Source: Oscillospiraceae bacterium (lineage in GTDB: Bacteria > Bacillota > Clostridia > Oscillospirales > Ruminococcaceae). Taken from it: a stretch of DNA of 64,000 bases. The stretch covers positions 2,064 through 66,063 of the forward strand of contig JAFTQJ010000017.1 in NCBI GenBank assembly GCA_017462785.1. The letters run 5' to 3'. Shown one piece after another: positions 1 to 64,000 of this stretch (its first letter is position 1; each line of letters starts with the position of its first letter). Below the pieces are notes generated by a model. The model did no database searches and had not been told where the DNA came from. It saw only the letters and a program-made list of their open reading frames with translations. The translations under genes were made by a program, and so were the position numbers.

Positions 1-703
1 ACGGCCATGCAATGATGAACACATAGTAATAGTCCCCGATCTTGTGGACATGTGCACCCTCGCCTGCAAGGTTGTCAAGTCCGGTGGAGAACAGCCGCTT
101 TGCTGCACCGCCCTCCTTGAAGCCGGTCATTTCGGCGTTCAGCTCCTTGATCTCGATATTGCCGCCGCCGCCATAGATGAGGTAGTTCCTGCCGTCATCG
201 TCAAAGAACAGGGACGCATCGTGGTACATGCCGCTGAGCTCGCTGCGTGTCCATGTGCCGTTTTCGATGTCCGTGGTCTTGTAGATGTAGGATTTTCCGG
301 AGCCGTAGCTGCCGAAGAATACATAATACACGCCGTCATGGTACCGCAGACTGGTTGCCCACTGACCGTGTGCATAGTCATGCTTGCCGTTTGTGAGGTT
401 CTGCACATCGCCGTCAGCGTAGGTATTATAGACATAATTGCAGATCTCCCATGAAACCAGATCCTTGGATTTCATGATGGGTGCACCGGGCGAGAAATAC
501 ATGGTCGTGCTGACCATATAGTAGGTATCCCCCACACGGATCACATCCACATCGGGCACGTCCGCCCAGATCACAGGATTGGAGATCGTACTTGTCTGTG
601 CCGCATCCGCCTGCATTTCCGGCAGATATGCCGCTGCTGAAATCACCATTGCCGCCGACACTGCGGACAGCAGAAACCGTTTGCCATATTCTTTCAGATT
701 CAT
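1..703 (-). CDS. secreted glycoside hydrolase family 43 (partial; 3' end lies beyond the window edge)
   Basis: Absent from the ORF track because it runs off the window. My minus-strand translation from ATG 701-703 gives MNLKEYGKRFLLSAVSAAMVISAAAYLPEMQADAAQTSTISNPVIWADVPDVDVIRVGDTYYMVSTTMYFSPGAPIMKSKDLVSWE... This is a signal peptide followed by typical GH43 N-terminal blocks (NPV..AD.PD, VIRVGDTYY, SKDLV.W). Confidence 0.75.
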   Translation of the reverse strand, partial: MNLKEYGKRFLLSAVSAAMVISAAAYLPEMQADAAQTSTISNPVIWADVPDVDVIRVGDTYYMVSTTMYFSPGAPIMKSKDLVSWEICNYVYNTYADGDVQNLTNGKHDYAHGQWATSLRYHDGVYYVFFGSYGSGKSYIYKTTDIENGTWTRSELSGMYHDASLFFDDDGRNYLIYGGGGNIEIKELNAEMTGFKEGGAAKRLFSTGLDNLAGEGAHVHKIGDYYYVFIIAWP

Positions 704-755
704 ATTTTGCACCGCCTTTTTTAGAATCGAACTGTTCCGTTCACTGTTTAGCAAT

Positions 756-785
756 ATTATAACACGGTTTTCTTCACATTTTCAA
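756..785 (-). promoter_or_regulatory. sigma-70 type promoter for the GH43 gene
   Basis: Minus strand reads TTGAAA, an 18-nt spacer, then TATAAT with a TGT just upstream (extended -10). It lies about 50 nt upstream of the ATG at 703. Confidence 0.5.
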
Positions 786-819
786 CTGATGATTTGCAGA
801 TTTGGTGGATAAAATGAAG

Positions 820-855
820 CAAAAAGATCCCCGTCCAAATACAGGACGGGGATCT
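820..855 (-). terminator. intrinsic terminator after ORF 859..1242
   Basis: Minus strand reads AGATCCCCGTCC-tgtattt-GGACGGGGATCT (perfect 12-bp stem) followed by TTTTTGC. It lies 4 nt after the stop codon. Confidence 0.8.
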
Positions 856-858
856 GGT

Positions 859-1242
859 TCAATTAGAGAAAAACGTTTCCCCCATTTCGGAAAGCCCGTA
901 AACGGAGAGGAGATGTGCCTTGCCATCCTCGACCTCTTCACGGCTGAAATTGTGGGAAAGGAGGAATTCATCCTCCATTGCATCGAGCTGTGCATAGAAC
1001 GCAATGCCGGCGTGGAGCATGTCCATGGTGGGGGTTTCCAGCATTTCATAGAGCTTGTTTTCGGCTTCGTTGATGCTGCCGTCATTGAGCTGACCGAGCA
1101 GTGTTTCGGTGGTTTTCTGCACCTGTGTATCCTCGATCTGCACCAGATGCTCCGATGCAATGTCCACATTCATATGCATCATTTTTGCGGCTGCCTTGAC
1201 AATATCGTGGATCTGCCGCATGATGGGGTCTTGTTCAAACAT
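859..1242 (-). CDS. hypothetical acidic helical protein (127 aa)
   Basis: ORF from the track. AAGGAGG lies 7 nt upstream of the ATG, and the gene has its own terminator. I recognise no family. Confidence 0.5.
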   Translation of the reverse strand: MFEQDPIMRQIHDIVKAAAKMMHMNVDIASEHLVQIEDTQVQKTTETLLGQLNDGSINEAENKLYEMLETPTMDMLHAGIAFYAQLDAMEDEFLLSHNFSREEVEDGKAHLLSVYGLSEMGETFFSN

Positions 1243-1254
1243 GTGAGTGCCTCC

Positions 1255-1968
1255 TTATGGGTTGATTTCCAGAATCTGTTTTATCTCTCGCCACAGTTCC
1301 TCCTCCGACAGGTCATAGGGGAACGGGTCGGCGTCCTCCATACGATGCAGACGGAAATCCTCCTCCGTGCCGCATTCGATCACAAAGAACAGTTTTCCGT
1401 GGATTGTCATTTCGTCCAGCCGGAAATATTCCCCATGATGCACGAAAACCATTCCGCCGTCCGTACATGCTGCACCAAGCTCCAGAAAAATCCGCCGGAT
1501 GGTGTTTCTTGCAGATTGCAGTGCATTTTTCATCTTCAACAGCGGCACCCATTCATCCTCCATGATCTTCTCGCCGTTAAGCGTGAAGCCGTTTCTTTCG
1601 TAGAATGCAATGCCACGTTTGTTATATTCGAGTACCCAGAGCCATGACGCATGCTTCACGGAAACGGCGAAATGCAGGAGCTTTGCACCGATGCCCTGAC
1701 TCTGGAATGTCGGCTCAATGAAGAGCTTTTCGATTTCATCGCCGGAAATGCGGATGATGCCTTTCACCACGCCGTCATCATAGACATAGGTATTTTGCAG
1801 GGCATCCGAGCCGTCGGCGTATTCCGCCGCCACGTCCATGACATTCAGCTCTCCGAAATAGTACTCGTCATTCCGGAAGAAGGGGTAGAAATTGGTTCGG
1901 TAGTTGGTGATGATGATCTCCGCAATGCGTGAGGCATCGGCGGGGATGGCGGGGCGGATATGGGACAT
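1255..1968 (-). CDS. GNAT family N-acetyltransferase with an uncharacterised ~85-aa C-terminal extension
   Basis: 237-aa ORF. The N-terminal ~150 aa carry the acetyl-CoA motif FQSQGIGAKLL and ...GIAFYERNGF. GGAGG lies upstream of the ATG. The C-terminal part (SARNTIRRIFLELGAACTDGG...EINP) matches no family I recognise. Confidence 0.7.
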   Translation of the reverse strand: MSHIRPAIPADASRIAEIIITNYRTNFYPFFRNDEYYFGELNVMDVAAEYADGSDALQNTYVYDDGVVKGIIRISGDEIEKLFIEPTFQSQGIGAKLLHFAVSVKHASWLWVLEYNKRGIAFYERNGFTLNGEKIMEDEWVPLLKMKNALQSARNTIRRIFLELGAACTDGGMVFVHHGEYFRLDEMTIHGKLFFVIECGTEEDFRLHRMEDADPFPYDLSEEELWREIKQILEINP

Positions 1969-2016
1969 GGGGTGACCTCCGTTCTTTGATGGGGGATGTT
2001 TCAGTGGGCGGATAAA

Positions 2017-2367
2017 TCAGAATTTATCTTTGTATCTATAATCTATTGTGCCGTTTCCGTCGAAATCCAATAAACCGTTTCTCTCATGTTCATCAGGAAC
2101 AAAGCTACAATAATGATTGTTTTCATCTTCAATCAAAATGCGTCCACAGTTAGTACATTGAAAAATGGACTTTATTTTGATATAACCTGATAAATTAGTT
2201 CTGAAAGTCATCGCTAAGGCTTCTCTGTTCTTTACAGTTGATTCAATCATTTCATCCGCTAAATCAAGCATTTTAAAATACTCTTTATCTGAAATAATAT
2301 TTCCCTTATACGAAATACAATCAGTATTATCATGTATGATGTTTCCACATTTACATTTAATCCACAT
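2017..2367 (-). CDS. hypothetical small protein with a split zinc-ribbon-like Cys pattern (AT-rich orphan)
   Basis: 116-aa ORF with CKCG near the N-terminus and CTNCG at about aa 71. Composition is visibly much more AT-rich than both neighbours. Confidence 0.45.
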   Translation of the reverse strand: MWIKCKCGNIIHDNTDCISYKGNIISDKEYFKMLDLADEMIESTVKNREALAMTFRTNLSGYIKIKSIFQCTNCGRILIEDENNHYCSFVPDEHERNGLLDFDGNGTIDYRYKDKF

Positions 2368-2453
2368 ATTCCCACTTCCGTAAATTCTTATTTATCATCC
2401 ATTTGCAAACTGCCCCCCATCAAACCGACAGGGAGCAGTATTCTCTTATCAAA

Positions 2454-3839
2454 TTAGTAAGCCAGCTTTGCTTCCAGCCAAGCTTCCAGCTCTGTGATGG
2501 GCATTCTTACCTGCTCCATCGTGTCACGGTCACGAACGGTCACGCACTGGTCGGATTCCTTGGTGTCGAAGTCATAGGTGATGCAGAACGGTGTGCCGAT
2601 CTCATCCTGACGGCGGTAACGCTTGCCGATGGAACCAGCATCGTCAAAGTCCACATTCCACTTCTTGGAGAGGTTTGTGAAGATCTCCATAGCCTCCGGA
2701 GAGAGCTTCTTGGACAGCGGCAGAACAGCTGCCTTGAAGGGAGCAAGTGCCGGATGCAGATGCATGACAGTACGAACATCATTCTTTTCAGCGTCGATCA
2801 CTTCTTCATCATATGCCTCTGTTACGATCGTCAGGAACAGACGCTCAACACCGAGGGACGGCTCGATCACATACGGGATATACTTGGTGTTGTCCTCCGG
2901 ATCGAAGTATTCGAGGGACTTGCCGCTGTGGTTCTGGTGCTGTGTGAGGTCATAGTCGGTTCTGTCCGCAATGCCCCAAAGCTCGCCCCAGCCGAACGGG
3001 AAGAGATACTCAAAGTCAGTGGTAGCCTTGGAATAGAAGCACAGCTCCTCCGGATCATGGTCACGCAGACGGAGATTCTCCTCCTTGATGCCCAGATTCA
3101 GCAGGAAGTCACGGCAGTATGCACGCCAGTACTGGAACCATTCGAGGTCAGTGCCGGGCTTGCAGAAGAATTCGAGTTCCATCTGCTCGAACTCACGCAC
3201 ACGGAAAATGAAGTTGCCGGGTGTGATCTCGTTACGGAAGGACTTGCCCACCTGTGCCACGCCGAACGGAACCTTCTTTCTGGTGGTTCTCTGGATATTT
3301 GCAAAGTTCACGAAAATGCCCTGTGCAGTCTCCGGACGCAGGTACAGCTCGGACTTGGAATCCTCAGTAACACCCTGGAAGGTCTTGAACATCAGATTGA
3401 ACTGACGGATGTCTGTGAAATCCTTTGCCTCGCAGTTCGGGCAGCAGATTCCATTTTCACGGATGTAGTTCATCATTTCCTCATTGCTCCAGCCGGCAGG
3501 ATTGGTGCCGTCGAAGCTTTCGATGAGGTTGTCAGCTCTGTGACGGGTCTTGCAGGACTTGCAGTCCATGAGGGGGTCGGAGAAGCCGCCCAGATGACCG
3601 GAAGCTACCCATGTTTCGGGGTTCATGAGGATGGCGGAATCCAGACCCACATTGTAGGGGCACTCCTGAATGAACTTCTTACGCCAAGCCTTCTTGATGT
3701 TGTCCTTCAGCTCCACGCCGAGAGGGCCGTAGTCCCATGTATTTGCAAGACCGCCGTAGATCTCGGAACCTGCATATACGAAACCTCTGGATTTGCAGAG
3801 GTCAACGATTTTTTCCATGCTCTTTTCAGTATTCAGCAT
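2454..3839 (-). CDS. glyQS: glycine--tRNA ligase (alpha2 type, GlyQS)
   Basis: The translation [34 protein letters not shown]... is typical class II GlyRS throughout. I moved the start from track position 3920 to ATG 3839 ([12 protein letters not shown]), which has a GAAAGAAGGAAAA ribosome-binding site upstream. Confidence 0.95.
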
Positions 3840-3923
3840 TTGTGTTTTCCTTCTTTCTGACAAATTCTCGCCGTCATGCGGCATTGGTATCATTATACTA
3901 TAAATAGGGGGAAATGTCAAGTA

Positions 3924-4517
3924 TCAATCCATTTTTTCAGGTCTGTGCGTGGAAGCTGTTTTAAAATGCCGCACCTTGCGGATCATCTCCTTTGTCAGTA
4001 TCCAGAAAGTTGCCTGCACCCATTTTCCACGGCAGCCCCATTCGTTTTCAAACGGCGTAATATCGTACACACGCTCCCAGTTCCGGTATTTCATTTTCTG
4101 CTGTTCTTCCGGTGTCAGGGATTCGTACACAGCCTCCTGAGCAGCATTCTCTTCCTCAGTTTCAGAGATCAGCCCATTGCACAGAACAATATTCCATGTG
4201 TCAAAATCGGAGAGCAAAACCTGTGCATCGGGAATTTCAAGCTCAATGCAGACAAACTGCTGTCCGTGTGCACCGTAACACCAGCGTTCCCCACGCAGAT
4301 CGGGCTTGTAATGCCTGCCGTTCTGCTTGTACCAGCCCCAGACAGGATAGACCACACCGGACGGCGGCGGCCCGATCTTTGTTCGCATATGACCGGTCAG
4401 CCAGTCATACATTTCAGTAAATTCCGGCATGTTCATCCTTGCCGGATCGCAGATATACACACCGTTCTGCATGATCTGCTGATAGACCTCTTCCGGCTGC
4501 ATTGTCCAGAGAATCAT
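3924..4517 (-). CDS. DUF3841-like hypothetical protein
   Basis: 197-aa ORF with N-terminus MILWTMQPEEVYQQIMQNGVY. The length resembles the DUF3841 family as I remember it. Function unknown. Confidence 0.5.
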   Translation of the reverse strand: MILWTMQPEEVYQQIMQNGVYICDPARMNMPEFTEMYDWLTGHMRTKIGPPPSGVVYPVWGWYKQNGRHYKPDLRGERWCYGAHGQQFVCIELEIPDAQVLLSDFDTWNIVLCNGLISETEEENAAQEAVYESLTPEEQQKMKYRNWERVYDITPFENEWGCRGKWVQATFWILTKEMIRKVRHFKTASTHRPEKMD

Positions 4518-4598
4518 AGGAACACCTCGCTTTCATCTCTGACATTATAGCAGAAACGAGGAAAAAACACAAGAGTGTCAGCGAAATGAAACCCAAGA

Positions 4599-4627
4599 TT
4601 GACATTCTCCTCCACATAGGTTATAAT
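4599..4627 (+). promoter_or_regulatory. consensus sigma-70 promoter for the YwqG-like gene
   Basis: TTGACA (4599-4604), a 17-nt spacer, then TATAAT (4622-4627). It lies about 30 nt upstream of the ATG at 4660. Confidence 0.7.
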
Positions 4628-4659
4628 AGAAACAACACCTGACAGAATGGAGGAACAAC

Positions 4660-5622
4660 ATGGGAATTTTAGATTTCCTGCAAAAAATCTTGGATCCGTC
4701 CGCTGCACCGGAGTCAGCAGCAGCCGGACAGCCGTCCAAGCCCGAAGCAAAACCCTCAGAGCCGCCTGCGATTTCCGAGGAAGATGCAGAACGATGGGCA
4801 GAAGCTGCCGCAGAACGTGTGATTCAGGAAACACGCATCCCGCTGCTGCGGATCGAGCTTCTTGAAGAGCCGTTCTCCCTGTTTGCGTCCCATACCGGAG
4901 GGCTGCCGTATCTGCCCCGTGGCTGTGCATTTCCGACGGACGGAGCAGGTCAGCCCATGTACTTTCTCGCACAGATCAACTGTGAGGATCTCTGTGCACT
5001 GCCGGACTACCCCCATGAGGGCATTTTGCAGTTCTGGCTCTGCGATCAGTGGGAGGAGGCGAAAGTGACCTATCATCGGGAAATTGACTGGAGCGTGACG
5101 GAGGATGATGTGAGAAGCCGCTGTCCGCAGCGGACGGGGGACGAATTCTGCTCGCCGCTTGGAATGTCCTGCCGGATGAAGTTCACCCCCGATGAAGAGA
5201 GCATGAGCGGCTGCGACCCGAGACAGATGGCACTCTATACACAATATTACTCAGAGCTGTCCGGCGAGAGGATCACAAGTCCCTGGGATTCCGTGCAAAA
5301 GGATATTGTAGATACCGGATATGTCTGTCTGTGTGATGAAGATCTCGGCAGCGGTCACAAGGTCGGCGGTTACCGCTATTCCACGCAGTTCTGGAGGGGG
5401 AATCGTTATGATCCGGCACGTCCGGTCGATCTGAACGCCGACGATGCCCCGATGCTCCTGTTCCAGCTCGACAGCGATTATACCTACGATTACGACAACC
5501 GATGCGACAAAGTCATCAAAGTGCTCTGGGGTGATGCCGGTGTGGGGCATTTCCTCATCAACCGTGCCGACCTGCTGGCTGGACGCTATGAGGAGGCTTG
5601 GTTTTATTGGGATTGTTCGTGA
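4660..5622 (+). CDS. YwqG family (DUF1963) protein
   Basis: 320-aa ORF. SHTGGLPYLP...GQPMYFLAQINCEDL and the C-terminal GDAGVGHFLI match the DUF1963 pattern. The N-terminal ~60 aa form a Pro/Ala/Glu-rich linker. Confidence 0.65.
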   Translation: MGILDFLQKILDPSAAPESAAAGQPSKPEAKPSEPPAISEEDAERWAEAAAERVIQETRIPLLRIELLEEPFSLFASHTGGLPYLPRGCAFPTDGAGQPMYFLAQINCEDLCALPDYPHEGILQFWLCDQWEEAKVTYHREIDWSVTEDDVRSRCPQRTGDEFCSPLGMSCRMKFTPDEESMSGCDPRQMALYTQYYSELSGERITSPWDSVQKDIVDTGYVCLCDEDLGSGHKVGGYRYSTQFWRGNRYDPARPVDLNADDAPMLLFQLDSDYTYDYDNRCDKVIKVLWGDAGVGHFLINRADLLAGRYEEAWFYWDCS

Positions 5623-5672
5623 TTTCCCGTTTGTGCGGGAGATCCGCAGCTTTAAGAAAGCTGTGCAAAATC

Positions 5673-5756
5673 TGCCCACCCCCTCCCCTCGGGGAGGGGC
5701 TATATATGGAGGGTACTGCGTACCCTCCACCCATCAAAGGCGGCTGCCTTTTTTCT
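5673..5756. repeat. GC-rich double-hairpin intergenic repeat, copy A
   Basis: tgcccaccCCCTCCCCtcGGGGAGGGGctatatatGGAGGGTACtgcGTACCCTCCacccatcAAAGGCggctGCCTTTTTT. It aligns at roughly 80% identity by eye with 14237..14331 and has the same architecture as 33463..33522. Confidence 0.7.
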
Positions 5757-5795
5757 CCTCAGAACCGTTTTTACTGACGGATTTCACAAAAACCA

Positions 5796-5824
5796 TTGAC
5801 ATTTCTTCTCCGATTTGCTATAAT
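5796..5824 (+). promoter_or_regulatory. consensus sigma-70 promoter for the PRTase-like/rhomboid operon
   Basis: TTGACA (5796-5801), a 17-nt spacer, then TATAAT (5819-5824). Confidence 0.7.
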
Positions 5825-5867
5825 AAAGAATGAAAATCCGCAAGACGGAAACGAAAGGAGGTTGCCT

Positions 5868-6533
5868 GTGGGGTTCGCTTCACAGGAACGCTATATGGAA
5901 AACAGAAAGATTGAAGTGACTGCCAAGTCCAATAAGAATGTCAAGCTCGGTCTGATCCCCGGACATTTTGCAACCAACCACTCCCATGTCAACTACTTTG
6001 TAGATATGACCACCATCAAGACACAGTACCGTGCTGCAAGAGAAACCGCAAGAGAACTGGCTAAGGCATATGCACACAGCAACCAGATCGATGCGATCAT
6101 CTGCCTTGAGGGTACTGAAATGATCGGTGCATTCCTCGCAAGAGATCTCTGCGAGCATGGCAGCGGCATGAACGGCGGCAGAGATATTGCTGTCATCACA
6201 CCCGAAACCAATATGAACAACCAGATGATCTTCCGTGACAATATCCAGAAGGCGGTTTATAACAAGGAGATCCTCCTCCTGATGGCATCCGTTTCCACCG
6301 GCAAGACCATCAACCGTTCCATCGACTGCCTCCAGTATTACAGCGGCAATCTCGTGGGCATCTCCGCTATTTTCAGTGCGATCGACACCTATGGCGACAT
6401 CAAGGTAAACGCTGCATTTACCTCCAAGGATCTGCCCGAGTACATCTCCGCTGCACCCTCCGCATGCGAACTCTGCAAGAGCGGCAAGAAGGTGGATGCG
6501 ATCGTCAACAGCTTCGGTTATTCCAAGATCTAA
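5868..6533 (+). CDS. phosphoribosyltransferase-like protein with a degenerate PRPP loop
   Basis: The track ORF 5796..6533 starts inside the promoter. A plausible start is GTG 5868, 6 nt after AAAGGAGG; ATG 5895 (MENRKIEV) is the alternative. The fold-type motif ILLLMASVSTGKT resembles the PRPP-binding loop but lacks the usual acidic pair. Confidence 0.5.
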   Translation: MGFASQERYMENRKIEVTAKSNKNVKLGLIPGHFATNHSHVNYFVDMTTIKTQYRAARETARELAKAYAHSNQIDAIICLEGTEMIGAFLARDLCEHGSGMNGGRDIAVITPETNMNNQMIFRDNIQKAVYNKEILLLMASVSTGKTINRSIDCLQYYSGNLVGISAIFSAIDTYGDIKVNAAFTSKDLPEYISAAPSACELCKSGKKVDAIVNSFGYSKI

Positions 6534-6542
6534 GTCATTCCC

Positions 6543-7166
6543 ATGAAGCTGAAATTCCCTAAAATTGAATTCAATTCGCCGGTCGTGATTTACTATACGA
6601 TCGCAGCATTTGTCGTGCTGCTGTTCGGCTATGCAACAAATCACCAGACCACGGATTCCTTTTTCACCTGTTTCCGGACGAATGCCTCCGACCCCATGAT
6701 GTACATCCGGATGGTGTCCTATGTGTTCGGTCATTCCAGTGCGTCGCACTACACCGGAAACTTCTTCCTGATCATCCTCATCGGTCCGATGCTGGAGGAA
6801 AAATACGGCAGCAAAACGCTGCTCGTCATGATGGCAACGACGGCTCTTGCCGGCGGTATCGTCAATGTTGCGATCGGCACGCACGGTCTGCGTGGTGCAA
6901 GCGGCATTGTGTTCCTGTTCATCATCCTCTGCTCCTGCACCAAAGTCGAAGCCGGTAAAATTCCGCTGAGCATGGTGCTCGTTGTCCTGATCTACATCGG
7001 CAAGGAGCTGGTGATCGGCGTGACAAGCTCGGACAATATTTCCCAGATCACCCACATCATCGGCGGTATCTGCGGCATTGTGTTCGGCTTGTACTACAAC
7101 AAAAAGCAGGTCGAGAAGAAAAAGAAGGAAGAAGAGGAAAAGAAAAAAGCCGAAGAAAAGAAGTAA
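6543..7166 (+). CDS. rhomboid family intramembrane serine protease
   Basis: 207-aa polytopic ORF with the GASGIVF (GxSG) motif and a downstream HIIGGICG (H..GG) motif. It has a Lys/Glu-rich C-terminal tail. Confidence 0.75.
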   Translation: MKLKFPKIEFNSPVVIYYTIAAFVVLLFGYATNHQTTDSFFTCFRTNASDPMMYIRMVSYVFGHSSASHYTGNFFLIILIGPMLEEKYGSKTLLVMMATTALAGGIVNVAIGTHGLRGASGIVFLFIILCSCTKVEAGKIPLSMVLVVLIYIGKELVIGVTSSDNISQITHIIGGICGIVFGLYYNKKQVEKKKKEEEEKKKAEEKK

Positions 7167-7181
7167 TTTTCTCAACTTTTT

Positions 7182-7211
7182 TATCCCGTCAGAAATGGCG
7201 GGATATTTTTT
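7182..7211 (+). terminator. intrinsic terminator after the rhomboid gene
   Basis: TATCCCG, a 10-nt loop, CGGGATA, then TTTTTTG. Confidence 0.7.
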
Positions 7212-7431
7212 GTAGTTTTCTGTAACGAAACTGCATCCTCAGTTGTCCAGTCTTTTGTCACTGCGAAGGACACGCAGGGCACAGCCATCCTGCACACCCG
7301 CCTCTATTCCACCTACAAGGGACTGATTCCGCCGGAGGAAGATATGATCACGATTCACACCAACGGCTGCACCGATGCACTCGCCGCCGATCTTGCGAAG
7401 TTGTTCGGATAAAGCCTTCCCCAATACTCTA

Positions 7432-7500
7432 ACCGCCCCTGATCTGCCGGAAACACACCTGCACTGATTTGCAGTCATATTGCGGCAGATCGGGGGCGGT
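7432..7500. other. long inverted repeat (18-bp stem, nested hairpin in the loop)
   Basis: ACCGCCCCTGATCTGCCG (7432-7449) pairs with CGGCAGATCGGGGGCGGT (7483-7500) with one G-T wobble. The 33-nt loop contains CTGCA-ctgattt-TGCAG. There is no flanking T-run, so its function is unknown. Confidence 0.5.
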
Positions 7501-7534
7501 ACATACGCAGTTCTGACTGCCCGTCCATAGATAA

Positions 7535-7575
7535 CAAAAAAGCCTGTAAATAGCGTTTTTCGCTAAATACAGGCT
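7535..7575 (-). terminator. intrinsic terminator of the tRNA-Ser pair
   Basis: Minus strand reads AGCCTGTATTTAGCG-aaaaa-CGCTATTTACAGGCT (15-bp stem) followed by TTTTTT. Confidence 0.85.
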
Positions 7576-7583
7576 TGTTTGTT

Positions 7584-7673
7584 TGGCGCAGAAAGAGGGA
7601 TTTGAACCCTCGCGCCGGTTACCCGACCTACTCCCTTAGCAGGGGAGCCCCTTCACCACTTGGGTATTTCTGC
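7584..7673 (-). tRNA. tRNA-Ser (anticodon GCU), CCA encoded
   Basis: Reverse complement is GCAGAAATACCCAAGTGGTGAAGGGGCTCCCCTGCTAAGGGAGTAGGTCGGGTAACCGGCGCGAGGGTTCAAATCCCTCTTTCTGCGCCA. I folded it by hand. The acceptor stem is GCAGAAA/TTTCTGC. The anticodon stem CTCCC/GGGAG carries loop CTGCTAA. It has a long variable arm and a T arm GAGGG-TTCAAAT-CCCTC. Confidence 0.9.
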
Positions 7674-7697
7674 ATGGTGAACCAAATCATATTAAAA

Positions 7698-7786
7698 TGG
7701 CGGAGAGAGTGGGATTCGAACCCACGGTGCGTTGCCGCATCACCAGTTTTCAAGACTGGCTCCTTAAACCGCTCGGACATCTCTCC
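7698..7786 (-). tRNA. tRNA-Ser (anticodon UGA), CCA encoded
   Basis: Reverse complement is GGAGAGATGTCCGAGCGGTTTAAGGAGCCAGTCTTGAAAACTGGTGATGCGGCAACGCACCGTGGGTTCGAATCCCACTCTCTCCGCCA. The anticodon stem CCAGT/ACTGG carries loop CTTGAAA. It has a long variable arm and a T arm GTGGG-TTCGAAT-CCCAC. Confidence 0.9.
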
Positions 7787-7807
7787 AGTCCGTGAACCAG
7801 CTTTTAT

Positions 7808-7836
7808 ATTATAGCATGCTTTGCCTGTTTTGTCAA
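7808..7836 (-). promoter_or_regulatory. consensus sigma-70 promoter of the tRNA-Ser operon
   Basis: Minus strand reads TTGACA, a 17-nt spacer, then TATAAT. It lies about 20 nt upstream of the first tRNA 5' end. Confidence 0.75.
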
Positions 7837-7981
7837 GGCAGTTTTCGCAAAAACAGCACTATGCACAATAAATGTGGAACCGATTTGTCGTTTTGTTCAA
7901 AAGGGAGCCGGTGATCCGTCCGGTACGGCTTCCGCCACTGCTGCGGTGATGCCGCCAGCGTGAGAAAAATATACGAACATC

Positions 7982-8010
7982 TTGCAATCCGTTGAAAAAG
8001 ATGCTATAAT
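7982..8010 (+). promoter_or_regulatory. sigma-70 promoter for recJ-relA
   Basis: TTGCAA (7982-7987), a 17-nt spacer, then TATAAT (8005-8010). Confidence 0.65.
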
Positions 8011-8047
8011 GTATATAAATGTATCATCACGGATTGGGAGTGAAATC

Positions 8048-10090
8048 ATGAAAAAGTGGATGATTAACAAAGTGGATCCGGAGGTCGTCAGACAGCTCCG
8101 GAATAAGAGTGATCTCTCATGGCTCTGCTGCATGGTGCTTGCATCGCAGGGATGTATTGACATTGCACAGGCTGGCGAGCTGATCGGCTGTCAGGAGCTG
8201 AGTGACCCCTTCCTTCTGCGGGATATGAAGGAGGCGGCGGACTGCATCAATGCGGCGATCGATGAGGGAAAACGGATCTGTGTATTCGGTGACTACGACT
8301 GCGACGGCGTGACTGCCACTGTGATCCTCTATTCGTTCCTGTCGGAAATGGGGGCGGATGTCACATGGCGGATCCCCGAACGCAGTGAGGGCTATGGACT
8401 GAATGAAGCGGCGGTGCGTGAGATGCATGCGGACGGGACACAGCTCATCATTACTGTGGACAACGGCATTTCGGCGATCCGTGAGGCGGAGCTGATCGCA
8501 GAGCTTGGCATGGAGCTGGTCGTCACTGATCACCACCAGCCCGGCAGTACTCTCCCCCGTGCGGCGGCTGTGGTGGATGCCCACTGTGAGGATAATTTCT
8601 CCCCTTTCCGCCTGTACTGCGGTGCAGGCATTGCCCTCCTCCTCGTTGCTGCACTCAATGACGGTGATGTGGACATGGCTCTGGAGCAGTTCGGCGATCT
8701 TGCGGCAATTGCGACCATTGCCGATGTGGTGTCGCTGACGGGTGAAAACCGCCTGCTTGTGCAGATGGGCTTGCAGTATCTTGAAAATACGGAACGTGCC
8801 GGACTGCGTGCTCTGCGTGAGGTCAGCGGTCTTTCGGGGAAGGAGCTGACCGCCTCAAATGTTGCATTCGGGCTGTCCCCACGCATCAATGCGGCTGGCA
8901 GACTGCGTTCCCCCAGACTTGCGGTGGAGCTTTTGCTGGAAGAGGATCCACGCAGAGCCATGCAGCTGGCAGAGGAGCTGAACGGCATCAACAGCGAACG
9001 CCGTGAGCTGGAAGCGGAGATCATTGAAGCCGCCATGCAGCAGGCGGCACAGCATCCGGAAATGCTGCACGAACGGGTGCTGGTGTTCAGCGGTCAGGGC
9101 TGGCACACCGGCGTGATCGGCATTGTGGCTTCCCGTCTGGTGGAACGGTTCGGAAAGCCCTGCATCATGATCGGCGTGGAGGACGGCGTGGGACATGGCT
9201 CGGCAAGAAGCTTCGGGGATTTCTCCGTGTTCGGCTGTCTGACGGCATGTGAAAAGCACCTGACCAAATACGGCGGTCATCCGGCTGCCGGAGGACTGAC
9301 GATCCCGGAGGAGGAGATCCCTGCTTTCATTCAGAGCGTTGCGGCATATGCGGCGGCGAATCATCCGGAAATGCCGGAGCTGGAACTGAAGGCGGCATGC
9401 TCCCTGAAGCCCGAACAGCTCACAGTCGAAGAGATCCGGAGTCTTTCGCAGCTTGAACCGTTCGGGGCAGGCAATCCAGAGCCGGTGTTTGCGATTGAGA
9501 ACGCCCGTGTACTGGAGATCCGTCCGCTTTCGGAGGGCGTACATACCAAGCTCCGTGTGGAGGTGCAGGGCATGACCTGCGATGCACTTCTGTTCCGCAC
9601 ACCGCCCGAACGGGTGGCGTTGTCGGTGGGAAGTGTGTGTCACCTGATGGTAAAGCTCGGTGTGAATACCTTCAACAATACCGCAAGGGTACAGATGGTG
9701 GTGCAGGACTACCGCATTTCCGGTATCAAGCAGACAAAGATCCTTTCCGCACTGCGGACGTATGAAGCCTACCGGAGGGGTGAGGCACTCTCACCGGCAG
9801 TTTTGCAGGCGATCACGCCCTCACGGGAGGACTGCATTGCAGTCTACAAGGCAGTTCCGGCAAAGGGGGTATCCCTTTCCGAGCTGATGCTCACGATGTA
9901 CGGGCAGGACATCAACTGCTGCAAAATGCGGATATGCCTTGATATTTTCTGTGAGCTTGGTCTGATGATACAGGATCTGTGCGAAGGCAGCGTAAGACTG
10001 CCGCAGGAGAAGAAGCAGGCTGATCTGAATGCGTCTGCGATCCTGCGTGATTTACATGAACGATTGAAGGAGGTACGGAATCATGGATGA
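8048..10090 (+). CDS. recJ: single-stranded-DNA-specific exonuclease RecJ
   Basis: DHH family motifs are present: VFGDYDCDGVTA, ITVDNGI, VVTDHHQP and GGHPAAGG. I set the start at ATG 8048 (MKKWMINKVD) after GGGAG. The track ORF begins further upstream at 7982. Confidence 0.9.
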   Translation: MKKWMINKVDPEVVRQLRNKSDLSWLCCMVLASQGCIDIAQAGELIGCQELSDPFLLRDMKEAADCINAAIDEGKRICVFGDYDCDGVTATVILYSFLSEMGADVTWRIPERSEGYGLNEAAVREMHADGTQLIITVDNGISAIREAELIAELGMELVVTDHHQPGSTLPRAAAVVDAHCEDNFSPFRLYCGAGIALLLVAALNDGDVDMALEQFGDLAAIATIADVVSLTGENRLLVQMGLQYLENTERAGLRALREVSGLSGKELTASNVAFGLSPRINAAGRLRSPRLAVELLLEEDPRRAMQLAEELNGINSERRELEAEIIEAAMQQAAQHPEMLHERVLVFSGQGWHTGVIGIVASRLVERFGKPCIMIGVEDGVGHGSARSFGDFSVFGCLTACEKHLTKYGGHPAAGGLTIPEEEIPAFIQSVAAYAAANHPEMPELELKAACSLKPEQLTVEEIRSLSQLEPFGAGNPEPVFAIENARVLEIRPLSEGVHTKLRVEVQGMTCDALLFRTPPERVALSVGSVCHLMVKLGVNTFNNTARVQMVVQDYRISGIKQTKILSALRTYEAYRRGEALSPAVLQAITPSREDCIAVYKAVPAKGVSLSELMLTMYGQDINCCKMRICLDIFCELGLMIQDLCEGSVRLPQEKKQADLNASAILRDLHERLKEVRNHG

Positions 10091-12281
10091 CAATGTAGTA
10101 ACCATTGATGAGCTGGTACAGCTGATGCTGACCAATGACAAGCAGTATGATCTGACAAAGGTTATTTCTGCGTATGAATTCGCAGCCAAGGCACACGAAG
10201 GGCAGTTCCGTTCCTCCGGTCAGCCCTATATCATCCATCCGCTTGCGGTTGCCAAGAGCCTGCTGGAGCTGGGCATGGACACGGATACCGTCTGTGCCGC
10301 CCTCCTGCATGATGTGGTGGAGGATACGGAGGCAACACAGGAGGACTTGCAGGAACGCTTCGGGCGGACGGTTGCCATGCTCGTGGAGGGCGTGACCAAG
10401 CTCAAAAGCATTCCGATGTTCAACAAGGAACAGCAGCAGGCGGAGAATGTCCGCAAAATGATGCTCGCCATGTCCAAGGACATCCGTGTCATCATCATCA
10501 AGCTCTGCGACCGTCTGCACAACATGCATACACTCGGCTTCCGTCCGGTGGAAAAGCAGAAGAGCACCGCACACGAAACCATGCACATCTATGTGCCGCT
10601 TGCCAATCGTCTGGGCATCCGCAAGGTCAAGGATGAGCTGGAGGATCTCTCCTTCTACTATCTGGACTATTATGCCTACAGCGAGATCGAGAACATCCTG
10701 CAAATGAAGCGTGGTGAGCGTGAAGCGTTCATCAGCTCGATCAAGGAGCAGATCCTTGATCGACTGAAACATGAAAAGTTCGTGACAACACCTGAAATTT
10801 CCGGAAGAGTCAAGAGTCCCTACAGCATCTACCGGAAAATTTACATCCAGCACAAGGAATACGACCAGATCTTCGACAAATATGCAGTCCGCATCATCGT
10901 TTCCACGGAGATCGAATGCTATCAGGTGCTGGGCATCATCCATGAGATGTACCGTCCCCTGCCCAACCGCTTCAAGGACTACATCTCCATGCCGAAATCC
11001 AACATGTACCAGTCACTGCACACCACCGTACTCGGCAGGGAGGGCATTCCCTTTGAGGTGCAGATCCGCACATGGGATATGCACTGGACGGCAGAATACG
11101 GCATTGCCGCACACTGGAAGTACAAGGAGGGCGTTCAGCACGAGGATAAGATGGACCAGCGTCTTTCATGGATCCGTCAGGCTCTGGAGCTGCAGCAGTC
11201 CTCCGATGATGTGGAGGAGATCGTCAGCATCATCAAGAATGACATTGCTCCCGAGGACATCTACGTCATGACTCCCAAGGGTGATACCATTGCACTGCCG
11301 GTCGGTGCGAATGCGATCGACTTTGCCTACCGCATCCATACGCAGATCGGACACAAGACCATCGGTGCCAAGGTGGACAGAAGGATCGTGCCGCTGGACT
11401 ATGAGCTGCAGACCGGTCAGATCGTCGAGATCCTGACCAGCAAGGATCCTGAAAAGGGTCCGAACCGTGCATGGCTGGAGATTGCCAAGACCAACGAGGC
11501 GAAATCCAAGATCCGTTCGTGGTTCAAGAAGGAGAAGCGTGAAGAGAATATCGTGACCGGACGCAGCATGCTGGAGAAGGAATTCCGCCGCAATAAGATC
11601 AGGATCACGGAGGAACAGCTTGAAGAATTCCTTGCGGATGACCTCAAGCGGCACAACTGCGGTACACTGGAGGATTTCTTCGCCTCGATCGGCTACGGGG
11701 GCATCATCCTTTCCAAGCTCATGCCCAGATGGAAGGATCTGTACCACAAGAATTATCTCGACCCTGACAGCGAACCGGAGGAACAGCCCATCATCAAGCC
11801 CGTTCGTTCCCTGAGCAGCAATCCGATCACGCTCGATGACATCAGCGACTGTGCGGTGAAATTTGCACAGTGCTGCAATCCCCTGCCCGGTGATGAGATC
11901 GTGGGCTTCATTACCAGAGGTCACGGCATTTCTGTACATACTACAAGCTGCACCAATTACCGTTCCATGCTCGGGCGTGATCTGCCCGAAGAGAAGGAAC
12001 GCTGGGTCGAAGTGCAGTGGACGGATTCGTCCGATACCGCCATGCAGACGGGCATCGAGGTCATTGCCAATGACCGTGTGGGTCTGGTGTATGACATCTC
12101 GGCGATCCTGACAGAAGCACGCATCCCGATCGTGCATTCCTCTTCCCATATCCTCAAAAACGGAAATGCGGTCTTTGACGCATCCATCCGTATCGTCAAT
12201 AAATCCCAGCTCACTGCCGTTTTTGACCGCATCCGCAGGATCAAGGGTGTGATCTCGGTGGAGAGAGCACAGAACAGCTGA
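10083..12281 (+). CDS. relA: bifunctional (p)ppGpp synthetase/hydrolase (RelA/SpoT family)
   Basis: 732 aa. It has the HD hydrolase motif (HPLAVA...HDVVEDT), the synthetase block (RVKSPYSIYRKI...DYISMPKSNMYQSLHTTV), and TGS and C-terminal ACT regions. Its start overlaps the recJ stop by 8 nt. Confidence 0.95.
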   Translation: MDDNVVTIDELVQLMLTNDKQYDLTKVISAYEFAAKAHEGQFRSSGQPYIIHPLAVAKSLLELGMDTDTVCAALLHDVVEDTEATQEDLQERFGRTVAMLVEGVTKLKSIPMFNKEQQQAENVRKMMLAMSKDIRVIIIKLCDRLHNMHTLGFRPVEKQKSTAHETMHIYVPLANRLGIRKVKDELEDLSFYYLDYYAYSEIENILQMKRGEREAFISSIKEQILDRLKHEKFVTTPEISGRVKSPYSIYRKIYIQHKEYDQIFDKYAVRIIVSTEIECYQVLGIIHEMYRPLPNRFKDYISMPKSNMYQSLHTTVLGREGIPFEVQIRTWDMHWTAEYGIAAHWKYKEGVQHEDKMDQRLSWIRQALELQQSSDDVEEIVSIIKNDIAPEDIYVMTPKGDTIALPVGANAIDFAYRIHTQIGHKTIGAKVDRRIVPLDYELQTGQIVEILTSKDPEKGPNRAWLEIAKTNEAKSKIRSWFKKEKREENIVTGRSMLEKEFRRNKIRITEEQLEEFLADDLKRHNCGTLEDFFASIGYGGIILSKLMPRWKDLYHKNYLDPDSEPEEQPIIKPVRSLSSNPITLDDISDCAVKFAQCCNPLPGDEIVGFITRGHGISVHTTSCTNYRSMLGRDLPEEKERWVEVQWTDSSDTAMQTGIEVIANDRVGLVYDISAILTEARIPIVHSSSHILKNGNAVFDASIRIVNKSQLTAVFDRIRRIKGVISVERAQNS

Positions 12282-12351
12282 ATCCGATGCTCCGGAGGTC
12301 TGCATGCACATTCCTCCGGAGCATGACAATCTATCAGAAAAGGAGATCGCT

Positions 12352-12897
12352 ATGCAGCTTCAGAATATCTGGCATCATTTCTGCACCATCACCCGTCACC
12401 GCCACATGGTCATCCGGCACTGCCGGAAGGCTGGCATCTTCTGGCAGGGATTGCAGCATGATCTGTCAAAATATTCCCCCACGGAATTTTTCGCAGGCGT
12501 GAAATACTATCAGGGAACACGCAGCCCGAATGAGCAGGAACGTGCGGAGCAGGGCTATTCCCTTGCATGGATGCACCACAAGGGACGCAACCGCCACCAT
12601 TTCGAGTACTGGACGGACTACTATACCGGATCCGGCAAGCTCGAACCTGTGAAAATGCCGCTGCGGTTCGTTGCGGAGATGTTCTGTGACCGTGTGGCTG
12701 CCAGCAAGATCTACAACGGTGAACGCTATCAGGACAGCGATGCACTCACCTATTTTCTGAAAGCCAAGCAGCAGAGATTCATCCATCCGGACACCTCCCA
12801 GCTGCTGGAATCGCTCCTGCGGATGCTTGCAGAGGAGGGTGAGGAAAAAACCTTTGCACATCTTCGCAGGCTGATCAAAGAAGTCAAAACATATTAA
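12352..12897 (+). CDS. DUF5662-like hypothetical protein
   Basis: I set the start at ATG 12352 ([10 protein letters not shown]) after AAAGGAG. The motif [11 protein letters not shown] and the ~180-aa size resemble DUF5662 as I remember it. Function unknown. Confidence 0.45.
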
Positions 12898-12910
12898 TGG
12901 AGGTCATTTT

Positions 12911-14161
12911 ATGGAGCAGAAATATACAATTGCGGTTGCAGGAACGGGCTATGTGGGACTAAGCATTGCGGTGCTCCTCTCACAGCATCATACAGTACGG
13001 GCGGTGGACATCATCCCTGAAAAGGTGGAGCAGATCAACCGCCGCAGATCCCCGATCCAGGACAAGGAGATCGAGGAATACCTCGCTGAAAAGGAGCTTG
13101 ATCTGACAGCTACGCTCGATGCGGAGGCAGCCTATCGGGATGCAGATTTTGTGGTCATTGCCGCACCGACCAATTATGACAGCCGGAAGAATTTCTTCGA
13201 TACCTCCGCTGTGGAGGATGTGATCGCCTCCGTCATGCGTGTGAATCCTGATGCTGTCATGGTCATCAAGTCCACGATTCCGGTCGGCTATACGCAGTCC
13301 ATCCGTGAAAAGACGGGGAGCAGAAAGATCCTGTTCAGTCCGGAATTTCTCCGTGAAAGCAAGGCACTCTATGACAATCTCTACCCCTCACGCATCATTG
13401 TCGGCACGGATCCGGAGGATGCGGAGCTGACGCAGGCTGCCCATACCTTTGCAGCACTTTTGCAGGAGGGTGCGATCAAGGAGAACATTGAAACGCTCTT
13501 TATGGGCTTTACGGAGGCGGAGGCGGTCAAGCTCTTTGCGAATACCTACCTTGCCCTGCGTGTTTCCTATTTCAATGAGCTGGACACCTATGCAGAGATG
13601 AAGGGACTCGACACGCAGAAGATCATCGAGGGTGTCTGCCTTGACCCGAGGATCGGGACACATTACAACAACCCGAGCTTCGGCTACGGCGGCTATTGTC
13701 TGCCGAAGGATACCAAGCAGCTTCTGGCAAATTATGAGGATGTGCCGGAGAATCTGATCGAAGCGATCGTGGAGTCGAACCGCACGAGAAAGGATTTCAT
13801 TGCAGACCGTGTATTGCAGATGGCTGGCTATTACGGCTATGGTGAGGACAACACCTATGACAAGTGTAAGGAAAAGCCGGTGACGATCGGCGTATACCGC
13901 CTGACGATGAAATCGAATTCCGACAATTTCCGGCAGAGCAGCATTCAGGGTGTCATGAAGCGGATCAAGGCAAAGGGTGCATCCGTCATCATCTATGAGC
14001 CGACGCTTGCGGATGGTGAAACCTTTTTCGGCAGCAAAGTGGTCAATGATCTGGAGGCATTCAAACAGCAGTGCAGTGCCATCATTGCCAACCGCTATGA
14101 TGCCTGTCTGGATGATGTGCAGGATAAGGTGTACACCAGAGATATTTTCAGACGTGATTGA
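12911..14161 (+). CDS. ugd: UDP-glucose 6-dehydrogenase
   Basis: 416 aa with an N-terminal Rossmann motif [12 protein letters not shown]. It carries the catalytic Cys block [10 protein letters not shown], typical of the UDP-glucose/GDP-mannose dehydrogenase family. Confidence 0.9.
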
Positions 14162-14236
14162 TAGAGAGGCCCCCTGTTTCCAACAGGGGGTCAGCTTGTC
14201 AAAAAAGTCTTTTTTGGGGGTTAGAACCCCAAAGAT

Positions 14237-14331
14237 TGCCCCCACCCCAACCCCTCCCCCAAAGGGGGAGGGGCTATATTGCGAGGGTACTGCGTATCCT
14301 CAACCCGCCAAAGGACTTCGTCCTTTGAACC
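14237..14331. repeat. GC-rich double-hairpin intergenic repeat, copy B
   Basis: tgcccccaccccaaCCCCTCCCCcaaaGGGGGAGGGGctatattgcGAGGGTACtgcGTATCCTCaacccgccAAAGGACttcGTCCTTTgaacc. It is preceded by two more hairpins: CCCCCTG..CAGGGGG at 14170-14190 and GGGGTTagaAACCCC. Confidence 0.7.
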
Positions 14332-14455
14332 TAACAAGGTTTTTCAACATATTTTACGCAGATTTTACAAATGTCCGCTATCAGATTTGACAATCCGGTG
14401 GTAAACTGTATATGTCACAAAACAGTGCACAGCACTGTCAGAAAGGAAACTGATT

Positions 14456-16201
14456 ATGGACATTTTTGACGTTCTTGCCCTGATCGGCGGTTTGTGCCTC
14501 TTCCTCTTCGGCATGAACCTCATGGGCGATGCACTGGAACGCAGTGCAGGCAACAAGCTCCGCTCCCTCCTCGAAAAGCTGACCACCAACAAGGCAGCAG
14601 GTCTGCTGACCGGTCTTGCAGTGACCGGTGTCATCCAGAGTTCTTCCGCAACGACGGTTATGGTCGTGGGCTTTGTCAACTCCGGTCTGATGACCCTCAA
14701 GCAGGCGATCAATGTCATCATGGGTGCCAACATCGGTACGACCGTGACTGCATGGCTCCTCAGCCTTGGCGGTATCGAGAGCGACAATCTCTTCATTCAG
14801 CTCCTCAAACCCACCTCCTTCACTCCCGTCCTCGCTCTGATCGGTATCGGTCTGCACATGTTCTCCAAGAGCGACAAGAAGAAGGAGATCGGCACGATCT
14901 TCCTCGGCTTTGCAACACTGATGTTCGGCATGGATGCCATGTCCGATGCGGTTTCCGGTCTGCGTGATGTACCGCAGTTCCAGGAGCTGTTCATCATGTT
15001 CAAAAACCCCATCCTCGGTGTCATTGCCGGTGCGATCCTGACGGGCATCATCCAGTCCAGCTCCGCTTCCGTTGGTATTTTGCAGGCACTGGCAAGCACG
15101 GGACAGGTTTCCTTCGGTGCTGCCGTTCCGATCATCATGGGTCAGAACATCGGTACCTGCGTGACTGCACTGCTCTCCTCCGTGGGTACAAGCAAGAACG
15201 CAAGACGTGCGGCATTTGTGCACCTGTTCTTCAACATCATCGGTACTGTGATCCTGCTGACGGTGTTCTCCATCGTATCCGCTGTGCTCCAGCCCGTGAT
15301 CCTGAACGAATCCGCAACCTACATGGGCATTGCGGTCTGCCACTCCATCTTCAACATCACCTGCACCGCCATCCTTCTCCCGATGTCCGGTCTGCTGGAA
15401 AAGCTCGTTTACAAGCTGGTTCCGGAGGACAGAAAGGAAGAGGAAACACCCCTCCTCGACGAGCGTCTGCTGGTAACGCCCCCCATCGCACTCGAACAGT
15501 GTGCTCACCGTGCAGCTGATCTGGCAAATTTCGCAGCGGACGGACTGAGCAACAGCCTGAAAATCCTCTCCGCCTACACCCCCGAGCTTGCGGCTTCCAT
15601 TCGTGAGAACGAGGAGAAGAGCGACCAGTATGAGGATCTGCTCAGCACCTACCTTGTCAAGCTCAGTTCCCATCAGATCTCTGTTTCCGACAGTGAGGAA
15701 GCTGCAAAGCTTCTGAAGATCATCGGTGATTTCGAGCGAATTTCCGACCACAGCGTCAATATTCTGGCTTCTGCGGAGGAAATGCGTGAGAAGAACATCC
15801 AGCTTACACCGGCGGCAGTCAAGGAGCTTTCCGTGATGTGTGCAGCCGTACAGGAGGTCACAAACCTTGCACTGACCGCATTCCTGCATAATGATCTTGC
15901 AGCGGCTGCAAAGGTAGAACCGCTGGAGGAGGTCATCGACAAGCTGCGTGAAAAGCTGCGTTCCAGACATATCCAGCGTTTGCAGCAGGGTGACTGCTCC
16001 ATCATTGCAGGCTTTATCTGGTCGGATCTGCTGACCAATCTGGAGCGTACTGCGGATCACTGCTCCAACATTGCCGGCTGTGTCATTGACATGGCGGATG
16101 AAAACCTGAACCTCCATGAATCCCTCCGTGAGATGCGTGACAGCAACGAGGACTTCAAGAAGAGCTATCAGGTGTACCGTGAAAAGTACAGCATTGTATA
16201 A
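14456..16201 (+). CDS. Na/Pi cotransporter family protein with a PhoU-like C-terminal domain
   Basis: 581 aa. It has the duplicated QSSSATT / QSSSASV transporter motifs in a polytopic N-terminal half. The C-terminal half is helical and PhoU-like. Confidence 0.85.
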   Translation: MDIFDVLALIGGLCLFLFGMNLMGDALERSAGNKLRSLLEKLTTNKAAGLLTGLAVTGVIQSSSATTVMVVGFVNSGLMTLKQAINVIMGANIGTTVTAWLLSLGGIESDNLFIQLLKPTSFTPVLALIGIGLHMFSKSDKKKEIGTIFLGFATLMFGMDAMSDAVSGLRDVPQFQELFIMFKNPILGVIAGAILTGIIQSSSASVGILQALASTGQVSFGAAVPIIMGQNIGTCVTALLSSVGTSKNARRAAFVHLFFNIIGTVILLTVFSIVSAVLQPVILNESATYMGIAVCHSIFNITCTAILLPMSGLLEKLVYKLVPEDRKEEETPLLDERLLVTPPIALEQCAHRAADLANFAADGLSNSLKILSAYTPELAASIRENEEKSDQYEDLLSTYLVKLSSHQISVSDSEEAAKLLKIIGDFERISDHSVNILASAEEMREKNIQLTPAAVKELSVMCAAVQEVTNLALTAFLHNDLAAAAKVEPLEEVIDKLREKLRSRHIQRLQQGDCSIIAGFIWSDLLTNLERTADHCSNIAGCVIDMADENLNLHESLREMRDSNEDFKKSYQVYREKYSIV

Positions 16202-16221
16202 TGTTGATTCCCTTCTCTTTC

Positions 16222-16252
16222 TCCCCCCGTCGTATGATGGGGGGAATTTTGT
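16222..16252 (+). terminator. intrinsic terminator after the Na/Pi cotransporter gene
   Basis: TCCCCCC, a 10-nt loop, GGGGGGA, then ATTTTGT. Confidence 0.7.
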
Positions 16253-16299
16253 AAATACTATCAACTGTAAACCACAAACAGAGCGAAAAGGAGAAACCT

Positions 16300-17490
16300 A
16301 TGCAGATCTTCCAGCATGCACTTGCACTCAAAGAAGAAACCATCGCACACCGCCGTTATTTCCACCAGAATGCCGAAACCGGAACGGAAATGCCACTTGC
16401 CCGTCACTACATCCTGCATGAGCTGCAAATGCTCGGGATCGAAGCACAGTCCTGCGGCGGCGGTATCGTGGCAGAGATCGGAAACGGTGCACACACCATC
16501 CTCCTGCGTGCGGATATGGATGCTCTGCCCATGCCGGAGGAAAGCGGTCTGCCGTTTGCATGCCCGACCGGAAAGGCGGCTCACACCTGCGGTCATGATC
16601 TGCATGCAGCAATGCTCCTGACAGCGGCAAAGCTCCTCAAAGCCGGAGAATCCGACCTCTGCGGCAGAGTACGGCTGATGTTCCAGCCGGCGGAGGAACT
16701 GCTGTGCGGAGCAAAGAAAATGCTCGCCTGCGGCTTGCTCCGTGACCCAAAGCCGGAGGCGGCACTCGCTGTGCATGTGGGTCCAAGCGGAAATGTGGGG
16801 GAATGCTGGTACAATGCGGAAAGTACCATGATGCTTTCCTGTGATGCCTTTTCCATTACGGTACAGGGCAGGGGCGGTCATAGTGCCTACCCCCACCGCT
16901 GCACCGACCCCATCGGAGCCGCTGTGCAGATCTGCAATGCACTCGGGCATCTTGTACAGCATGAAAGCGATCCGGCACACAATACAGTACTCACCATCGG
17001 CAGTATCCACGCAGGAACGGCGTACAATATCATTCCCGAAACTGCGGTGCTCGAAGGCAGTCTGCGGACGGAGCATCCGGAGGAGCGTGCACGCCTGATG
17101 GAACGCATCCGTGAAACAGCGGTGCAGACCGCTGGTGCGTACCGCTGCCGTGTGCGGCTCTCGATGCTTGCGGAGAATCCTCCCCTGCTCTGTGACCGCC
17201 GCTTCACAGAGGATGCGGTGCGGCTTGCTGGAGAGCTGCCCGATGCGGTATTCCATTCCGGCATCCGTTCCTCCGGTTCGGATGATTTTGCAGAGATCAC
17301 CGCCAGAATCCCCTCTGCCTATCTCTTTCTCGCAGCCGGTTTTCCGGATGCTCCCTCCCACCCAAGCCACCATCCGGCTGTCCGGTTCAATGAGGATGTC
17401 CTCTCCTTCGGGGCGGCTCTGCTGGCTCACTGTGCTACCGGCTGGCTGCGTTCTCAAACAAAGAGTGAACATCTCAAATCTGGGTTGTAA
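16300..17490 (+). CDS. M20 family amidohydrolase (N-acyl-amino acid / hippurate hydrolase type)
   Basis: 396 aa. It has the M20D pattern RRYFHQNAETG, LLRADMDALPMPE and AHTCGHDLH. AAAGGAG lies upstream of the ATG. Confidence 0.85.
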   Translation: MQIFQHALALKEETIAHRRYFHQNAETGTEMPLARHYILHELQMLGIEAQSCGGGIVAEIGNGAHTILLRADMDALPMPEESGLPFACPTGKAAHTCGHDLHAAMLLTAAKLLKAGESDLCGRVRLMFQPAEELLCGAKKMLACGLLRDPKPEAALAVHVGPSGNVGECWYNAESTMMLSCDAFSITVQGRGGHSAYPHRCTDPIGAAVQICNALGHLVQHESDPAHNTVLTIGSIHAGTAYNIIPETAVLEGSLRTEHPEERARLMERIRETAVQTAGAYRCRVRLSMLAENPPLLCDRRFTEDAVRLAGELPDAVFHSGIRSSGSDDFAEITARIPSAYLFLAAGFPDAPSHPSHHPAVRFNEDVLSFGAALLAHCATGWLRSQTKSEHLKSGL

Positions 17491-17538
17491 TTTCCGGAAT
17501 AATCAAAAATAATTCAAACTCTCTTTCCGCTTGGGTAC

Positions 17539-17567
17539 TTGTAATTCCTTCCGGAATGTGGTAAAAT
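17539..17567 (+). promoter_or_regulatory. sigma-70 promoter for the esterase gene
   Basis: TTGTAA (17539-17544), a 17-nt spacer ending in TGG, then TAAAAT (17562-17567). The extended -10 context is present. Confidence 0.55.
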
Positions 17568-17600
17568 AGAGGTATCACAATCAAAGAGGGGGAATTTTGT

Positions 17601-19325
17601 ATGAAATTCAAAAAAACGATCGCACTGCTGACTGCGTCCTTTTCAGCAGTGTCCGCTGTACTGATGACCGCTGCGGGGGCTGCGTATCAGTACGGTGCAT
17701 CCAATGTACTGCATTTGCAGGATGCACTTCTCTGCCGTGAAGAGCTGATTGCGGCGGATGATGTGGATGGTGACGGCACAGTGAACGCCTTCGATCTCGG
17801 CATTCTGAAGAAGAAGCTGCTGGAAGAGGCTGGCGATCCGGTCACAAAGAGCTATGCAGCAACGGAGAACTATGTCAACATCATCGGCAGAAACGTGCAG
17901 AAGGAGGATGTCACATGGCTCGTACAGAGCGGCAGTGCAGTGGAATTCACTGTCACAGGCACATCCGCTTCCGTACAGCTTGCAGGTGACAGCGGCATCG
18001 GCAACGGCGAGGACTACCGTCCGAGATATGCGGTCTATGTGGACGGCGAGCTGATCGCTGACACGACCATGAGCACGGAATCCGAAACCATCACACTGTT
18101 CGAGGGCAGCACTTCGAGAATGGCACTGGTCAAGGTCATGCTGCTTTCCGAGGCAATGTACGGCGGTATCGGCGTGAAGTCCGTTGAGGTGACTTCCAAT
18201 GCACCGGTTCCCATGCAGCCGACTGCGGAAAATGATCTGCTGATCGAATTCATCGGCGACTCCATCACCTGTGCCTACGGCGTAGAGGGCACTTCCAGCT
18301 CCGAGTCCTTCAAGACGACCACGGAGAATTTCAGCAAGTCCTATGCATACCTGACTGCAATGCAGCTCGGTGCTGATTACAGTGCAGTATGTTACAGCGG
18401 TCACGGCATCGTTTCCGGTTATTCCACCGGTGACAAGAATGCCGACAGCCTTGTGCCGGATGTGTACGGACAGACCAGCAAGTACTGGGAATATGCAGAG
18501 CCGTGGGATTTTGAGAAGCGTCAGAATGATGTGGTCGTCATCAACCTCGGCACGAACGACATCAATTATGTCGGTGCAGAGCCAGAAACACGCAGTCAGG
18601 AATTCATTGACGGCTATGTGGATTTCCTTGAACAGGTGCGTGAGTACAACCCCGAGGCGTATATCATCTGCACGATGGGTACAATGGGCGGTCCTGAGAT
18701 CTATGATCTCGTAGAACAGGCGGCTGCACAGTACTCCGAGGAAAGCGGCGATGAGCGTGTGATGAGCTATTTCTCCGTGACCCACAATTTCCAGGTGGAC
18801 GGCATCGGCTCCGACTGGCATCCCTCCCCTGTGACACAGCAGAACAGTGCCTATGTACTGGCGGACAAGATCTGTCAGGCTCTGGGTATGGAGTCCTCCC
18901 AGCTCGGTCTGAATATTGCGGTGGATTCCGTTTACACCTATGATTCCAATGCGGATTCCGGTGCGAACGTGTACGGCTATGTCAACGATTACGACAAATC
19001 TTTCTGGATCAATGTCATGACGGGCGGTGCGGCAGCATCCGACATTCAGGCATACATCCCCGACCTCGGCCTGAAGAAGGACGGCGAGTACCGTGTGGAA
19101 TTCGACTATACCTGCACAGCGGAAGCGGAAATTCCGTTGATTCTGAAGGGTGAAAGCGGTACGGAGTACCTTTCCGACAGCATTGCACCGACAAGTGAAA
19201 AGATGCATTATGAGGCATTTTTCACCGCAGATGCAGCTGAAACAGCAGAGCTGATCTACCAGATGGGCGGTCAGGACAATTACAACCTGACGCTGTACAA
19301 CATCAAGGTAGTCAAGATCTCTTAA
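17601..19325 (+). CDS. secreted SGNH/GDSL esterase (CE2-like architecture) with an N-terminal dockerin-type repeat and a C-terminal beta-rich module
   Basis: 574 aa. It begins with a signal peptide (MKFKKTIALLTASFSAVSAVLMTAAGA). A calcium-binding dockerin-like segment follows (DVDGDGTVNAFDLGILKKKLL). The SGNH blocks are FIGDSITCAYG, VVINLGTNDI and DWHPS. Confidence 0.7.
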   Translation: MKFKKTIALLTASFSAVSAVLMTAAGAAYQYGASNVLHLQDALLCREELIAADDVDGDGTVNAFDLGILKKKLLEEAGDPVTKSYAATENYVNIIGRNVQKEDVTWLVQSGSAVEFTVTGTSASVQLAGDSGIGNGEDYRPRYAVYVDGELIADTTMSTESETITLFEGSTSRMALVKVMLLSEAMYGGIGVKSVEVTSNAPVPMQPTAENDLLIEFIGDSITCAYGVEGTSSSESFKTTTENFSKSYAYLTAMQLGADYSAVCYSGHGIVSGYSTGDKNADSLVPDVYGQTSKYWEYAEPWDFEKRQNDVVVINLGTNDINYVGAEPETRSQEFIDGYVDFLEQVREYNPEAYIICTMGTMGGPEIYDLVEQAAAQYSEESGDERVMSYFSVTHNFQVDGIGSDWHPSPVTQQNSAYVLADKICQALGMESSQLGLNIAVDSVYTYDSNADSGANVYGYVNDYDKSFWINVMTGGAAASDIQAYIPDLGLKKDGEYRVEFDYTCTAEAEIPLILKGESGTEYLSDSIAPTSEKMHYEAFFTADAAETAELIYQMGGQDNYNLTLYNIKVVKIS

Positions 19326-19332
19326 AACCGGA

Positions 19333-19370
19333 TCCCCCTGTTTCCCGAAAACGGAAACAGGGGGATTTTG
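19333..19370 (+). terminator. intrinsic terminator after the esterase gene
   Basis: TCCCCCTGTTTCC-cgaaaac-GGAAACAGGGGGA (13-bp stem) followed by TTTTG. Confidence 0.85.
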
Positions 19371-19432
19371 ATCCGTTGATGGATTCAAAAGGCTGCCGCC
19401 TTTTGAATCAATTGAATTTTCTAAGGACATAC

Positions 19433-19466
19433 AAAAATCCCATCCGGCAAAGCCTGCTGGATGGGA
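19433..19466 (-). terminator. intrinsic terminator after the transketolase operon
   Basis: Minus strand reads TCCCATCCAGCAGG-ctt-TGCCGGATGGGA (imperfect stem) followed by TTTTTGT. It lies directly after the stop at 19474. Confidence 0.65.
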
Positions 19467-19473
19467 AATTTTC

Positions 19474-20418
19474 TTACTTGCCAAGTACCTTCTTGACAGT
19501 TGCCACGATATTGTCTGCACACAGACCGAATTCCTTGAGCAGATCCACTGCAGGACCGGAATAGCCGTATACATCGTTCACGCCGATCTTGGTCACCGGA
19601 ACAGGATCATTCTCGGATACACAGTCAGCTACCGCACTGCCCAGACCGCCGATCACGCTGTGCTCTTCCACTGTCACGATTCTGCCGGTTTCCTTTGCTG
19701 CCTTGAGAATCAGCTCAGTATCGAGCGGCTTGATGGTGTGGATGTTGAGCACTCTTGCATTGATGCCCTCAGCTGCCAGCTGTTCAGCGGCTTCTGCTGC
19801 TTCGCCAACCATCAGACCGGTTGCCACGATGGTGATATCCTCACCGTCACGAACGGTAATACCCTTACCCAGCTCGAACTTGTAGTTCTCCGGATCGTTC
19901 AGGATCGGAGCTGCCAGTCTGCCGAAACGCATGTAAACCGGACCATTGTGGAGGATCGCTGCCTCAACTGCCGCCTTTGCTTCTACATCGTCACTCGGAA
20001 CGATGACTGTCATGCCGGGGATGGTACGCATCAGGGCAATGTCCTCGTTGCACTGGTGGGTCGCACCGTCCTCACCGACGGAAATGCCGGCGTGGGTCGC
20101 ACCGATCTTCACATTCAGACCCGGATAGCCGATGGAATTGCGGACGATCTCGTATGCTCTGCCTGCTGCGAACATTGCAAAGGTGCTTGCAAACGGGATC
20201 ATGCCGGATGCTGCAAGACCTGCTGCAACGCCCATCATGTTGGCTTCTGCAATACCGCAGTCAAAAAATCTGTCCGGATATGCCTTCTTGAAAATGCCGG
20301 TCTTGGTTGCAGCTGCGAGGTCTGCGTCCAGAACCACGAGGTTTTCGTATTTCTCCGCCAGAGCTGTGAGGGCTTCGCCGTAGCTCTCTCTGGTTGCCTT
20401 CTTCTTTACATCAGCCAT
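19474..20418 (-). CDS. transketolase, C-terminal subunit
   Basis: 314 aa covering the pyrimidine-binding and C-terminal domains (GIAEANMMGVAAGLA, GATHQCNEDIALMR). It forms a split-gene arrangement with the upstream subunit. Confidence 0.9.
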   Translation of the reverse strand: MADVKKKATRESYGEALTALAEKYENLVVLDADLAAATKTGIFKKAYPDRFFDCGIAEANMMGVAAGLAASGMIPFASTFAMFAAGRAYEIVRNSIGYPGLNVKIGATHAGISVGEDGATHQCNEDIALMRTIPGMTVIVPSDDVEAKAAVEAAILHNGPVYMRFGRLAAPILNDPENYKFELGKGITVRDGEDITIVATGLMVGEAAEAAEQLAAEGINARVLNIHTIKPLDTELILKAAKETGRIVTVEEHSVIGGLGSAVADCVSENDPVPVTKIGVNDVYGYSGPAVDLLKEFGLCADNIVATVKKVLGK

Positions 20419-20420
20419 TG

Positions 20421-21260
20421 TTACGCCTCCAATTCTGCCAGCTGCTGGCGAAGCTCTGCCATAGCCTGCTCATACTGTTCTGCATTCGGTGCTGCACCGT
20501 GCCAGCTTACCTGATTCTCCATAAAGGAAACGCCCTTGCCCTTGACACTCTTCTGGATGATGGCTACGGGCTTGCCGGTGATGCTCTCAGCCTCGTTGAA
20601 GGCTCTCTCAATGTCATCGAAATCATGTGCATCCATGAGGATCACATGCCATCCGAATGCACGGAACTTCTCATCGATCGGCTCAGGGGAGCATACTTCG
20701 GTGATCTTGCCGTCGATCTGCAGACCGTTGTTATCCACGATCGCAGTCAGATTGTCAAGTCCGTAATGAGCCGCAAACATTGCAGCCTCCCATACCTGAC
20801 CCTCTTCGATCTCGCCGTCACCGAGGATGGTGTAAACATGGTAGGGTGCGGATTTCAGCTTTCCGGCAAGTGCCATGCCGCAGGCTGCGGAGATACCCTG
20901 ACCGAGGGAACCGCTGGACATGTCCACGCCGGGGATGTGGATGCAGGGATGACCCTGCAGCAGTGCACCGATATGACGCAGATGTGTCAGCTCTTCCTTA
21001 TCGAAAAAGCCCCTTTCTGCCAGTGCGGAATACAGAGCCGGTGCAGTATGGCCCTTGGAAAGCACGAGTCTGTCACGATCCTCCATGTCAGGATTCTTGG
21101 GATCCACATGCATTTTCGCAAAATACAGATAGGTCAGCAGGTCGGAAATGGAAAGGGATCCGCCCGGATGACCGGATTTTGCGTGGAATGTTCCTGTCAG
21201 AACACCCATGCGGATGCTGCAGGCTGTTTTTTGCAGCTGCTTCTTGATTGTTTCGTCCAT
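20421..21260 (-). CDS. transketolase, N-terminal (TPP-binding) subunit
   Basis: It has the SGHPGGSLS and GDGEIEEGQVWEA motifs. I set the start at ATG 21260 (MDETIKK), 8 nt after GGAGG. The track ORF begins 5 codons earlier. Confidence 0.9.
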   Translation of the reverse strand: MDETIKKQLQKTACSIRMGVLTGTFHAKSGHPGGSLSISDLLTYLYFAKMHVDPKNPDMEDRDRLVLSKGHTAPALYSALAERGFFDKEELTHLRHIGALLQGHPCIHIPGVDMSSGSLGQGISAACGMALAGKLKSAPYHVYTILGDGEIEEGQVWEAAMFAAHYGLDNLTAIVDNNGLQIDGKITEVCSPEPIDEKFRAFGWHVILMDAHDFDDIERAFNEAESITGKPVAIIQKSVKGKGVSFMENQVSWHGAAPNAEQYEQAMAELRQQLAELEA

Positions 21261-21315
21261 GAGTATTACCTCCATTATTCTTAACGGACAACCGACAGAG
21301 CAGTCGTCCGCTTGA

Positions 21316-22131
21316 TTAGCTTGATGCGAGCAGGAATTCGATCAGCTCTTCGATCGCTCCCTCCTCACAGGTTCGGGTCAGAATGTGCTGTGCGGCTGCC
21401 TTTGCCGAATCCATCGCATTGGCAGGGGCTGCACTGATGTCGGCACGGCGGAGCATCTCCACATCGTTGTCGAAATCTCCGACCGCCGCAATGACTGCAT
21501 GCTCCATCCCCTCCAACTGACGGTAGGGAGTCAGGGCACTGCCCTTGGTGACGTTCGCCGGCAGCATTTCGTAAAAGATCGGTGCGGACTGCATGAAATC
21601 CACGCCGCTGTAACGGCGGCTCTGCACGTCCCTGATGAAATCCGGAACTTCCTCCGGTGCCATCGCAAAGAGCACCTTGAGCCAGCCGTCCTGCGGGATC
21701 TCCTCCAGTGTGCAGTACTCAGGTTCTACGCCGCACAGGGCGATATGATGCTTCTCCCATTCATTATTCCGCACAACATAGGCATTATTTGCACGGAGCA
21801 CCTCAACGCCCACCTCCGGAAAAGCCTCCATCAGCTCCCTTGTCATTGCAAGAGCACCGGACGGGAGCGTTTCAGAAAACAGCACCCTGTCCTGCACGGA
21901 ATCATAGATCGCCGCACCGTTGTAGACGATCATGGGCGTAGTAAGTCCGAGCATTTCCTGATAGCGGATGGCTGCCTGAATGGTTCTGCCGGTCGCAATG
22001 GCAAATCTGCCGCCCGCCGCCTCAAATCTGCGGATGGCGTTCAGATCACGCTCCAGCGGAATTTTATCCGGCGGAAGCAGGGTGCCGTCAAGGTCGGACA
22101 CGATGAGCAGTTGTTTCGGATCAATCATCAT
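21316..22131 (-). CDS. Cof-type HAD-IIB family hydrolase
   Basis: 271 aa with DLDGTLL at the N-terminus and GDFDNDVEML near the C-terminus. Confidence 0.8.
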   Translation of the reverse strand: MMIDPKQLLIVSDLDGTLLPPDKIPLERDLNAIRRFEAAGGRFAIATGRTIQAAIRYQEMLGLTTPMIVYNGAAIYDSVQDRVLFSETLPSGALAMTRELMEAFPEVGVEVLRANNAYVVRNNEWEKHHIALCGVEPEYCTLEEIPQDGWLKVLFAMAPEEVPDFIRDVQSRRYSGVDFMQSAPIFYEMLPANVTKGSALTPYRQLEGMEHAVIAAVGDFDNDVEMLRRADISAAPANAMDSAKAAAQHILTRTCEEGAIEELIEFLLASS

Positions 22132-23043
22132 TTACATCTTCTCCATCTTATCAAGAATTTTCTGAAAATAAGGCGGAAGATCGCTGGAAAACTCCATGTA
22201 TTCTTCCGTTGTCGGATGAATGAAGCCGATCTTCCGTGCATGCAGGCACTGACCCTGCACCCCCTTGACGATCCTGCCGTACACATTGTCCGCATAGATC
22301 GGATGACCGATATAGGACATATGCACACGGATCTGGTGGGTTCTGCCGGTTTCCAGCCGCAGGCGTAAGTGGGCAAAGCCGCCGTACTGCCTGAGCACCT
22401 CATAATGTGTGATGGCTTCCTTGGAATTCTTGTCCGTTACGCACATTTTCATGCGGTCGATCGGGTGTCTGCCGATGGGGGCATTCACCGTGCCGGAGGG
22501 TTCCTTGAATGCTCCGACTGCAACCGCTTCGTATTCTCTGGTGAAGCTGTGCTCCTTGATCTGCTCCGCCAGATGCTTGTGAGCCTTGTCATTTTTAGCA
22601 ACGATCAGCAGACCGCTGGTATTCTTATCAATGCGGTGCACGATGCCGGGGCGGATCTTGCCGTTGATGCCGGACAGACTGCCCTTGCAGTGGAACATGA
22701 GTGCATTGACCAGAGTTTCGTCATAATTGCCGGGTGCCGGATGCACGACCATTCCCTTGGGCTTGTTGACCACAAGGAGATCCGCATCCTCATACACGAT
22801 GTCCAGCGGAATATCCTGCGGTACAACGTCAATTTCCTCCGCCGGCGGAACAGTCACCTCGATCCGCTGCCCTGCCTTGGGGCGGCAGTTCTTGGGGATC
22901 TCCTTCCCTTCCACGAGCACATTGCCGCTGGCGATCAGTCCCTGCACGGCACAGCGTGTCAGACCAATGCCGAGGGTGGCGATCCATTTGTCCAGACGGG
23001 AGCCGACTGCATCCTCCGGAAAAATCAGGTCATGCTTGAGCAT
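22132..23043 (-). CDS. rluD: RluA family pseudouridine synthase (RluD-like, with N-terminal S4 domain)
   Basis: It carries the catalytic block HRIDKNTSGLLIVAKND and GRTHQIRVH. I set the start at ATG 23043 (MLKHDLIFPED). The longer track ORF would overlap lspA almost entirely. Confidence 0.85.
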   Translation of the reverse strand: MLKHDLIFPEDAVGSRLDKWIATLGIGLTRCAVQGLIASGNVLVEGKEIPKNCRPKAGQRIEVTVPPAEEIDVVPQDIPLDIVYEDADLLVVNKPKGMVVHPAPGNYDETLVNALMFHCKGSLSGINGKIRPGIVHRIDKNTSGLLIVAKNDKAHKHLAEQIKEHSFTREYEAVAVGAFKEPSGTVNAPIGRHPIDRMKMCVTDKNSKEAITHYEVLRQYGGFAHLRLRLETGRTHQIRVHMSYIGHPIYADNVYGRIVKGVQGQCLHARKIGFIHPTTEEYMEFSSDLPPYFQKILDKMEKM

Positions 23044-23539
23044 CCGTTCCCTCCTGTTCTGCTGCGGACTTCTTTTCCTTATCCATGAAAAACAGGATAT
23101 AAATGAAGAGCATTGCGGTGCCGATGCAGACGCAGCAGTCCGCAAAATTGAAAATTGCAAAGTCAAAAAGCTGTACATCCAGATAATCCACCACTGCACC
23201 GCCACGGAAAATGCGGTCGTACATATTACCGAGTGCACCGCCGATCACAAGCACCAGACTCCAGAAGAGAAAGGGCTTCTGACGGGCATGACGGATCAGG
23301 ATATAGATGCAGGCTGCCGCACCGATGATGGTCACGGTCAGCAGGAGCCAGCGGTGACCGGCAAGGCTGCCGAATGCGGAGCCGGTATTTTCGAGGTAGG
23401 TCAGATGCATGATGTCGAGGCTGCCGATTTGCAGAAACTCCATTTCACCAACGGGTTTCAGCTCGGCGACTGCCCAGATTTTGATTGCCTGATCGATACC
23501 GACCAGAAGTATGATCGCAATTGCTGCAATAATCAGCAA
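23030..23539 (-). CDS. lspA: lipoprotein signal peptidase (signal peptidase II)
   Basis: 169 aa with four transmembrane segments. It has the GGALGNMYDR and FNFADCCVCIG motifs. Confidence 0.85.
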   Translation of the reverse strand: MLIIAAIAIILLVGIDQAIKIWAVAELKPVGEMEFLQIGSLDIMHLTYLENTGSAFGSLAGHRWLLLTVTIIGAAACIYILIRHARQKPFLFWSLVLVIGGALGNMYDRIFRGGAVVDYLDVQLFDFAIFNFADCCVCIGTAMLFIYILFFMDKEKKSAAEQEGTDAQA

Positions 23540-23570
23540 GATGTTCCCTCCTCAATATAGCGAGCATTTC

Positions 23571-23605
23571 AAAAAAGCCTGCCGCCCTTTACGGACGGCA
23601 AGCCG
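23571..23605 (-). terminator. intrinsic terminator after divIVA
   Basis: Minus strand reads GGCTTGCCG-tccgtaaaggg-CGGCAGGCT (9 bp including two G-U pairs) followed by TTTTTT. Confidence 0.65.
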
Positions 23606-23618
23606 TTTTCTGGTTCAA

Positions 23619-24314
23619 TTATGCTTCCGCAGAATCCTTGGTACCCTGACCGTTGTTGTCACCGAACTGCAGGTCACTGAAACGGGATTCATATGCACCA
23701 CGGATCACTCTTGTGGAAAACTGGGAGGTCGCAAACGGATCGGGCTTGTTCTCGTCCGCTGTTACGCTCTCCTCTGCCGGCTTTGCAGCAGGTGCTGCCG
23801 GTGCAGGTGCAGGAGCTTCCTCTTCCTCCGCTTCATCAGCCTCCGGCATTGCGGAGATCATTTCCAGATGGCTCTTGTACATGTCAAACAGGCTGCGTTT
23901 GAAATCTGCAACCATCTTCCGTGCTTGTACGAGTGCTTCCTTTTCCTTGGCGATCTCTGCACGGTTCTTTTCCATCGCAATCTCATGCTGACGGGTTGCC
24001 TCATCGAGCAGTACTGCGGCTTCTTCCTTCGCCTTATCAAGGATCTGGGCTGCCTTTTCATTGGCTTCTGCAACCACCTGATGGCCCTGCTTCTGTGCAC
24101 CGAGCAGTGCATCCTTGAGAGCCTCTTCATCCTTCATATACTCACGAACCTTATCTGCAAGAATCTGGATCTTCTTGTTGTTATCAGCTCGTTCGTTATC
24201 AATTTCCTGAAAAGTTGCTTCAAGCTGTCCGAGGAATTCATCAATATCCTCGGGACGATAACCCCAGGCTGCCTTTTCAAATCGTTTGTCTCTGATGTCC
24301 TGTGCAGTCATCAT
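23619..24314 (-). CDS. divIVA: DivIVA domain cell-division protein
   Basis: The N-terminus MTAQDIRDKRFEKAAWGYRPEDIDEFLGQL is the DivIVA signature, followed by a coiled coil. It sits in the conserved sepF-ylmH-divIVA context. Confidence 0.8.
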   Translation of the reverse strand: MMTAQDIRDKRFEKAAWGYRPEDIDEFLGQLEATFQEIDNERADNNKKIQILADKVREYMKDEEALKDALLGAQKQGHQVVAEANEKAAQILDKAKEEAAVLLDEATRQHEIAMEKNRAEIAKEKEALVQARKMVADFKRSLFDMYKSHLEMISAMPEADEAEEEEAPAPAPAAPAAKPAEESVTADENKPDPFATSQFSTRVIRGAYESRFSDLQFGDNNGQGTKDSAEA

Positions 24315-24336
24315 AGTGCTTCACCTCTTAAAATTA

Positions 24337-25083
24337 TTATAGATATTTTTCAATGGTTATATGCAAACGGCCTTTTTGGGTGGGGCCGTTCAGCTCACTG
24401 ACACGAAATTTGCCGAACCCACGGACGGAGAATACATCCCCTTGTGCAACCTGACAGGATACATCCTGCACCTGCACATAATTGAGAGAAACAAGTCCTC
24501 CCCGTATGTAATCCGCACAGGCATTCCTGCCCGTACTCAATGCGGTTCTCAGAACTGCATCCAGCCTTGGTGCAGCCAATGTTCCGGTGATCTCCTTCGT
24601 TTCCTGACGGCATTCGCAGGAAAACGGGAGTGCATCGGTGATCTGCACACCCACTCTGCCGATCTTTTCCATCTGCATACAGACGGAGGCGGCAGCAGGT
24701 GTCATAAAGCATTGGATCTTTCCGGGATTGATGACGATGTCCCCGAGTGTATCACGCTGCACCTGCTGTGCCATGATACTGCCAAGCACATCCCGATGGG
24801 TGAGCTTGTCCGCCTGACGATGGGTAATGGTCAGGCACACGAGAGGGAATTCCTCATCCTCCGGCGGAAAATCAAGCGGATGGATGCAGAGGATACCACG
24901 TTCCGCCTGTGGATACCCCCCATAAAACCGATAGGTTCCTGCCTGAAGCTGCCCCGTCAGCATGGTGTACTGCCGCATATCCAGAAAGGCTGTAAAGCTC
25001 CGGAATGCACTGCGTTTGACCATGTCCCTGACATGAGCCTGTAAAATTTTATCCGCTTCCTGCTGTTTATGATCCGGCATCAT
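24337..25083 (-). CDS. ylmH: YlmH family RNA-binding protein (C-terminal S4 domain)
   Basis: 248 aa with a C-terminal S4-like region (RLDAVLRTAL...GGLVSLNYVQV...GDVFSVRGFGKFRV). It lies between sepF and divIVA, as in other Firmicutes. Confidence 0.7.
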   Translation of the reverse strand: MMPDHKQQEADKILQAHVRDMVKRSAFRSFTAFLDMRQYTMLTGQLQAGTYRFYGGYPQAERGILCIHPLDFPPEDEEFPLVCLTITHRQADKLTHRDVLGSIMAQQVQRDTLGDIVINPGKIQCFMTPAAASVCMQMEKIGRVGVQITDALPFSCECRQETKEITGTLAAPRLDAVLRTALSTGRNACADYIRGGLVSLNYVQVQDVSCQVAQGDVFSVRGFGKFRVSELNGPTQKGRLHITIEKYL

Positions 25084-25085
25084 TC

Positions 25086-25535
25086 TCAGATGATCACGCC
25101 GTTATTCTCCAGCTCTGCAGCAAGATCATCACCAATGAAGCCTACGTTGTAGGGAGTGATGATGTAGGTCAGGTTTGCTACGGGCTTGAGGCTGCCGCTG
25201 ATGGCATAGGAAACGCCCACGAGGAAGTCGATGATTCTTCTTCTGTTCTCAGGAGAAGCGGTTTCCAGATTCAGTACAACGGTCTTTCTGCTGATCAGGT
25301 GATCTGCGATTGCCTTGGCATCTGTAAATACCTCGGGCTTTACGAGAACGACCTGAAGCTGTGCTGTTGCCTGAATGTTCACGATATTGGAACCCGGTGT
25401 TCTCTCGATCGGAATATCCTCAAAGCCCTGTGAATTCGGCATACCCGGATTGGAAACCGGAATCTCGCTTCCGGGAACCGGATCGGGCATATCGGACGGG
25501 AAAAAGAATTCCTTCACATTGTCAAAAATTTTCAT
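25086..25535 (-). CDS. sepF: cell division protein SepF
   Basis: It has the C-terminal SepF core VVLVKPEVFTDAKAIADHLISRKTVVLNLE...IDFLVGVSYAISGSL. I set the start at ATG 25535 (MKIFDNVKEF), 8 nt after GGAG. The upstream ATG at MELVMKIF remains possible. Confidence 0.8.
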   Translation of the reverse strand: MKIFDNVKEFFFPSDMPDPVPGSEIPVSNPGMPNSQGFEDIPIERTPGSNIVNIQATAQLQVVLVKPEVFTDAKAIADHLISRKTVVLNLETASPENRRRIIDFLVGVSYAISGSLKPVANLTYIITPYNVGFIGDDLAAELENNGVII

Positions 25536-25592
25536 AACAAGCTCCATTCTCCGCACGTTTTGGTTTCTTGCGATGCGTACGGTCATCAAAAT

Positions 25593-26294
25593 TTATATAT
25601 ATTTTCTTGCACCGAACAGTGCGGAACCGATTCTCACAAGGTTGGAACCGCAGGCAATGGCGGCTTCAAAATCGCCGGACATTCCCATGGATAAGATCCG
25701 CATTTCTGTATTCGGCACATTGTCAGCTTTGCATTGTTCAAACAGCTTCTGCATCGCTTCCAGATACACTGTTCCGCTTGACGGCGGCGGTATGGTCATC
25801 AGACCACAGACATGGAGATTCGGAAGCTGTGCGGCTGCATGCAGCAGTTCAGGGAGTTCCTCCGGACTGATGCCGCTTTTGCTTTCCTCACCGCCGATGT
25901 TCACTTCCAGCAGGATGTCCTGCCGCAGATCGTGCTTTGCTGCACAGCGGCTGATCTCCTGAGCAAGTGAAATCCTGTCCACCGACTGGATCATGCTCAC
26001 ATTCCCCACAAGGTACTTCACTTTATTGCCCTGCAAATGACCGATAAAGTGCACCTCCGCCCTCGGGTCATAGCTGTCACGCTTGGACTGGTACTCCTGC
26101 ACACGGTTCTCACCGAGCAGGCGGATACCGCAGTCAACCGCACAGTTGACAAGCTCCGGCTCGACGGTTTTGGTCACTGCCATCAGCGTGATCTCTTTGG
26201 GATCACGTCCGCTTCTGACTGCTGCGGCATTGACAGCCTCCTGTATTCGTGCGTAATTGTCACGCACCTGCATCAGTTTATTGTCCATCCGCAT
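25593..26294 (-). CDS. YggS/YlmE family pyridoxal-phosphate homeostasis protein
   Basis: 233 aa with LMAVTKTV (PLP lysine), LLGENRVQE, HFIGHLQGNK and SMGMSGDFE. Confidence 0.85.
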   Translation of the reverse strand: MRMDNKLMQVRDNYARIQEAVNAAAVRSGRDPKEITLMAVTKTVEPELVNCAVDCGIRLLGENRVQEYQSKRDSYDPRAEVHFIGHLQGNKVKYLVGNVSMIQSVDRISLAQEISRCAAKHDLRQDILLEVNIGGEESKSGISPEELPELLHAAAQLPNLHVCGLMTIPPPSSGTVYLEAMQKLFEQCKADNVPNTEMRILSMGMSGDFEAAIACGSNLVRIGSALFGARKYI

Positions 26295-27525
26295 CTATTC
26301 CTCCTGTGATAATGGAATCATACAGGAGCAGATAACCGCTGCCTGCATTCTGTGAAGAAATCACATAATCCGCACCCTCGTAGATCACATCCAGCTTACG
26401 GAATTCGGGCTGTTCGCCGTTCAGGACATAAACCCCACGGTAGCTGACGGACTGCGGTACAGTTTCACCTGTCAGCGGATCGGTCGTTTCTTCTGTAAAT
26501 GTCTGGAAATGCAGAGCATTTCTCGGAACCATGATTCCCTTATATTCTCCACGGATCAGCTCCACATTCTCCGTCCGGTGCTGCACGAGATCATAGGTCA
26601 TCGTTTCGCACTTGATGGCAATGATGGTGTTCTCCTCACCTGCTGCATTGTTCAGCATGATGATCTCACCTGTCACTGTATCCGAGGTGGATGCAAATTT
26701 CAGCGTTACTTTGCTTCCTGCTTCGTAGATTTTCTCCGAATTATCGACAACCGCTGCCAGCACCCACTCATAGCTGTCGATCAGCTTTCCAACCGTTGCA
26801 CTGTCAGTCAGCACATTGTCCGTCACATCATTGATCTGGTCAACGGTCAGGCTTTCGATGCTGTCCACAGTGAAGGTTTCCTCCAGACCGTCCACATAGC
26901 TGACAAAGTAGGCTGTTCTGTCCGCACGGATCGTGTCCAGCGGTGCCTCCTGTGCCAGTGTCAGCGAATTGATCTCGGAACGGATGCTCTTCATGCGTTC
27001 CTCATAACCGGAATCCTTTCCGGTCACAAGGCGGTAGGTACTCAGGAGCACCGCCATTTCCTCACGCTCCGACTGGATGGAGGAAAGCTGACTGCGTTCC
27101 CTGTCGTACAGAAAGCCCTTGTAGGTTTCCGTCAGCAGATTGGAAATATTGGTCGGCTGGGCTGTCTGTGTGGTGCCGGGGTTGGAGATACGTTCGAGCA
27201 GAGCGTAGGTATTCTCCAGCTTTTCGATCCTCTGCTTGATCTGGATCTGATTCTCGCTGGAATAGACATTTGCGATCACGGAACCGATGCCGAGCTTACC
27301 GCCGTCGGGGACTTCGTAGTTGATGACTCCCTGACCGCTGTAAGTAACGACCTCTTCATCCCGTATGAAAACGCCCTTGACCAGCTCCGAATCGCTTCCC
27401 ACTGAGAGGAGTGCTGTTTCTGTCGTGTAATCCTGATGCATTTTTTTGTAAAAGATGTTGATCATTGTGACAATACCGCAGATCGCCACAAGACTGAACA
27501 CCAATTTCAGCATTCCGGAATTCAT
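26278..27525 (-). CDS. membrane-anchored HlyD/membrane-fusion-like protein (uncertain)
   Basis: 415 aa with an N-terminal transmembrane helix. A lipoyl-like hairpin segment (GVFIRDEEVVTYSGQGVINYEVPDGGKLGIGSVIANVY) is followed by a coiled coil and a beta-rich C-terminus. The family call is made by architecture only. Confidence 0.45.
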   Translation of the reverse strand: MNSGMLKLVFSLVAICGIVTMINIFYKKMHQDYTTETALLSVGSDSELVKGVFIRDEEVVTYSGQGVINYEVPDGGKLGIGSVIANVYSSENQIQIKQRIEKLENTYALLERISNPGTTQTAQPTNISNLLTETYKGFLYDRERSQLSSIQSEREEMAVLLSTYRLVTGKDSGYEERMKSIRSEINSLTLAQEAPLDTIRADRTAYFVSYVDGLEETFTVDSIESLTVDQINDVTDNVLTDSATVGKLIDSYEWVLAAVVDNSEKIYEAGSKVTLKFASTSDTVTGEIIMLNNAAGEENTIIAIKCETMTYDLVQHRTENVELIRGEYKGIMVPRNALHFQTFTEETTDPLTGETVPQSVSYRGVYVLNGEQPEFRKLDVIYEGADYVISSQNAGSGYLLLYDSIITGGIDADGQ

Positions 27526-27537
27526 GCAATCACCAGC

Positions 27538-27777
27538 TTATTCAGATTTTTCTTCCGCATCCAGAATGGAAATGGGTCTTGAGGGGGCAATGGTAGAGAT
27601 CGCATGCTTATACACAAGCTGCTGCTTGCCGTCACAGTCCAGGATCACAATATAATTGTCGAACCCCTTGACAATACCCTTGAACTGGAAGCCATTTACC
27701 AGATAAATTGTTACAACATTTCGCTCCTTGCGTGCGAGATTCAGAAAGGTATCCTGAAGATTGATGTTTTTGTTCAT
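27538..27777 (-). CDS. hfq: RNA chaperone Hfq
   Basis: 79 aa. [40 protein letters not shown]...[12 protein letters not shown] contains the Sm1 and Sm2 motifs. It lies directly downstream of miaA, as in many bacteria. Confidence 0.9.
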
Positions 27778-27866
27778 TTGTTATTTGCTCCTTTCCCTAT
27801 TCGGGAGGTACGGTTTCCGGTTTTTACCGAAAATCACTCCATTATCCAATTATACCACAAATTTTC

Positions 27867-28796
27867 TCATTTGGCTATGATTTTTTCAGCTTTTTCTAAA
27901 ATTTCTTCTACTTCATCATTTTCACTCAAAATCAACCATGAAATTTGATGATTTCGACGAAACCAAGTGAGCTGCCGCTTGGCATAGCGGCGTGTTTCCT
28001 GCTGAATTTTGGCAATACAGTCATCAAGCGAAGCCTGATTTTCAAAATAAGGGATCAGCTCCTTGTAGCCGATGGCATTTGCAGCGGTTTGCATGCCGCC
28101 TGCTTCATACACTTCCCTCGCCTCTTCCAGCAGTCCCTGTTCCAGCATCGCAAGGACTCTGCGGTCGATACGGTCGTAGAGCACGGCACGGTCGGCATAA
28201 TCCAGACCGATCATCACCGCATCATAAGGGGATGGGTGGGCGGCATTCTCCGCCTTCAGCTCCGAAAAGCGTCTGCCGCTGGAAAGACAGACCTCAAGTG
28301 CACGGACCACACGCACCGCATTATTCGGGTGGATGCTGGCGGCAGCTTCGGGGTCGAGTGCGGCAAGCTCTGCATGCAGCACCTCTTTTCCCTCCGTTTC
28401 TGCCCGTGCATAGAGCTGCTCACGCAGCTTCGGGTCATTGCCCTCCTGTGAAAACTGCATGCCGCTGAGGAGGGAATCCACATAAAGTCCGGTGCCGCCG
28501 ACAATGATGGGGAGCTTTCCCCTTGCGGCGATTCCGGCGATCTTTTCTTTTGCAAGCGTGACATATTCCGCAGCAGAAAACGCCTGACTGCGTGACAGAA
28601 TGCCAATGAGGTGATGGGGAATATCCTGCATTTCCGCTTGGGTGGGCTTTGCCGTGGCGATGCCCATTCCCTCGTAGATCTGCATGGAGTCGGCTGAGAT
28701 GATCTCACCGCCGAGTTTTCTGGCAAGTGCGATGCCCAGTGCGGTCTTTCCAGATGCAGTCGGGCCGACGACTGCGATAACACGTTGTTTTTCCAT
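27867..28796 (-). CDS. miaA: tRNA dimethylallyltransferase
   Basis: 309 aa with the P-loop VVGPTASGKTALG, plus ISADSMQIYEGMGIATAKP and GGTGLY. Confidence 0.9.
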   Translation of the reverse strand: MEKQRVIAVVGPTASGKTALGIALARKLGGEIISADSMQIYEGMGIATAKPTQAEMQDIPHHLIGILSRSQAFSAAEYVTLAKEKIAGIAARGKLPIIVGGTGLYVDSLLSGMQFSQEGNDPKLREQLYARAETEGKEVLHAELAALDPEAAASIHPNNAVRVVRALEVCLSSGRRFSELKAENAAHPSPYDAVMIGLDYADRAVLYDRIDRRVLAMLEQGLLEEAREVYEAGGMQTAANAIGYKELIPYFENQASLDDCIAKIQQETRRYAKRQLTWFRRNHQISWLILSENDEVEEILEKAEKIIAK

Positions 28797-28803
28797 ACTT
28801 CAC

Positions 28804-30762
28804 CTACACTCTTCGGCGGAATTGTTTTTCCAGATTGTATTTCGACATGGTGAACATCACCGGTCTGCCGTGGGGACAGTGGCGGATGTTCACGTCACGG
28901 CACACCTGCTCCGTCAATGCCTGAAGCTCCTGCAATGAGTTTTTGTCATTCGCACGGATGGCGGATTTGCAGGCAAGCTCATGGAGCATATCATCCAGCA
29001 GATGGGTCTGGGGATTGACCTTTCCGAGAAAGAGGTTATGTGCCAGCTCCTGCACGATCTCATCGAGATTCAGCCCATCAAAAAAGATGGGGGCAGCCGT
29101 GGTCACGGCATAGGGCTTGTGCGAAAAATCGAACGCAAACCCAAGTCTGTCAAGAAGCGGAACATTCTCCTCCATCGCAGAAAATTCATCCATCGTCAGC
29201 AGGACACGGCATGGCTCCAGCAGCATCTGCTGGTACTGCCGGCAATTGTCACGCCGGAGCTTCTCAAAGATCACCCGTTCATGGGCAGCATGCTTGTCAA
29301 TGATGATCATGGTGTCGCCGGACTGGGCAAGGATGTAATTTGCAAACAGCTCCCCGATCACCTTCACATCCGGAAACGGCTCTGTTTCGATCTCTGCGAC
29401 CTCCTGCGGCTCGGATGCTCTGGCAGGTTCCGCAGGACGCATCTGGACTGCGGGGGGCTGTGCCTTCGGTGCAGGCGTATCCTCCTGTGTATGTAAGTCG
29501 CCGGAAACAATGGGGGTTTTCGGCGGCTTCTTCTCCGCAAAAAGGCTCGTGCGTTCCGGCTCCGGCGTACTCTGTACGGGCTTGGGCGGCGGCACGGGTG
29601 CTGTGAAAGGCATGGATGCCTGCGGCAGCACGGGCTGCACGGGAGGCGGTGCTGCGGGCTTTGGCGGTGCAGGCTTCGGCGGCTCCTCTACAAGGGGCTG
29701 CTGTGTATATTCCGGCTTGGGTTTCTGATACCAGTCCTGCACCGGCTTTTTTGCCTGAAATTCGTAGATCAGCCCTGCTTTCATCAGGGCATTTTTCACC
29801 GCAAAATAAATGGCGTTGATGACGGTCTTTTCCTCGGAGAACCGCACCTCCGCTTTGGCTGGGTGAATGTTCACATCGAGCGTGTGCGGCGGCATGTCAA
29901 GCATGAGGACGCATGCAGGGAATTTGCCCGTCATGATGAGATTTTCATAGGCACTTTCCAAAGCGACCATGCACGAACGTGACCGCACATAACGTGAATT
30001 GACAAAGAAATTCTGGAAGCTGCGGTTATTCTTTGCATAGAGGGGCTTGATGACAAAACCTTTCACAGAGATGCCGTCCTGCTCATGTTCCACGGGGAGC
30101 AGATCCCTTGCAAAATCCCGTCCGTAGACGGCGTGGATCGCTGCAAGGAGCGTGCCGCTGCCGTCGGAATGGAATTCCATTTTATTGTCACGGATGAAAC
30201 GGAACGCAATTTCAGGATGGGAAATGGCGATCTTCTGAATGATCTGGGAAACCGCATTGCCCTCCGCCGCATCACGCTTCATGAATTTGCGTCTTGCCGG
30301 AACATTGAAAAAGAGATCCTTGATGACAAGCGTGGTGCCGTCCGGACAGCCGCATTCCTCAGGGATGCCGGCATCCGCACCGGCGATCTCGTACTTTGTG
30401 CCGAATTCGTCGCATGGACGCTTTGTCAGCACTGTCACCCTCGCCACAGCCGCAATCGAAGCGAGAGCCTCCCCACGGAAACCGAGGGTGCGGATGGTGT
30501 CGAGATCCGCTTTTTCGTTGATCTTGCTGGTTGCATGCCGCAGGAATGCCGTCGGCACGTCCTCCGGTGCCATACCGCATCCATCGTCCACGATCCGCAT
30601 GAAGGTCGTACCGCCGTTTTTGATCTCAACGGTGATATGTGCTGCACCTGCGTCAATGGAATTTTCCACCAGTTCCTTGATCACGGAGGAGGGGCGTTCG
30701 ATCACCTCTCCGGCTGCGATCAGCTCGGAAACGGCTTTGTCAAGTACCGTAATGACTGCCAT
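28804..30762 (-). CDS. mutL: DNA mismatch repair protein MutL
   Basis: 652 aa with a GHKL ATPase N-terminus (IAAGEVIERPSSVIKELVENSIDAG, DDGCGM). A Pro-rich linker follows, then the C-terminal endonuclease motif region. Confidence 0.95.
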   Translation of the reverse strand: MAVITVLDKAVSELIAAGEVIERPSSVIKELVENSIDAGAAHITVEIKNGGTTFMRIVDDGCGMAPEDVPTAFLRHATSKINEKADLDTIRTLGFRGEALASIAAVARVTVLTKRPCDEFGTKYEIAGADAGIPEECGCPDGTTLVIKDLFFNVPARRKFMKRDAAEGNAVSQIIQKIAISHPEIAFRFIRDNKMEFHSDGSGTLLAAIHAVYGRDFARDLLPVEHEQDGISVKGFVIKPLYAKNNRSFQNFFVNSRYVRSRSCMVALESAYENLIMTGKFPACVLMLDMPPHTLDVNIHPAKAEVRFSEEKTVINAIYFAVKNALMKAGLIYEFQAKKPVQDWYQKPKPEYTQQPLVEEPPKPAPPKPAAPPPVQPVLPQASMPFTAPVPPPKPVQSTPEPERTSLFAEKKPPKTPIVSGDLHTQEDTPAPKAQPPAVQMRPAEPARASEPQEVAEIETEPFPDVKVIGELFANYILAQSGDTMIIIDKHAAHERVIFEKLRRDNCRQYQQMLLEPCRVLLTMDEFSAMEENVPLLDRLGFAFDFSHKPYAVTTAAPIFFDGLNLDEIVQELAHNLFLGKVNPQTHLLDDMLHELACKSAIRANDKNSLQELQALTEQVCRDVNIRHCPHGRPVMFTMSKYNLEKQFRRRV

Positions 30763-30786
30763 TGCGGATCTCCTTTCTTCGATGTT

Positions 30787-33411
30787 TTATCTGTCCAGCA
30801 TGGATGCCAGCTCTTCGAGCAGTTCACGGCATTCCGCATCCGTCAGCTCTGCGACATTTGTCCTCCGCAGGCGGTCGGGAATTGCAGATTCCTGCATACT
30901 GCCGAAACTGATCTGCCCGTCATGGGGCTTTTCCTGCACTGCCTTTGCAGCTGCCGCCTGTGCCTCCAGTTCAGCAAGAAGCTGGTTGGCACGGCTGAGT
31001 ACCTTGGTCGGAAGTCCTGCAAGCTTTGCCACGTCAATGCCATAGCTGTCATCCGTGCCGCCTGCCACGATCTTGCGGAGGAAGCGGATGCCGTCCCTGC
31101 CCTTTTTCACGGCGATGCTGTAATTTCTCACACCATCCATGAGGGATTCCAGTGCGATCAGCTCGTGGTAATGTGTTGCAAACAGGGTCTTGCAGCCGAG
31201 ATTTCTCGCCGAGCAGATATGCTCCGCAACTGCTCTCGCAATGCTGATGCCGTCAAAGGTGGACGTACCTCTCCCGACCTCATCGAGAATGACAAGGCTG
31301 TCCTTGGTGGCATGGCGGAGGATCTCAGCGACCTCACGCATCTCGACCATGAACGTGCTCTGTCCTGCGGCGAGGTCATCGGATGCACCGACTCTGGTGA
31401 AAATTCTGTCCGCAACGGAGATTTTCGCATAGGATGCCGGTACAAAACAGCCGATCTGTGCCATGAGGACAATGAGTGCGGTCTGACGCATATAGGTCGA
31501 TTTACCGGACATGTTGGGACCTGTGATGATGGAAAGGCGGTTTGCTCCCGTATCAAGGTAGGTGTCATTCGGAACGAACACCTCCTCTTCGAGCATCTGC
31601 TCGACCACGGGATGCCTGCCGTCACGGATGAACAGGGTGCCGTCGATGGCGATCTCGGGCTTGCAGTAATTGTTCTTTGCAGCGGTTTCCGCAAAGGAAA
31701 CCAGCACGTCCACTGCGGCAACGGCGGCGGCGGTTTCCTGCACGCTTACAAGTGCCTGTGCAAGATAATCACGCACCTGTGCATAAAGATCCTGTTCAAG
31801 CTGGAGAGCCTTGTCCTTAGCACCGAGAACGGTGTTTTCGGCATCCTTCAGCTCCTGCGTGATGAAGCGTTCGCAGTTGGCAAGGGTCTGTTTGCGGATG
31901 TAATGCTCCGGCACAAGGTCATAGTAGGAACGTGTGACCTCGATATAGTAGCCGAATACACGGTTGAAGCCGACTTTGAGGTTTTTGATGCCCGTGCGTT
32001 CACGCTCCTGCTCGCAGATCTCCTCGATCAGATTGCTGCCGCCGTTCTGGATGGCACGCAGCTCGTCAAGATCCTTGTCAAAGTCCTCACGGATTACACC
32101 GCCGTCCTTGATGACTGCCGGCGGTTCCTCCACAATGGCACGTTCCACGAGGTCTGCGATGCTGTGCAGGTCGGAGATCTGTGCATTGAGCTTCTGGAGG
32201 AGTGCGGATGCGGAGAGGGAAGCCAGCACCTCTTTGAGCTGCGGCAGTTCCTTTGCAGTATCCGCAAGTGCACGAAGATCACGGGGCATCGCCTTTTTAT
32301 AGACGATCCTCGTCATCAGGCGTTCGAGGTCATACACTCTGTCGAGGATGTCCTGCAGCTCCATCAGCTCCATGCTGTGCTGCATGAGCTGTTCCACTGC
32401 ATCCAGCCTTGCCATGATCTTGGCAGGACTTCTCAGCGGACGCTCCAGCCATGCTTTCAGCATACGCTTGCCCATGGAGGTGCGTGTGCTTTCCAGCACC
32501 CACAATAGGGAGCCTTTCTTTTCACCCGTCCGCATGGTGCGGACAAGTTCGAGATTCCGCATGGCGTTGTAATCGAGAGTCATATAGGCACTGCTGTCAC
32601 TCAGTTCGAGGTTCACGAATCTGCCGACGGGCACCTTCTGGGTGGTCTGGATGTACTCGAACATACCGCAGACCGCCGCAGTTTCACAGCCGGATTCCTT
32701 CAGTCCGAGCTGGGCAAGGCTCTGTGCGGAAAACTGTGCACAGACGATGCTGCCGGACTGCTCGGGAGAGAAGCATTTTTCCTCTCTCAGAGCAGCGGCA
32801 CATTTCAGACGGATCTTGAGGAAATCACCGACCTCACGCAGGGAGAGAAAAGCGGCGTTGAAGATGATCTCCGCCGGCATATAGCGTGAGAGGAGGGTGA
32901 TGATCTCATCCTCCGCATGCTTTTCCGCAATCGGATAGAGAGCCGCCTCACCCGTGGAGAGGTCTGCAAAGCAGAGGGCGGTGCCGTCCAGCCCGCAGTA
33001 GGCACAGCAGAGGTAATTATTAGACGCATCATCGAGCATATTGTTTTCAATGACCGTGCCGGGCGTGACCACCCGGATGACCTCACGCTCAACAAGTCCC
33101 TTGCTCTGTGCCGGATCCGTCATCTGCTCACAGATGGCAACACGGTAACCGAGGTCAATGAGCCGCTTGATATACAGCTCGCTGCTGTGGTAGGGCACAC
33201 CGCACATGGGTGCACGCTCCTCCAGACCGCAGTCCCTGCCCGTAAGGGTCAGCTCCAGATCACGGGAAACACGGATGGCATCGTCAAAGAACATCTCATA
33301 AAAATCCCCCAGTCTGTAAAAGAGCACACAGTCCGGATACTGTGCCTTGGTATCCGCATACTGCTGCATCATGGGTGATAATTTATCTCTGTCGATCTGG
33401 TTGAGTTCCAT
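30787..33411 (-). CDS. mutS: DNA mismatch repair protein MutS
   Basis: 874 aa. The N-terminus has TPMMQQY...YRLGDFYEMFF. It has the Walker A motif ITGPNMSGKSTYMRQ and DEVGRGTST. Confidence 0.95.
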   Translation of the reverse strand: MELNQIDRDKLSPMMQQYADTKAQYPDCVLFYRLGDFYEMFFDDAIRVSRDLELTLTGRDCGLEERAPMCGVPYHSSELYIKRLIDLGYRVAICEQMTDPAQSKGLVEREVIRVVTPGTVIENNMLDDASNNYLCCAYCGLDGTALCFADLSTGEAALYPIAEKHAEDEIITLLSRYMPAEIIFNAAFLSLREVGDFLKIRLKCAAALREEKCFSPEQSGSIVCAQFSAQSLAQLGLKESGCETAAVCGMFEYIQTTQKVPVGRFVNLELSDSSAYMTLDYNAMRNLELVRTMRTGEKKGSLLWVLESTRTSMGKRMLKAWLERPLRSPAKIMARLDAVEQLMQHSMELMELQDILDRVYDLERLMTRIVYKKAMPRDLRALADTAKELPQLKEVLASLSASALLQKLNAQISDLHSIADLVERAIVEEPPAVIKDGGVIREDFDKDLDELRAIQNGGSNLIEEICEQERERTGIKNLKVGFNRVFGYYIEVTRSYYDLVPEHYIRKQTLANCERFITQELKDAENTVLGAKDKALQLEQDLYAQVRDYLAQALVSVQETAAAVAAVDVLVSFAETAAKNNYCKPEIAIDGTLFIRDGRHPVVEQMLEEEVFVPNDTYLDTGANRLSIITGPNMSGKSTYMRQTALIVLMAQIGCFVPASYAKISVADRIFTRVGASDDLAAGQSTFMVEMREVAEILRHATKDSLVILDEVGRGTSTFDGISIARAVAEHICSARNLGCKTLFATHYHELIALESLMDGVRNYSIAVKKGRDGIRFLRKIVAGGTDDSYGIDVAKLAGLPTKVLSRANQLLAELEAQAAAAKAVQEKPHDGQISFGSMQESAIPDRLRRTNVAELTDAECRELLEELASMLDR

Positions 33412-33462
33412 GCTTTCGCCTTCCTTCCGTGATTTTTTGATGATCCAACATGCTGAAAAACA

Positions 33463-33522
33463 GCCCCCCGCCTCAAGAGGAGGGGTTATATTTCGGGGAC
33501 TTCGCCCCCGAACCCCTTTTGG
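33463..33522. repeat. GC-rich hairpin intergenic repeat, diverged copy C
   Basis: cagCCCCCCGCCTCaagaGGAGGGGttatatttCGGGGacttcgCCCCCGaaccccttttgg. It shares the CCCC..GGGG hairpin, then (C/T)TATAT, then the second-hairpin architecture of copies A and B. Confidence 0.5.
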
Positions 33523-33546
33523 CAGAGCATCAGCTCTGCATTGGAT

Positions 33547-33954
33547 TTAGTGGCATCCGCTGCAGCTGCTGCAATTGCCGCCGCAGGAAATTTCACCGGT
33601 GCCGCAGGTTTCCGGATCTTCGCCGTTTGCAGCCATTGTGATGATATGGTTGACTTGATTGAGCAGGCTGTCCATGCCCTCCTTTGCAGCGGTGAACACC
33701 ATCATCTTGGGATTCTCCATGATCTGCTTGTACAGGGACTTGATCACGCTGTCAAGCTCCGTCACCTTATCCTGATCCTTGTCGGGCTTGCCCATCTCCA
33801 TATTCAGCTCCATACGCTTGAGGTTGAATGCACCGATCAGGTTCTGGAGCTGTTCATCCTCGTCGTTTGCCTGCTTTGCGAGATTGTAGGCGATATAACG
33901 GTCGTCTGCCTGAATTGCTTTACCGAGTTCTCTTGTCATCTGAATAATATCCAT
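33547..33954 (-). CDS. YlbF/YmcA family protein with a Cys-rich C-terminal tail
   Basis: 135 aa. MDIIQMTRELGKAIQADDRYIAYNLAKQ...LQNLIGAFNLKR fits the YlbF/YmcA (UPF0342) pattern. It occupies the same slot (miaB - ymcA - mutS) as B. subtilis ymcA. The tail is ETCGTGEISCGGNCSSCSGCH. Confidence 0.7.
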   Translation of the reverse strand: MDIIQMTRELGKAIQADDRYIAYNLAKQANDEDEQLQNLIGAFNLKRMELNMEMGKPDKDQDKVTELDSVIKSLYKQIMENPKMMVFTAAKEGMDSLLNQVNHIITMAANGEDPETCGTGEISCGGNCSSCSGCH

Positions 33955-34041
33955 GGTGGTTTCTCCTTTTCTTTGGTTAATTTTAAAATGTGGGGGAATC
34001 GCATGATGCGATCCCCTGCCGAGGTCTTTCAGGGGTTCATG

Positions 34042-35469
34042 TCAAACTGACACAAGCTCCCCCGTCACAAGTCCGTTGTGGGTTTCGGTGATCCTGATAT
34101 TCACAAAGGTACCGATCAGCTCCGGCGTGCCGGCGAATTCCACCAGCATGTTTTCCGTGCTTCTGCCCGTGAGCAGTTCCGGACGCTTGCGGCTCTGTCC
34201 GTCAGCCAGTACCCTGATCGTTCTGCCGAGGAAGCGACGGTTGTTCTCCACGGAGATCTCACGCTGCAATGCGAGAAGCCGCTGCATGCGTTCGCTCTTT
34301 TCGGCATCCGTGGTCGCATCCGGCATTTCTGCCGCCTTTGTGCCCGTCCGCTTGGAGTAGATGAAGGAATACACATTGTCATACCGCACCTCACGCATCA
34401 CCGCAAGCGTTCCCTCAAAATCCTCTGCCGTTTCATCGGGGAAACCGACGATCAGGTCAGTGGTCAGGGAAAATTCCGGATCACGGCTGCGGATGTACCG
34501 CACCTTTTCCAGATACTGCGAAACGGTGTAGCGGCGGTTCATGCGGCGGAGTATATCATCACTTCCCGACTGCACGGGCAGATGCAGATGCTTTGCAAGA
34601 TGCCTGCATGCAAGGATCGCATCCATCATTTCCGGCGTTGCATCCTTCGGATGGGAGGACATGAAGCGGATCCAGAATTCGCCCTCGATTTTGTCAAGCT
34701 CACGCAGAAGTGCCGGAAAATCCATACCATTTTCCAGATCTCTGCCATAGGAATTCACATTCTGTCCGAGGAGCATGATCTCCCGATAGCCCTGCTGCAC
34801 CAGCTCCCTGACCTCTGCAATGATATGCTCCGGTCTGCGGCTGCGTTCTCTTCCTCTGACATAGGGGACGATGCAGTAGGTACAGAAATTATTGCATCCG
34901 AACATGATCGGGACGGATGCCTTGAAGCTGCTCTCACGGACTGCCTCCTGTCCCTCGGGAATGTCCGTGTAGATCTCAATATCCTGAGCGTATTTCTTGC
35001 CGTGCATGACCGCATACAGCATCTGAGCCAGACGGCTAACGGCGGATGTGCCGAGCACAATGTCCACATGGCGGTAGGACTCACGGATCTTGTCCGCAGC
35101 CTGCTGCTGTGCAGTCATGCAGCCGGTCACGCAGATGATGAGTGCAGGATTCTCACGCTTGAGCTTCTTGATGCTGCCGAGCGTGCCGAACACCCGATCC
35201 TCCGCATTTTCACGGACTGCACAGGTGTTATACAGGATCAGGGATGCCTTTGCAATGTCCCCTGTAAAGCCGTAGCCCATCTGTTTGAGGATGCCGCTGA
35301 GCTTTTCACCGTCCGCCACATTGAGCTGACAGCCGAAGCTATGCACATAGGCAAGCGGCTGCTGCGGCATGGCATCCGTCCAGCGGCGTACCTCCTGCAC
35401 GCAGAATTCCGGCGACGGCAGATGATTCATATCCAGTGTTTCCGGCAAAGCGTTCCCTCCTTCATTCAT
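34042..35469 (-). CDS. miaB: tRNA-2-methylthio-N6-dimethylallyladenosine synthase (radical SAM methylthiotransferase)
   Basis: It has the N-terminal cluster Cys residues (FGCQLN...NTCAVRE...GCM), the radical SAM motif GCNNFCTYCIVP and a C-terminal TRAM domain. I set the start at ATG 35469 (MNEGGNALPE). The track ORF extends 33 codons upstream into the terminator and promoter. Confidence 0.9.
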   Translation of the reverse strand: MNEGGNALPETLDMNHLPSPEFCVQEVRRWTDAMPQQPLAYVHSFGCQLNVADGEKLSGILKQMGYGFTGDIAKASLILYNTCAVRENAEDRVFGTLGSIKKLKRENPALIICVTGCMTAQQQAADKIRESYRHVDIVLGTSAVSRLAQMLYAVMHGKKYAQDIEIYTDIPEGQEAVRESSFKASVPIMFGCNNFCTYCIVPYVRGRERSRRPEHIIAEVRELVQQGYREIMLLGQNVNSYGRDLENGMDFPALLRELDKIEGEFWIRFMSSHPKDATPEMMDAILACRHLAKHLHLPVQSGSDDILRRMNRRYTVSQYLEKVRYIRSRDPEFSLTTDLIVGFPDETAEDFEGTLAVMREVRYDNVYSFIYSKRTGTKAAEMPDATTDAEKSERMQRLLALQREISVENNRRFLGRTIRVLADGQSRKRPELLTGRSTENMLVEFAGTPELIGTFVNIRITETHNGLVTGELVSV

Positions 35470-35482
35470 AGTTTTACATTTT

Positions 35483-35511
35483 ATTATAGCACAGATGACG
35501 GAAAAATGCAA
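35483..35511 (-). promoter_or_regulatory. sigma-70 promoter for miaB
   Basis: Minus strand reads TTGCAT, a 17-nt spacer ending in TGC, then TATAAT (extended -10). Confidence 0.65.
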
Positions 35512-35521
35512 GTTTTTTCGT

Positions 35522-35558
35522 AAAAAAACTGCAATTCCCATTGAATCGGGAATTGCAG
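35522..35558 (-). terminator. intrinsic terminator after rqcH
   Basis: Minus strand reads CTGCAATTCCC-gattcaat-GGGAATTGCAG (11-bp stem) followed by TTTTTTT. Confidence 0.85.
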
Positions 35559-35564
35559 AGGCAA

Positions 35565-37319
35565 TCACACTTTTTGTGCCAGCTTTTCGCAGAGCTGTGC
35601 ATCGGGTTTGACATAGAGGGTCTGCTGGTTCGTGAAAATCACCATGCCGGGCTTGGCTCCATTGGGCTTTTTGACGAACTTCACACGAGTGAAATCCACG
35701 GGAACCTGTGCGGAATCCCTTGCCTTGCTGTGATATGCCGCCAGTACTGCCGCCTGTCGGATCGCCGTTTCACTCGGCTCCATGCCGTCCGTCACAAGGA
35801 TCACATGGGAACCGGGGATGTTCTGCGTATGCAGCCAGATGTCGAGCTTTGCCGCCTGCTTGGTCGTCAGGAGATCATTCTGCCGGTTATTCCGTCCGAC
35901 AAGGATCATGAAGCCGTCCTCACTGCGGTACACCATCGGGGGCTGCTGCTTCGGGGGCTTCTGCCTGCCGTTTTTCTTCTTGGTATAGCCCTGCTCACAA
36001 AGCTCCTCACGGAGAAGCAGGAGATCCGCTTCGGTTTCCGCACGGCTCAGGACATCGAACACGCTTTCAAGATATGCAAGCTCCTGCTCGCCCTGTTCGA
36101 TCTGTTCGGAGAGCTTTTCCTTGGCTGTGACTGCCTTCCGGTAAAGCGTATAGTACCGCTGGGCATTCTGGGCAGGAGTCAGGTTCACTTGCAGCGGAAT
36201 GCTGATCTGCGGACAGTCCTCCTCGTAGAAATTCTCCAGAACCGCCGCAGTATCGCCCTTTTGCAGACGGTAGAGATTGGCGGAAAGCAGATCGCCGCAG
36301 AGCTTATTGTGCTCCATCTTGTCTGTCTGGGCAAGCTCCGCCCTCTGGTTGTCGAGCTTTCTGCTCACACGTTCAAGCCTTGTCATGACAAGGCGGAAGA
36401 GGTCGTTCGCCCTCTGCTTCATTCTTGCATGCAGGTCACGCTTGGTATAGAATTCATCCAGTGCCGCACTTGCACTCGGCATGGGTCTGACGACCATCAG
36501 TGCACCGTACTGCTCCGGTCTGAGGAAGCAGTAATCCTTGAGCTGTCCCTCCGGTGTCTGCAAAACGCTGAACTGACAGCCGCCGTTTCGCAGCATTTCT
36601 GCGGTGCGGTGCAGAGTGAAGAGCAGACGATCCCTGTGATCCTGCGTCATGGAGTGGGTGCGGATAAAGTCGCTCTTGCAGACATAGTATGCCCACTCTC
36701 TGGCAAGCAGCGGAGAAACACCCTCGAACAGCTGCACAAGTGCCTTGTCAAGCGGTGCATCCGGTGCAAGGAGCAGTGCGGAGATGATGGTTTCATCATC
36801 GGTGTCCATGAAATTCAGGCGGCGGCTCCGGTGGGGCATTTCATACGCAAATCCGGGCAGAATGACACGTTCACGGGTCACATCCGCATTGCGTTTCAGG
36901 CTGTCGATGATCTTTCCGTCCTGATCGCAGAGGATGCAGTTGGAGTACCTGCCCATCACCTCGCATGCAAGCGTCAGCTGCACACGGTCGCCCAGCTCGC
37001 TGACGCATTCAAAATCGAGAAAGAGAATGCGTTCAAGCCCGTCCTGCCGCACGGAAATAAGCTTGCCGCCGCCGAGATGCTTGCGGAGCAGCATGCAGAA
37101 CATGGGCGGAACTGCGGGGTTTTCGATGACTGCCTGCGTCAGGTGCAGTCTTGCACTGTCGCCGGATGTGCTGATGAGGAGCTTCTGCATTCCCTCCCTT
37201 CCACGCAGATGGATGATGATTTCATCACGGGAAGGCTGGTGGATCTTATCCGCCCTCGTACCGGTCAATGCTTCCAGCTCCTGTTTTACTGCATACAGAT
37301 ATGCACCGTCAAATGCCAT
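35565..37319 (-). CDS. rqcH: NFACT family ribosome quality-control protein RqcH (fibronectin-binding protein A type)
   Basis: 584 aa with N-terminus MAFDGAYLYAVKQELEALTGTRADKIHQP. It has a central coiled coil and a C-terminal NFACT-R/DUF814 region (WLHTQNIPGSHVIL). Confidence 0.85.
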   Translation of the reverse strand: MAFDGAYLYAVKQELEALTGTRADKIHQPSRDEIIIHLRGREGMQKLLISTSGDSARLHLTQAVIENPAVPPMFCMLLRKHLGGGKLISVRQDGLERILFLDFECVSELGDRVQLTLACEVMGRYSNCILCDQDGKIIDSLKRNADVTRERVILPGFAYEMPHRSRRLNFMDTDDETIISALLLAPDAPLDKALVQLFEGVSPLLAREWAYYVCKSDFIRTHSMTQDHRDRLLFTLHRTAEMLRNGGCQFSVLQTPEGQLKDYCFLRPEQYGALMVVRPMPSASAALDEFYTKRDLHARMKQRANDLFRLVMTRLERVSRKLDNQRAELAQTDKMEHNKLCGDLLSANLYRLQKGDTAAVLENFYEEDCPQISIPLQVNLTPAQNAQRYYTLYRKAVTAKEKLSEQIEQGEQELAYLESVFDVLSRAETEADLLLLREELCEQGYTKKKNGRQKPPKQQPPMVYRSEDGFMILVGRNNRQNDLLTTKQAAKLDIWLHTQNIPGSHVILVTDGMEPSETAIRQAAVLAAYHSKARDSAQVPVDFTRVKFVKKPNGAKPGMVIFTNQQTLYVKPDAQLCEKLAQKV

Positions 37320-37329
37320 GTTTTTCCTC

Positions 37330-38148
37330 CTACAGAGTCTTGTGGTATACTAAAATTTCAAATGCTGCCTGCGTTGTCAGTGTTTGCAGTGCGGCAAGCC
37401 GTTCCCGTTCCTTGGCACCTGTCCGGTAGGCGTAGGGTGTCATGCTGAAGAGATCGGCGATCTCCTGCGGATCATGGAGCGTGATCTCCCGTGATGCCGT
37501 CAGTTTTTCCGTGAACGTGAAGCCCTCCAGTGCGTAGTCCTTGACCGCATTTTCATACGGGATGTCATAGACTGCTGTTTTCAGCTCCCAGAGGTGTTTT
37601 GCCGCAGGAATGACCATGAGAAAACAGCCGCCCTTTTTCAGGACACGCTGGAATTCCTCGCCGCAGTAGGGTGCGAAAATGCTCATCACCAGATCACAGC
37701 TTTCACTCTGCACGGGCAGGTGGAATACACTCCCGACCGCATAATCCGTGCCCTTATCCGCACGGGCGGCAAGGTCAGCGGCGGTCTTGGAAATATCCAC
37801 ACCGTACACCGCCGCATCCGCAAGGGACTGCCGCACAGCGTTGGTATAATAGCCCTCGCCGCATCCGGCATCGAGCAGGACGCCCTGCTCCGGCAGATAC
37901 TGCTGCACCGCCCTGCACACGGTTTCCATCAGATGTGCATAATAGCCCTTACTGAGGAAATTCCGCCTTGCCCGCACCATTTCCGGATTATCCCCCGGCA
38001 GCTTTGCATTCTGCCGGCTTGAGGGGAGCAGATGCACATAGCCGCTTCTGCTGCGGTCAAAGCAGTGATTTTTCTCACATTTCAGGCTTTTTCCAGCTGG
38101 GTGCAGGGGCATTCCGCAGACCGGACAGCTCCAGATACACTCAGACAT
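37330..38148 (-). CDS. rlmA: 23S rRNA (guanine745-N1)-methyltransferase RlmA
   Basis: It has an N-terminal zinc motif CPVCGMPL...CEKNHCFD...GYVHLLP and the PGDNPEMVRARRNFL block. The SAM motif is LLDAGCGEGYY. This closely parallels E. coli RlmA as I recall it. Confidence 0.85.
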   Translation of the reverse strand: MSECIWSCPVCGMPLHPAGKSLKCEKNHCFDRSRSGYVHLLPSSRQNAKLPGDNPEMVRARRNFLSKGYYAHLMETVCRAVQQYLPEQGVLLDAGCGEGYYTNAVRQSLADAAVYGVDISKTAADLAARADKGTDYAVGSVFHLPVQSESCDLVMSIFAPYCGEEFQRVLKKGGCFLMVIPAAKHLWELKTAVYDIPYENAVKDYALEGFTFTEKLTASREITLHDPQEIADLFSMTPYAYRTGAKERERLAALQTLTTQAAFEILVYHKTL

Positions 38149-38914
38149 ATTTCACCGGCTCTTCCAGAGCACACTCCGTCACTTCCAGATCGGGCAGGAC
38201 TTCCTTCAGCTTCTTGGCAAGGAATGCAACCATCCCGATTTCCGTGTGATAATGACCGCAGTCGATCAGGGAAATGTAGTTGTCCTGTGCTGCATACCAG
38301 CGGTCATGCTTGACATCACCGGTGAGAAGTGCGTCCGCATGCAGCTCATCCGCCAGTTCAAGCAGGGAGGAACCCGAACCGCCGCAGATCGCAAGGGTCT
38401 TGACCTTTTCGCCGTTCACGCCTGCATCGAGGTAGCGGACGGTGTGGCATTTGAGGACTTCTTTTGCAATTTTCGCAATGTCCTCCACGCTCTTCGGCTC
38501 TGCGAGGGTCACGATCCTGCCAAGACCGCCCTCCTCCAGAGGGAATACCTCCTCGGTCAGACCAAGCTTTTCACGCAGCGTTTCCACAAGCAGATCATTG
38601 ATGCCGCCCTCCACCATGTCCAGCGGCGTGTGACAGCAGATGGCTGTCATATTATTGGAAGCGAGCTGATAGACGGGATGCTCCGCCGTCAGCTTCGTCA
38701 GCGGATCAAAAATGACGGGATGATGGGAAACGATCATATCACAGCCCTTTTCCACCGCATGATCCACGACCTTTGCCGAAATATCAAGTGCAACCATCAC
38801 ATGCTTCACTTCCTGCCAGACGGAACCCACCAGCAGTCCGGAATTATCCCATCCCTCCTGCGTTTCAAACAGTGCAATGGCATTGACTGCCGCAAGTACT
38901 TCCTGAACCTTCAT
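38141..38914 (-). CDS. Nif3-like dinuclear metal centre protein (YqfO family)
   Basis: 257 aa with WDNSGLLVG, IVSHHPVIF and GHYHTE motifs. It overlaps trmK by 4 nt and rlmA by 8 nt. Confidence 0.85.
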   Translation of the reverse strand: MKVQEVLAAVNAIALFETQEGWDNSGLLVGSVWQEVKHVMVALDISAKVVDHAVEKGCDMIVSHHPVIFDPLTKLTAEHPVYQLASNNMTAICCHTPLDMVEGGINDLLVETLREKLGLTEEVFPLEEGGLGRIVTLAEPKSVEDIAKIAKEVLKCHTVRYLDAGVNGEKVKTLAICGGSGSSLLELADELHADALLTGDVKHDRWYAAQDNYISLIDCGHYHTEIGMVAFLAKKLKEVLPDLEVTECALEEPVKYV

Positions 38915-39582
38915 CGCTGTATTTCCTCCAATCTCCGTTTTACTTCCTCCGCCGCCCTGTCAAAGGGTGCCGGAGTCTGCCCTGCTGCAATTCGTCCGTC
39001 ACGGGACTTGCAGAGCATTTCATACTGCCGCTGTGCATATGCCATGCATTCCGGCTTTCTCAAATCCATTTTTCCGATCCGCATCAGGGCAAAATCCGGC
39101 TCGGTGCATTCTCCTGTGTACTCTGCACGCATGACCGCATACAGAAAGCGGTCATCCCTCACACAGGTTTCCTCCACGATCGCAAAACCATTCCGGCAGA
39201 GCCACTGCCGCAGAACATCCGCTTTTGTCATCGGCTGCAAAATCAGGCGGAGCTGTGTCAGCGGAAACGGGCAGGTTTCCAGAATGTGCACCATCGTTTC
39301 GCCGCCCATGCCGGCAATGACAATATCCGTCAGTCCCTCCGGCGGTACATGCACCAGACCATCCGAAAGGATCGTCCGGATCTTAGCGGAAAGCCCATGC
39401 TTTTCAATGGTTCTCCGTGCCGCAGCCAGAGGTCCCTCGCCGATGTCCGAAGCGATCACCTGCTCCGAGATGCCGGCTTCGATCAGATGTACTGCAAGCT
39501 GTGCATGATCCGTGCCGACATCGCAGACCGTGCTGCCCTGTCCGACATATGCCGCACATGCCTGTAATCTTGGATTCAGCAT
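38911..39582 (-). CDS. trmK: tRNA (adenine22-N1)-methyltransferase TrmK
   Basis: 223 aa with RLQACAAYV..VCDVGTDHAQLAVHL and IASDIGEGPL. It is paired with nif3 as in the B. subtilis yqfN-yqfO arrangement. Confidence 0.8.
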   Translation of the reverse strand: MLNPRLQACAAYVGQGSTVCDVGTDHAQLAVHLIEAGISEQVIASDIGEGPLAAARRTIEKHGLSAKIRTILSDGLVHVPPEGLTDIVIAGMGGETMVHILETCPFPLTQLRLILQPMTKADVLRQWLCRNGFAIVEETCVRDDRFLYAVMRAEYTGECTEPDFALMRIGKMDLRKPECMAYAQRQYEMLCKSRDGRIAAGQTPAPFDRAAEEVKRRLEEIQR

Positions 39583-39593
39583 AATTTCTCCTT

Positions 39594-39629
39594 AAAATCA
39601 ATCAGGGGCTGCGGCATTGCCGCAGTCCC
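39594..39629 (-). terminator. intrinsic terminator after the DUF1858 gene
   Basis: Minus strand reads GGGACTGCGGC-aat-GCCGCAGCCCC followed by TGATTGATTTT. Confidence 0.6.
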
Positions 39630-39649
39630 GAATCTGCAATATGACGTTC

Positions 39650-39856
39650 TTACTTCTCTGCGAAATGTGCCTGAAGCTTTGCTACCAGCTCATCTGCATC
39701 TACGCCGTGTACAGCACATGCCTGTGCTACGGATTCACCTCTTGCAGACGGACAGCCAAGACAGTGCATGCCCATTTCCAGAAAATACGGTGCTACGTTG
39801 AAATCAGCATCGAGAATATCGCCGATCACAGTATCCTTTGTTACTTCAAAAGCCAT
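39650..39856 (-). CDS. DUF1858 / hybrid-cluster-protein-associated redox disulfide domain protein
   Basis: 68 aa. The pattern is TVIGDILDADFNVAPYFLEMGMHCLGCPSARGESVAQACAVHGVDADELVAKL, with a CxxC in a small helical domain. Confidence 0.7.
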   Translation of the reverse strand: MAFEVTKDTVIGDILDADFNVAPYFLEMGMHCLGCPSARGESVAQACAVHGVDADELVAKLQAHFAEK

Positions 39857-39923
39857 AATGAACCTCCATATTCAATCTGATACAGAAAGCACAGCGTTGG
39901 CTGTGCTTTTCTGTTATGCAATT

Positions 39924-40199
39924 TTATTCCTCACGCATCTTTGCGAAGCACTCGCTGCAGTATACAGCACGGCCCTCGCTCGGCTGGAACGGCACTCTTG
40001 CCTCACCGCCGCAGCTTGCACATGTTGCAGTGAACATCTCTCTTGCAGCCTTCGGTGCACCCTTTCTTGCACTGCGGCAGCTCTTGCATCTCTGCGGCTC
40101 ATGCTCAAAGCCCTTTTCTGCATAGAATTCCTGTTCGCCAGCAGAGAATACAAATTCAGCTCCGCATTCCTTGCAAGTCAATGTCTTGTCTTCGTACAT
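39924..40199 (-). CDS. zinc-ribbon protein (CxxC-x17-CxxC type)
   Basis: 91 aa with CKECG...CKSC followed by CASCG...VPFQPSEGRAVYCSECF. This is the typical duplicated CxxC zinc-ribbon family. Confidence 0.65.
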   Translation of the reverse strand: MYEDKTLTCKECGAEFVFSAGEQEFYAEKGFEHEPQRCKSCRSARKGAPKAAREMFTATCASCGGEARVPFQPSEGRAVYCSECFAKMREE

Positions 40200-40332
40200 G
40201 ATTGTTTACCTCACTTCAAGTTAATTGTTTTGGACTACGGACGGGGTAAAACCGACACCTTTGATGAATCAACGCTCTCGTTAAGCTACAAGCCCTTTTA
40301 TATCGCACCCGCCGTCCGGCAGGGGTCGAACT

Positions 40333-40926
40333 TTATTCAAAGTACTCCGTACTTTTCACTGCCCGCATCTTCCGCCGTACACGCTGCATGGCGTTATCCA
40401 CGGATTTTGCCGTGATCCCGAGCATTTCCGCCGTCTGTGCATAGCTTGCACCCGACATGATGCATTGCAGGATCTCCCACTCCTTCGCAGAAAGCAGAGC
40501 CATGACCTGCATCCGGCAGCGGGCATAATTTTCTTTTTCCACAAGGATACTTTCCGGTGTTTCCGGATCGGCGATCACCGCCTGTTCTTCCATCAGCTGT
40601 GTGATGTCGGCAACCGGTGCTTCGTAATTTCCGACTTTCTTCACAAGCGTCCGCATTCTGTTGACGATGCAGACCTGTGCATATGCGGAAAATTTCGTGC
40701 CTTCCTCCGGACGGAATTTTGAGATCACATGCAGGAGCGTGATCAGCCCCTCCTGTGCAAGGTCATCTGCATCGGTTTCCGATGCGGCATAATGTCCGGC
40801 ATAATAACGGACAAGCTTCAGATACCTTTTCAGAAGCAATGCCTCCGCATCCACTGAATCCTTTGCAAGCACTGCAAGCTCTTCATCGGATGCAGCATTC
40901 AGACTTTCCTCGGATAATTCGAGCAT
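40333..40926 (-). CDS. sigma-70 family RNA polymerase sigma factor, SigH-like
   Basis: 197 aa. Region 2 (DADDLAQEGLITLLHVISKFRPEEGTKFSAYAQVCIVNRM) parallels B. subtilis SigH as I recall it. Region 4 (LSAKEWEILQCIMSGASYAQTAEMLGITAKSVDNAMQRVRRKM) does likewise (KSIDNALQRVKRKL). Confidence 0.65.
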   Translation of the reverse strand: MLELSEESLNAASDEELAVLAKDSVDAEALLLKRYLKLVRYYAGHYAASETDADDLAQEGLITLLHVISKFRPEEGTKFSAYAQVCIVNRMRTLVKKVGNYEAPVADITQLMEEQAVIADPETPESILVEKENYARCRMQVMALLSAKEWEILQCIMSGASYAQTAEMLGITAKSVDNAMQRVRRKMRAVKSTEYFE

Positions 40927-40964
40927 TCTGCCCTCCGTATCATTGTTGGAATTCCACAGCCGGT

Positions 40965-41540
40965 TTATTCCGCTGCGTATGTGTTTCTGCCTTCGGAAAA
41001 GAGGTCGCCGCCCTGTGCGTCATTGCACACAACCAGCGGAAAATCCTCGATATAGAGCCGTTTTACGGACTCACAGCCGAGATCCTCAAAAGCGATCACC
41101 TGCATCTCCTTGATGCATCTTGCCGCCAGTGCACCGGCACCGCCGACCGCACAGAGATAGACAGCCTGATTTCTTGCGACCGCTTCCTGCACCGCCTTGG
41201 AACGCTCGCCCTTGCCGATCATTGCAGCAAGACCGAGATCCAGAAGTCTGGGAGCATAGGGATCCATTCTGCCCGAAGTCGTCGGTCCGCAGGAGCCGAT
41301 CGGCTTTCCGGGGGGAGCCGGCGTGGGACCTGCATAGTAGATCACGGCACCCTCCAGCGGGAACGGAAGCTCTCCGCCCTCATCAAGCAGTGCGGCGATC
41401 CGCTTATGTGCGGCATCCCTTGCCGTATAGACATATCCGGACAGCAGGATCTTATCACCGATCCGCAGTTCTTTTGCACATTCTTTCAGATCCTGTGCAC
41501 AGATCCGCCGAATTTCCGGCACATTTACCACCTCGGTCAA
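40965..41540 (-). CDS. class I fumarate hydratase / Fe-S hydro-lyase beta (C-terminal) subunit
   Basis: 191 aa with GDKILLSGYVYTARDAAHKRI, GPTTSGRMD and MIGKGERS motifs. The track start is a TTG directly abutting the upstream stop. An alternative GTG lies at 41522 after GAGGTG. Confidence 0.75.
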   Translation of the reverse strand: MTEVVNVPEIRRICAQDLKECAKELRIGDKILLSGYVYTARDAAHKRIAALLDEGGELPFPLEGAVIYYAGPTPAPPGKPIGSCGPTTSGRMDPYAPRLLDLGLAAMIGKGERSKAVQEAVARNQAVYLCAVGGAGALAARCIKEMQVIAFEDLGCESVKRLYIEDFPLVVCNDAQGGDLFSEGRNTYAAE

Positions 41541-43061
41541 TTACTCGCTTACAGATGCCTCTGCATCCTTGATCAGTTCGCTCATATCAAATGAGAAATT
41601 CTTCTTGCCGCCGTTCTTCGGAGCTGCCGGCTTTTCTTCAGCAGGCTTTTCCTTCTTGCCCTTGGTTTCAAACATTGCAGCAACGTCCTCATCGTCAGTC
41701 TGTGTCATTGCCTCAAACATCGAAACAGCGTCTTCTTCCACTGCCTTTGCTTCAGGCTCAGCTGCGGGTGCCTCTTCAGCCGGCATCTCCGCATTCATGA
41801 TGTTCTCTTCTGCATCCGCTGCGGACTTTGTGGTTTCATCCACGCTCTCACGGGCATCTGCGATCACCGCACCTGCCTCGCTGATCTTCTCATCAACAGC
41901 CTTTGCAGCCTTTGCCATCATCTCGCCAGCCTCACGGAAGCTCTTCTCAATGCCGTCGATCTCGATCGTCAGCATGGATCTGATGGTTGCAGTGAGCTGC
42001 TTTACACGCTCCTGCTGCTCGATCGCATCCTTCTTGATCTGTGCAGCCTCAGCTTCTGCCTTCTCTGTTGCAGTACCCAGAATACGGTCAGCCTCTGCGT
42101 TTGCAGATGCCGCACGCTCTGTTGCATCATTCACGATACGCTCTGCCTCAGCATTTGCCTCAGAAACTGTGGTTTCTGCCTGAGCATCGGCATCGGAAAT
42201 TCTCTTCTCTGCATATGCATCCGCATCTGCAATGGTCTTGTCTGCCTGCTCATTTGCAGCAGCAATCTTCTTGTCAGCCTCTTCCTTTGCAGCAGCTTCG
42301 AGCTGGAGAGCACTCTGCTGTGCCTGTGCGAAGATGGCACTCATATCAAAGCTCGGTGCAAAGCCGGTGGACTGAGAGGCCTTCTTCTCGAGTTCAGCAG
42401 CCTTTTCATTGAGCTTGGCAATTTCTGCATCCTTTTCGGAGAGCTTTGCAGCAGCTTCTTCTTCTGCCTTCTTGGCATCAGCCTTTGCAGCTTCGAGCTG
42501 TTCATTCAGCTTATCCATCTCAGCAGAAAGCTCCTCGGAAACATTGGCATTGGACTTGAGTGCAGCATTTTCGGACTTGAGTGTGCTCACCTTATTCTCC
42601 AGATCACCGATCTCACTCTTGAGTGCAACGATCTCCTGCTGGTACTCACGCACCTTGCCCTCATCCACACTGTTCTTAGCCTGTGCGATCGCCTGCTTCA
42701 TCTTCTGCTCATCGGCAGCTCTCGCCTTCTTTTCAGCAGTCAGTGCATTTGCAAGCTGGCTTGCCTTTTCCTTATAGGACGCACCCTCAGCTGCCTGCTT
42801 TTCATAAGTTGCAGCCTTCTTTTCAGCCTCGGCAGCACGCTTTTCGGCCTCAGCAGCCTTCTTGCTTGCAGCCTCCGCATCACGCTTGTAGGACTGTACC
42901 AGCTCGGATGATGCCGGATCAATCTCCTCGTCACGCTTCTTCAGCTCTGTTTCCAGATCATAGATTCTGGAATGAACCTCGTCCAGATAAGCCATAACGG
43001 ATTCTTTTTCAAGACCGCCGGGACGCATAGTCGTTTTCAGTACACCAGATGGGATTTCCAT
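41541..43061 (-). CDS. Ala/Glu/Lys-rich coiled-coil protein with a DivIVA-like N-terminal motif
   Basis: 506 aa, with AAAGGAG 9 nt upstream of the ATG. The N-terminal RPGGLEKESVMAYLDEVHSRIYDLE resembles the DivIVA RGY..EV..FLD.V motif. The remainder is low-complexity heptad-like sequence (AAEAEKRAAEAEKKAATYEKQAAE...). It is the first gene downstream of ftsZ. Confidence 0.6.
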   Translation of the reverse strand: MEIPSGVLKTTMRPGGLEKESVMAYLDEVHSRIYDLETELKKRDEEIDPASSELVQSYKRDAEAASKKAAEAEKRAAEAEKKAATYEKQAAEGASYKEKASQLANALTAEKKARAADEQKMKQAIAQAKNSVDEGKVREYQQEIVALKSEIGDLENKVSTLKSENAALKSNANVSEELSAEMDKLNEQLEAAKADAKKAEEEAAAKLSEKDAEIAKLNEKAAELEKKASQSTGFAPSFDMSAIFAQAQQSALQLEAAAKEEADKKIAAANEQADKTIADADAYAEKRISDADAQAETTVSEANAEAERIVNDATERAASANAEADRILGTATEKAEAEAAQIKKDAIEQQERVKQLTATIRSMLTIEIDGIEKSFREAGEMMAKAAKAVDEKISEAGAVIADARESVDETTKSAADAEENIMNAEMPAEEAPAAEPEAKAVEEDAVSMFEAMTQTDDEDVAAMFETKGKKEKPAEEKPAAPKNGGKKNFSFDMSELIKDAEASVSE

Positions 43062-43134
43062 TGTTCAAGCTCTCCTTTGCACACAGGGGCAGCAAGCATG
43101 GGGTAACGCCGTCCCTGTTTTCAGTATTGATTTA

Positions 43135-43163
43135 ATTATACCATATTTTTTTCCATCTTGCAA
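43135..43163 (-). promoter_or_regulatory. sigma-70 promoter for the coiled-coil protein gene
   Basis: Minus strand reads TTGCAA, a 17-nt spacer ending in TGG, then TATAAT (extended -10). Confidence 0.65.
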
Positions 43164-43301
43164 TAGATTTTATGTACAATTCATCCTATGTTTTTCGTGC
43201 ATTCTGACCAAAAAAATCAACGGAAACAAAAAATTCCGGCAAATGCAATCGGACAAAAACAAACAAACCGAATGCATCAGCCGGAATATTCATTTCAAAT
43301 C

Positions 43302-44414
43302 TTACTTACCGCCGAGGATCTCGAAAATATCATCCAGATCATCCATATTCATGGACGGCTTCTGTGCCGGACGGTCGAAATGCAGATCGTCAAGCATCGG
43401 ATTGTCGATCGGAATCACATTTTCCTCTTCCTTCGGAGCTTCCGCAGACTTCACATCATCCTCAAAATCTGCTGCGATCACAGTGATGGTCATTTCATCC
43501 TGCATATCTTCCTTGAATGCAGCACCAAAGATGAACTGTACGTCCGGAGCCGCAGCCTCGGTGATCATCTTGGAAGCAGTATCTACATCGGAAGCGAGTG
43601 TGTCCTCGGACATTGCGATGTTGATGAGGAGTCGTCTTGCACCTGCGATAGAAGTTTCCAGCAGCGGGCTGCTGATGACTGCCTTTGCAGCCTCGGTAGC
43701 CTTGTCCTTGCCGGCACCATGACCGATTGCCATGTGTGCGTAGCCTGCACCCTTCATTGTAGTGGAAACGTCAGCAAAGTCGAGGTTGATATAGCCTTCT
43801 TCTACGATCAGATCTGCAATGCTCTTGACACCGGTCTTGAGGATATCATCGGACAGTGCGAAAGATTCCTTCATGGTCAGGGGCTTTTCCAGACCAACAA
43901 GCAGTCTTTCGTTCGGGATGACGATCAGAGAGTCAACATACTTCTTCAGCTCTGCGATGCCGTTCTCAGCCTGAGCCATTTTCTGCTCACGCTCAAATGC
44001 GAAAGGCTTTGTCACAACAGCAACAGTCAGGATGCCCATTTCCTGTGCAGCCTTTGCTACGACAGGAGCCGCACCTGTACCGGTACCGCCGCCCATACCA
44101 GCGGTGATGAATACCATATCCGCACCCTTGAGAGCTGTTCCGATCTCTTCGATATTCTCCTCTGCACTGTGCTTGCCGACCTCCGGCTTATTACCAGCAC
44201 CTCTGCCCTTTGTCAGCTTCGCACCGATCTGGATGCGGGTTGCTGCCTTGGAATTGTTCAGTGCCTTTGCGTCTGTATTAATTGTTACATACTCAATATC
44301 ACTTACACCGGAATCAACCATACAATTAAGTGCATTGCCGCCGCCGCCGCCGACACCGATTACCTTAATATTAACCTCCGGGTCAAATGCTTCTTCATAG
44401 ATGAAGTCCGTCAT
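43302..44414 (-). CDS. ftsZ: cell division protein FtsZ
   Basis: 370 aa with the tubulin signature GGGTGTGAAPVVA and the N-terminal IKVIGVGGGGGNALN. The conserved C-terminal peptide is DDLDDIFEILGGK. Confidence 0.95.
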   Translation of the reverse strand: MTDFIYEEAFDPEVNIKVIGVGGGGGNALNCMVDSGVSDIEYVTINTDAKALNNSKAATRIQIGAKLTKGRGAGNKPEVGKHSAEENIEEIGTALKGADMVFITAGMGGGTGTGAAPVVAKAAQEMGILTVAVVTKPFAFEREQKMAQAENGIAELKKYVDSLIVIPNERLLVGLEKPLTMKESFALSDDILKTGVKSIADLIVEEGYINLDFADVSTTMKGAGYAHMAIGHGAGKDKATEAAKAVISSPLLETSIAGARRLLINIAMSEDTLASDVDTASKMITEAAAPDVQFIFGAAFKEDMQDEMTITVIAADFEDDVKSAEAPKEEENVIPIDNPMLDDLHFDRPAQKPSMNMDDLDDIFEILGGK

Positions 44415-44488
44415 TATAGTTCCTCCTACCTGCTTTTATTTCCATGTAAAAACACTAAATATCTCACCAGATACCAATACACAGTATT

Positions 44489-44517
44489 ATTTTATCACAT
44501 TCCGGTGGATTTTGCAA
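44489..44517 (-). promoter_or_regulatory. sigma-70 promoter immediately upstream of ftsZ
   Basis: Minus strand reads TTGCAA, a 17-nt spacer ending in TGA, then TAAAAT. It lies in a 192-nt AT-rich spacer between ftsQ and ftsZ. Confidence 0.6.
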
Positions 44518-44606
44518 TACTTTTTTGACAAATTTTCTTTTTTTCCTAATCACACAACTTACAGTTCATATTTTGATGCATTTTTAACAAAAATGCACAT
44601 GAACAT

Positions 44607-45482
44607 TTATTCGTTTTGCGATGTTCCGGTCACGGGATTGCCGGATTCATCAGTCATTCCTTCGGTCGCTTCTTCTGCCGCCTGCTTTCCAGCTTCGACA
44701 TCCGCCTTATTGCGGAAAGAACACTGATTCGTGCCGATCATTGTCAGGTAGCCTTCCTTATCCGCCGGCTGCTTGCTGATGATATGCTGTGCAAAATTGA
44801 TCTTGTATTCGATCTCATCCCAGTTGCCCATATCGAATTCGATGCGGTGATCGAAATTGACGAGGATGTTGTGCACCTCCGTCATATCCACGGAAACGAT
44901 CGGTGCTTCCAGCCCGCCTGCATCAATGATGTCCATGAAAGCATGCAGGATCTTGTCATCACGTTCACGCTCGGAAACGATCCATTTTCCGGCGGTCGGT
45001 TCAAAGGGAGTGTAGCCCTTGATCGTGATCAGCCCATCCTGCGGATCCATGCCGTCCTCCAGGATCTTCCCGTACCGGCTGACGATGAGCGTGCCGAAGC
45101 CGTATACAATATTATAGGTCGGCTCGCATTTCTTCACGTCGATCACAAGCGTATCCGGAAACTGGCGTGTGATGGAGATCTCCTCCACATAGATCAGGCT
45201 GTCAAGTGCCCTCTGCTCTGCCGCTTCAAGGTCCACACGCACCATATTATCTCCGGCGGCGATCCCCGTTGCGGCGGCGATCTCCTCAGCTGAATACATT
45301 TTCGCATCGCCGGTCACCTGTATCTGCTGGATATTGAACATCACTGTCATGGAAAGCGTGATGATGACACCGACCGCCAGTATGATGACCACAAGGGCAT
45401 ACATCGCAAAGCCCCGCCGCCTTCGCCGGATCCTGCGGTAATTCGTTTCATGTGACATGCTGGTTTTTTCTACATCTCTCAT
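44607..45482 (-). CDS. ftsQ: cell division protein FtsQ/DivIB (POTRA domain)
   Basis: 291 aa with a basic N-terminus and a transmembrane helix. A POTRA-like segment follows (IQQIQVTGDAKMYSAEEIAAATGIAAGDNMVRVDL...ISITRQFPDTLVIDVKK). Its position in the dcw cluster supports the call. Confidence 0.75.
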   Translation of the reverse strand: MRDVEKTSMSHETNYRRIRRRRRGFAMYALVVIILAVGVIITLSMTVMFNIQQIQVTGDAKMYSAEEIAAATGIAAGDNMVRVDLEAAEQRALDSLIYVEEISITRQFPDTLVIDVKKCEPTYNIVYGFGTLIVSRYGKILEDGMDPQDGLITIKGYTPFEPTAGKWIVSERERDDKILHAFMDIIDAGGLEAPIVSVDMTEVHNILVNFDHRIEFDMGNWDEIEYKINFAQHIISKQPADKEGYLTMIGTNQCSFRNKADVEAGKQAAEEATEGMTDESGNPVTGTSQNE

Positions 45483-45496
45483 ACATGTTCCCTCTT

Positions 45497-46759
45497 TTAT
45501 ACTCTGATGATTTCCGCACCGACGCTTCGCAGCACCTGCTCAGGGCTGTCATATCCCCTGTCGATGTGGTGGATTTCTGTAATGATCGTTTCACCCGCTG
45601 CACAGAGTCCTGCAATCAGCATTGCCGCACCGCCCCGAAGATCGGTCGCCTCCACTGCTGCACCATGCAGACTGCGGACACCGTTGATGACCGCCACTCT
45701 TCCGGCTGTGCGGATGTCCGCACCCATTTTCACAAGGGCATCGACATGACGGAAACGGTTTTCAAAAATAGTTTCCTCTATGACCGTCGTACCGGCAGCA
45801 CAGCAGAGTGCCGCCATCAGGATCGCCTGTGCATCCGTCGGGAAGCCCGGATAGGGCATGGTTTTCAGGGTTCTGACTGCCCGCAGGGGTGCTGCTGCAT
45901 GAAAGCAGATGCTGTCAGCTGAAGCACTCATCCGGCAGTTCATTTCCTCAAAAACCGCAAGGATGCTTTCCAGATCCGAGGCACTCACACAGCGGAGGGA
46001 CAGCTCACCGCCTGCCGCCGCAGCCGCTGCAAGCCACGTTGCAGCAACGATGCGGTCGGGCATGATGCGGTATGTACAGCCATGCAGCTGTTTCACACCA
46101 CGGATCACGATGGTACCCGTTCCCTCACCAGCAATCTGTGCACCGCAGGCACGGAGGAATCTTGCCAGATCAATGATCTCCGGCTCCCGTGCGGCGTTGC
46201 TGATCGTGGTTTCTCCCTTGGCAGTAACTGCGGCAAGGAGAATATTTTCAGTCGCTCCGACGGACGGAAACTGCAAATGGATCCTTGCACCGTGCAGACC
46301 ATTGGGGGTCGTGCAGTGAAGGATGCCGTTTTCCTCGTGGATCTTCACGCCCATCCGCCGCAGTGCCTGCAAGTGCAGGTTGATCGGACGGGGTCCAAGC
46401 TCACAGCCGCCGGGGTAGCCCAGTGTACAGGTGCCCATTCTGCCGAGCACTGCACCAAGAAAAATGATGGATGACCGCATTTCGCACATGAACTGCTCGG
46501 GGATCTCCGAGGAATCCATTCCATGTGCATCGACCGTCACCGTATGCTCCTGCATGCGGCACCGGCAGCCGAGGTTCGTCAGGATCCTGCATGCGGCATA
46601 GACATCGGACAGACGGGGGCAATTCTCCAGCCAGATCTCACCATCACAGAGCAGCGATGCCGCCGCAATGGGCAACGCACTGTTTTTTGCTCCCTGAACG
46701 ATGATCTCTCCCTCCAGATGCCTGCCGCCCTGAATCACTAATTTCTGCATATACGCCAC
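45497..46759 (-). CDS. murA: UDP-N-acetylglucosamine 1-carboxyvinyltransferase
   Basis: 420 aa with GAKNSALPI and the active-site loop [17 protein letters not shown] (Cys present). Confidence 0.9.
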
Positions 46760-46808
46760 TCCTTTCTCTCTTCATTCTATGACGGAAAGGAGATTGGGTG
46801 CGGTGAAA

Positions 46809-47933
46809 TTATGCTTTTTTCAGCAGACCCTCAATGACGTTCCAGATGCGTTCCTCCGTGTCGGCAACTGCGAGGGAGGCGGCATTCTGTGCCATGCTCT
46901 GCAGCTTTGCTCTGTCATTGTACAGAGCCTCGATACGGGAGATCATATCCTCAGCGGTGACATTCTTCTGCTCGATCACGATCGCCGCACCTGCCTTGCC
47001 CAGCACATTGGCATTATGGAACTGGTGGTTGCCGGTAACGATCGGGGACGGCACGAGGATGGAGGGCTTGCCGAGTGCTTCCAGCTCTGCAAGCACGGAT
47101 GCACCGGAACGGCAGACCACAAGGTCAGCGGCTGCCATGCAGGTGTCCATGTCGTTGATGTACTCGCTCACACGGATGCGGCTGTTCTTCATGGGAATGC
47201 CGTATTCCTGCATCTTCTGCGGAAAGGTATCCTTGCCCATGCCGCCGTAGCCGTGGATGTGGTTGACTGCCAGACCCTTGGAGGTGTGCCATCTGAGCAC
47301 CTCTGCCATGGTTTCGTTGATGCATCCTGCTCCGAGGCTGCCGCCGAAGGAAAGGATGCAGAAGCTGTCATCAAAGCCAAGCTCCGCCCTTGCCTGTGCA
47401 CGGGATTTCTGTTTCAGCTCCGCACGGACGGGAAGTCCGGTGACGGTGTACTGAATTCCCTTTTCAAAATACTGCAAAGCCTCTTCCACGGTGAGCATGA
47501 CATGATCCACCTCTTTGGCGAGGAGCTTGTTGGTCACACCGGGGAATGCATTCTGCTCATGGATGGCGGTCGGGATGCCCATTTTTGCCGCCATGCGGAT
47601 GATGGGACCTGCAACATAACCGCCCGTTCCGATGGCAATGTCGGGCTTGAATTCATTGATGATCTGCTTGGCACGTCTGCCGGAATTGGCAAGGTACCAG
47701 ACCGCCTTGGCATTGCGTCCAATATTTTCCAGCGAGATCCTCCGCTGGAAGCCAGCCACCTTGATGGGGGCGAGCTTATAGCCTGCCTGCGGCACGAGCT
47801 TTGCCTCCATGCCGTTGGGTGTTCCTGCGAAAAGGAATTCGGCATCGGGGCAATGTGCCTTGATAATGCCTGCGATGGCGAGAGCCGGATTGATATGTCC
47901 GCCCGTACCGCCGCCAGCCAGAAGTACTTTCAT
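46809..47933 (-). CDS. murG: undecaprenyldiphospho-muramoylpentapeptide beta-N-acetylglucosaminyltransferase
   Basis: The N-terminus is MKVLLAGGGTGGHINPALA. The start at M15 of the track ORF is computed from track coordinates, and the upstream ATG at 47975 would overlap ftsW. The C-terminal region reads GASVLAELEALGKPSILVP. Confidence 0.9.
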   Translation of the reverse strand: MKVLLAGGGTGGHINPALAIAGIIKAHCPDAEFLFAGTPNGMEAKLVPQAGYKLAPIKVAGFQRRISLENIGRNAKAVWYLANSGRRAKQIINEFKPDIAIGTGGYVAGPIIRMAAKMGIPTAIHEQNAFPGVTNKLLAKEVDHVMLTVEEALQYFEKGIQYTVTGLPVRAELKQKSRAQARAELGFDDSFCILSFGGSLGAGCINETMAEVLRWHTSKGLAVNHIHGYGGMGKDTFPQKMQEYGIPMKNSRIRVSEYINDMDTCMAAADLVVCRSGASVLAELEALGKPSILVPSPIVTGNHQFHNANVLGKAGAAIVIEQKNVTAEDMISRIEALYNDRAKLQSMAQNAASLAVADTEERIWNVIEGLLKKA

Positions 47934-47974
47934 AGTATCACCTTTCTTTGGAAATGCTGTATTGTCAATGTGCA

Positions 47975-49225
47975 TCAGGCATTCTGCCGGTATTCCGGTT
48001 CGGGAGCTGCGGGCTTTTCAGCCGGCTTGTTCCGTTCGCCGAGCACATAACGCTGTCTTGAAACATTGAGGACGATGCCCATCTGCATGAGCTGCATGAT
48101 AAGTGCGGTACCGCCGTAGCTGAAGAACGGCAGGCTGATACCGGTATTCGGTACAAGACCGCTGACAACTGCCATATTGATGAATGCCTGCAAACCGATC
48201 TGGAGCGTAAAGCCGATGGTGATGAGCATTCCGAAACGATCCCTTGCCTTGGATGCAATGTGGAAGCCCTCGACAACGAGCAGGACAAAGAGCAGAATGA
48301 CGGTGATCGCACCGATCAGACCCAGCTCCTCACATACAACGGCGAAAACGAAGTCGTTCTCCGCTTCGGGGAGGTAGAGGTATTTCTGACGGGATTCACC
48401 GAGTCCCAGACCCAGAGGTCCGCCCGAACCGATGGCGATGAGGGACTGTCTTGACTGCCATGTACCGGCAAGATCCTCGCTCTCAAAGGGGTGCAGCCAT
48501 GTGTTGATTCGTGTGCTGAAATATCCCACGCCGTCAACGACTGTTTTATACACAACAACGCCGACAACTCCCAACGCACCCAGAAAGGCAGCAATGAGAA
48601 GATGCCAGATTCTGGTGCCGCCGATGAACATGAGCACCAGACCGATCACGCAGATCAGAAGTGTACAGGACAGGTGGGGCTGCTGCATTAAAAGCAGGGC
48701 GACCACGCCGAGCAGAACCATGAACGGCAGAATGCCGATAGTCGCTTTTTTCATGCGGTCATAGTTCTTGTCGATCAGGTAGGCAAAGAGGATGACGATT
48801 GAGAATTTCGCCAGCTCCGAGGGTTGGAAGGTCGTAAATCCGAGGTTGATCCATCGCTGACATCCGGTGCCGAGGTCGGTACCGATGAACATGACCAATA
48901 TCAGCATGACGACACTTCCCAGATAGGCAAACAATGCAATGCCGCCACGCTGGAAAATGCGGTAATCCACAAAGGACATGATCAGCATGGCAACAAGTCC
49001 CACGCCGGCAAAAATGAGCTGACGGAATGCATAATAATATCCGTCCTTGCCCTCGTCAATGGCAATCGCATAGCTTGCCGAAAACATCATCAGAATACCA
49101 AGTCCGAGCAGGATCAGCACGACGATGATAAATGTCACGTCCGCATTTCCGAGCCTCGTGTTCTGTTTGACCGGCTCCTGACTTGCTGCACGGGTCCTGC
49201 CCGTGGTTCTTCCATTTGTCTGCAC
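47975..49225 (-). CDS. ftsW: SEDS family peptidoglycan polymerase / lipid II flippase FtsW (FtsW/RodA/SpoVE)
   Basis: 416 aa, polytopic. It starts at a GTG 9 nt after GGGAGG. It has the motifs GSGGPLGLGLGES and LPEAENDFVFAV. Confidence 0.85.
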   Translation of the reverse strand: MQTNGRTTGRTRAASQEPVKQNTRLGNADVTFIIVVLILLGLGILMMFSASYAIAIDEGKDGYYYAFRQLIFAGVGLVAMLIMSFVDYRIFQRGGIALFAYLGSVVMLILVMFIGTDLGTGCQRWINLGFTTFQPSELAKFSIVILFAYLIDKNYDRMKKATIGILPFMVLLGVVALLLMQQPHLSCTLLICVIGLVLMFIGGTRIWHLLIAAFLGALGVVGVVVYKTVVDGVGYFSTRINTWLHPFESEDLAGTWQSRQSLIAIGSGGPLGLGLGESRQKYLYLPEAENDFVFAVVCEELGLIGAITVILLFVLLVVEGFHIASKARDRFGMLITIGFTLQIGLQAFINMAVVSGLVPNTGISLPFFSYGGTALIMQLMQMGIVLNVSRQRYVLGERNKPAEKPAAPEPEYRQNA

Positions 49226-49294
49226 TTTGCCGTGCCTCCCTTTCTTCTGTACTGATCCTCAGCCCCCCGATCATCGGGATTCCGAGGGTTGTTA

Positions 49295-50257
49295 TCAAAA
49301 ATTGATCATCATTGCCGCAGCTCCCGTCAATGCTGTGAACCCTGTGAGAACTGCGATCCGCTGCCACGGCTTCATTCCGGCATCCGCCAGATTCTTTTGC
49401 AGTGTGCAGCCATGCTTCCGGAGTGCCGGCAGACGATTGACCGCACAGACCGCTGTGAGAAGCAGCACCGCCATGTGCTGCTGCGTCATCAGACAGACGG
49501 CTGTGATGATGCCGTACATCCAGAAGATGCCGATTTTTCCAAGTCTGCATTTTGCAGGGTGGAGATTCCAGACAAGACAGCCCATGCATGCACCTGCCGC
49601 ACTGAGCGAAAGGAGAGCATACAGATCCTGTGCCTGCTGCATGAACAGCACCGCCGCACAGAGCAGCATCACGCCGCCCACGGAGATCGTGGTGCCGTCC
49701 GGCTCCTCCTCCGGTGCCGCAAGCCAGAGCAGTGCAGTTGCGGCGGCATTCAGCGGAAGATACAGCAGACCTGCATCGTACCGCATAAAGCCAAGCTCCA
49801 GCACGGTGGACTCCATTCCGGCGTACTGCATGAACAGAGCCGTCAGGAGGAACACCGCCAAAAAGTTTGCGATCCGATTGCTGTTTTGCAGCGGTCTTCG
49901 TCGGATCATCCGCCAGTCACAGGCAAAGCCCAGTGCCGCACAGAAGAGTGCAAAGCAGAGAGCCGCACCGATCATCCGCAGCTCCTGCTGTACGGAAACA
50001 GAGGTGCTGTCAAGGATGCGGAAGGTCTGGTAGAGTGTGTAGGTAATTCCTGCACCCGCCAGAGAGCCGAACACCAACAGAAGTCCGCACATCGTCGGAC
50101 GCAGGATGTTTTCGGCGGCTTTCTCTGACTGCTTCGGGGGCGGCTCCGGTTCACAGAATCGCATTTTCTGCAAAAAGGGAACCAACGCTTTCCCGAGTAC
50201 ACCGCTTGCAAGGGCGGCTGTCAATGCCGCTGCAAGCTGGAGCCAGACGGGCATCAT
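49295..50257 (-). CDS. MraY-like polytopic membrane protein with substituted catalytic motifs
   Basis: 320 aa in the canonical mraY slot, with its ATG overlapping the murF stop (ATGA). It shows similarity blocks to MraY (LVPFLQKMRF, RPTMCG, WNLHPAK). The DD, N..N..DG.DG, MGDTGS and HHH blocks read GFACDW, PEEEPDGTTI, RLGKIGI and LRKHGC. Confidence 0.6.
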   Translation of the reverse strand: MMPVWLQLAAALTAALASGVLGKALVPFLQKMRFCEPEPPPKQSEKAAENILRPTMCGLLLVFGSLAGAGITYTLYQTFRILDSTSVSVQQELRMIGAALCFALFCAALGFACDWRMIRRRPLQNSNRIANFLAVFLLTALFMQYAGMESTVLELGFMRYDAGLLYLPLNAAATALLWLAAPEEEPDGTTISVGGVMLLCAAVLFMQQAQDLYALLSLSAAGACMGCLVWNLHPAKCRLGKIGIFWMYGIITAVCLMTQQHMAVLLLTAVCAVNRLPALRKHGCTLQKNLADAGMKPWQRIAVLTGFTALTGAAAMMINF

Positions 50258-51606
50258 GCAGGATAGATCGCTTCGATCGTATGCTCAAGGTGCATGCCGT
50301 GGCTTGCCTTGAACAGTACGCAGTCGCCCTCTTTCAGGGTTTCCTGCAATTTTGCGGCAAGCTCCTGTGCATCCTCCGTGCAGAAGATCTCCAGTGCATC
50401 GCCGGCATTGGCTGCAATGCCCTTTGCCGCACTGCCATAGCAGAACAGCATGTCGATTCCGGCATTCTTTGCCATCTCGCCCACCTTTGCGTGGAGGACT
50501 TCAGAATGCTCACCAAGCTCAAGCATATCGCCGAGAACGGCGATCTTTCTGCCGGTGCACTGGTATCCGCCCAGCACGCTCAGAGCCGCACGCATGGAGT
50601 CGGGGCTGGCGTTGTAGCAGTCCGCAATGACAGTCTGTCCGTTCTTTTCCATGATATTCTGGCGGTTGCCGGTCGGCTGGTATTTTGCCAGTCCGCAGAC
50701 AATCTCCTGCGGTGTCATGCCGGCAATAATGCCCACGATATAGGCAGCCAGTGCATTTTTCACATTATGGATGCCGACGGTCGGCAGTACTGCGAGGATG
50801 GAATGTTCCGCATGATGGATGGTGAACGTTGTCACGCCGTCATCCTCCTTGATGTCATCGGCGTAAACATCCACGCCAACGTGATCCGGAGTTACGGAAT
50901 AGGTCAGCACGGGGCGTTTCAGCTTCTTTTGCAGATCGCAGAGCATCGGATCATCCGCTGAAACGATCAGGGGTGCATCATCCTTCATGCCTTCCAGCAT
51001 TTCAAGCTTTGCCTTGAGGATGCCCTCCTGTGAACCGAGGTGTTCGATGTGGGAATAGCCGATATTGGTAATGACTGCCATGGTCGGCTTGGCACTGCTT
51101 GACATGCGGGAGATCTCACCAAAATGGTTCATTCCCATTTCAATGACTGCCGCACCATGCTCCTTTGTCAGCCCGAAAAGGGTCTTGGGCATGCCGATCT
51201 CATTGTTGAGATTCTGAGCAGTTTTCAGTGTGTTGAATTTCTCGGAGAGCACACAGGCGATCATTTCCTTGGTGGTGGTCTTGCCGACACTGCCGGTCAC
51301 GCCGACCAGCGGAATGCCGAACTGCTCACGGTAGAGGCTCGCAATGTCAAGCAGAGCCTGACCGGTATGCTCAACGACCAGACAGGGCAGATCACCGATC
51401 TGCGTATCGGTCACAGCTGCCACAGCTCCGGCTTCAATCGCCTGCTGTACAAAATCATGTCCGTCAAATCTTGCACCACGCAGTGCCAGAAAGAGGCATC
51501 CCTCCGGAAGCTGGCGTGTATCGGTGCTCACTGCTGTGATCTGTGCATCCAACGGTGCAGCAGTCCCCAGCCTGTCTGCAATCTGTTTCAGGGAAAGCGG
51601 TTCCAT
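50254..51606 (-). CDS. murF: UDP-N-acetylmuramoyl-tripeptide--D-alanyl-D-alanine ligase
   Basis: It is a Mur ligase with GVTGSVGKTTTKEM. I set the start at ATG 51606 (MEPLSLKQIA), 6 nt after AGGAGG and 10 nt after the murE stop. Confidence 0.9.
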   Translation of the reverse strand: MEPLSLKQIADRLGTAAPLDAQITAVSTDTRQLPEGCLFLALRGARFDGHDFVQQAIEAGAVAAVTDTQIGDLPCLVVEHTGQALLDIASLYREQFGIPLVGVTGSVGKTTTKEMIACVLSEKFNTLKTAQNLNNEIGMPKTLFGLTKEHGAAVIEMGMNHFGEISRMSSSAKPTMAVITNIGYSHIEHLGSQEGILKAKLEMLEGMKDDAPLIVSADDPMLCDLQKKLKRPVLTYSVTPDHVGVDVYADDIKEDDGVTTFTIHHAEHSILAVLPTVGIHNVKNALAAYIVGIIAGMTPQEIVCGLAKYQPTGNRQNIMEKNGQTVIADCYNASPDSMRAALSVLGGYQCTGRKIAVLGDMLELGEHSEVLHAKVGEMAKNAGIDMLFCYGSAAKGIAANAGDALEIFCTEDAQELAAKLQETLKEGDCVLFKASHGMHLEHTIEAIYPA

Positions 51607-51616
51607 CCTAATCCTC

Positions 51617-53047
51617 CTATGCCAGCACATTCAGTGCTTCGGCAACAATTTCTCTTTCGTCAAAATGGGTATGACGGTTATTTTCAAAAATCTGGTAGTC
51701 CTCGTGACCCTTGCCGGCAAGTACAATGACATCACCCTTTTCGGCTGTCCGCACCGCATGGAAAATCGCATCACGGCGGTCCGTCACCACATCACGGGGA
51801 ATTGCATTGTCCGCAAGTCCCTCCAGAATGTCGGCAATGATCGCCTCCGGATCTTCATCACGGGGATTGTCGGATGTGATAATGAGCTTATCAGCATACT
51901 TTGCAGCCGCCTGAGCCATCAGCGGACGCTTGGTGCGGTCACGGTTGCCGCCGCATCCGAACAGGCAGATCAGCCTGCCCTCGGTGCAGAGCTTCACATT
52001 CGCCAGAATATTTTCAATGGCATCGGGGGTATGAGCATAGTCGCAGATCACGGAAAAATCACGGTTTGTGGGAATGACCTCGCATCTGCCCTTGACACCG
52101 GTGCAGGTGGAGAGGGATGTGAGGATCTGTTCCGCTGTGAGTCCCATGCTCCGGCATGCGGCATAGGCAGCGGAGGCATTGGCAATATTGAAGCCGCCCG
52201 TCATGTGCATGGAAATGCTCTGCTCGCCGTCGGGAGAACGGAGCACGAACGCTGAACCTGCCGCCTTGATGGACTCTGCGGTGTAGGTGTAGTCCGCATT
52301 CTCGCTGCCGACGCTGTATTTTTCACAGGAGATCTCAGAAAACAGGCGTTTTCCGTAATCGTCCCCGATATTGACAATGGCAGTATCGCAGATGTCAAAC
52401 AGCATCCGCTTGGCATCGTAGTATGCCTCCATGGTCTTGTGGTAGTCAAGGTGATCCTGTGTGAGATTCGTAAACACAGCGGTTCTGAAATGTGTCGGAC
52501 CGATCCGCTTCTGCACCAGACCGAAGGAGGAAACCTCCATCACGACCACATCACAGCCGCTTCTGTACATTCTGTCGTACAGCTGCATCAGCTCAAAGGT
52601 CAGGGGGGTGGTGTTGTTTGTGGGAACAATCTCATCACCGATCTCGTTCTGGATCGTGCCGATCAGACCGACCTTGTGTCCGCAGTCCGTGAGGATGTGC
52701 TTGATGACACTGGTAATGGTGGTCTTGCCGTTCGTGCCGGTCACGCCGATGAACTGCATTTTGCGTTCCGGATGACCGAACCACGCCGCACACAGCTCGC
52801 CATAGCATGCACGGCTGTCTTTCACGAGGATCTGTCTTGCACCCAGTCCCAGATCACGCTCTGCAACAACGGCTGCCGCCCCCTGCTCCAGTGCCTGTGC
52901 AGCAACGGTGTGTCCGTCAAAGCGTTCTCCCTTGACACAGACATAGATGCAGTTTTCAACGATCTTCCGGCTGTCATCGGTGATGGCAGTGATCTCCGCA
53001 TCAGCGATGGCAGGGTCCGTATTCTGAATTAATTCTGCAAGCTTCAT
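51617..53047 (-). CDS. murE: UDP-N-acetylmuramoyl-L-alanyl-D-glutamate--2,6-diaminopimelate ligase
   Basis: It is a Mur ligase with GVTGTNGKTT. The DNPR motif (ITSDNPRDEDP) is the one associated with meso-DAP-adding MurE. I set the start at ATG 53047 (MKLAELIQ) after GGAGG. Confidence 0.9.
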   Translation of the reverse strand: MKLAELIQNTDPAIADAEITAITDDSRKIVENCIYVCVKGERFDGHTVAAQALEQGAAAVVAERDLGLGARQILVKDSRACYGELCAAWFGHPERKMQFIGVTGTNGKTTITSVIKHILTDCGHKVGLIGTIQNEIGDEIVPTNNTTPLTFELMQLYDRMYRSGCDVVVMEVSSFGLVQKRIGPTHFRTAVFTNLTQDHLDYHKTMEAYYDAKRMLFDICDTAIVNIGDDYGKRLFSEISCEKYSVGSENADYTYTAESIKAAGSAFVLRSPDGEQSISMHMTGGFNIANASAAYAACRSMGLTAEQILTSLSTCTGVKGRCEVIPTNRDFSVICDYAHTPDAIENILANVKLCTEGRLICLFGCGGNRDRTKRPLMAQAAAKYADKLIITSDNPRDEDPEAIIADILEGLADNAIPRDVVTDRRDAIFHAVRTAEKGDVIVLAGKGHEDYQIFENNRHTHFDEREIVAEALNVLA

Positions 53048-53092
53048 AGTCAGCCTCCAAATCACAATGTAGATTCCTTTTTGATACCAGCA

Positions 53093-55408
53093 TCAGCCGC
53101 TCTGGTCGTTGACCATGTAGGTCAGCTCAATCACGGTGCCGACCTCGACCTTGTCACCGGGTGCAACGGACTGGCTCTGTACCAGTACATCGCTTCTGTC
53201 AGCGGATGCACCAACGGACACATAGTTCAGTCCCCTGTTGGTCAGTGCGGTGTTCGCATCCCTTGCGGTAAATCTGCGGACATCGGGCACCTCCACATAT
53301 TCCGTGGTATTGTCTGCATCCGTGTACAGGATCACGGTACCGTCCGAAGAAATGGCGGTTCCGGTCAGCGGACACTGCTTAACAATAGTATCCCCATTTC
53401 CCTTGACATCATACTTCAGACCGAGTGCATCAAGCGTGGTGCGTGCTGTGGCAACATCCGTGTCGATCAGCAGCGGCACAACGATGTCAAGCTGTGCATA
53501 TTCCTCCTCCGTGTACTCCGGATAATAACCGAGGTACGGGAGGGCTTCCTCGAGAATGGTTCTCGCATAGGGAGCACATACCACGCTGCCGTAGTAGTTG
53601 ATATTGGTGTTCGGCTCATCCGCCATGATCAGCATGATGATCTCCGGATCGTCAGCCGGTGCAAAGCATGCATAGGATGCAACATACTGCATGTTGTCCT
53701 TGCCGTATTCGTCCAGCTTCTGGGAGGTACCGGACTTGCCGCCGATGGCATAGCCCTTGATATAGGCATTGCTGCCGCCGTTGTTGTCCACGACTGCCTG
53801 TAACAGCTCACGCATGGTCGCAGAGGATTCCTCCGAAATGACCTGACGCTTGACTGTGGTTTCCGTGGTTTCCAGCACGTTGCCGTCACTGGATACGATC
53901 TTGCTGACCACATAGGGTTTGACGAGATAACCGCCGTTGATGGCAGCCGCATAGCCGGTGATCATTTCAATGGGTGTGAGCTTGTTGGACTGACCGAAGG
54001 CACTCGCCGCAAGGTCAACCACGCTCATATTGCTGCCGCTTCTGTAGAAGCTGGTCGCTTCGCCGGGGAGATCGATGCCAGTTTTCTCCGTCAGACCGAA
54101 TGCACGGAAATAGTCGGAGAAACGCTCCACGCCCAGACGCAGACCTGTTTCGATGAAAGCAGGGTTGCAGGAATTGGTCAATGCCTGAGAGAAGGTCTGG
54201 TAGCCGTGTCCTGCAAGCAGATGGCAGTTGATCTTCTCGCCTGCGACCTCCTTGAAACCACTGCAGTTGAAACCGTCCGTTTCCGGATTTACAACACCCT
54301 CTTCCACAGCTGCGGATGCGGTGAATACCTTAAAGACGGAACCCGGAACATACAGCTCCGTGATCGCCTTGTTCTTCCACTGGGTCTCACGGGCTGCGAC
54401 ATATGCATCCCTGTATTCCGACTCCGGCAGCATCAGAAGCTGCTCGGAAACGACGGGGTCATAGATCGTGGAGGGATCATTCAGGTCAAAGCTCGGGTAG
54501 GTTGCCATTGCGTAGATCGCACCGGTCTTGGCGTTCATGATGATGCCGCAGGCACGGTTGCGGACCTCGTAGGTCTGGCACATTTCCTGAAGATTCTTTT
54601 CTAAGTAATATTGCAGTGTGGTATCCAGCGTCAGATACAGGGAGCTGCCATCCTGTGCGGCGTAGGTCGTCGCAAAGCGGTACGGCATGGCGTTGCCCAT
54701 TGCATCGGTTGCAGAGATCACTCTGCCGTCGGTACCGGAGAGGTAGTCATCATAGTAATACTCCAGTCCGTACTGACCCTTGCCGTCACTGTTGGTGAAG
54801 CCGATCACCTGTGCAGCAAGCTCATTCTGCGGATAGTACCGCTTGGTATCCTCCTGTGTGGTGACGGAATTGATGCCGTACTTATCAAAGTACAGTGCCA
54901 GCTCATCCGCAACATTCTTTTCCACCTGTGATTTCAGTACATAGTACTGTGTATCCATTTCCATTGCCTTTGCAATGGTATCCTTGGAGATCTCAAGCTT
55001 CGTGGAAAGCATGGCGATGATCTCCTGCTGGAGTTTTTCGATTGGGATGATCTCCTTACCCTCGGCAAGTGTACCGCCCTCATCAACGATCTTCTGGCGT
55101 TCCTCCATGATCTCAGCGATCGACTCCATCTCCTCACGGTAGAGTGACGGGTCGATGAACACCTTATACACGGTCGCACTCCATGCGAGAGGCGTTCCGT
55201 TTGCGTCATAGATCGTGCCTCTGTTTGCAGAGATGGTGATATTGCTGAAATGCGTACTGTTCGCCATTTCTGCATAATACCGGTGATCCACCACACTCAG
55301 CCAGAACAGACGGACAATGACCATAATCGCTGCAATCATCATTGCAATCAGCACGACCAGATTGGAACGGACTCTCATTTTCTGGGTCGGCTCATGTCTT
55401 ACTGCCAT
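53093..55408 (-). CDS. class B penicillin-binding protein (FtsI/PBP2B/SpoVD type) with two C-terminal PASTA domains
   Basis: It has a transmembrane anchor and the transpeptidase motifs SVFK, SCN and KSGT. Two PASTA-like repeats lie at the C-terminus. I set the start at ATG 55408 (MAVRHEPTQK), 7 nt after GAGGAGG. The track ORF adds 65 implausible codons. Confidence 0.9.
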   Translation of the reverse strand: MAVRHEPTQKMRVRSNLVVLIAMMIAAIMVIVRLFWLSVVDHRYYAEMANSTHFSNITISANRGTIYDANGTPLAWSATVYKVFIDPSLYREEMESIAEIMEERQKIVDEGGTLAEGKEIIPIEKLQQEIIAMLSTKLEISKDTIAKAMEMDTQYYVLKSQVEKNVADELALYFDKYGINSVTTQEDTKRYYPQNELAAQVIGFTNSDGKGQYGLEYYYDDYLSGTDGRVISATDAMGNAMPYRFATTYAAQDGSSLYLTLDTTLQYYLEKNLQEMCQTYEVRNRACGIIMNAKTGAIYAMATYPSFDLNDPSTIYDPVVSEQLLMLPESEYRDAYVAARETQWKNKAITELYVPGSVFKVFTASAAVEEGVVNPETDGFNCSGFKEVAGEKINCHLLAGHGYQTFSQALTNSCNPAFIETGLRLGVERFSDYFRAFGLTEKTGIDLPGEATSFYRSGSNMSVVDLAASAFGQSNKLTPIEMITGYAAAINGGYLVKPYVVSKIVSSDGNVLETTETTVKRQVISEESSATMRELLQAVVDNNGGSNAYIKGYAIGGKSGTSQKLDEYGKDNMQYVASYACFAPADDPEIIMLIMADEPNTNINYYGSVVCAPYARTILEEALPYLGYYPEYTEEEYAQLDIVVPLLIDTDVATARTTLDALGLKYDVKGNGDTIVKQCPLTGTAISSDGTVILYTDADNTTEYVEVPDVRRFTARDANTALTNRGLNYVSVGASADRSDVLVQSQSVAPGDKVEVGTVIELTYMVNDQSG

Positions 55409-55457
55409 ATTCATACCTCCTCGATCCATATTGCCACAGGGCATGCAGAACATGCCC

Positions 55458-55490
55458 AAAATACAAACAGGCAGGTTCATCCCCTGCCTG
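55458..55490 (-). terminator. terminator-like hairpin inside the ftsL-pbp leader (possible attenuator)
   Basis: Minus strand reads CAGGCAGG-ggatgaa-CCTGCCTG followed by TTTGTATTTT. It lies 50-80 nt upstream of the PBP start codon. Confidence 0.4.
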
Positions 55491-55689
55491 TCGTCATTCT
55501 CGTTACTCAAACAGCAAAGTGATCCTATCCTATATCCTGACCGCAGTCCGCCCGGCTTTTCGCCTTTTTTCTGTTTCGGGCGGACAACGGTCAAGCCTTG
55601 CATACACTCGCTGTTATGCCCTTTCCTTCATTGCTGCCGCTGCTGTGCGGAATTACTCAGCAGAGTTCTTTTTTCTAAATCTATGCACC

Positions 55690-56190
55690 CTATCCTCTGA
55701 GATATTCCACTAAATTATTAAACCATGTTTTCATTTTCACAAATACATTCTGCTCCTCATCCGGAATCTCAACAACGTCATTGGTCTGGATCTCGACATA
55801 CTCGATCTGCGAACCGTCAATGGTACGCATACCAAGCACGTTTTCGGCATACTCCTGAATATTTTTGTTGGAGGTCTTGCCGGCAAGTTCGGACTGCATC
55901 CGGACATTTTCGCTCTGGAGGTTCATGTATTCTTGTTTTTTCTCTGTAATCTGATTGCTGATCTGGAGCTGCTGCACGTTGCTGAGTATCACGGCTCCGA
56001 GCAGGGTAAAGCCCAGAAAAACAAGACCGATCACCTTGAAAATGGAAACCTTTTTACCACTGTTGCGTTCCATCTCAAACTGTGCGTTGCCCTTCGGCGG
56101 CTGGGAGATCACGGGCGGTATTTCTGCCGGTGCCGAACTGGAATTGTACTGCACCTGTGTCCTGTTCCCCTGACCATCATAGTACGCCAT
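55690..56190 (-). CDS. ftsL: FtsL-like cell division protein (septum formation initiator type)
   Basis: 166 aa with a single transmembrane helix (IFKVIGLVFLGFTLLGAVIL). A leucine-zipper-like coiled coil follows. Its position between rsmH and the PBP gene supports the call. Confidence 0.6.
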   Translation of the reverse strand: MAYYDGQGNRTQVQYNSSSAPAEIPPVISQPPKGNAQFEMERNSGKKVSIFKVIGLVFLGFTLLGAVILSNVQQLQISNQITEKKQEYMNLQSENVRMQSELAGKTSNKNIQEYAENVLGMRTIDGSQIEYVEIQTNDVVEIPDEEQNVFVKMKTWFNNLVEYLRG

Positions 56191-56196
56191 GACAAC

Positions 56197-57120
56197 TTAG
56201 CTCCTTTCTATCAATCTCAGCTTTGCACTGCGGCTTCTGTGGTTCTGTTCGAGTTCTTCATCGCATGCCGTCACAGGCTTGCGTACCACAAGTGTTCCCT
56301 TTGGCTTTTTACCGCAGACGCACTGCGGAAAATCCGGCGGGCAGGTGCAGCCGCTGCACCACTTTGCAAATTGCTGCTTGACGATGCGATCCTCCAGTGA
56401 ATGGAACGTGATCACCGCAAGCCTTCCGCCCGGTCTGAGGCACTCGAATGCCGCATCCAGACCGTTTCTCAGATGCCCGAACTCGTCATTGACGGCGATT
56501 CTGATCGCCTGAAATGTTTTCTTGCAGGGGTTCTTGTCCCTGCGGAATTTCTGCGGTATGGAGGCTCGGACGATGTCAGCGAGCTGTCCTGTGCGGGTGA
56601 TCGGCTCGGTTTCCCTTGCCTTCACGATATTTGCCGCAATCTTACCGGCGAATTTCTCCTCGCCGTAATCCCGCAGAATCCTTGCCAGCTCCTGTTCGGG
56701 CCAAGTGCCGACAATGTCCTGTGCACTGACTCCCGTCTGGCTCATCCGCATATCCAGCGGTGCATCGGCATGGTACGAAAATCCACGCTCTGCTTCATCG
56801 AGCTGATGGGAAGAAACGCCCAGATCCATCAGGATCCCGTCCACTTCTGCGATCCCCAGCCCATCGAGAGCCTCCCGCATCTGTGAATAATTGCAGTGCA
56901 CCACCGTTGCCGGAAGTCCACGCAGGCGTTCTGTGGCAGCCTGTACCGCATCCGGATCCCTGTCGAGTCCGATGAGTCTGCCGCCCTCTGTCAGTCTTGA
57001 GGCAATTTCATAGGAGTGCCCCGCACCTCCGACCGTACCGTCCACATAAATGCCGTCCGGTCTGATCGCCAGTCCCTCAATGGTTTCCTGCAAAAGTACA
57101 GGAATATGTACAAAATCCAT
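56197..57120 (-). CDS. rsmH: 16S rRNA (cytosine1402-N4)-methyltransferase
   Basis: HIPVLLQETIEGL, YVDGTVGGAGHS and DLGVSSHQLD motifs are present. I set the start at ATG 57120 (MDFVHIPVLL), 6 nt after AAGGAGG. Confidence 0.9.
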   Translation of the reverse strand: MDFVHIPVLLQETIEGLAIRPDGIYVDGTVGGAGHSYEIASRLTEGGRLIGLDRDPDAVQAATERLRGLPATVVHCNYSQMREALDGLGIAEVDGILMDLGVSSHQLDEAERGFSYHADAPLDMRMSQTGVSAQDIVGTWPEQELARILRDYGEEKFAGKIAANIVKARETEPITRTGQLADIVRASIPQKFRRDKNPCKKTFQAIRIAVNDEFGHLRNGLDAAFECLRPGGRLAVITFHSLEDRIVKQQFAKWCSGCTCPPDFPQCVCGKKPKGTLVVRKPVTACDEELEQNHRSRSAKLRLIERS

Positions 57121-57131
57121 AATCTGCCTCC

Positions 57132-57575
57132 TTACAGGCAAAGTGTATCAAGCTGAGGAACCGATTTCGGATCGAATGATTCGTTCACTCTTTCCCATCT
57201 GTCACGTTCCCAGATCTCCGCTTTTCTTCCCGCACCAATGATGACCACATCCTTTTCCAGCGTAGCATAATCACGCAGGGGCTGCGGAATCAGGATTCTT
57301 CCCTGCTTGTCCGCCGTGATCTCAGAAGCTCCTGAAAACAGCCAGCGACGCAGGCTCTCGCCGCTCGGTCCCGGCAGTGCCGCAACCTGAGAGCAGATCT
57401 CCTTCCAGTGATCCGTTGTGTAAACTGACAGATACTTGTCTCCCGTACCCCGTACCACCCAGAAGGTGTCACCGAGTACTTCTCGCAGTTTTGCAGGAAA
57501 ATTCATGCGTCCCTTGCCATCCACATTATGATAGTATGAACCGGTCATGCCGTCGATGTCAATGCACATATCCAT
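57132..57575 (-). CDS. mraZ: transcriptional regulator MraZ
   Basis: It has two SpoVT/AbrB-like halves: NVDGKGRMNFPAKLRE and ADKQGRILIPQPLRD. The start is uncertain among ATG 57575, 57569 (6 nt after AGGAA) and 57548 (MTGSYYHNVD, which aligns best with other MraZ N-termini). Confidence 0.85.
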   Translation of the reverse strand: MDMCIDIDGMTGSYYHNVDGKGRMNFPAKLREVLGDTFWVVRGTGDKYLSVYTTDHWKEICSQVAALPGPSGESLRRWLFSGASEITADKQGRILIPQPLRDYATLEKDVVIIGAGRKAEIWERDRWERVNESFDPKSVPQLDTLCL

Positions 57576-57728
57576 TTCCTGTTCACCGCCCGTCCTTTTG
57601 TTCTTCGTTGTTGTCTTTTGTTCTGTTCTTTTTTCTCTGTGTTTTCTCTTTTTATCTTGCAGCTTACGGGGGGCATGCGGCTGATCCGGTGCATTTTTGC
57701 TTCCGAAAGGGAAGCTCAGGCACTGTGA

Positions 57729-57764
57729 ACCACTTTTACACCGCTTTTAACCACCATTCACCAC
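57729..57764 (-). promoter_or_regulatory. predicted MraZ operator: four GTGGT-type direct repeats at 10-11 bp phasing
   Basis: Minus strand immediately after the -10 reads agaaatGTGGTgaatgGTGGTtaaaagcGGTGTaaaaGTGGTtcac. On the plus strand the boxes are ACCAC at 57729, 57750 and 57760, and ACACC at 57738. Confidence 0.55.
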
Positions 57765-57770
57765 ATTTCT

Positions 57771-57800
57771 ATTATATCACAGGGAACCGCTTCTTTTCAA
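57771..57800 (-). promoter_or_regulatory. sigma-70 promoter of the dcw (mraZ) operon
   Basis: Minus strand reads TTGAAA, an 18-nt spacer ending in TGA, then TATAAT (extended -10). It lies about 200 nt upstream of mraZ. Confidence 0.65.
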
Positions 57801-57915
57801 CCGTCTTTTTGCACAAAGTTTGTGCATATTTTTTGTTTGTTTTTAACAGCAGTGCTGAGAACGGGGGACGGGGGGACATTTTTGGACGGATCCGGAGGAT
57901 TTCCGGCTGTGTGGA

Positions 57916-57944
57916 TTGCAATTTTTTGGGGGATGTGCTATAAT
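57916..57944 (+). promoter_or_regulatory. strong plus-strand sigma-70 promoter, divergent from the mraZ promoter (distal promoter of the glycosyltransferase gene, or of a short RNA)
   Basis: TTGCAA (57916-57921), a 17-nt spacer ending in TGC, then TATAAT (57939-57944). Confidence 0.55.
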
Positions 57945-58101
57945 AGAGGTGTTCTGTAAGATGAGGAGTTATGTGAAAGCTTCTCCCTCCGAGGTTTGTA
58001 ACAGTATAGCACAAATATGTCGATAAGTCAACATTTTTGCTTCATCTTCGGAAAAGAGATGAAGAAAAGCGGCAAAATGGTGAAAAATTCTGTTAAGTGA
58101 A

Positions 58102-58133
58102 CTAGGGAGTGTTGACACTAGGGAGTGTTGACA
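58102..58133 (+). repeat. perfect 16-bp tandem duplication (CTAGGGAGTGTTGACA x2)
   Basis: 58102-58117 and 58118-58133 are identical, followed by a partial third unit (cta). Each unit carries a TTGACA box. Confidence 0.9.
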
Positions 58134-58140
58134 CTAAAAT
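58112..58140 (+). promoter_or_regulatory. proximal sigma-70 promoter for the glycosyltransferase gene
   Basis: TTGACA of the first repeat unit (58112-58117), then a 17-nt spacer, then TAAAAT (58135-58140). The spacer is the second repeat unit. Confidence 0.55.
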
Positions 58141-58300
58141 AATACGCAGATTTTCAAGCAAAAATTTGATGCAGGCAAGGCGAAAAGGTGCAGGCAGGCT
58201 GTCGCCTGTCAAACCTTTTCAACGCAGGATGCGTGAAATTTTGCCGAAAAGATGCGTTGTTAGGCTTAGTGTCAACACGACCTATAAGAAAGGAGCAAAA

Positions 58301-59842
58301 ATGAAACAATCAGACCAAACACAGCCCTTTGCAGAAGCGGTGCGGAGCTTTCCGAAAAGGCATCCGTACCTGTGCACTGCGGTGCTTTGCCTTTCCTGCA
58401 TCCTGCTCTATCCGCAAACGCAGTCGGCTGAACAGCTGCCGTTCCTGCTCCATGCACAGAGCTGGATGCTCGTGATGATCCCCCTGCTCATCGTCCTCGG
58501 CATCTTCCTTTTATATAAAGGTAAGCTCACGGACGGGAGGACAGCACTGCTCCTCATTGCAGCCGGCTTCTGCATGCGGCTTGCCTATGTGATCGCAACG
58601 CCCTACTACATCCGGCAGCACGATGTCGGAAGATTTGACGGCGATGATGGTCACGCCGCCTACATTACCTATTTATATGAGCACATGCATCTGCCGGATT
58701 TTGATGTGCGTGAGGTCTGGCAGTTCTACCACCCTCCCCTGCACCACAGCATTGCCGCCCTCTGGATGCGGCTGCTGACCGGCTGCGGCATCCCTTTCGA
58801 GCATGCCGGAGAAAGTGTTCAGCTCCTGACGCTCTCCTATTCCTGCCTGACACTGGTGCTCTTCTGGCAGATACTGCGGCATTTTCAGCTCAAGGGGCTG
58901 GCGATGGCGGTACCGCTTGCTGTGATGGCATTCCACCCGACCTTCATCATCCTCGCCGGAAGTGTGAACAATGACATGCTCTGCATCACCCTGATGCTTG
59001 CCTCCGTCCTGCTCACGCTCCGCTGGTTCAGGGAGCCGAAGCTTTCCACGATCCTGAAGCTCGCACTGACCATCGGACTCGGCATGATGGCGAAGCTCTC
59101 CGCATGGATGACCGCACCTGCGGCTGCGGCGGCGTTCCTTGTGATTCTGTACCGGAACCGAAAGGCTCCCCTCCCCTATCTGAAGCAGTTTGTACTGTTC
59201 GGTATCGTCTGTGTGCCGCTTGGACTCTGGTGGGGCATCCGCAATCTGCTGCGGTGGGGAGTTCCCATTGCCTATGTGCCGATGCTCTCCGACAACAGCT
59301 CGCAGTTTGTGGGGAACATCCCGTTCTGGCGGCGGCTGTTTGATTTCTCCGCACAGCAATGGACGTATGTCTATGACTGCTTTAAAATGTATGGGCAGAG
59401 CTATGATGAATTCAACCCCCTCATGGGTCTGCTGAAAACGGCGATGTTTGACGAGCTGATCAATCCGGAATATTATCCGGCAATTGCAGGCTTCGGGGAG
59501 CTGCTGTTTTTCAGTCAGGTGCTGCTCTGTCTGCTGGCGGCGGCGGCAATGACCGCAGTATGCCGGAAACACACGGAGCTGATTGGCGGCATGGAGAAGG
59601 TACAGCTCTGCATGACCTTCGGCATCACGCTCATCAGCTATTACAGCTTCTGCCTTGCCTTTGCACATGTCTGCACACAGAACATCCGCTATGCAACGCC
59701 CCTCATCTTCATCAGCTGTCTGTTCCTCGGACTGTGGATGCAGCAGCTGCCGGAAAAATCCCCTCTGCGGAAAGTGATCTGCGGTGCGGCGGTGCTGTTT
59801 GCGGCGGCAAGCTATATTGTTTATGATGTGGTTTGCGGATAA
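58301..59842 (+). CDS. polytopic GT-C fold glycosyltransferase (GT39 / PMT_2 / ArnT-like)
   Basis: I set the start at ATG 58301 (MKQSDQTQPF) after AAAGGAG. It has roughly 12 predicted transmembrane helices by eye. The first extracytoplasmic loop reads YYIRQHDVGRFDGDDGHAAYITYLYEH...FYHPPLHH, which resembles phospholipid-carrier-dependent glycosyltransferases. The family call is tentative. Confidence 0.5.
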   Translation: MKQSDQTQPFAEAVRSFPKRHPYLCTAVLCLSCILLYPQTQSAEQLPFLLHAQSWMLVMIPLLIVLGIFLLYKGKLTDGRTALLLIAAGFCMRLAYVIATPYYIRQHDVGRFDGDDGHAAYITYLYEHMHLPDFDVREVWQFYHPPLHHSIAALWMRLLTGCGIPFEHAGESVQLLTLSYSCLTLVLFWQILRHFQLKGLAMAVPLAVMAFHPTFIILAGSVNNDMLCITLMLASVLLTLRWFREPKLSTILKLALTIGLGMMAKLSAWMTAPAAAAAFLVILYRNRKAPLPYLKQFVLFGIVCVPLGLWWGIRNLLRWGVPIAYVPMLSDNSSQFVGNIPFWRRLFDFSAQQWTYVYDCFKMYGQSYDEFNPLMGLLKTAMFDELINPEYYPAIAGFGELLFFSQVLLCLLAAAAMTAVCRKHTELIGGMEKVQLCMTFGITLISYYSFCLAFAHVCTQNIRYATPLIFISCLFLGLWMQQLPEKSPLRKVICGAAVLFAAASYIVYDVVCG

Positions 59843-59855
59843 TATCAGGCTTTTT

Positions 59856-59886
59856 CCCTCTGCTTTCGGGCGGAGGGGAATTTTTT
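59856..59886 (+). terminator. intrinsic terminator after the glycosyltransferase gene
   Basis: CCCTCTGC-tttcgg-GCGGAGGG (8 bp with one G-U pair) followed by GAATTTTTT. Confidence 0.7.
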
Positions 59887-59907
59887 AGATAAATTTGTTG
59901 TTTTTTA

Positions 59908-59936
59908 TTGACAGACCCGTCTGTAAAAAGTATAAT
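59908..59936 (+). promoter_or_regulatory. perfect consensus sigma-70 promoter for the tandem-HEPN gene
   Basis: TTGACA (59908-59913), a 17-nt spacer, then TATAAT (59931-59936). Confidence 0.7.
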
Positions 59937-59969
59937 ATATATAGTATTTCATTTTTGGAGGACAATAAT

Positions 59970-61316
59970 ATGGAGCTTTGCACAGAATTCTTAATTCATA
60001 TTGACAAGCGTGGTGGAATCGCAACTACGGATGATTCATTCAAAAATCTTCTTATGTCAAACAGTGATATAAAAATCATAAACAAACACATTGACTATCA
60101 AGGCAAGAAATACAGCTTCGCCATGCAATCTGGTGATATCCAAGACATGGAAGTAAGATTTTATCACATTTTCATTAAACTTGAATTAAAGATCGAAGAA
60201 GAACAGAATTGTTTTGAAGATGAAAAATTCAAATCGTACCAAAAGCTTTTGACAGCAGTCAAACAAATTTTCTATGGCAAAGGAACAAGAGATGATGGAC
60301 GCATGTTGCTGGAGAATAACGCAGTCAGCTTTGAAATACTTTGGGATGATGTTAGTCTACTTTGTTCGCAAAAAGCTTATCCTTTGATTTACAAAATTGA
60401 GAATCTCATGCGAAAGCTTATCACAAAATTCATGCTGGTAAATATCGGAACAGAGTGGGAAACCCGTAATATTCCGGATGCAATGAAAAATGGCAAAATC
60501 AAGATGAAAACAAATGCAAGGGAAACCGGATATTTATACCAGCGAGATTTTATCGAACTTTCTGATTATCTATTTAAAGCGTATCCTATGAAGCGTTGCA
60601 GCATCAATGATTTAATGGAAACCAAAGACGCACCTGAATCTATTCCTTATGAAAAATTGAAAGACTATTTTCTTATTTCCAATTGGGATAGATATTTCAA
60701 ATCTATTCTTGACGTAGATAGTGAAAAACTTAAAAAACAATGGAAAGAATTATATGATTTACGATGTGATATTGCACATAACAATCTATTTTCACTTTCA
60801 AATTACAATCAAGTTGTAAAACTTACGGACGAACTGACACCTAAAATTCAGGCTGCAATCGAAAAACTGGATGAAATTCAAATTGACTCTGAAGATCGTG
60901 AACGAGTGTTTGAAGCAAATGCATCACCAGAGGAATTAGTTGGTATTTTCCTTAGAATGTACAATAATCTATTCAACATTCTACTTGATTTAGCAGCTGG
61001 CTACTCATTTCTCGTATCAATTCCACGGATAGGACGATTTCACAGCATACTTCACATACTCGAAATTTTACGAGCAAATGGATATGAAACGTCAGATGAA
61101 GCATTCAAAGAATTAAAAGGAGTTACTTATCTACGCAATAAGCTTACACATTCTTCCCAATATTGGGATTATAACCCTTCTTTCATATCAGGTCATATAT
61201 ATATAATAAAAAAGTGGATTGATTTTTTCGAATCTGAGGCAAGAAAATATCATGAATTATGTATATTAAACGAAACCGATTATTCAAATACAGATGATGC
61301 CATACCCCAAGATTAA
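59970..61316 (+). CDS. hypothetical protein with two HEPN-type Rx4H motifs (Swt1-like HEPN plus a second HEPN-like domain)
   Basis: I set the start at ATG 59970 (MELCTEFLIH), 8 nt after GGAGG, giving 448 aa. R265-x4-H270 (LYDLRCDIAHNNLFS; nt 60762-60779) is preceded by YKIENLMRKLITKFMLVNIGTEW. R389-x4-H394 lies in GVTYLRNKLTHSS (nt 61134-61151). The whole gene is strongly AT-rich relative to its flanks. Confidence 0.6.
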   Translation: MELCTEFLIHIDKRGGIATTDDSFKNLLMSNSDIKIINKHIDYQGKKYSFAMQSGDIQDMEVRFYHIFIKLELKIEEEQNCFEDEKFKSYQKLLTAVKQIFYGKGTRDDGRMLLENNAVSFEILWDDVSLLCSQKAYPLIYKIENLMRKLITKFMLVNIGTEWETRNIPDAMKNGKIKMKTNARETGYLYQRDFIELSDYLFKAYPMKRCSINDLMETKDAPESIPYEKLKDYFLISNWDRYFKSILDVDSEKLKKQWKELYDLRCDIAHNNLFSLSNYNQVVKLTDELTPKIQAAIEKLDEIQIDSEDRERVFEANASPEELVGIFLRMYNNLFNILLDLAAGYSFLVSIPRIGRFHSILHILEILRANGYETSDEAFKELKGVTYLRNKLTHSSQYWDYNPSFISGHIYIIKKWIDFFESEARKYHELCILNETDYSNTDDAIPQD

Positions 61317-61356
61317 ATCCGTCATATTAAACAGGTATACGAGTCTATTCAACAGC

Positions 61357-61397
61357 AAAAACGGCAAACCTCACAAATTGTTTGCCGTTTTCATTTT
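61357..61397 (+). terminator. intrinsic terminator after the tandem-HEPN gene
   Basis: AAAACGGCAAAC-ctcacaaatt-GTTTGCCGTTTT followed by CATTTT. Confidence 0.85.
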
Positions 61398-61402
61398 ACC
61401 CC

Positions 61403-61431
61403 TTGACAAAGTAGCAAAAGTATACTATAAT
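61403..61431 (+). promoter_or_regulatory. perfect consensus sigma-70 promoter (distal pduL promoter)
   Basis: TTGACA (61403-61408), a 17-nt spacer, then TATAAT (61426-61431). Confidence 0.65.
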
Positions 61432-61439
61432 AGAATCAT

Positions 61440-61464
61440 TGTTAGTATCAATTAGATACTAACA
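61440..61464 (+). promoter_or_regulatory. perfect 10-bp inverted repeat at the predicted transcription start (candidate operator)
   Basis: TGTTAGTATC-aatta-GATACTAACA begins 9 nt after the -10 of the 61403 promoter. Confidence 0.45.
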
Positions 61465-61515
61465 GTACAGACAATTTCCAAGGATGAACATTTCCGACAA
61501 AATTCTCCAAACCCC

Positions 61516-61544
61516 TTGACGATTCCCCAAAAAAGTAGTACAAT
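61516..61544 (+). promoter_or_regulatory. proximal sigma-70 promoter for pduL
   Basis: TTGACG (61516-61521), a 17-nt spacer, then TACAAT (61539-61544). It shares the ACCCCTTGAC...AAAAGTA context with the distal promoter. Confidence 0.55.
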
Positions 61545-61622
61545 GAAAATAATACAGTGCATCCGCACTGCAAATATGTACTGCTTTCCATAAAAGGAGA
61601 GCTGGATTTTGGAGGAAATAGC

Positions 61623-62201
61623 ATGTCTAAGAAGTTCATCATTGAAACATCCGCACGTCACCTGCATGTAACTCAGGAGGATCTGGAGATCCTGTTCGGC
61701 AAGGGTGCAACACTGACACACAAGAAGGATCTGTCCCAGCCGGGTCAGTTCGCTTGCGAAGAGCGTGTCACTGTTGTAGGCCCCAAGAAGGAGCTGGCTG
61801 GCGTTTCCATTCTCGGTCCGGTACGTCCGGAAACACAGGTTGAGCTGTCCGCTACGGATGCACGTTCCATCGGTATCGCTGCTCCCATCCGTGAGTCCGG
61901 CGATGTGGCTGGTTCCGGTGCCTGTAAGCTGGTTGGTCCCTGCGGTGAGGTAGAGCTGAAGCAGGGCGTGATCGTGGCAAAGCGTCACATCCATCTGACC
62001 CCTGAGGATGCTGAAGAGCTGGGTGTTGTGGATAAGGAAGTTGTCTGGGTCAAGTGTGACACAGACGGCAGAAAGGCAATTCTGGGCGATGTAGTGTGCC
62101 GTGTATCCAAGAACTACGCAAGAGCAATGCACATCGACACAGACGAATCCAACGCAATCGGTGCAGGCCGTGAGCTGGAGGGCGAGATCATCAAGCTGTA
62201 A
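61623..62201 (+). CDS. pduL: phosphate propanoyltransferase / phosphate acyltransferase PduL
   Basis: I set the start at ATG 61623 (MSKKFIIETSARHLHVTQEDL) after GGAGG. It has the duplicated PduL repeats SARH.H and AKRHIHL, plus HIDTDESNA. Confidence 0.85.
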   Translation: MSKKFIIETSARHLHVTQEDLEILFGKGATLTHKKDLSQPGQFACEERVTVVGPKKELAGVSILGPVRPETQVELSATDARSIGIAAPIRESGDVAGSGACKLVGPCGEVELKQGVIVAKRHIHLTPEDAEELGVVDKEVVWVKCDTDGRKAILGDVVCRVSKNYARAMHIDTDESNAIGAGRELEGEIIKL

Positions 62202-62226
62202 GATCTCATTGTTGATACATGCAGTT

Positions 62227-62258
62227 TTCGGGCAGTCACACGATTGCCCGAATTTTGT
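62227..62258 (+). terminator. intrinsic terminator after pduL
   Basis: TTCGGGCA-gtcacacgat-TGCCCGAA followed by TTTTGT. Confidence 0.75.
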
Positions 62259-62326
62259 ATCATGGATATGCCAATACTATCACTGCCGTTTGTCCGACAA
62301 CCCGAATCTTTTCGAGAGGTGATCGT

Positions 62327-62971
62327 ATGAATCAAGCATTGAACAACTGGAAGAATACATTGGAAGCACTCCCCTCCCTGCCCGTTTCCGTACTCAGGGA
62401 CGGTAAGACCGCACTTGTGATCGTGGATATGATCAACGGCTTTCTGACGGAGGGACCGTTTGCAAGCCCCCGTTCCGCATCCGTTCTGCCCGCAGTGGAA
62501 AAGCTGCTGTGCTTTGCCAAGGAAAACGCCATTCCGGCGGCGGCATTCGCAGACTGTCACAAGCCGGATTCCATTGAATTTCAGGCGTTTCCGCCGCACT
62601 GCCTTGCAGGTACGAGTGAATCTGAAATTGCTCCCTCCCTCTGTGAGATCGGCGGTTTCACACGCATTGAAAAGAATTCTACCAATGGTTTTCTGACCGA
62701 GGGCTTTCAGGAATTCCTCGCAGCAAATCCGGATTGTGAGCGTTTTGTCGTATGCGGTGTATGCACGGACATCTGTGTGATGCAGTTTGCACTCGCCCTC
62801 AAATGCTACGCCAACCAGCAGAACCGTCCGCTGGAGGTCATCGTTCCGGTGAATGCTGTGGAAACCTACGATGCACCGGCTCACAATGCCGACCTGATGC
62901 AGACGATGGCATTGCAGATGCTTGCCAATGCCGGCATCACACTTGTAAGGGAGGCGGAATATGATGACTGA
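62327..62971 (+). CDS. pncA: isochorismatase-family cysteine hydrolase, probable nicotinamidase
   Basis: I set the start at ATG 62327 (MNQALNNWKN) after GAGAGG. It has VIVDMINGF (Asp), a conserved Lys region, and VCGVCTDICV (nucleophile Cys). Its stop overlaps the pncB start, which supports a role in NAD salvage. Confidence 0.7.
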   Translation: MNQALNNWKNTLEALPSLPVSVLRDGKTALVIVDMINGFLTEGPFASPRSASVLPAVEKLLCFAKENAIPAAAFADCHKPDSIEFQAFPPHCLAGTSESEIAPSLCEIGGFTRIEKNSTNGFLTEGFQEFLAANPDCERFVVCGVCTDICVMQFALALKCYANQQNRPLEVIVPVNAVETYDAPAHNADLMQTMALQMLANAGITLVREAEYDD

Positions 62972-64000
62972 ACGTAATCTGACCATGCTCGTGGATTTCT
63001 ATGAGCTGACCATGGGTAACGGTTTTCTGGAAAACGGCAGAGGTGAGGAAATCGCCTACTTTGACATGTTCTACCGCAAAGCTCCGGACAATGCGGCGTA
63101 TGCGATCGCCGCAGGACTCCAGCAGGTCATTGACTATATCAAGGCTCTGCACTTCACGGAGGAGGACATCACCTACCTGAGAAGCAGAAATCTGTTCAGT
63201 GAAAAATTCCTGAGCTATCTGCGAAATTTCAGATTCACCTGTGATGTATGGGCGGTGCCGGAGGGAACGCCGGTATTCCCCCACGAGCCTCTGCTGACGG
63301 TGCGTGGCCCTGCAATTCAGGCACAGCTCATTGAAACTATGGTGCTCCTGAGCATCAATCACCAGAGCCTGATCGCAACCAAGGCAAACCGCATTGTGAC
63401 TGCGGCACAGGGCAGACCGGTCATGGAATTCGGCTCTCGCCGTGCACAGGGCTATGACGGTGCGGTCTACGGTGCAAGAGCCGCCTACATCGGCGGATGT
63501 GCGGGCACGGCATGTGCGATTGCGGATACGGCATTTTCCATTCCGGCACTCGGCACGATGGCTCACAGCTGGGTGCAGCTCTATGACACGGAGCTGGAGG
63601 CTTTCGAGGCATATGCAAGGGTGTATCCGGACGACTGCACACTCCTCGTGGATACCTACAATGTCCTGAAATCCGGCATTCCGAATGCGATCAAGGTGTT
63701 CAAGAAGCTGGAGGAGCAGGGACACAGGGGCAGGGGTGTCCGCATTGACAGCGGCGACATTGCATATCTCTCCAAGCGTGCGAGGGAAATGTTCGACGCA
63801 GCAGGACTGCCCTATATTCAGATCGTGGCTTCCAATTCTCTGGATGAGTACATCATCCGTGAGCTGATCGCACAGGATGCGAAAATCGACAGCTTCGGTG
63901 TGGGCGAGCGTCTGGTGACATCCCGTTCTGAGCCGGTATTCGGCGGTGTCTACAAGCTGGCGGCGGTCGAAGAGAACGGCGAGATCATCCCGAAGATCAA
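62961..64000 (+). CDS. pncB: nicotinate phosphoribosyltransferase (partial; 3' end beyond the window)
   Basis: My translation from ATG 62961 (after GGAGG) gives MMTERNLTMLVDFYELTMGNGFLENG...MEFGSRRAQGYDGAVYGARAAYIGG...GTMAHSWVQ...RIDSGD. This is typical NAPRTase. The ORF is still open at the window end, so it is absent from the track. Confidence 0.85.
   Translation, partial: MMTERNLTMLVDFYELTMGNGFLENGRGEEIAYFDMFYRKAPDNAAYAIAAGLQQVIDYIKALHFTEEDITYLRSRNLFSEKFLSYLRNFRFTCDVWAVPEGTPVFPHEPLLTVRGPAIQAQLIETMVLLSINHQSLIATKANRIVTAAQGRPVMEFGSRRAQGYDGAVYGARAAYIGGCAGTACAIADTAFSIPALGTMAHSWVQLYDTELEAFEAYARVYPDDCTLLVDTYNVLKSGIPNAIKVFKKLEEQGHRGRGVRIDSGDIAYLSKRAREMFDAAGLPYIQIVASNSLDEYIIRELIAQDAKIDSFGVGERLVTSRSEPVFGGVYKLAAVEENGEIIPKI

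What the first reader, a model, noticed from the sequence alone, without database searches (positions are those of the whole stretch)
49295..50257. The ORF in the mraY slot of the dcw cluster has lost the canonical MraY catalytic residues
Seen in sequence:
- The only ORF between murF and ftsW is a 320-aa polytopic protein.
- It is translationally coupled to murF (ATGA overlap).
- It resembles MraY in several blocks: LVPFLQKMRF, RPTMCG versus the usual GTPTMGG, and WNLHPAK versus FN.HPA.

Established knowledge, from my memory of MraY (PF00953) motifs. The invariant polar residues include the DD of LGF.DDY, the N..N..DG.DG loop, the Asp of MGD(T)GS and the P.HHH.E histidines. Here these blocks read:
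- GFACDW (aa 110-115)
- PEEEPDGTTI (aa 182-191)
- RLGKIGI (aa 238-244)
- LRKHGC (aa 279-284)

Inference:
- This is either a catalytically dead MraY paralogue kept in the division operon, perhaps as a scaffold or regulator, or a highly diverged transferase.
- A genuine mraY should then exist elsewhere in the genome.
Basis: partly seen in the sequence, partly recalled or inferred. Interest (0 to 1): 0.65.

Follow-up and report, generated by a model that had tools for sequence, protein, structure and literature searches.

The report
Catalytically degenerate MraY in dcw cluster
In a clade of uncultured gut Oscillospiraceae, the gene in the slot of the essential cell-wall enzyme MraY still encodes an MraY-shaped membrane protein, conserved and probably transcribed, but it lacks most catalytic residues, so lipid I must come from another, unfound gene or by an unknown mechanism.

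Summary
ORF 49295-50257(-), 320 aa, overlaps the murF stop (ATGA). It is a real MraY homologue: hhalign probability is 100%, and the AlphaFold model matches MraY structures at TM 0.75-0.78. It scores only 38.5 bits on TIGR00445 (cut-off 192).

A profile-profile alignment shows what is lost:
- the first Asp of the DD pair
- the Mg2+-binding Asp (now K241)
- the uracil-stacking Phe (now R238)
- the HHH histidines, with about 27 residues of loop E deleted

About 50 relatives share these losses, including 21 GTDB species, all uncultured herbivore or gut MAGs. All sit in the same murF-X-ftsW-murG slot.

It is not a paralogue. It is the positional orthologue, diverged in place from a Porcipelethomonas-like canonical MraY: 27% identity, where about 70% is expected.

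Selection is purifying but relaxed. dN/dS is 0.11-0.31, and dN is about 1.6-5.6 times that of murG, against about 1 in canonical lineages. Constraint has moved from the cytoplasmic loops to TM1, TM2 and TM8.

I found no second canonical mraY, but whole genomes could not be searched. murD's absence from the cluster is normal here. At least one unrelated lineage shows an independent degeneration.

Best reading: a non-catalytic MraY-derived protein, with MraY activity encoded elsewhere.

The parts
49295..50257 (-). 320-aa MraY-fold membrane protein lacking the MraY catalytic set (degenerate mraY orthologue)
   Evidence: ORF. TIGR00445 38.5 bits against cut-off 192. hhalign against canonical MraY gives probability 100%. 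AlphaFold model has pLDDT 82 and pTM 0.83. Foldseek top hits are MraY structures at TM 0.75-0.78. 32 protein clusters and 21 GTDB species carry it.
49913..49930 (-). GFACDW (aa 110-115), in place of GF.DDY. The first Asp of the DD pair is Cys here and is never Asp in the family; the second Asp (D114) is invariant.
49685..49714 (-). PEEEPDGTTI (aa 182-191), in place of N.TDG.DGL. One Asp-Gly (D187-G188) is invariant and both Asn are lost. An acidic residue (E/D in 86% of sequences) lies four residues upstream.
   Evidence: Which of the two DG pairs is retained depends on the alignment: A1 puts D187-G188 on the first DG, the canonical-clade alignment and hhalign put it on the second.
49526..49570 (-). 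WNLHPAKCRLGKIGI (aa 230-244), in place of WNLHPAKCFMGDTGS. This is the most conserved block of the family. The uracil-stacking Phe is Arg in 92% of sequences. The Mg2+ Asp is Lys here and is Asp in only 3 of 50 sequences.
49385..49423 (-). LRKHGCTLQKNLA (aa 279-291), the remnant of loop E. About 27 residues are deleted, and P-I-H-H-H-F-E is replaced by T-L-Q-K-N-L-A.
50254..50257 (-). ATGA overlap of the murF stop and the ORF start (translational coupling)
50254..51630 (-). murF (UDP-MurNAc-pentapeptide synthetase), upstream partner
   Evidence: ORF. Mur_ligase domains in the syntenic gene of relatives. 68-88% identity across the clade.
47975..49225 (-). ftsW/spoVE-type SEDS protein, downstream neighbour
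46809..47975 (-). murG (lipid II synthase). It needs lipid I, and its strong conservation shows the pathway is in use.
51617..53065 (-). murE

Best explanation
This is the orthologue of mraY. In the ancestor of a clade of uncultured Oscillospiraceae it stopped being a phospho-MurNAc-pentapeptide transferase and was kept as a non-catalytic MraY-fold membrane protein.

Shown:
- It keeps the ten-helix MraY fold.
- It keeps the operon slot and the translational coupling to murF.
- It has lost two of the three essential Asp residues of the DDD motif, the uracil-pocket Lys and Phe, the loop E histidines and most of loop E.
- Selection on the cytoplasmic active-site loops has collapsed. TM1, TM2, TM8 and the LHPAKCRLG turn stay conserved.

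Inferred:
- Lipid I is made by another gene that is not linked to the dcw cluster. This could be a second MraY or another polyprenyl-phosphate phosphosugar transferase.
- This protein now works through its membrane surfaces and its remodelled, more basic pocket (R238, R53, R119-121, with D114 and D187 invariant). It may act as a docking or regulatory subunit for the precursor pathway. Possible partners are the active transferase (as a heterodimer), MurF, MurG or FtsW. It may also bind an undecaprenyl-(pyro)phosphate intermediate without turning it over.
For: Homology and fold.

Loss of catalytic positions in about 50 sequences. These positions are described as critical in PMC6606608, which covers the DDD motif D117/D118/D265, D265 as the Mg2+ ligand, the uracil pocket K70/G194/L195/D196/F262, and H324/H325 of loop E.

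Orthology in place:
- The same mraZ-rsmH-ftsL-pbp-murE-murF-X-ftsW-murG-murA-ftsQ-ftsZ order occurs in variant and canonical lineages.
- The best canonical match is the nearest outgroup's slot gene, at 103 bits.

Retained function:
- The ORF is intact wherever a contig end does not cut it, in 19 of 21 GTDB species loci.
- dN/dS is 0.11-0.31.

Relaxed and shifted constraint:
- dN is 1.6-5.6 times that of murG, against a median of 0.98 in canonical lineages.
- Identity to the window is 34-65%, while MurG is 79-93%.
- Loop conservation is 0.3-0.55 against 0.9-1.0 in canonical MraY, while TM1 is 0.76 against 0.72.

Pathway still needed: murE, murF, murG and ftsW are under strong purifying selection.

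Transcription: metatranscriptome contigs cover the gene and the murF junction.
Against: - No second mraY or other PNPT gene was found anywhere I could look, so the central inference is unverified.
- Two acidic residues (D114, D187) and K236, R238 and H233 remain near-invariant at the old active site. A pure scaffold would not obviously need them.
- No partner protein has been identified.
- All carriers are MAGs, so nothing is known about phenotype.
- The metatranscriptome evidence comes from low-depth contigs that could include DNA.
Confidence: 0.55

Rival explanations
1. It is still an enzyme, but neofunctionalised. It uses the retained D114, D187, E183, H233 and K236 and the new R238 to act on a different substrate or reaction at the membrane face. 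One example would be a Mg2+-independent transfer or hydrolysis involving an undecaprenyl-(pyro)phosphate-linked intermediate. MraY activity is then supplied elsewhere.
For: A subset of active-site-face residues is invariant or nearly so in 50 sequences. New residues are fixed at former substrate-contact positions: Phe to Arg in 92%, Ser to Pro277 in 100%, Pro to Thr285 in 90%. The LHPAKCRL turn is 94% conserved.
Against: Most of the pocket-forming loops vary freely, with conservation of 0.3-0.55. The positions of D117 and D265 take almost any residue. Loop E is deleted. No new invariant His, Asp or Glu cluster appears.
Confidence: 0.2
2. It is the only MraY of these bacteria and still makes lipid I with a radically remodelled active site.
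For: It occupies the mraY slot and is translationally coupled to murF. The rest of the pathway is intact. No other mraY was found in any partial search. IMG names members of the family MraY.
Against: Two of the three Asp residues described as critical for activity are lost, along with the Mg2+ ligand, the uracil pocket and the loop E histidines. Those positions are not replaced by any conserved alternative. The protein evolves about 4 times faster relative to MurG than true MraYs do. That is not expected of an essential single-copy enzyme.
Confidence: 0.08
3. It is a decoy or shield. This would be an inactive MraY look-alike that soaks up MraY-targeting agents, such as phage single-gene lysis proteins or nucleoside antibiotics, or blocks their access to the real enzyme.
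For: The fold and TM surfaces are kept while catalysis is lost. The degeneration recurs independently in another lineage, which fits a recurrent selective pressure.
Against: The uridine pocket that nucleoside inhibitors bind is not conserved. No homologue occurs on phages or plasmids. No defence genes are linked to it. This reading is purely speculative.
Confidence: 0.05
4. It is a decaying gene with no function, or an annotation or assembly artefact.
For: It evolves faster than all its neighbours.
Against: The reading frame is intact across a clade whose synonymous sites are saturated. dN/dS is well below 1. Start-stop coupling is conserved. Independent assemblies from NCBI, JGI, ENA and Logan carry the same protein. 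DNA contigs from several runs match it at over 97% identity.
Confidence: 0.02

Closest known systems
MraY, phospho-N-acetylmuramoyl-pentapeptide transferase (TIGR00445, PF00953; structures 4J72, 5CKR, 5JNQ, 6OYH)
   Same: Common ancestry (hhalign probability 100%). Same ten-helix fold (TM 0.75-0.78). Same slot between murF and ftsW. Retained PTM.G, the second Asp of DD, one DG pair and the W.LHPAK block.
   Different: Scores 24-38 bits where the curated cut-off is 192. Lacks the first DD Asp, the Mg2+ Asp, the uracil-pocket Lys and Phe, the HHH motif and about 27 residues of loop E. The conservation pattern is inverted: helices are conserved and cytoplasmic loops are not.
Canonical MraY of Porcipelethomonas and neighbouring Ruminococcus/Oscillospiraceae lineages (L028, L034, L038, L029, L039)
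   Same: Nearest relatives by MurG (66-75% identity). Identical dcw gene order. Shared lineage-specific Cys in GGC.G and in HPAKC.
   Different: They keep every catalytic motif and score 257 bits on TIGR00445. Their MraY is 27-28% identical to the window protein, where about 70% would be expected from MurG divergence.
Other PNPT superfamily members (WecA, TagO, human DPAGT1)
   Same: Same superfamily fold. DPAGT1 structures are the next Foldseek hits (TM 0.60-0.70).
   Different: From my own knowledge, those enzymes keep the DD pair and the Mg2+ Asp. The window protein is closer to MraY than to any of them.
Other degenerate MraY-like clusters in metagenomes (P0341/P0343, P0367/P0399/P0412, P0383/P0388/P0435/P0460, P0365, P0380/P0400)
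   Same: Full-length MraY homologues missing part of the DDD/HHH set. All are below the TIGR00445 cut-off. P0341 also sits in the mraY slot.
   Different: They are not close to the window family (23-29% identity among the nearest listed matches). The P0341 lineage is phylogenetically separate (MurG 57-60%), so that loss is independent. Their losses are different and often partial.
Catalytically dead enzyme paralogues that regulate an active partner (for example the AdoMetDC prozyme, PMC5201418, seen)
   Same: Enzyme fold retained, catalytic residues lost, purifying selection maintained.
   Different: Here the dead copy is the orthologue in the ancestral operon position, not a duplicate. No active partner has been identified.

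Membership tests
MraY (TIGR00445 equivalog / PF00953) | Profile score above the curated cut-off | tested here: not met
   TIGR00445 38.5 bits against 192.05. PF00953 22.2 bits against 27. Relatives score 24-36 bits, while the neighbouring canonical MraY scores 257.5.
MraY (TIGR00445 equivalog / PF00953) | Ten-transmembrane MraY/PNPT fold | tested here: met
   AlphaFold model with pLDDT 82 and pTM 0.83. Foldseek finds 34 hits at E<=1e-3, all MraY or DPAGT1, with best TM 0.78.
MraY (TIGR00445 equivalog / PF00953) | DD pair at the cytoplasmic end of TM4 (Aquifex D117, D118) | tested here: not met
   The first Asp is Cys in the window and A/T/V/S/I/E and others in the family, never Asp. The second Asp is 100% conserved.
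MraY (TIGR00445 equivalog / PF00953) | Mg2+-coordinating Asp in F/MGD.GS (Aquifex D265) | tested here: not met
   Lys in the window. K/N/R/S/A and others in the family, with Asp in 3 of 50 sequences.
MraY (TIGR00445 equivalog / PF00953) | N..N.TDG.DG loop C, including uracil-pocket G-L-D | tested here: not met
   Both Asn residues are lost. Only one Asp-Gly is kept and is invariant. Which of the two it corresponds to depends on the alignment.
MraY (TIGR00445 equivalog / PF00953) | Loop E helix with P.HHH.E | tested here: not met
   About 27 residues are deleted and no His occupies the three positions: Q-K-N in the window.
MraY (TIGR00445 equivalog / PF00953) | Position in the dcw cluster after murF and before ftsW | tested here: met
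   Window and the related loci whose flanks reach those genes.
MraY (TIGR00445 equivalog / PF00953) | Transfers phospho-MurNAc-pentapeptide to undecaprenyl phosphate | not testable with these tools
   Needs complementation or an in vitro lipid I assay.
Pseudoenzyme (non-catalytic homologue of an enzyme) | Clear homology to an enzyme family with loss of residues required for catalysis | tested here: met
   The requirement for these residues is taken from PMC6606608.
Pseudoenzyme (non-catalytic homologue of an enzyme) | Maintained by purifying selection, so not a pseudogene | tested here: met
   dN/dS 0.11-0.31 over 15 genome pairs. ORF intact in 19 of 21 species loci; the other two are cut by contig ends.
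Pseudoenzyme (non-catalytic homologue of an enzyme) | The original activity is provided by another gene in the same genome | tested here: inconclusive
   None found in the window, in +-10 kb of 21 loci, among 8 looked-up canonical MraY proteins (all in their own dcw slot), or among 80 metagenome loci. Whole genomes could not be searched.

The most novel reading that the evidence does not exclude
The clade, and possibly several other uncultured Oscillospirales lineages with independently degenerate slot genes, has no canonical MraY at all. Lipid I would then be made either by this remodelled protein through a mechanism that does not use the DDD/HHH set, or by an as yet unrecognised enzyme that has displaced MraY.
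Probability: 0.1. Interest if true: 0.95.

Novelty: new variant of a known kind. Interest (0 to 1): 0.64.

Why it matters
- **Essential enzyme.** MraY is regarded as a universal, essential, single-copy step of peptidoglycan synthesis and a drug target. A whole clade has a conserved, catalytically stripped orthologue in the dcw-encoded slot. That clade spans at least 21 GTDB species and about 94 MurG clusters, and at least one unrelated lineage shows the same thing.
- **Two possible meanings.** Either an unrecognised division of labour exists, with a non-catalytic MraY subunit plus an unlinked transferase. Or, less likely, there is a different way of making lipid I. Both are testable by complementation and by closing one genome.
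- **Practical consequence.** From my memory, TIGR00445 is one of the bac120 marker genes. If so, these genomes will systematically appear to lack it, and automatic annotation already disagrees: IMG names the protein MraY and PGAP calls it hypothetical.

Tried and rejected
**Rejected**
- Misalignment: the profile-profile alignment reproduces the hand alignment.
- Pseudogene or artefact: rejected by dN/dS, intact ORFs and multiple independent assemblies.
- Inserted paralogue or foreign gene: rejected by identical synteny and by the best canonical match being the nearest outgroup's slot gene. GC and GC3 are like the neighbours.
- murD absence as part of the anomaly: canonical relatives lack it too.
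- P0326, the canonical MraY scoring highest against the variant profile (175 bits): it sits in its own dcw slot in a distant lineage with MurG 57% identical.

**Searches for a second mraY that led nowhere**
- tblastn of the window and of 26 loci.
- Search with the Porcipelethomonas MraY, then a context look-up of 5 sequence groups; all sit in dcw slots.
- The 'longest contig' fingerprint, which found no canonical MraY cluster on a variant-bearing contig.
- NCBI accession proximity.
- A metagenome scan with the lineage-specific HPAKCFM motif. Of 80 loci, 78 were flanked by murE/murF and/or ftsW on the sequence available. The two exceptions were a different arrangement (L112) and a frameshift-ridden contig (L113).
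- Looking for an isolate: all runs holding the sequence are metagenomes.
- Matching contig depth across runs: no HHH-motif contig showed the 15.7/8.4/10x profile, but only 8 pieces per run are shown.
- Plasmid and phage collections: no hit.
- Literature: no report of a degenerate MraY.

Full report
**Observation**

The window carries a dcw cluster on the minus strand:

| Gene | Coordinates |
|---|---|
| mraZ | 57132-57575 |
| rsmH | 56197-57141 |
| ftsL-like | 55690-56190 |
| PBP | 53093-55603 |
| murE | 51617-53065 |
| murF | 50254-51630 |
| the ORF in question | 49295-50257 |
| ftsW | 47975-49225 |
| murG | 46809-47975 |
| murA homologue | 45497-46759 |
| ftsQ | 44607-45482 |
| ftsZ | 43302-44414 |

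The ORF's ATG overlaps murF's TGA as ATGA.

**Is it MraY?**

- Sequence profiles see only a weak relationship. PF00953 gives 22.2 bits against a gathering score of 27. TIGR00445 gives 38.5 bits against a cut-off of 192. The best solved-structure sequence hit is MraY 5jnq at E 1e-4.
- The canonical MraY of the nearest outgroup scores 257.5 bits on TIGR00445.
- Homology itself is not in doubt. hhalign of 32 family members against 24 canonical MraYs gives probability 100%, E 2e-42, over 319 columns.
- An AlphaFold model (pLDDT 82, pTM 0.83) matches MraY crystal and cryo-EM structures at TM 0.75-0.78 with 14-17% identity. Only MraY and DPAGT1 are significant hits.

**Catalytic positions**

PMC6606608 describes the following for Aquifex MraY:
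- D265 is the Mg2+ ligand.
- K70, G194, L195, D196 and F262 form the uracil pocket.
- H324 and H325 lie in loop E.

In the profile-profile alignment and in column counts over about 50 family sequences:

| Canonical position | Window | Family |
|---|---|---|
| D117 | Cys | never Asp |
| D118 | D114 | invariant Asp |
| D265 | Lys | K/N/R/S/A and others; Asp in 3 of 50 |
| F262 | Arg | Arg in 92% |
| K70 | Asn | variable |
| HHH positions | Q-K-N | no His conserved at any of the three positions |

One Asp-Gly (D187-G188) is invariant. hhalign places it on the second DG (the D196 position), while another alignment (A1) placed it on the first. About 27 residues of loop E are missing.

**Family and distribution**

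- A word-indexed search found 32 clusters at 36-98% identity. All are unnamed or 'hypothetical protein' from Ruminococcus sp. or Oscillospiraceae MAGs.
- A scan of one genome per GTDB species found 21 species, all uncultured MAGs from sheep, buffalo, rabbit, rumen and gut. That scan stopped at 80 pattern matches, so 21 is a lower bound.
- An exhaustive profile search of 50%-identity representatives gives 14 full-length family representatives above 228 bits. Scores then drop to canonical MraYs at or below 175 bits.
- A search with the window's MurG lists about 94 clusters at 77% identity or more. That range defines the carrier clade.
- Every locus examined has the same gene order. Nearly all have the murF stop overlapping the ORF start.

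**Origin**

- A locus whose MurG is 78% identical to the window's (L027) carries a still more diverged family member, with no Pfam hit.
- The next lineage out, at 75% MurG identity (L028, Porcipelethomonas), has a fully canonical MraY in the same slot: DDY, NLTDGVDG, HPAKCFMGDTGS, PIHHHFE.
- That protein is by far the window protein's best canonical match: 103 bits, against 52 for another canonical MraY. It shares the lineage-specific Cys residues.
- In canonical lineages, MraY identity tracks MurG identity minus about 5 points. About 70% would therefore be expected, and 27% is observed.
- The protein is thus the positional orthologue, diverged in place, not a paralogue.
- murD is absent from the cluster in canonical relatives too. 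It is also not part of the Clostridia DCW1 cluster described in PMC8136486.

**Selection**

- Nei-Gojobori dN/dS over 15 genome pairs is 0.11-0.31 for the ORF. In the same pairs it is 0.03-0.16 for murE, murF, ftsW and murG.
- dN is 1.6-5.6 times that of murG. In 11 pairs of canonical lineages the mraY/murG dN ratio has a median of 0.98, range 0.63-1.5.
- Constraint has moved. In canonical MraYs the cytoplasmic loops are the most conserved parts (0.9-1.0). In the family they fall to 0.3-0.55, except LHPAKCRL (0.94) and LRPT (0.82).
- TM1 (0.76 against 0.72), TM2 (0.68 against 0.71) and TM8 (0.73 against 0.82) hold up.

**Expression**

Metatranscriptome contigs at 95% identity or more cover 49313-49587 and 49675-50088 in one run. 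In another they span the murF/ORF junction (49993-50427). Depths are like those of the neighbours. This evidence is weak, because the contigs are low-depth and DNA carry-over is possible.

**The second mraY**

This is the crux, and I could not settle it. All of the following were negative:
- The 64-kb window.
- +-10 kb around 21 species loci.
- The canonical MraY proteins looked up: P0033, plus members of five of the 20 sequence groups found with the Porcipelethomonas query, plus P0326. All sit in their own dcw slot.
- Shared-contig fingerprints.
- 80 metagenome loci with the lineage-typical HPAKCFM motif. Of these, 78 are flanked by murE/murF and/or ftsW on the sequence available.
- Abundance matching in three runs where the organism sits at 15.7, 8.4 and about 10x.

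None of these searches a whole genome. All runs holding the sequence are complex metagenomes. Absence is therefore not shown.

**Wider pattern**

The exhaustive profile search also surfaced other full-length MraY homologues that miss part of the catalytic set. They form several unrelated groups, two of them with 38 and 49 member sequences. All are below the TIGR00445 cut-off. One of them (P0341: RD, HMGKTG) again sits in the mraY slot, next to a fused MurE-MurF. Its MurG is only 57-60% identical to every other lineage, and canonical-bearing lineages lie between it and the window's clade. Degeneration of the slot gene has therefore happened at least twice.

**Interpretation**

- murE, murF, murG and ftsW are under strong purifying selection, so lipid I must be made.
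- The ORF lacks two of the three Asp residues reported as critical, the Mg2+ ligand, the uracil pocket and loop E. Those positions vary freely. I therefore judge it inactive as MraY (inference from established residue roles).
- The most economical reading is a pseudoenzyme retained for a non-catalytic role, with the activity supplied by an unlinked gene.
- The conserved helices, the invariant D114 and D187, and the gain of basic residues at the old pocket suggest two possible roles. One is partner binding, possibly heterodimerisation, since MraY is a dimer (my own knowledge). The other is binding of an undecaprenyl-(pyro)phosphate ligand.
- These last steps are inference. No tool result bears on them directly.

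**Novelty**

I found no report of a catalytically degenerate MraY orthologue. It is a new variant of a known kind, an MraY/PNPT-fold pseudoenzyme or neofunctionalised derivative. There is a small but real chance of something larger if no other transferase exists.

Noticed in passing
L121 5494-6492 and L122 3099-4097 (protein P0341): A second, phylogenetically separate lineage (MurG 57-60% identical to all others) also has a degenerate MraY in the dcw slot (RD for DD, HMGKTG for FMGDTG, partial HH). This implies an independent loss.
   Followed up: partly
L121 2551-5436, L122 156-3041: A single 961-aa ORF with two consecutive Mur ligase domain sets, an apparent MurE-MurF fusion, lies directly upstream of that degenerate MraY.
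   Followed up: no
database proteins P0343, P0365, P0367, P0380, P0383, P0388, P0391, P0399, P0400, P0412, P0435, P0457, P0460: Several further groups of full-length MraY homologues lack part of the DDD/HHH set. P0435 has 49 member sequences and P0365 has 38. The three of these scanned (P0341, P0435, P0365) score 45-133 bits on TIGR00445.
   Followed up: partly
window 59895-61316 (+), island about 59900-61450: A 1.5-kb low-GC island (GC 0.32-0.35 against about 0.53) holds a 473-aa ORF. It has only weak hits, to HEPN_Swt1 (18.9 bits) and to the PADLOC candidate PDC-M34B (25 bits). It may be a horizontally acquired defence-like gene.
   Followed up: partly
window 43302-45482: ftsQ is followed directly by ftsZ with no ftsA between them, in the window and in related loci. 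A murA homologue (45497-46759) sits inside the cluster between murG and ftsQ.
   Followed up: no
window 41541-43061 (-): A 506-aa protein with no Pfam domain, only weak coiled-coil-type hits, lies immediately after ftsZ. A gene of similar size with no Pfam hit occupies the same position after ftsZ in variant and canonical relatives (L001, L027, L028, L034).
   Followed up: no
window 58109-59842 (+); L001 340-1878: A PMT_2-family (ArnT-like, polyprenyl-phosphate-sugar dependent) glycosyltransferase lies just upstream of mraZ in the window and in L001. It is absent from the canonical outgroups L029, L031 and L034.
   Followed up: no
L113 4500-11000 (VOFD01002795.1): A Porcipelethomonas-like dcw cluster is broken into many short ORFs, with mraY matched over only 83 aa. 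This is most likely a frameshift-rich assembly rather than biology.
   Followed up: partly
protein clusters: Annotation conflict: IMG names members of the variant family 'phospho-N-acetylmuramoyl-pentapeptide-transferase', while NCBI PGAP calls the same cluster 'hypothetical protein'.
   Followed up: no
L029 8403-9845, L031 8545-9975, L039 8502-9935, L120 4685-6142: In several canonical Ruminococcus-type lineages only one Mur ligase gene precedes mraY, so murF is not in the cluster there. The dcw content varies considerably within this family.
   Followed up: no

What the first reader, a model, noticed from the sequence alone, without database searches (positions are those of the whole stretch)
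59856..61560. AT-rich single-gene island encoding a tandem Rx4H (double-HEPN) protein: candidate stand-alone defence RNase
Seen in sequence:
- About 1.6 kb of visibly AT-rich DNA (roughly one-third GC by eye, against mid-50s % in the flanks) lies between the terminator of a GT-C glycosyltransferase gene and pduL.
- It contains exactly one gene (59970..61316, 448 aa). That gene has a perfect TTGACA-17-TATAAT promoter, a GGAGG ribosome-binding site and its own strong terminator.
- The protein has two Rx4H motifs about 125 residues apart. The first is R265-CDIA-H270 in WKELYDLRCDIAHNNLFS. The second is R389-NKLT-H394 in GVTYLRNKLTHSS.

Established knowledge:
- Rx4-6H is the catalytic signature of HEPN RNases.
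- The first motif follows a helix reading YKIENLMRKLITKFMLVNIGTEW. That combination resembles what I remember of Swt1-like HEPN domains.
- Two HEPN domains in one polypeptide is the Cas13 and some-Abi architecture.

Inference:
- The gene looks horizontally acquired.
- There is no MNT antitoxin, Cas gene, ATPase or other partner nearby.
- The N-terminal ~120 aa match nothing I recognise and could be a sensor domain.
- This would be an unclassified one-gene abortive-infection or defence module.
Basis: partly seen in the sequence, partly recalled or inferred. Interest (0 to 1): 0.8.

Follow-up and report, generated by a model that had tools for sequence, protein, structure and literature searches.

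The report
Stand-alone double-HEPN RNase defence-gene island
A 1.5-kb AT-rich insert between two housekeeping genes of a gut/rumen Oscillospiraceae bacterium carries one self-sufficient gene for a three-domain predicted RNase, from a widespread but unstudied family that keeps turning up in prophages and defence islands, so it is a credible but untested new single-gene anti-phage candidate.

Summary
Window 59898-61397 is a 1.5-kb insert at 31-37% GC (flanks 52-59%). It carries one 448-aa gene with a perfect sigma-70 promoter, a GGAGG site and its own terminator.

Five related Oscillospiraceae genomes join the GT-C gene directly to pduL. A sixth carries a 46%-identical allele at the same spot.

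The protein has three parts:
- a confidently modelled beta-rich N-terminal domain (aa 1-126);
- a Swt1-like HEPN domain (R265x4H270);
- a HepT/DUF86-like HEPN domain (R389x4H394).

It belongs to a family of about 500 clusters (50% identity) in Firmicutes, cyanobacteria, Proteobacteria and others. In 225 members motif 1 is invariant. Motif 2 is kept in only 74% and is lost in the same-site allele.

The N-terminal domain was seen only in this architecture. Relatives sit between the CI repressor and integrase of prophages, beside integrative elements, or next to known defence genes.

No validated defence model, solved structure or paper matches it. Structure searches were inconclusive.

Best reading: a stand-alone abortive-infection-type RNase with HEPN1 as catalytic core. 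A Cas13-like composite site is possible but unproven.

The parts
59898..61397 (+). Inserted island (promoter + one gene + terminator), about 1.5 kb and about 33% GC
   Evidence: Empty-site relative L007 matches window 59843-59897 and 61398-61617 with only about 5 nt between them. GC profile.
59908..59936 (+). Own promoter, TTGACA-17-TATAAT (12/12 consensus)
   Evidence: It is 84% conserved in the sister allele L040.
59957..59961 (+). GGAGG ribosome-binding site, 8 nt before the ATG
59970..61316 (+). CDS, 448 aa: NTD - Swt1-like HEPN - HepT-like HEPN
   Evidence: An identical protein is found on 6 metagenome/MAG contigs in the same context.
59970..60347 (+). N-terminal beta-rich domain (aa 1-126), ending in the conserved WDD. 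It is family-specific and a candidate sensor or oligomerisation module.
   Evidence: In the AF2 model pLDDT is mostly >90, except about aa 101-120 (62-68); the strand/helix order is given. Only weak ferredoxin/ACT-like Foldseek hits. The NTD profile finds 515 representatives, always N-terminal. 132 of 142 listed carry the HEPN region and the other 10 are short fragments.
60348..60884 (+). HEPN1 (aa 127-305), Swt1-like. It has a long first helix (YPLIYKIENLMRKLITKFM), a variable insert, then the motif helix and a last helix.
   Evidence: Pfam HEPN_Swt1 matches 45/48 relatives, best E 3.5e-7. The window protein itself scores 19.2 bits against a cut-off of 27.5. PADLOC PDC-M34B matches the first helix.
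60762..60779 (+). Rx4H motif 1 (R265 CDIA H270)
   Evidence: R and H are invariant in 225/225 non-redundant family members.
60921..61289 (+). HEPN2 (aa 318-440), HepT/DUF86-like
   Evidence: Pfam HepT-like matches 28/48 relatives, best E 1.8e-9. The family profile aligns to HepT 5yep_B through the RNxxVH motif, E 0.15. Foldseek finds HepT 6m6u_H with TM 0.52 by target length but E 5.1. hhalign puts it in register with HEPN1, P 5.6e-4.
61134..61151 (+). Rx4H motif 2 (R389 NKLT H394)
   Evidence: Kept in 167/225 members (74%). Lost in the same-locus allele P0004/L040 and in prophage copies.
61358..61397 (+). Own intrinsic terminator (12-bp stem, 10-nt loop, T-rich tail)
   Evidence: I8. 85% conserved in L040.

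Best explanation
The island is a horizontally acquired, self-contained, single-gene abortive-infection-type defence module.

Proposed mechanism:
- The gene is transcribed from its own consensus promoter. This is inferred from the signals.
- The product is a latent, metal-independent HEPN endoribonuclease.
- The invariant Swt1-like HEPN1 motif (R265/H270) is the catalytic core. HEPN sites normally need two R/H pairs, so the site is most likely completed by pairing of two HEPN1 domains in a homo-oligomer.
- The HepT-like HEPN2 is an auxiliary domain. It may provide a second site, RNA binding or regulation. It is still catalytically equipped in this protein.
- The family-specific N-terminal beta-rich domain senses a phage-derived cue, or controls assembly, and thereby releases the RNase.
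- RNA cleavage (by analogy tRNA anticodon loops or mRNA) then stops translation and phage growth.

Shown here: the insert, the expression signals, the three-domain architecture, motif conservation, and the mobile, prophage and defence context of relatives.

Inferred: RNase activity, latency, the trigger, the target and the oligomeric state.
For: - Insert and signals.
- HEPN assignments at family level.
- Motif 1 is 225/225 and motif 2 is 167/225.
- The NTD is confined to this architecture.
- Sporadic spread across phyla and plasmids.
- 12 IMG/VR loci have a phage CI repressor just upstream. In 9 loci a clustered integrase ORF lies next to the gene, downstream on the same strand in 7. This is a lysogeny-operon cargo slot.
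- The closest homologue lies beside an integrase/MobC/TnpV element.
- A Clostridium sporogenes copy lies next to HEPN_LA2681 and PIN_12 genes.
- Among 133 nearest-neighbour ORFs of 35 loci there are hits to AbiLi, AriA, PtuA, mad3, RexA, DolB, PD-T7-4, NsnA/B, and type I and type II R-M proteins.
- The same-site allele has diverged to 46% aa identity, while the flanks stay at 77-98%. This fits arms-race evolution.
- Working precedents for stand-alone, latent HEPN Abi RNases: HepS (PMC13043305) and DARNA/PD-T7-3 (10.64898/2026.02.22.705581).
Against: - No experiment exists for any family member.
- No validated PADLOC or PHROG model matches. There is only a 60-residue match to the candidate PDC-M34B.
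- The window protein alone is below Pfam's cut-off.
- Foldseek found no significant HEPN structure.
- The neighbour survey has no matched control, so enrichment of defence genes is not quantified.
- The oligomeric state and the geometry of the two motifs were not testable.
- The closest clade has a small Zn-ribbon partner gene that this locus lacks. Stand-alone function may therefore not be the ancestral state.
Confidence: 0.6

Rival explanations
1. Cas13-like intramolecular nuclease. In one polypeptide the two unlike HEPN domains pack against each other. R265/H270 and R389/H394 then form a single composite active site, gated by the N-terminal domain. No oligomerisation is needed.
For: - Both motifs are intact in this protein and in 74% of the family.
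- They sit at equivalent positions, at the end of a helix before a long last helix, and align in register.
- Full-length pTM (0.64) is higher than for the HEPN part alone (0.49).
- Weak PADLOC hits to CARF_HEPN, Csx1 and Cas13a models occur in a few relatives.
Against: - 26% of members lack motif 2 while all keep motif 1. These include the allele at the very same locus, B. thuringiensis copies and prophage copies. A two-motif intramolecular site therefore cannot be the family's general mechanism.
- No model coordinates or PAE were available to measure distances between the motifs.
- No significant structural match to Cas13 or any tandem HEPN protein.
Confidence: 0.2
2. Orphan toxin or selfish addiction gene. 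A HepT-like/Swt1-like RNase toxin has lost, or never needed, its antitoxin. It persists as a mobile passenger, or stabilises mobile elements, with no role in phage defence.
For: - HEPN2 is of the HepT/DUF86 type, typical of type VII toxin-antitoxin systems.
- Relatives ride on prophages, an integrative element and plasmids.
- The closest clade has a tightly coupled small Zn-ribbon gene that could be an antitoxin.
Against: - No MNT/MntA or other recurrent partner was seen in 121 loci, apart from clade-specific neighbours.
- Here the gene sits alone in the chromosome between housekeeping genes, behind a consensus promoter, and is identical in 6 assemblies. An unrestrained toxin would not be tolerated.
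- There is no room for an RNA antitoxin and there are no repeats.
Confidence: 0.1
3. Non-defence or decaying gene: a cellular RNA-processing or regulatory protein, or an inactive passenger on its way to loss.
For: - The gene is absent from most related genomes without obvious consequence.
- The sister allele has already lost motif 2.
Against: - The reading frame is intact, all invariant residues are kept, and there are strong expression signals.
- Motif 1 is invariant over 225 diverse members, which indicates selection for catalysis.
- Foreign composition and sporadic phyletic spread argue against a housekeeping role.
Confidence: 0.07

Closest known systems
HepS (Gifsy-1 prophage 'HEPN solo' abortive-infection protein; PMC13043305)
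   Same: A single gene with no partner or antitoxin, often prophage-borne, constitutively made and latent. It is a HEPN Rx4-6H RNase activated by a phage protein, and it cleaves tRNA anticodon loops. This is the best functional analogy.
   Different: HepS is under 250 aa with one HEPN domain and works as a tetramer. It has no beta-rich N-terminal domain and no second HEPN domain. No sequence or Foldseek match was found here.
ApeA and DARNA/PD-T7-3 (single-protein HEPN defence systems; 10.64898/2026.02.22.705581, and ApeA preprints listed)
   Same: One polypeptide combines a HEPN RNase with a non-catalytic sensor domain. They act by abortive infection through tRNA cleavage. ApeA, like this family, has a beta-rich N-terminal domain ahead of the HEPN domain (PMC3710099).
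   Different: No PADLOC ApeA or PD-T7-3 model was among the hits. DARNA has its HEPN domain at the N-terminus and a large helical ssDNA-binding C-terminal domain. The ApeA N-terminal domain is about 300 aa. Neither has a second HEPN domain.
HepT-MntA (type VII toxin-antitoxin; PDB 5yep, 6m6u)
   Same: HEPN2 is of the HepT/DUF86 type, and its RNxxxH motif aligns with the HepT catalytic motif.
   Different: There is no MntA nucleotidyltransferase next to the gene here, and none recurs in relatives. Here the HepT-like domain is the C-terminal third of a three-domain protein, and its motif is dispensable in a quarter of members.
Cas13 (type VI CRISPR effectors)
   Same: Two unlike HEPN domains in one polypeptide.
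   Different: This protein is 448 aa against about 800-1200 aa. It has no crRNA-binding lobes. There is no CRISPR array or cas gene in the island or the surrounding 16 kb. There is no significant sequence or structure match.
Bacterial Swt1-like/Abi2 HEPN clade of Anantharaman et al. 2013 (PMC3710099), Pfam PF18731, and PADLOC candidate PDC-M34B
   Same: HEPN1 matches this clade's profiles. Catalytically active bacterial Swt1-family HEPN domains were already predicted to be defence RNases.
   Different: The architectures listed there are fusions to AAA+, TM helices, helicase/REase and others. They do not include this NTD-HEPN-HEPN arrangement. The match to PDC-M34B covers only about 60 residues of the first helix.

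Membership tests
HEPN superfamily | Rx4-6H motif | tested here: met
   Two motifs, R265x4H270 and R389x4H394. Motif 1 is invariant in 225/225 relatives and motif 2 is kept in 167/225.
HEPN superfamily | Significant match to a HEPN-clan profile | tested here: inconclusive
   The window protein alone matches HEPN_Swt1 at E 1.6e-3 and 19.2 bits, below the 27.5 cut-off. At family level HEPN_Swt1 matches 45/48 (best 3.5e-7) and HepT-like matches 28/48 (best 1.8e-9). Membership therefore rests on homologues.
HEPN superfamily | All-alpha up-down helical bundle carrying the motif | tested here: inconclusive
   AF2 models are all-helical from aa 127. Each motif lies at the C-terminal end of a helix before a long last helix. 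Foldseek found no significant HEPN structure; the best was HepT 6m6u_H at E 5.1, TM 0.52 by target length.
HepT-MntA type VII toxin-antitoxin | Adjacent MntA (minimal nucleotidyltransferase) antitoxin gene | tested here: not met
   The neighbours are PMT_2 and PduL. No recurrent MNT-like neighbour cluster appeared in 121 loci.
Cas13 / type VI CRISPR-Cas | CRISPR array and a crRNA-guided effector of about 800-1200 aa | tested here: not met
   The protein is 448 aa. No direct-repeat array lies in 48000-64000, and there is no CRISPR repeat family in the window.
Cas13 / type VI CRISPR-Cas | Two HEPN domains forming one composite site | not testable with these tools
   Two HEPN domains are present. 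Model coordinates and PAE are not exposed, so the distance between the motifs is unknown.
ApeA, AbiD/F (Abi_2), PD-T7-3/DARNA and other validated single-gene HEPN systems | Match to the system's profile | tested here: not met
   PADLOC-DB 2.0.0 reported only PDC-M34B (partial) and weak CARF_HEPN or DzbB-type hits. No ApeA, Abi_2 or PD-T7-3 model was listed. Pfam gave no Abi_2 or Apea hit.
PADLOC candidate system PDC-M34 | Full-length match to PDC-M34B plus a PDC-M34A partner | tested here: not met
   The match covers aa 134-193 only, E 2.5e-6. There is no second gene in the island.
Genomic island / defence hotspot cargo | Presence/absence polymorphism at a conserved junction, with foreign composition | tested here: met
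   Five related genomes have the empty GT-C/pduL junction and one has a divergent allele. GC is 0.33 against 0.54.

The most novel reading that the evidence does not exclude
A CRISPR-independent, compact (448 aa) RNase in which two unlike HEPN domains (Swt1-type and HepT-type) form one intramolecular composite site. A dedicated ferredoxin-like N-terminal sensor gates it. This would be a free-standing counterpart of the Cas13 nuclease lobe and a plausible example of the kind of Abi/TA-derived protein from which type VI effectors arose. The gene would reside in a chromosomal hotspot where its body is swapped or diversified between conserved promoter/5'-end and terminator 'handles'.
Probability: 0.15. 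Interest if true: 0.7.

Novelty: new variant of a known kind. Interest (0 to 1): 0.45.

Why it matters
Stand-alone HEPN RNases (HepS, ApeA, DARNA) have recently been shown to be complete sense-and-kill immune proteins. Each new family has revealed a different trigger.

This family has about 500 clusters at 50% identity. It is present in gut and rumen Firmicutes, Bacillus, cyanobacteria and proteobacterial prophages. It matched no model of PADLOC-DB 2.0.0 (2023) beyond a partial hit to the candidate PDC-M34B, and it has no literature.

Three features make it useful to test:
- It combines two different HEPN types, which bears on how composite HEPN sites and Cas13-like architectures evolve.
- A natural experiment already exists, because motif 2 is lost in a quarter of members.
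- It offers a clean minimal 1.5-kb cassette with native signals for direct testing.

If it fails those tests, it is simply one more annotated 'HEPN domain-containing protein'.

Tried and rejected
- Single-sequence searches gave nothing usable: NCBIfam none, PDB sequences none, PHROGs only noise.
- Foldseek of the full model was dominated by weak ferredoxin/ACT-like hits to the N-terminal domain, E >= 0.03.
- I therefore modelled aa 124-448 alone. Its PDB search also gave nothing significant, and neither did BFVD. The fold test is inconclusive rather than negative.
- tblastn against cultured phages, with the window protein and with a prophage homologue, found nothing. blastn against E. coli genomes also found nothing. 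Plasmids gave two distant hits only.
- An RNA element explaining the unusually conserved first 63 nt of the CDS was not supported (fold z = 0.33). Rfam found nothing meaningful in the island.
- The 53-aa ORF called downstream is probably spurious.
- Target-site duplications or terminal repeats of the island: none convincing.
- A CRISPR array or cas partner: none.
- Literature searches for the family, PF18731, PDC-M34 and tandem/double HEPN defence proteins returned nothing specific.
- The MAE_18760-NTD1 domain of Anantharaman 2013 (about 121 aa, beta-rich) looked like a lead for the N-terminal domain. No MAE-type HEPN profile matched, so it remains unverified.
Full report
**1. Observation**

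- The AT-rich stretch is real. GC is 0.30-0.37 across 59850-61649, against 0.52-0.59 in both flanks. The 60001-61000 block is the lowest of the whole window.
- One ORF fills it: 59970-61316, 448 aa.
- Expression signals are as described:
  - a 12/12 TTGACA-17-TATAAT promoter at 59908-59936;
  - GGAGG at 59957-59961, 8 nt before the ATG;
  - a perfect 12-bp hairpin at 61358-61391 with a T-rich tail.
- The two motifs are R265CDIAH270 and R389NKLTH394.
- The flanking genes are a PMT_2 (GT-C) glycosyltransferase and PduL/PTAC. The dcw cluster (mraZ, rsmH, PBP, Mur ligases) lies upstream. pncA- and pncB-like genes lie downstream.
- An identical protein is annotated in an Oscillospiraceae MAG. It occurs on six metagenome contigs in the same context.

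**2. It is an insertion, and the site is polymorphic**

A scan of one genome per species with the GT-C protein returned 34 loci.

- Five related genomes (L005, L006, L007, L008, L038) have GT-C at 66-79% identity and PduL at 97-98%. In these, GT-C is followed directly by pduL, with 289-657 nt between and no HEPN gene. The window has 1784 nt at 33.8% GC.
- L007 matches window 59843-59897 and 61398-61617 with about 5 nt between them. This sets the insert at about 59898-61397.
- The AT-rich 61398-61620 is therefore the native pduL leader, not part of the island.
- No integrase, terminal repeats or clear target duplication accompany the insert.
- A sixth genome (L040, GCA_045578565.1) has a homologue at exactly this junction.
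- Nucleotide identity between the two alleles is uneven:

| Segment | nt identity |
|---|---|
| promoter + 5' UTR | 84% |
| first 21 codons | 92% (20 of the first 21 residues identical) |
| gene body | 38-67% |
| terminator | 85% |

- At the protein level the two alleles are 46% identical overall. The NTD is 51%, HEPN1 36-57% and HEPN2 25-29%. The flanking genes are 77-98%.
- The two alleles are each other's nearest relatives, but only marginally (46% against 45% and 42% to P0002).
- I read this as one ancestral insertion followed by very fast divergence, or by exchange of the gene body. It was either lost in, or never spread to, equally distant sister species.
- The nucleotide-level conservation of the first 63 nt is unexplained. 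No RNA structure accounts for it.

**3. The protein**

- The search found 260 homologues. Apart from the identical copy, the best is 44% identical.
- Typical members are about 400-490 aa. They come from Clostridium, Bacillus, Planococcus, cyanobacteria, Sulfurimonas, Janthinobacterium, Acidobacteria and many metagenomes. Two plasmids (Nostoc, Persicobacter) also carry one.
- Sources call them hypothetical, 'HEPN domain-containing' or 'Apea-like HEPN' proteins.
- AF2 with 48 homologues gave pLDDT 83.5 and pTM 0.64. The model shows:
  - a strand-rich domain at aa 1-126, with pLDDT mostly above 90 (dipping to 62-68 at about aa 101-120);
  - an all-helical region at 127-302;
  - a second helical region at 320-439.
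- Alone, the window protein matches HEPN_Swt1 only below threshold (19.2 against 27.5 bits).
- Across 48 relatives, HEPN_Swt1 matches 45 (best 3.5e-7) and HepT-like/DUF86 matches 28 (best 1.8e-9).
- The family profile aligns its RNxxVH onto the catalytic RNxxVH of HepT toxin 5yep at E 0.15.
- hhalign places HEPN1 and HEPN2 in register at their motifs (P 5.6e-4).
- Foldseek gave no significant hit, either for the full model or for a HEPN-only model. The best HEPN-type matches were HepT 6m6u_H (TM 0.52 by target length, E 5.1) and Csm6 6tug.
- The HEPN assignment therefore rests on family-level profiles and motifs. Structural confirmation is inconclusive.

**4. Which motif matters**

- In 225 non-redundant members aligned to the family HMM, R265 and H270 are present in all 225. 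So are E144, R148, N238, W258 and Y262.
- R389 and H394 are both present in only 167 (74%).
- Motif 2 is missing in the same-locus allele (aligned 'IYKFCDNPS'), in a Bacillus thuringiensis group and in the prophage copies.
- Canonical HEPN sites use two R/H pairs. Invariance of motif 1 with a dispensable motif 2 therefore favours a HEPN1-HEPN1 site in an oligomer as the general solution.
- HEPN2 would then be auxiliary. In the window protein both motifs are intact, so an intramolecular Cas13-like site is not excluded for it.

**5. The N-terminal domain**

- A profile of the NTD was searched against 1.84 billion representatives. It found 515 proteins at E <= 1e-3 and 316 at E <= 1e-10. The match was always at the N-terminus.
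- Of the 142 newly listed proteins, 132 also carry the HEPN region. The other ten are fragments of 154 aa or less.
- Unlike the AbiJ-type N-terminal domains described by Anantharaman et al. (PMC3710099), this domain is not shared with other effectors. It is a dedicated part of this family.
- Its fold resembles ferredoxin/ACT/PII-like alpha-beta sandwiches only weakly.
- A sensor or assembly role is inference.

**6. Context of relatives**

I collected 36 IMG/VR loci and 80 metagenome loci.

- Most have no conserved adjacent gene.
- Three recurrent neighbour sets are clade-specific:
  - In 12 viral loci a phage CI repressor (Phage_CI_repr + Phage_CI_C) lies 2-60 nt upstream on the same strand. 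An integrase (Int_N + Phage_integrase) cluster has 9 members, downstream on the same strand in 7. By my recollection this matches the cI-int lysogeny operon of 186/P2-like prophages, a slot expressed in lysogens.
  - In 5 loci of the gut clade closest to the window protein, a 92-105-aa Zn-ribbon ORF overlaps the stop codon. The window and L040 lack it.
  - In 3 loci an HNH_2 protein follows.
- The closest homologue lies next to an integrase/MobC/NikA/TnpV element.
- Another homologue lies next to a Schlafen-AlbA_2 ATPase gene.
- A C. sporogenes copy lies next to HEPN_LA2681 and PIN_12 proteins.
- Scanning the two nearest ORFs on each side in 35 loci (133 ORFs) gave PADLOC hits to mad3 (4), AbiLi (3), AriA (3), PtuA (2), RexA, DolB, PD-T7-4, NsnA/B, PDC-S14 and R-M components. 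Pfam hits included S24 repressors, integrases and phage structural genes.
- There is no matched control, so this is supportive but not quantitative.

**7. Comparison with what is known**

- No validated PADLOC model matches. There is only a 60-residue hit to the first helix of the candidate PDC-M34B, plus weak CARF_HEPN and DzbB hits.
- No paper in the library deals with the family.
- The best working analogies are HepS and DARNA/PD-T7-3. Both are single, latent HEPN proteins activated by a phage cue, a tail-tip protein and SSB-bound ssDNA respectively. Both cleave tRNA anticodon loops. ApeA is a further analogy.
- The present family is a member of none of these.
- It also fails the defining features of HepT-MntA (no MntA gene) and of Cas13 (no array, wrong size).

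**8. Verdict**

- It is not unique. It represents a sizeable, unstudied family.
- Its defence role is inferred from context.
- The Cas13-like composite site is unproven and cannot be the family-wide rule.
- I rate it a new variant of a known kind (stand-alone HEPN abortive-infection RNases), of moderate interest.

Noticed in passing
window 59898-60032 vs L040:6560-6694: The island's promoter, 5' UTR and first 21 codons are 84-92% identical in nucleotides between the two same-site alleles. The rest of the gene is 38-67% identical. This 5' end is better conserved than the 3' end of the flanking GT-C gene (73%). No stable RNA structure explains it (z = 0.33). It may be a recombination handle or a regulatory element.
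   Followed up: partly
L039:8224-8517, L041:8238-8516; also L079, L081, L082: In the gut clade closest to the window protein, a conserved 92-105-aa Zn-ribbon ORF (CxxC...CPNC, weak DUF1272 match) overlaps the stop codon of the HEPN gene. It is a candidate partner or antitoxin. It is absent from the window and from L040. Some other members carry Cys-rich C-terminal tails instead.
   Followed up: partly
L048, L051, L052, L055-L061, L063, L065 (IMG/VR loci): Twelve loci have a CI repressor just upstream of the family gene. Seven of them also have an integrase downstream on the same strand (a lysogeny-operon cargo slot). The copies listed in the motif census lack the second Rx4H motif.
   Followed up: partly
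window 61398-61622: The pduL leader carries two consensus-like promoters (61403-61431, a perfect match, and 61516-61544). It is 76-94% conserved across species (76-77% in the two most distant, L008 and L038). There is only a far sub-threshold Rfam match (Clostridiales-3, 14.5 bits against a cut-off of 103).
   Followed up: no
L005:7540-7760, L006:7520-7790 and 7850-8000: The 'empty' GT-C/pduL junctions of related genomes carry their own short GC-rich palindromic insertions. This intergenic site is therefore a general indel hotspot.
   Followed up: no
L042:5793-6881, 8581-10086, 10413-11939: In Clostridium sporogenes the family gene is flanked by three other candidate RNase genes. These are a 362-aa ORF with a weak HEPN_Swt1 match, a 501-aa HEPN_LA2681 protein and a 508-aa PIN_12 protein. 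Together they form a cluster of RNase-type candidate defence genes.
   Followed up: no
P0017, P0023, P0033, P0036, P0061 and similar (~480-490 aa members): A subfamily carries a conserved ~80-aa C-terminal extension (…SWKDEI…GGEASL.EIYDYIE…SSDT..YK…GRWGLR). It looks like a winged helix (weak Forkhead hits).
   Followed up: no
window 7587-7673 and 7701-7786 (- strand): Two tRNA genes. They are the only Rfam families above threshold in the 64-kb window.
   Followed up: no
window 2001-3000, 27001-28000, 43001-45000: Milder low-GC blocks (0.445-0.47, against about 0.53 on average) that were not examined.
   Followed up: no
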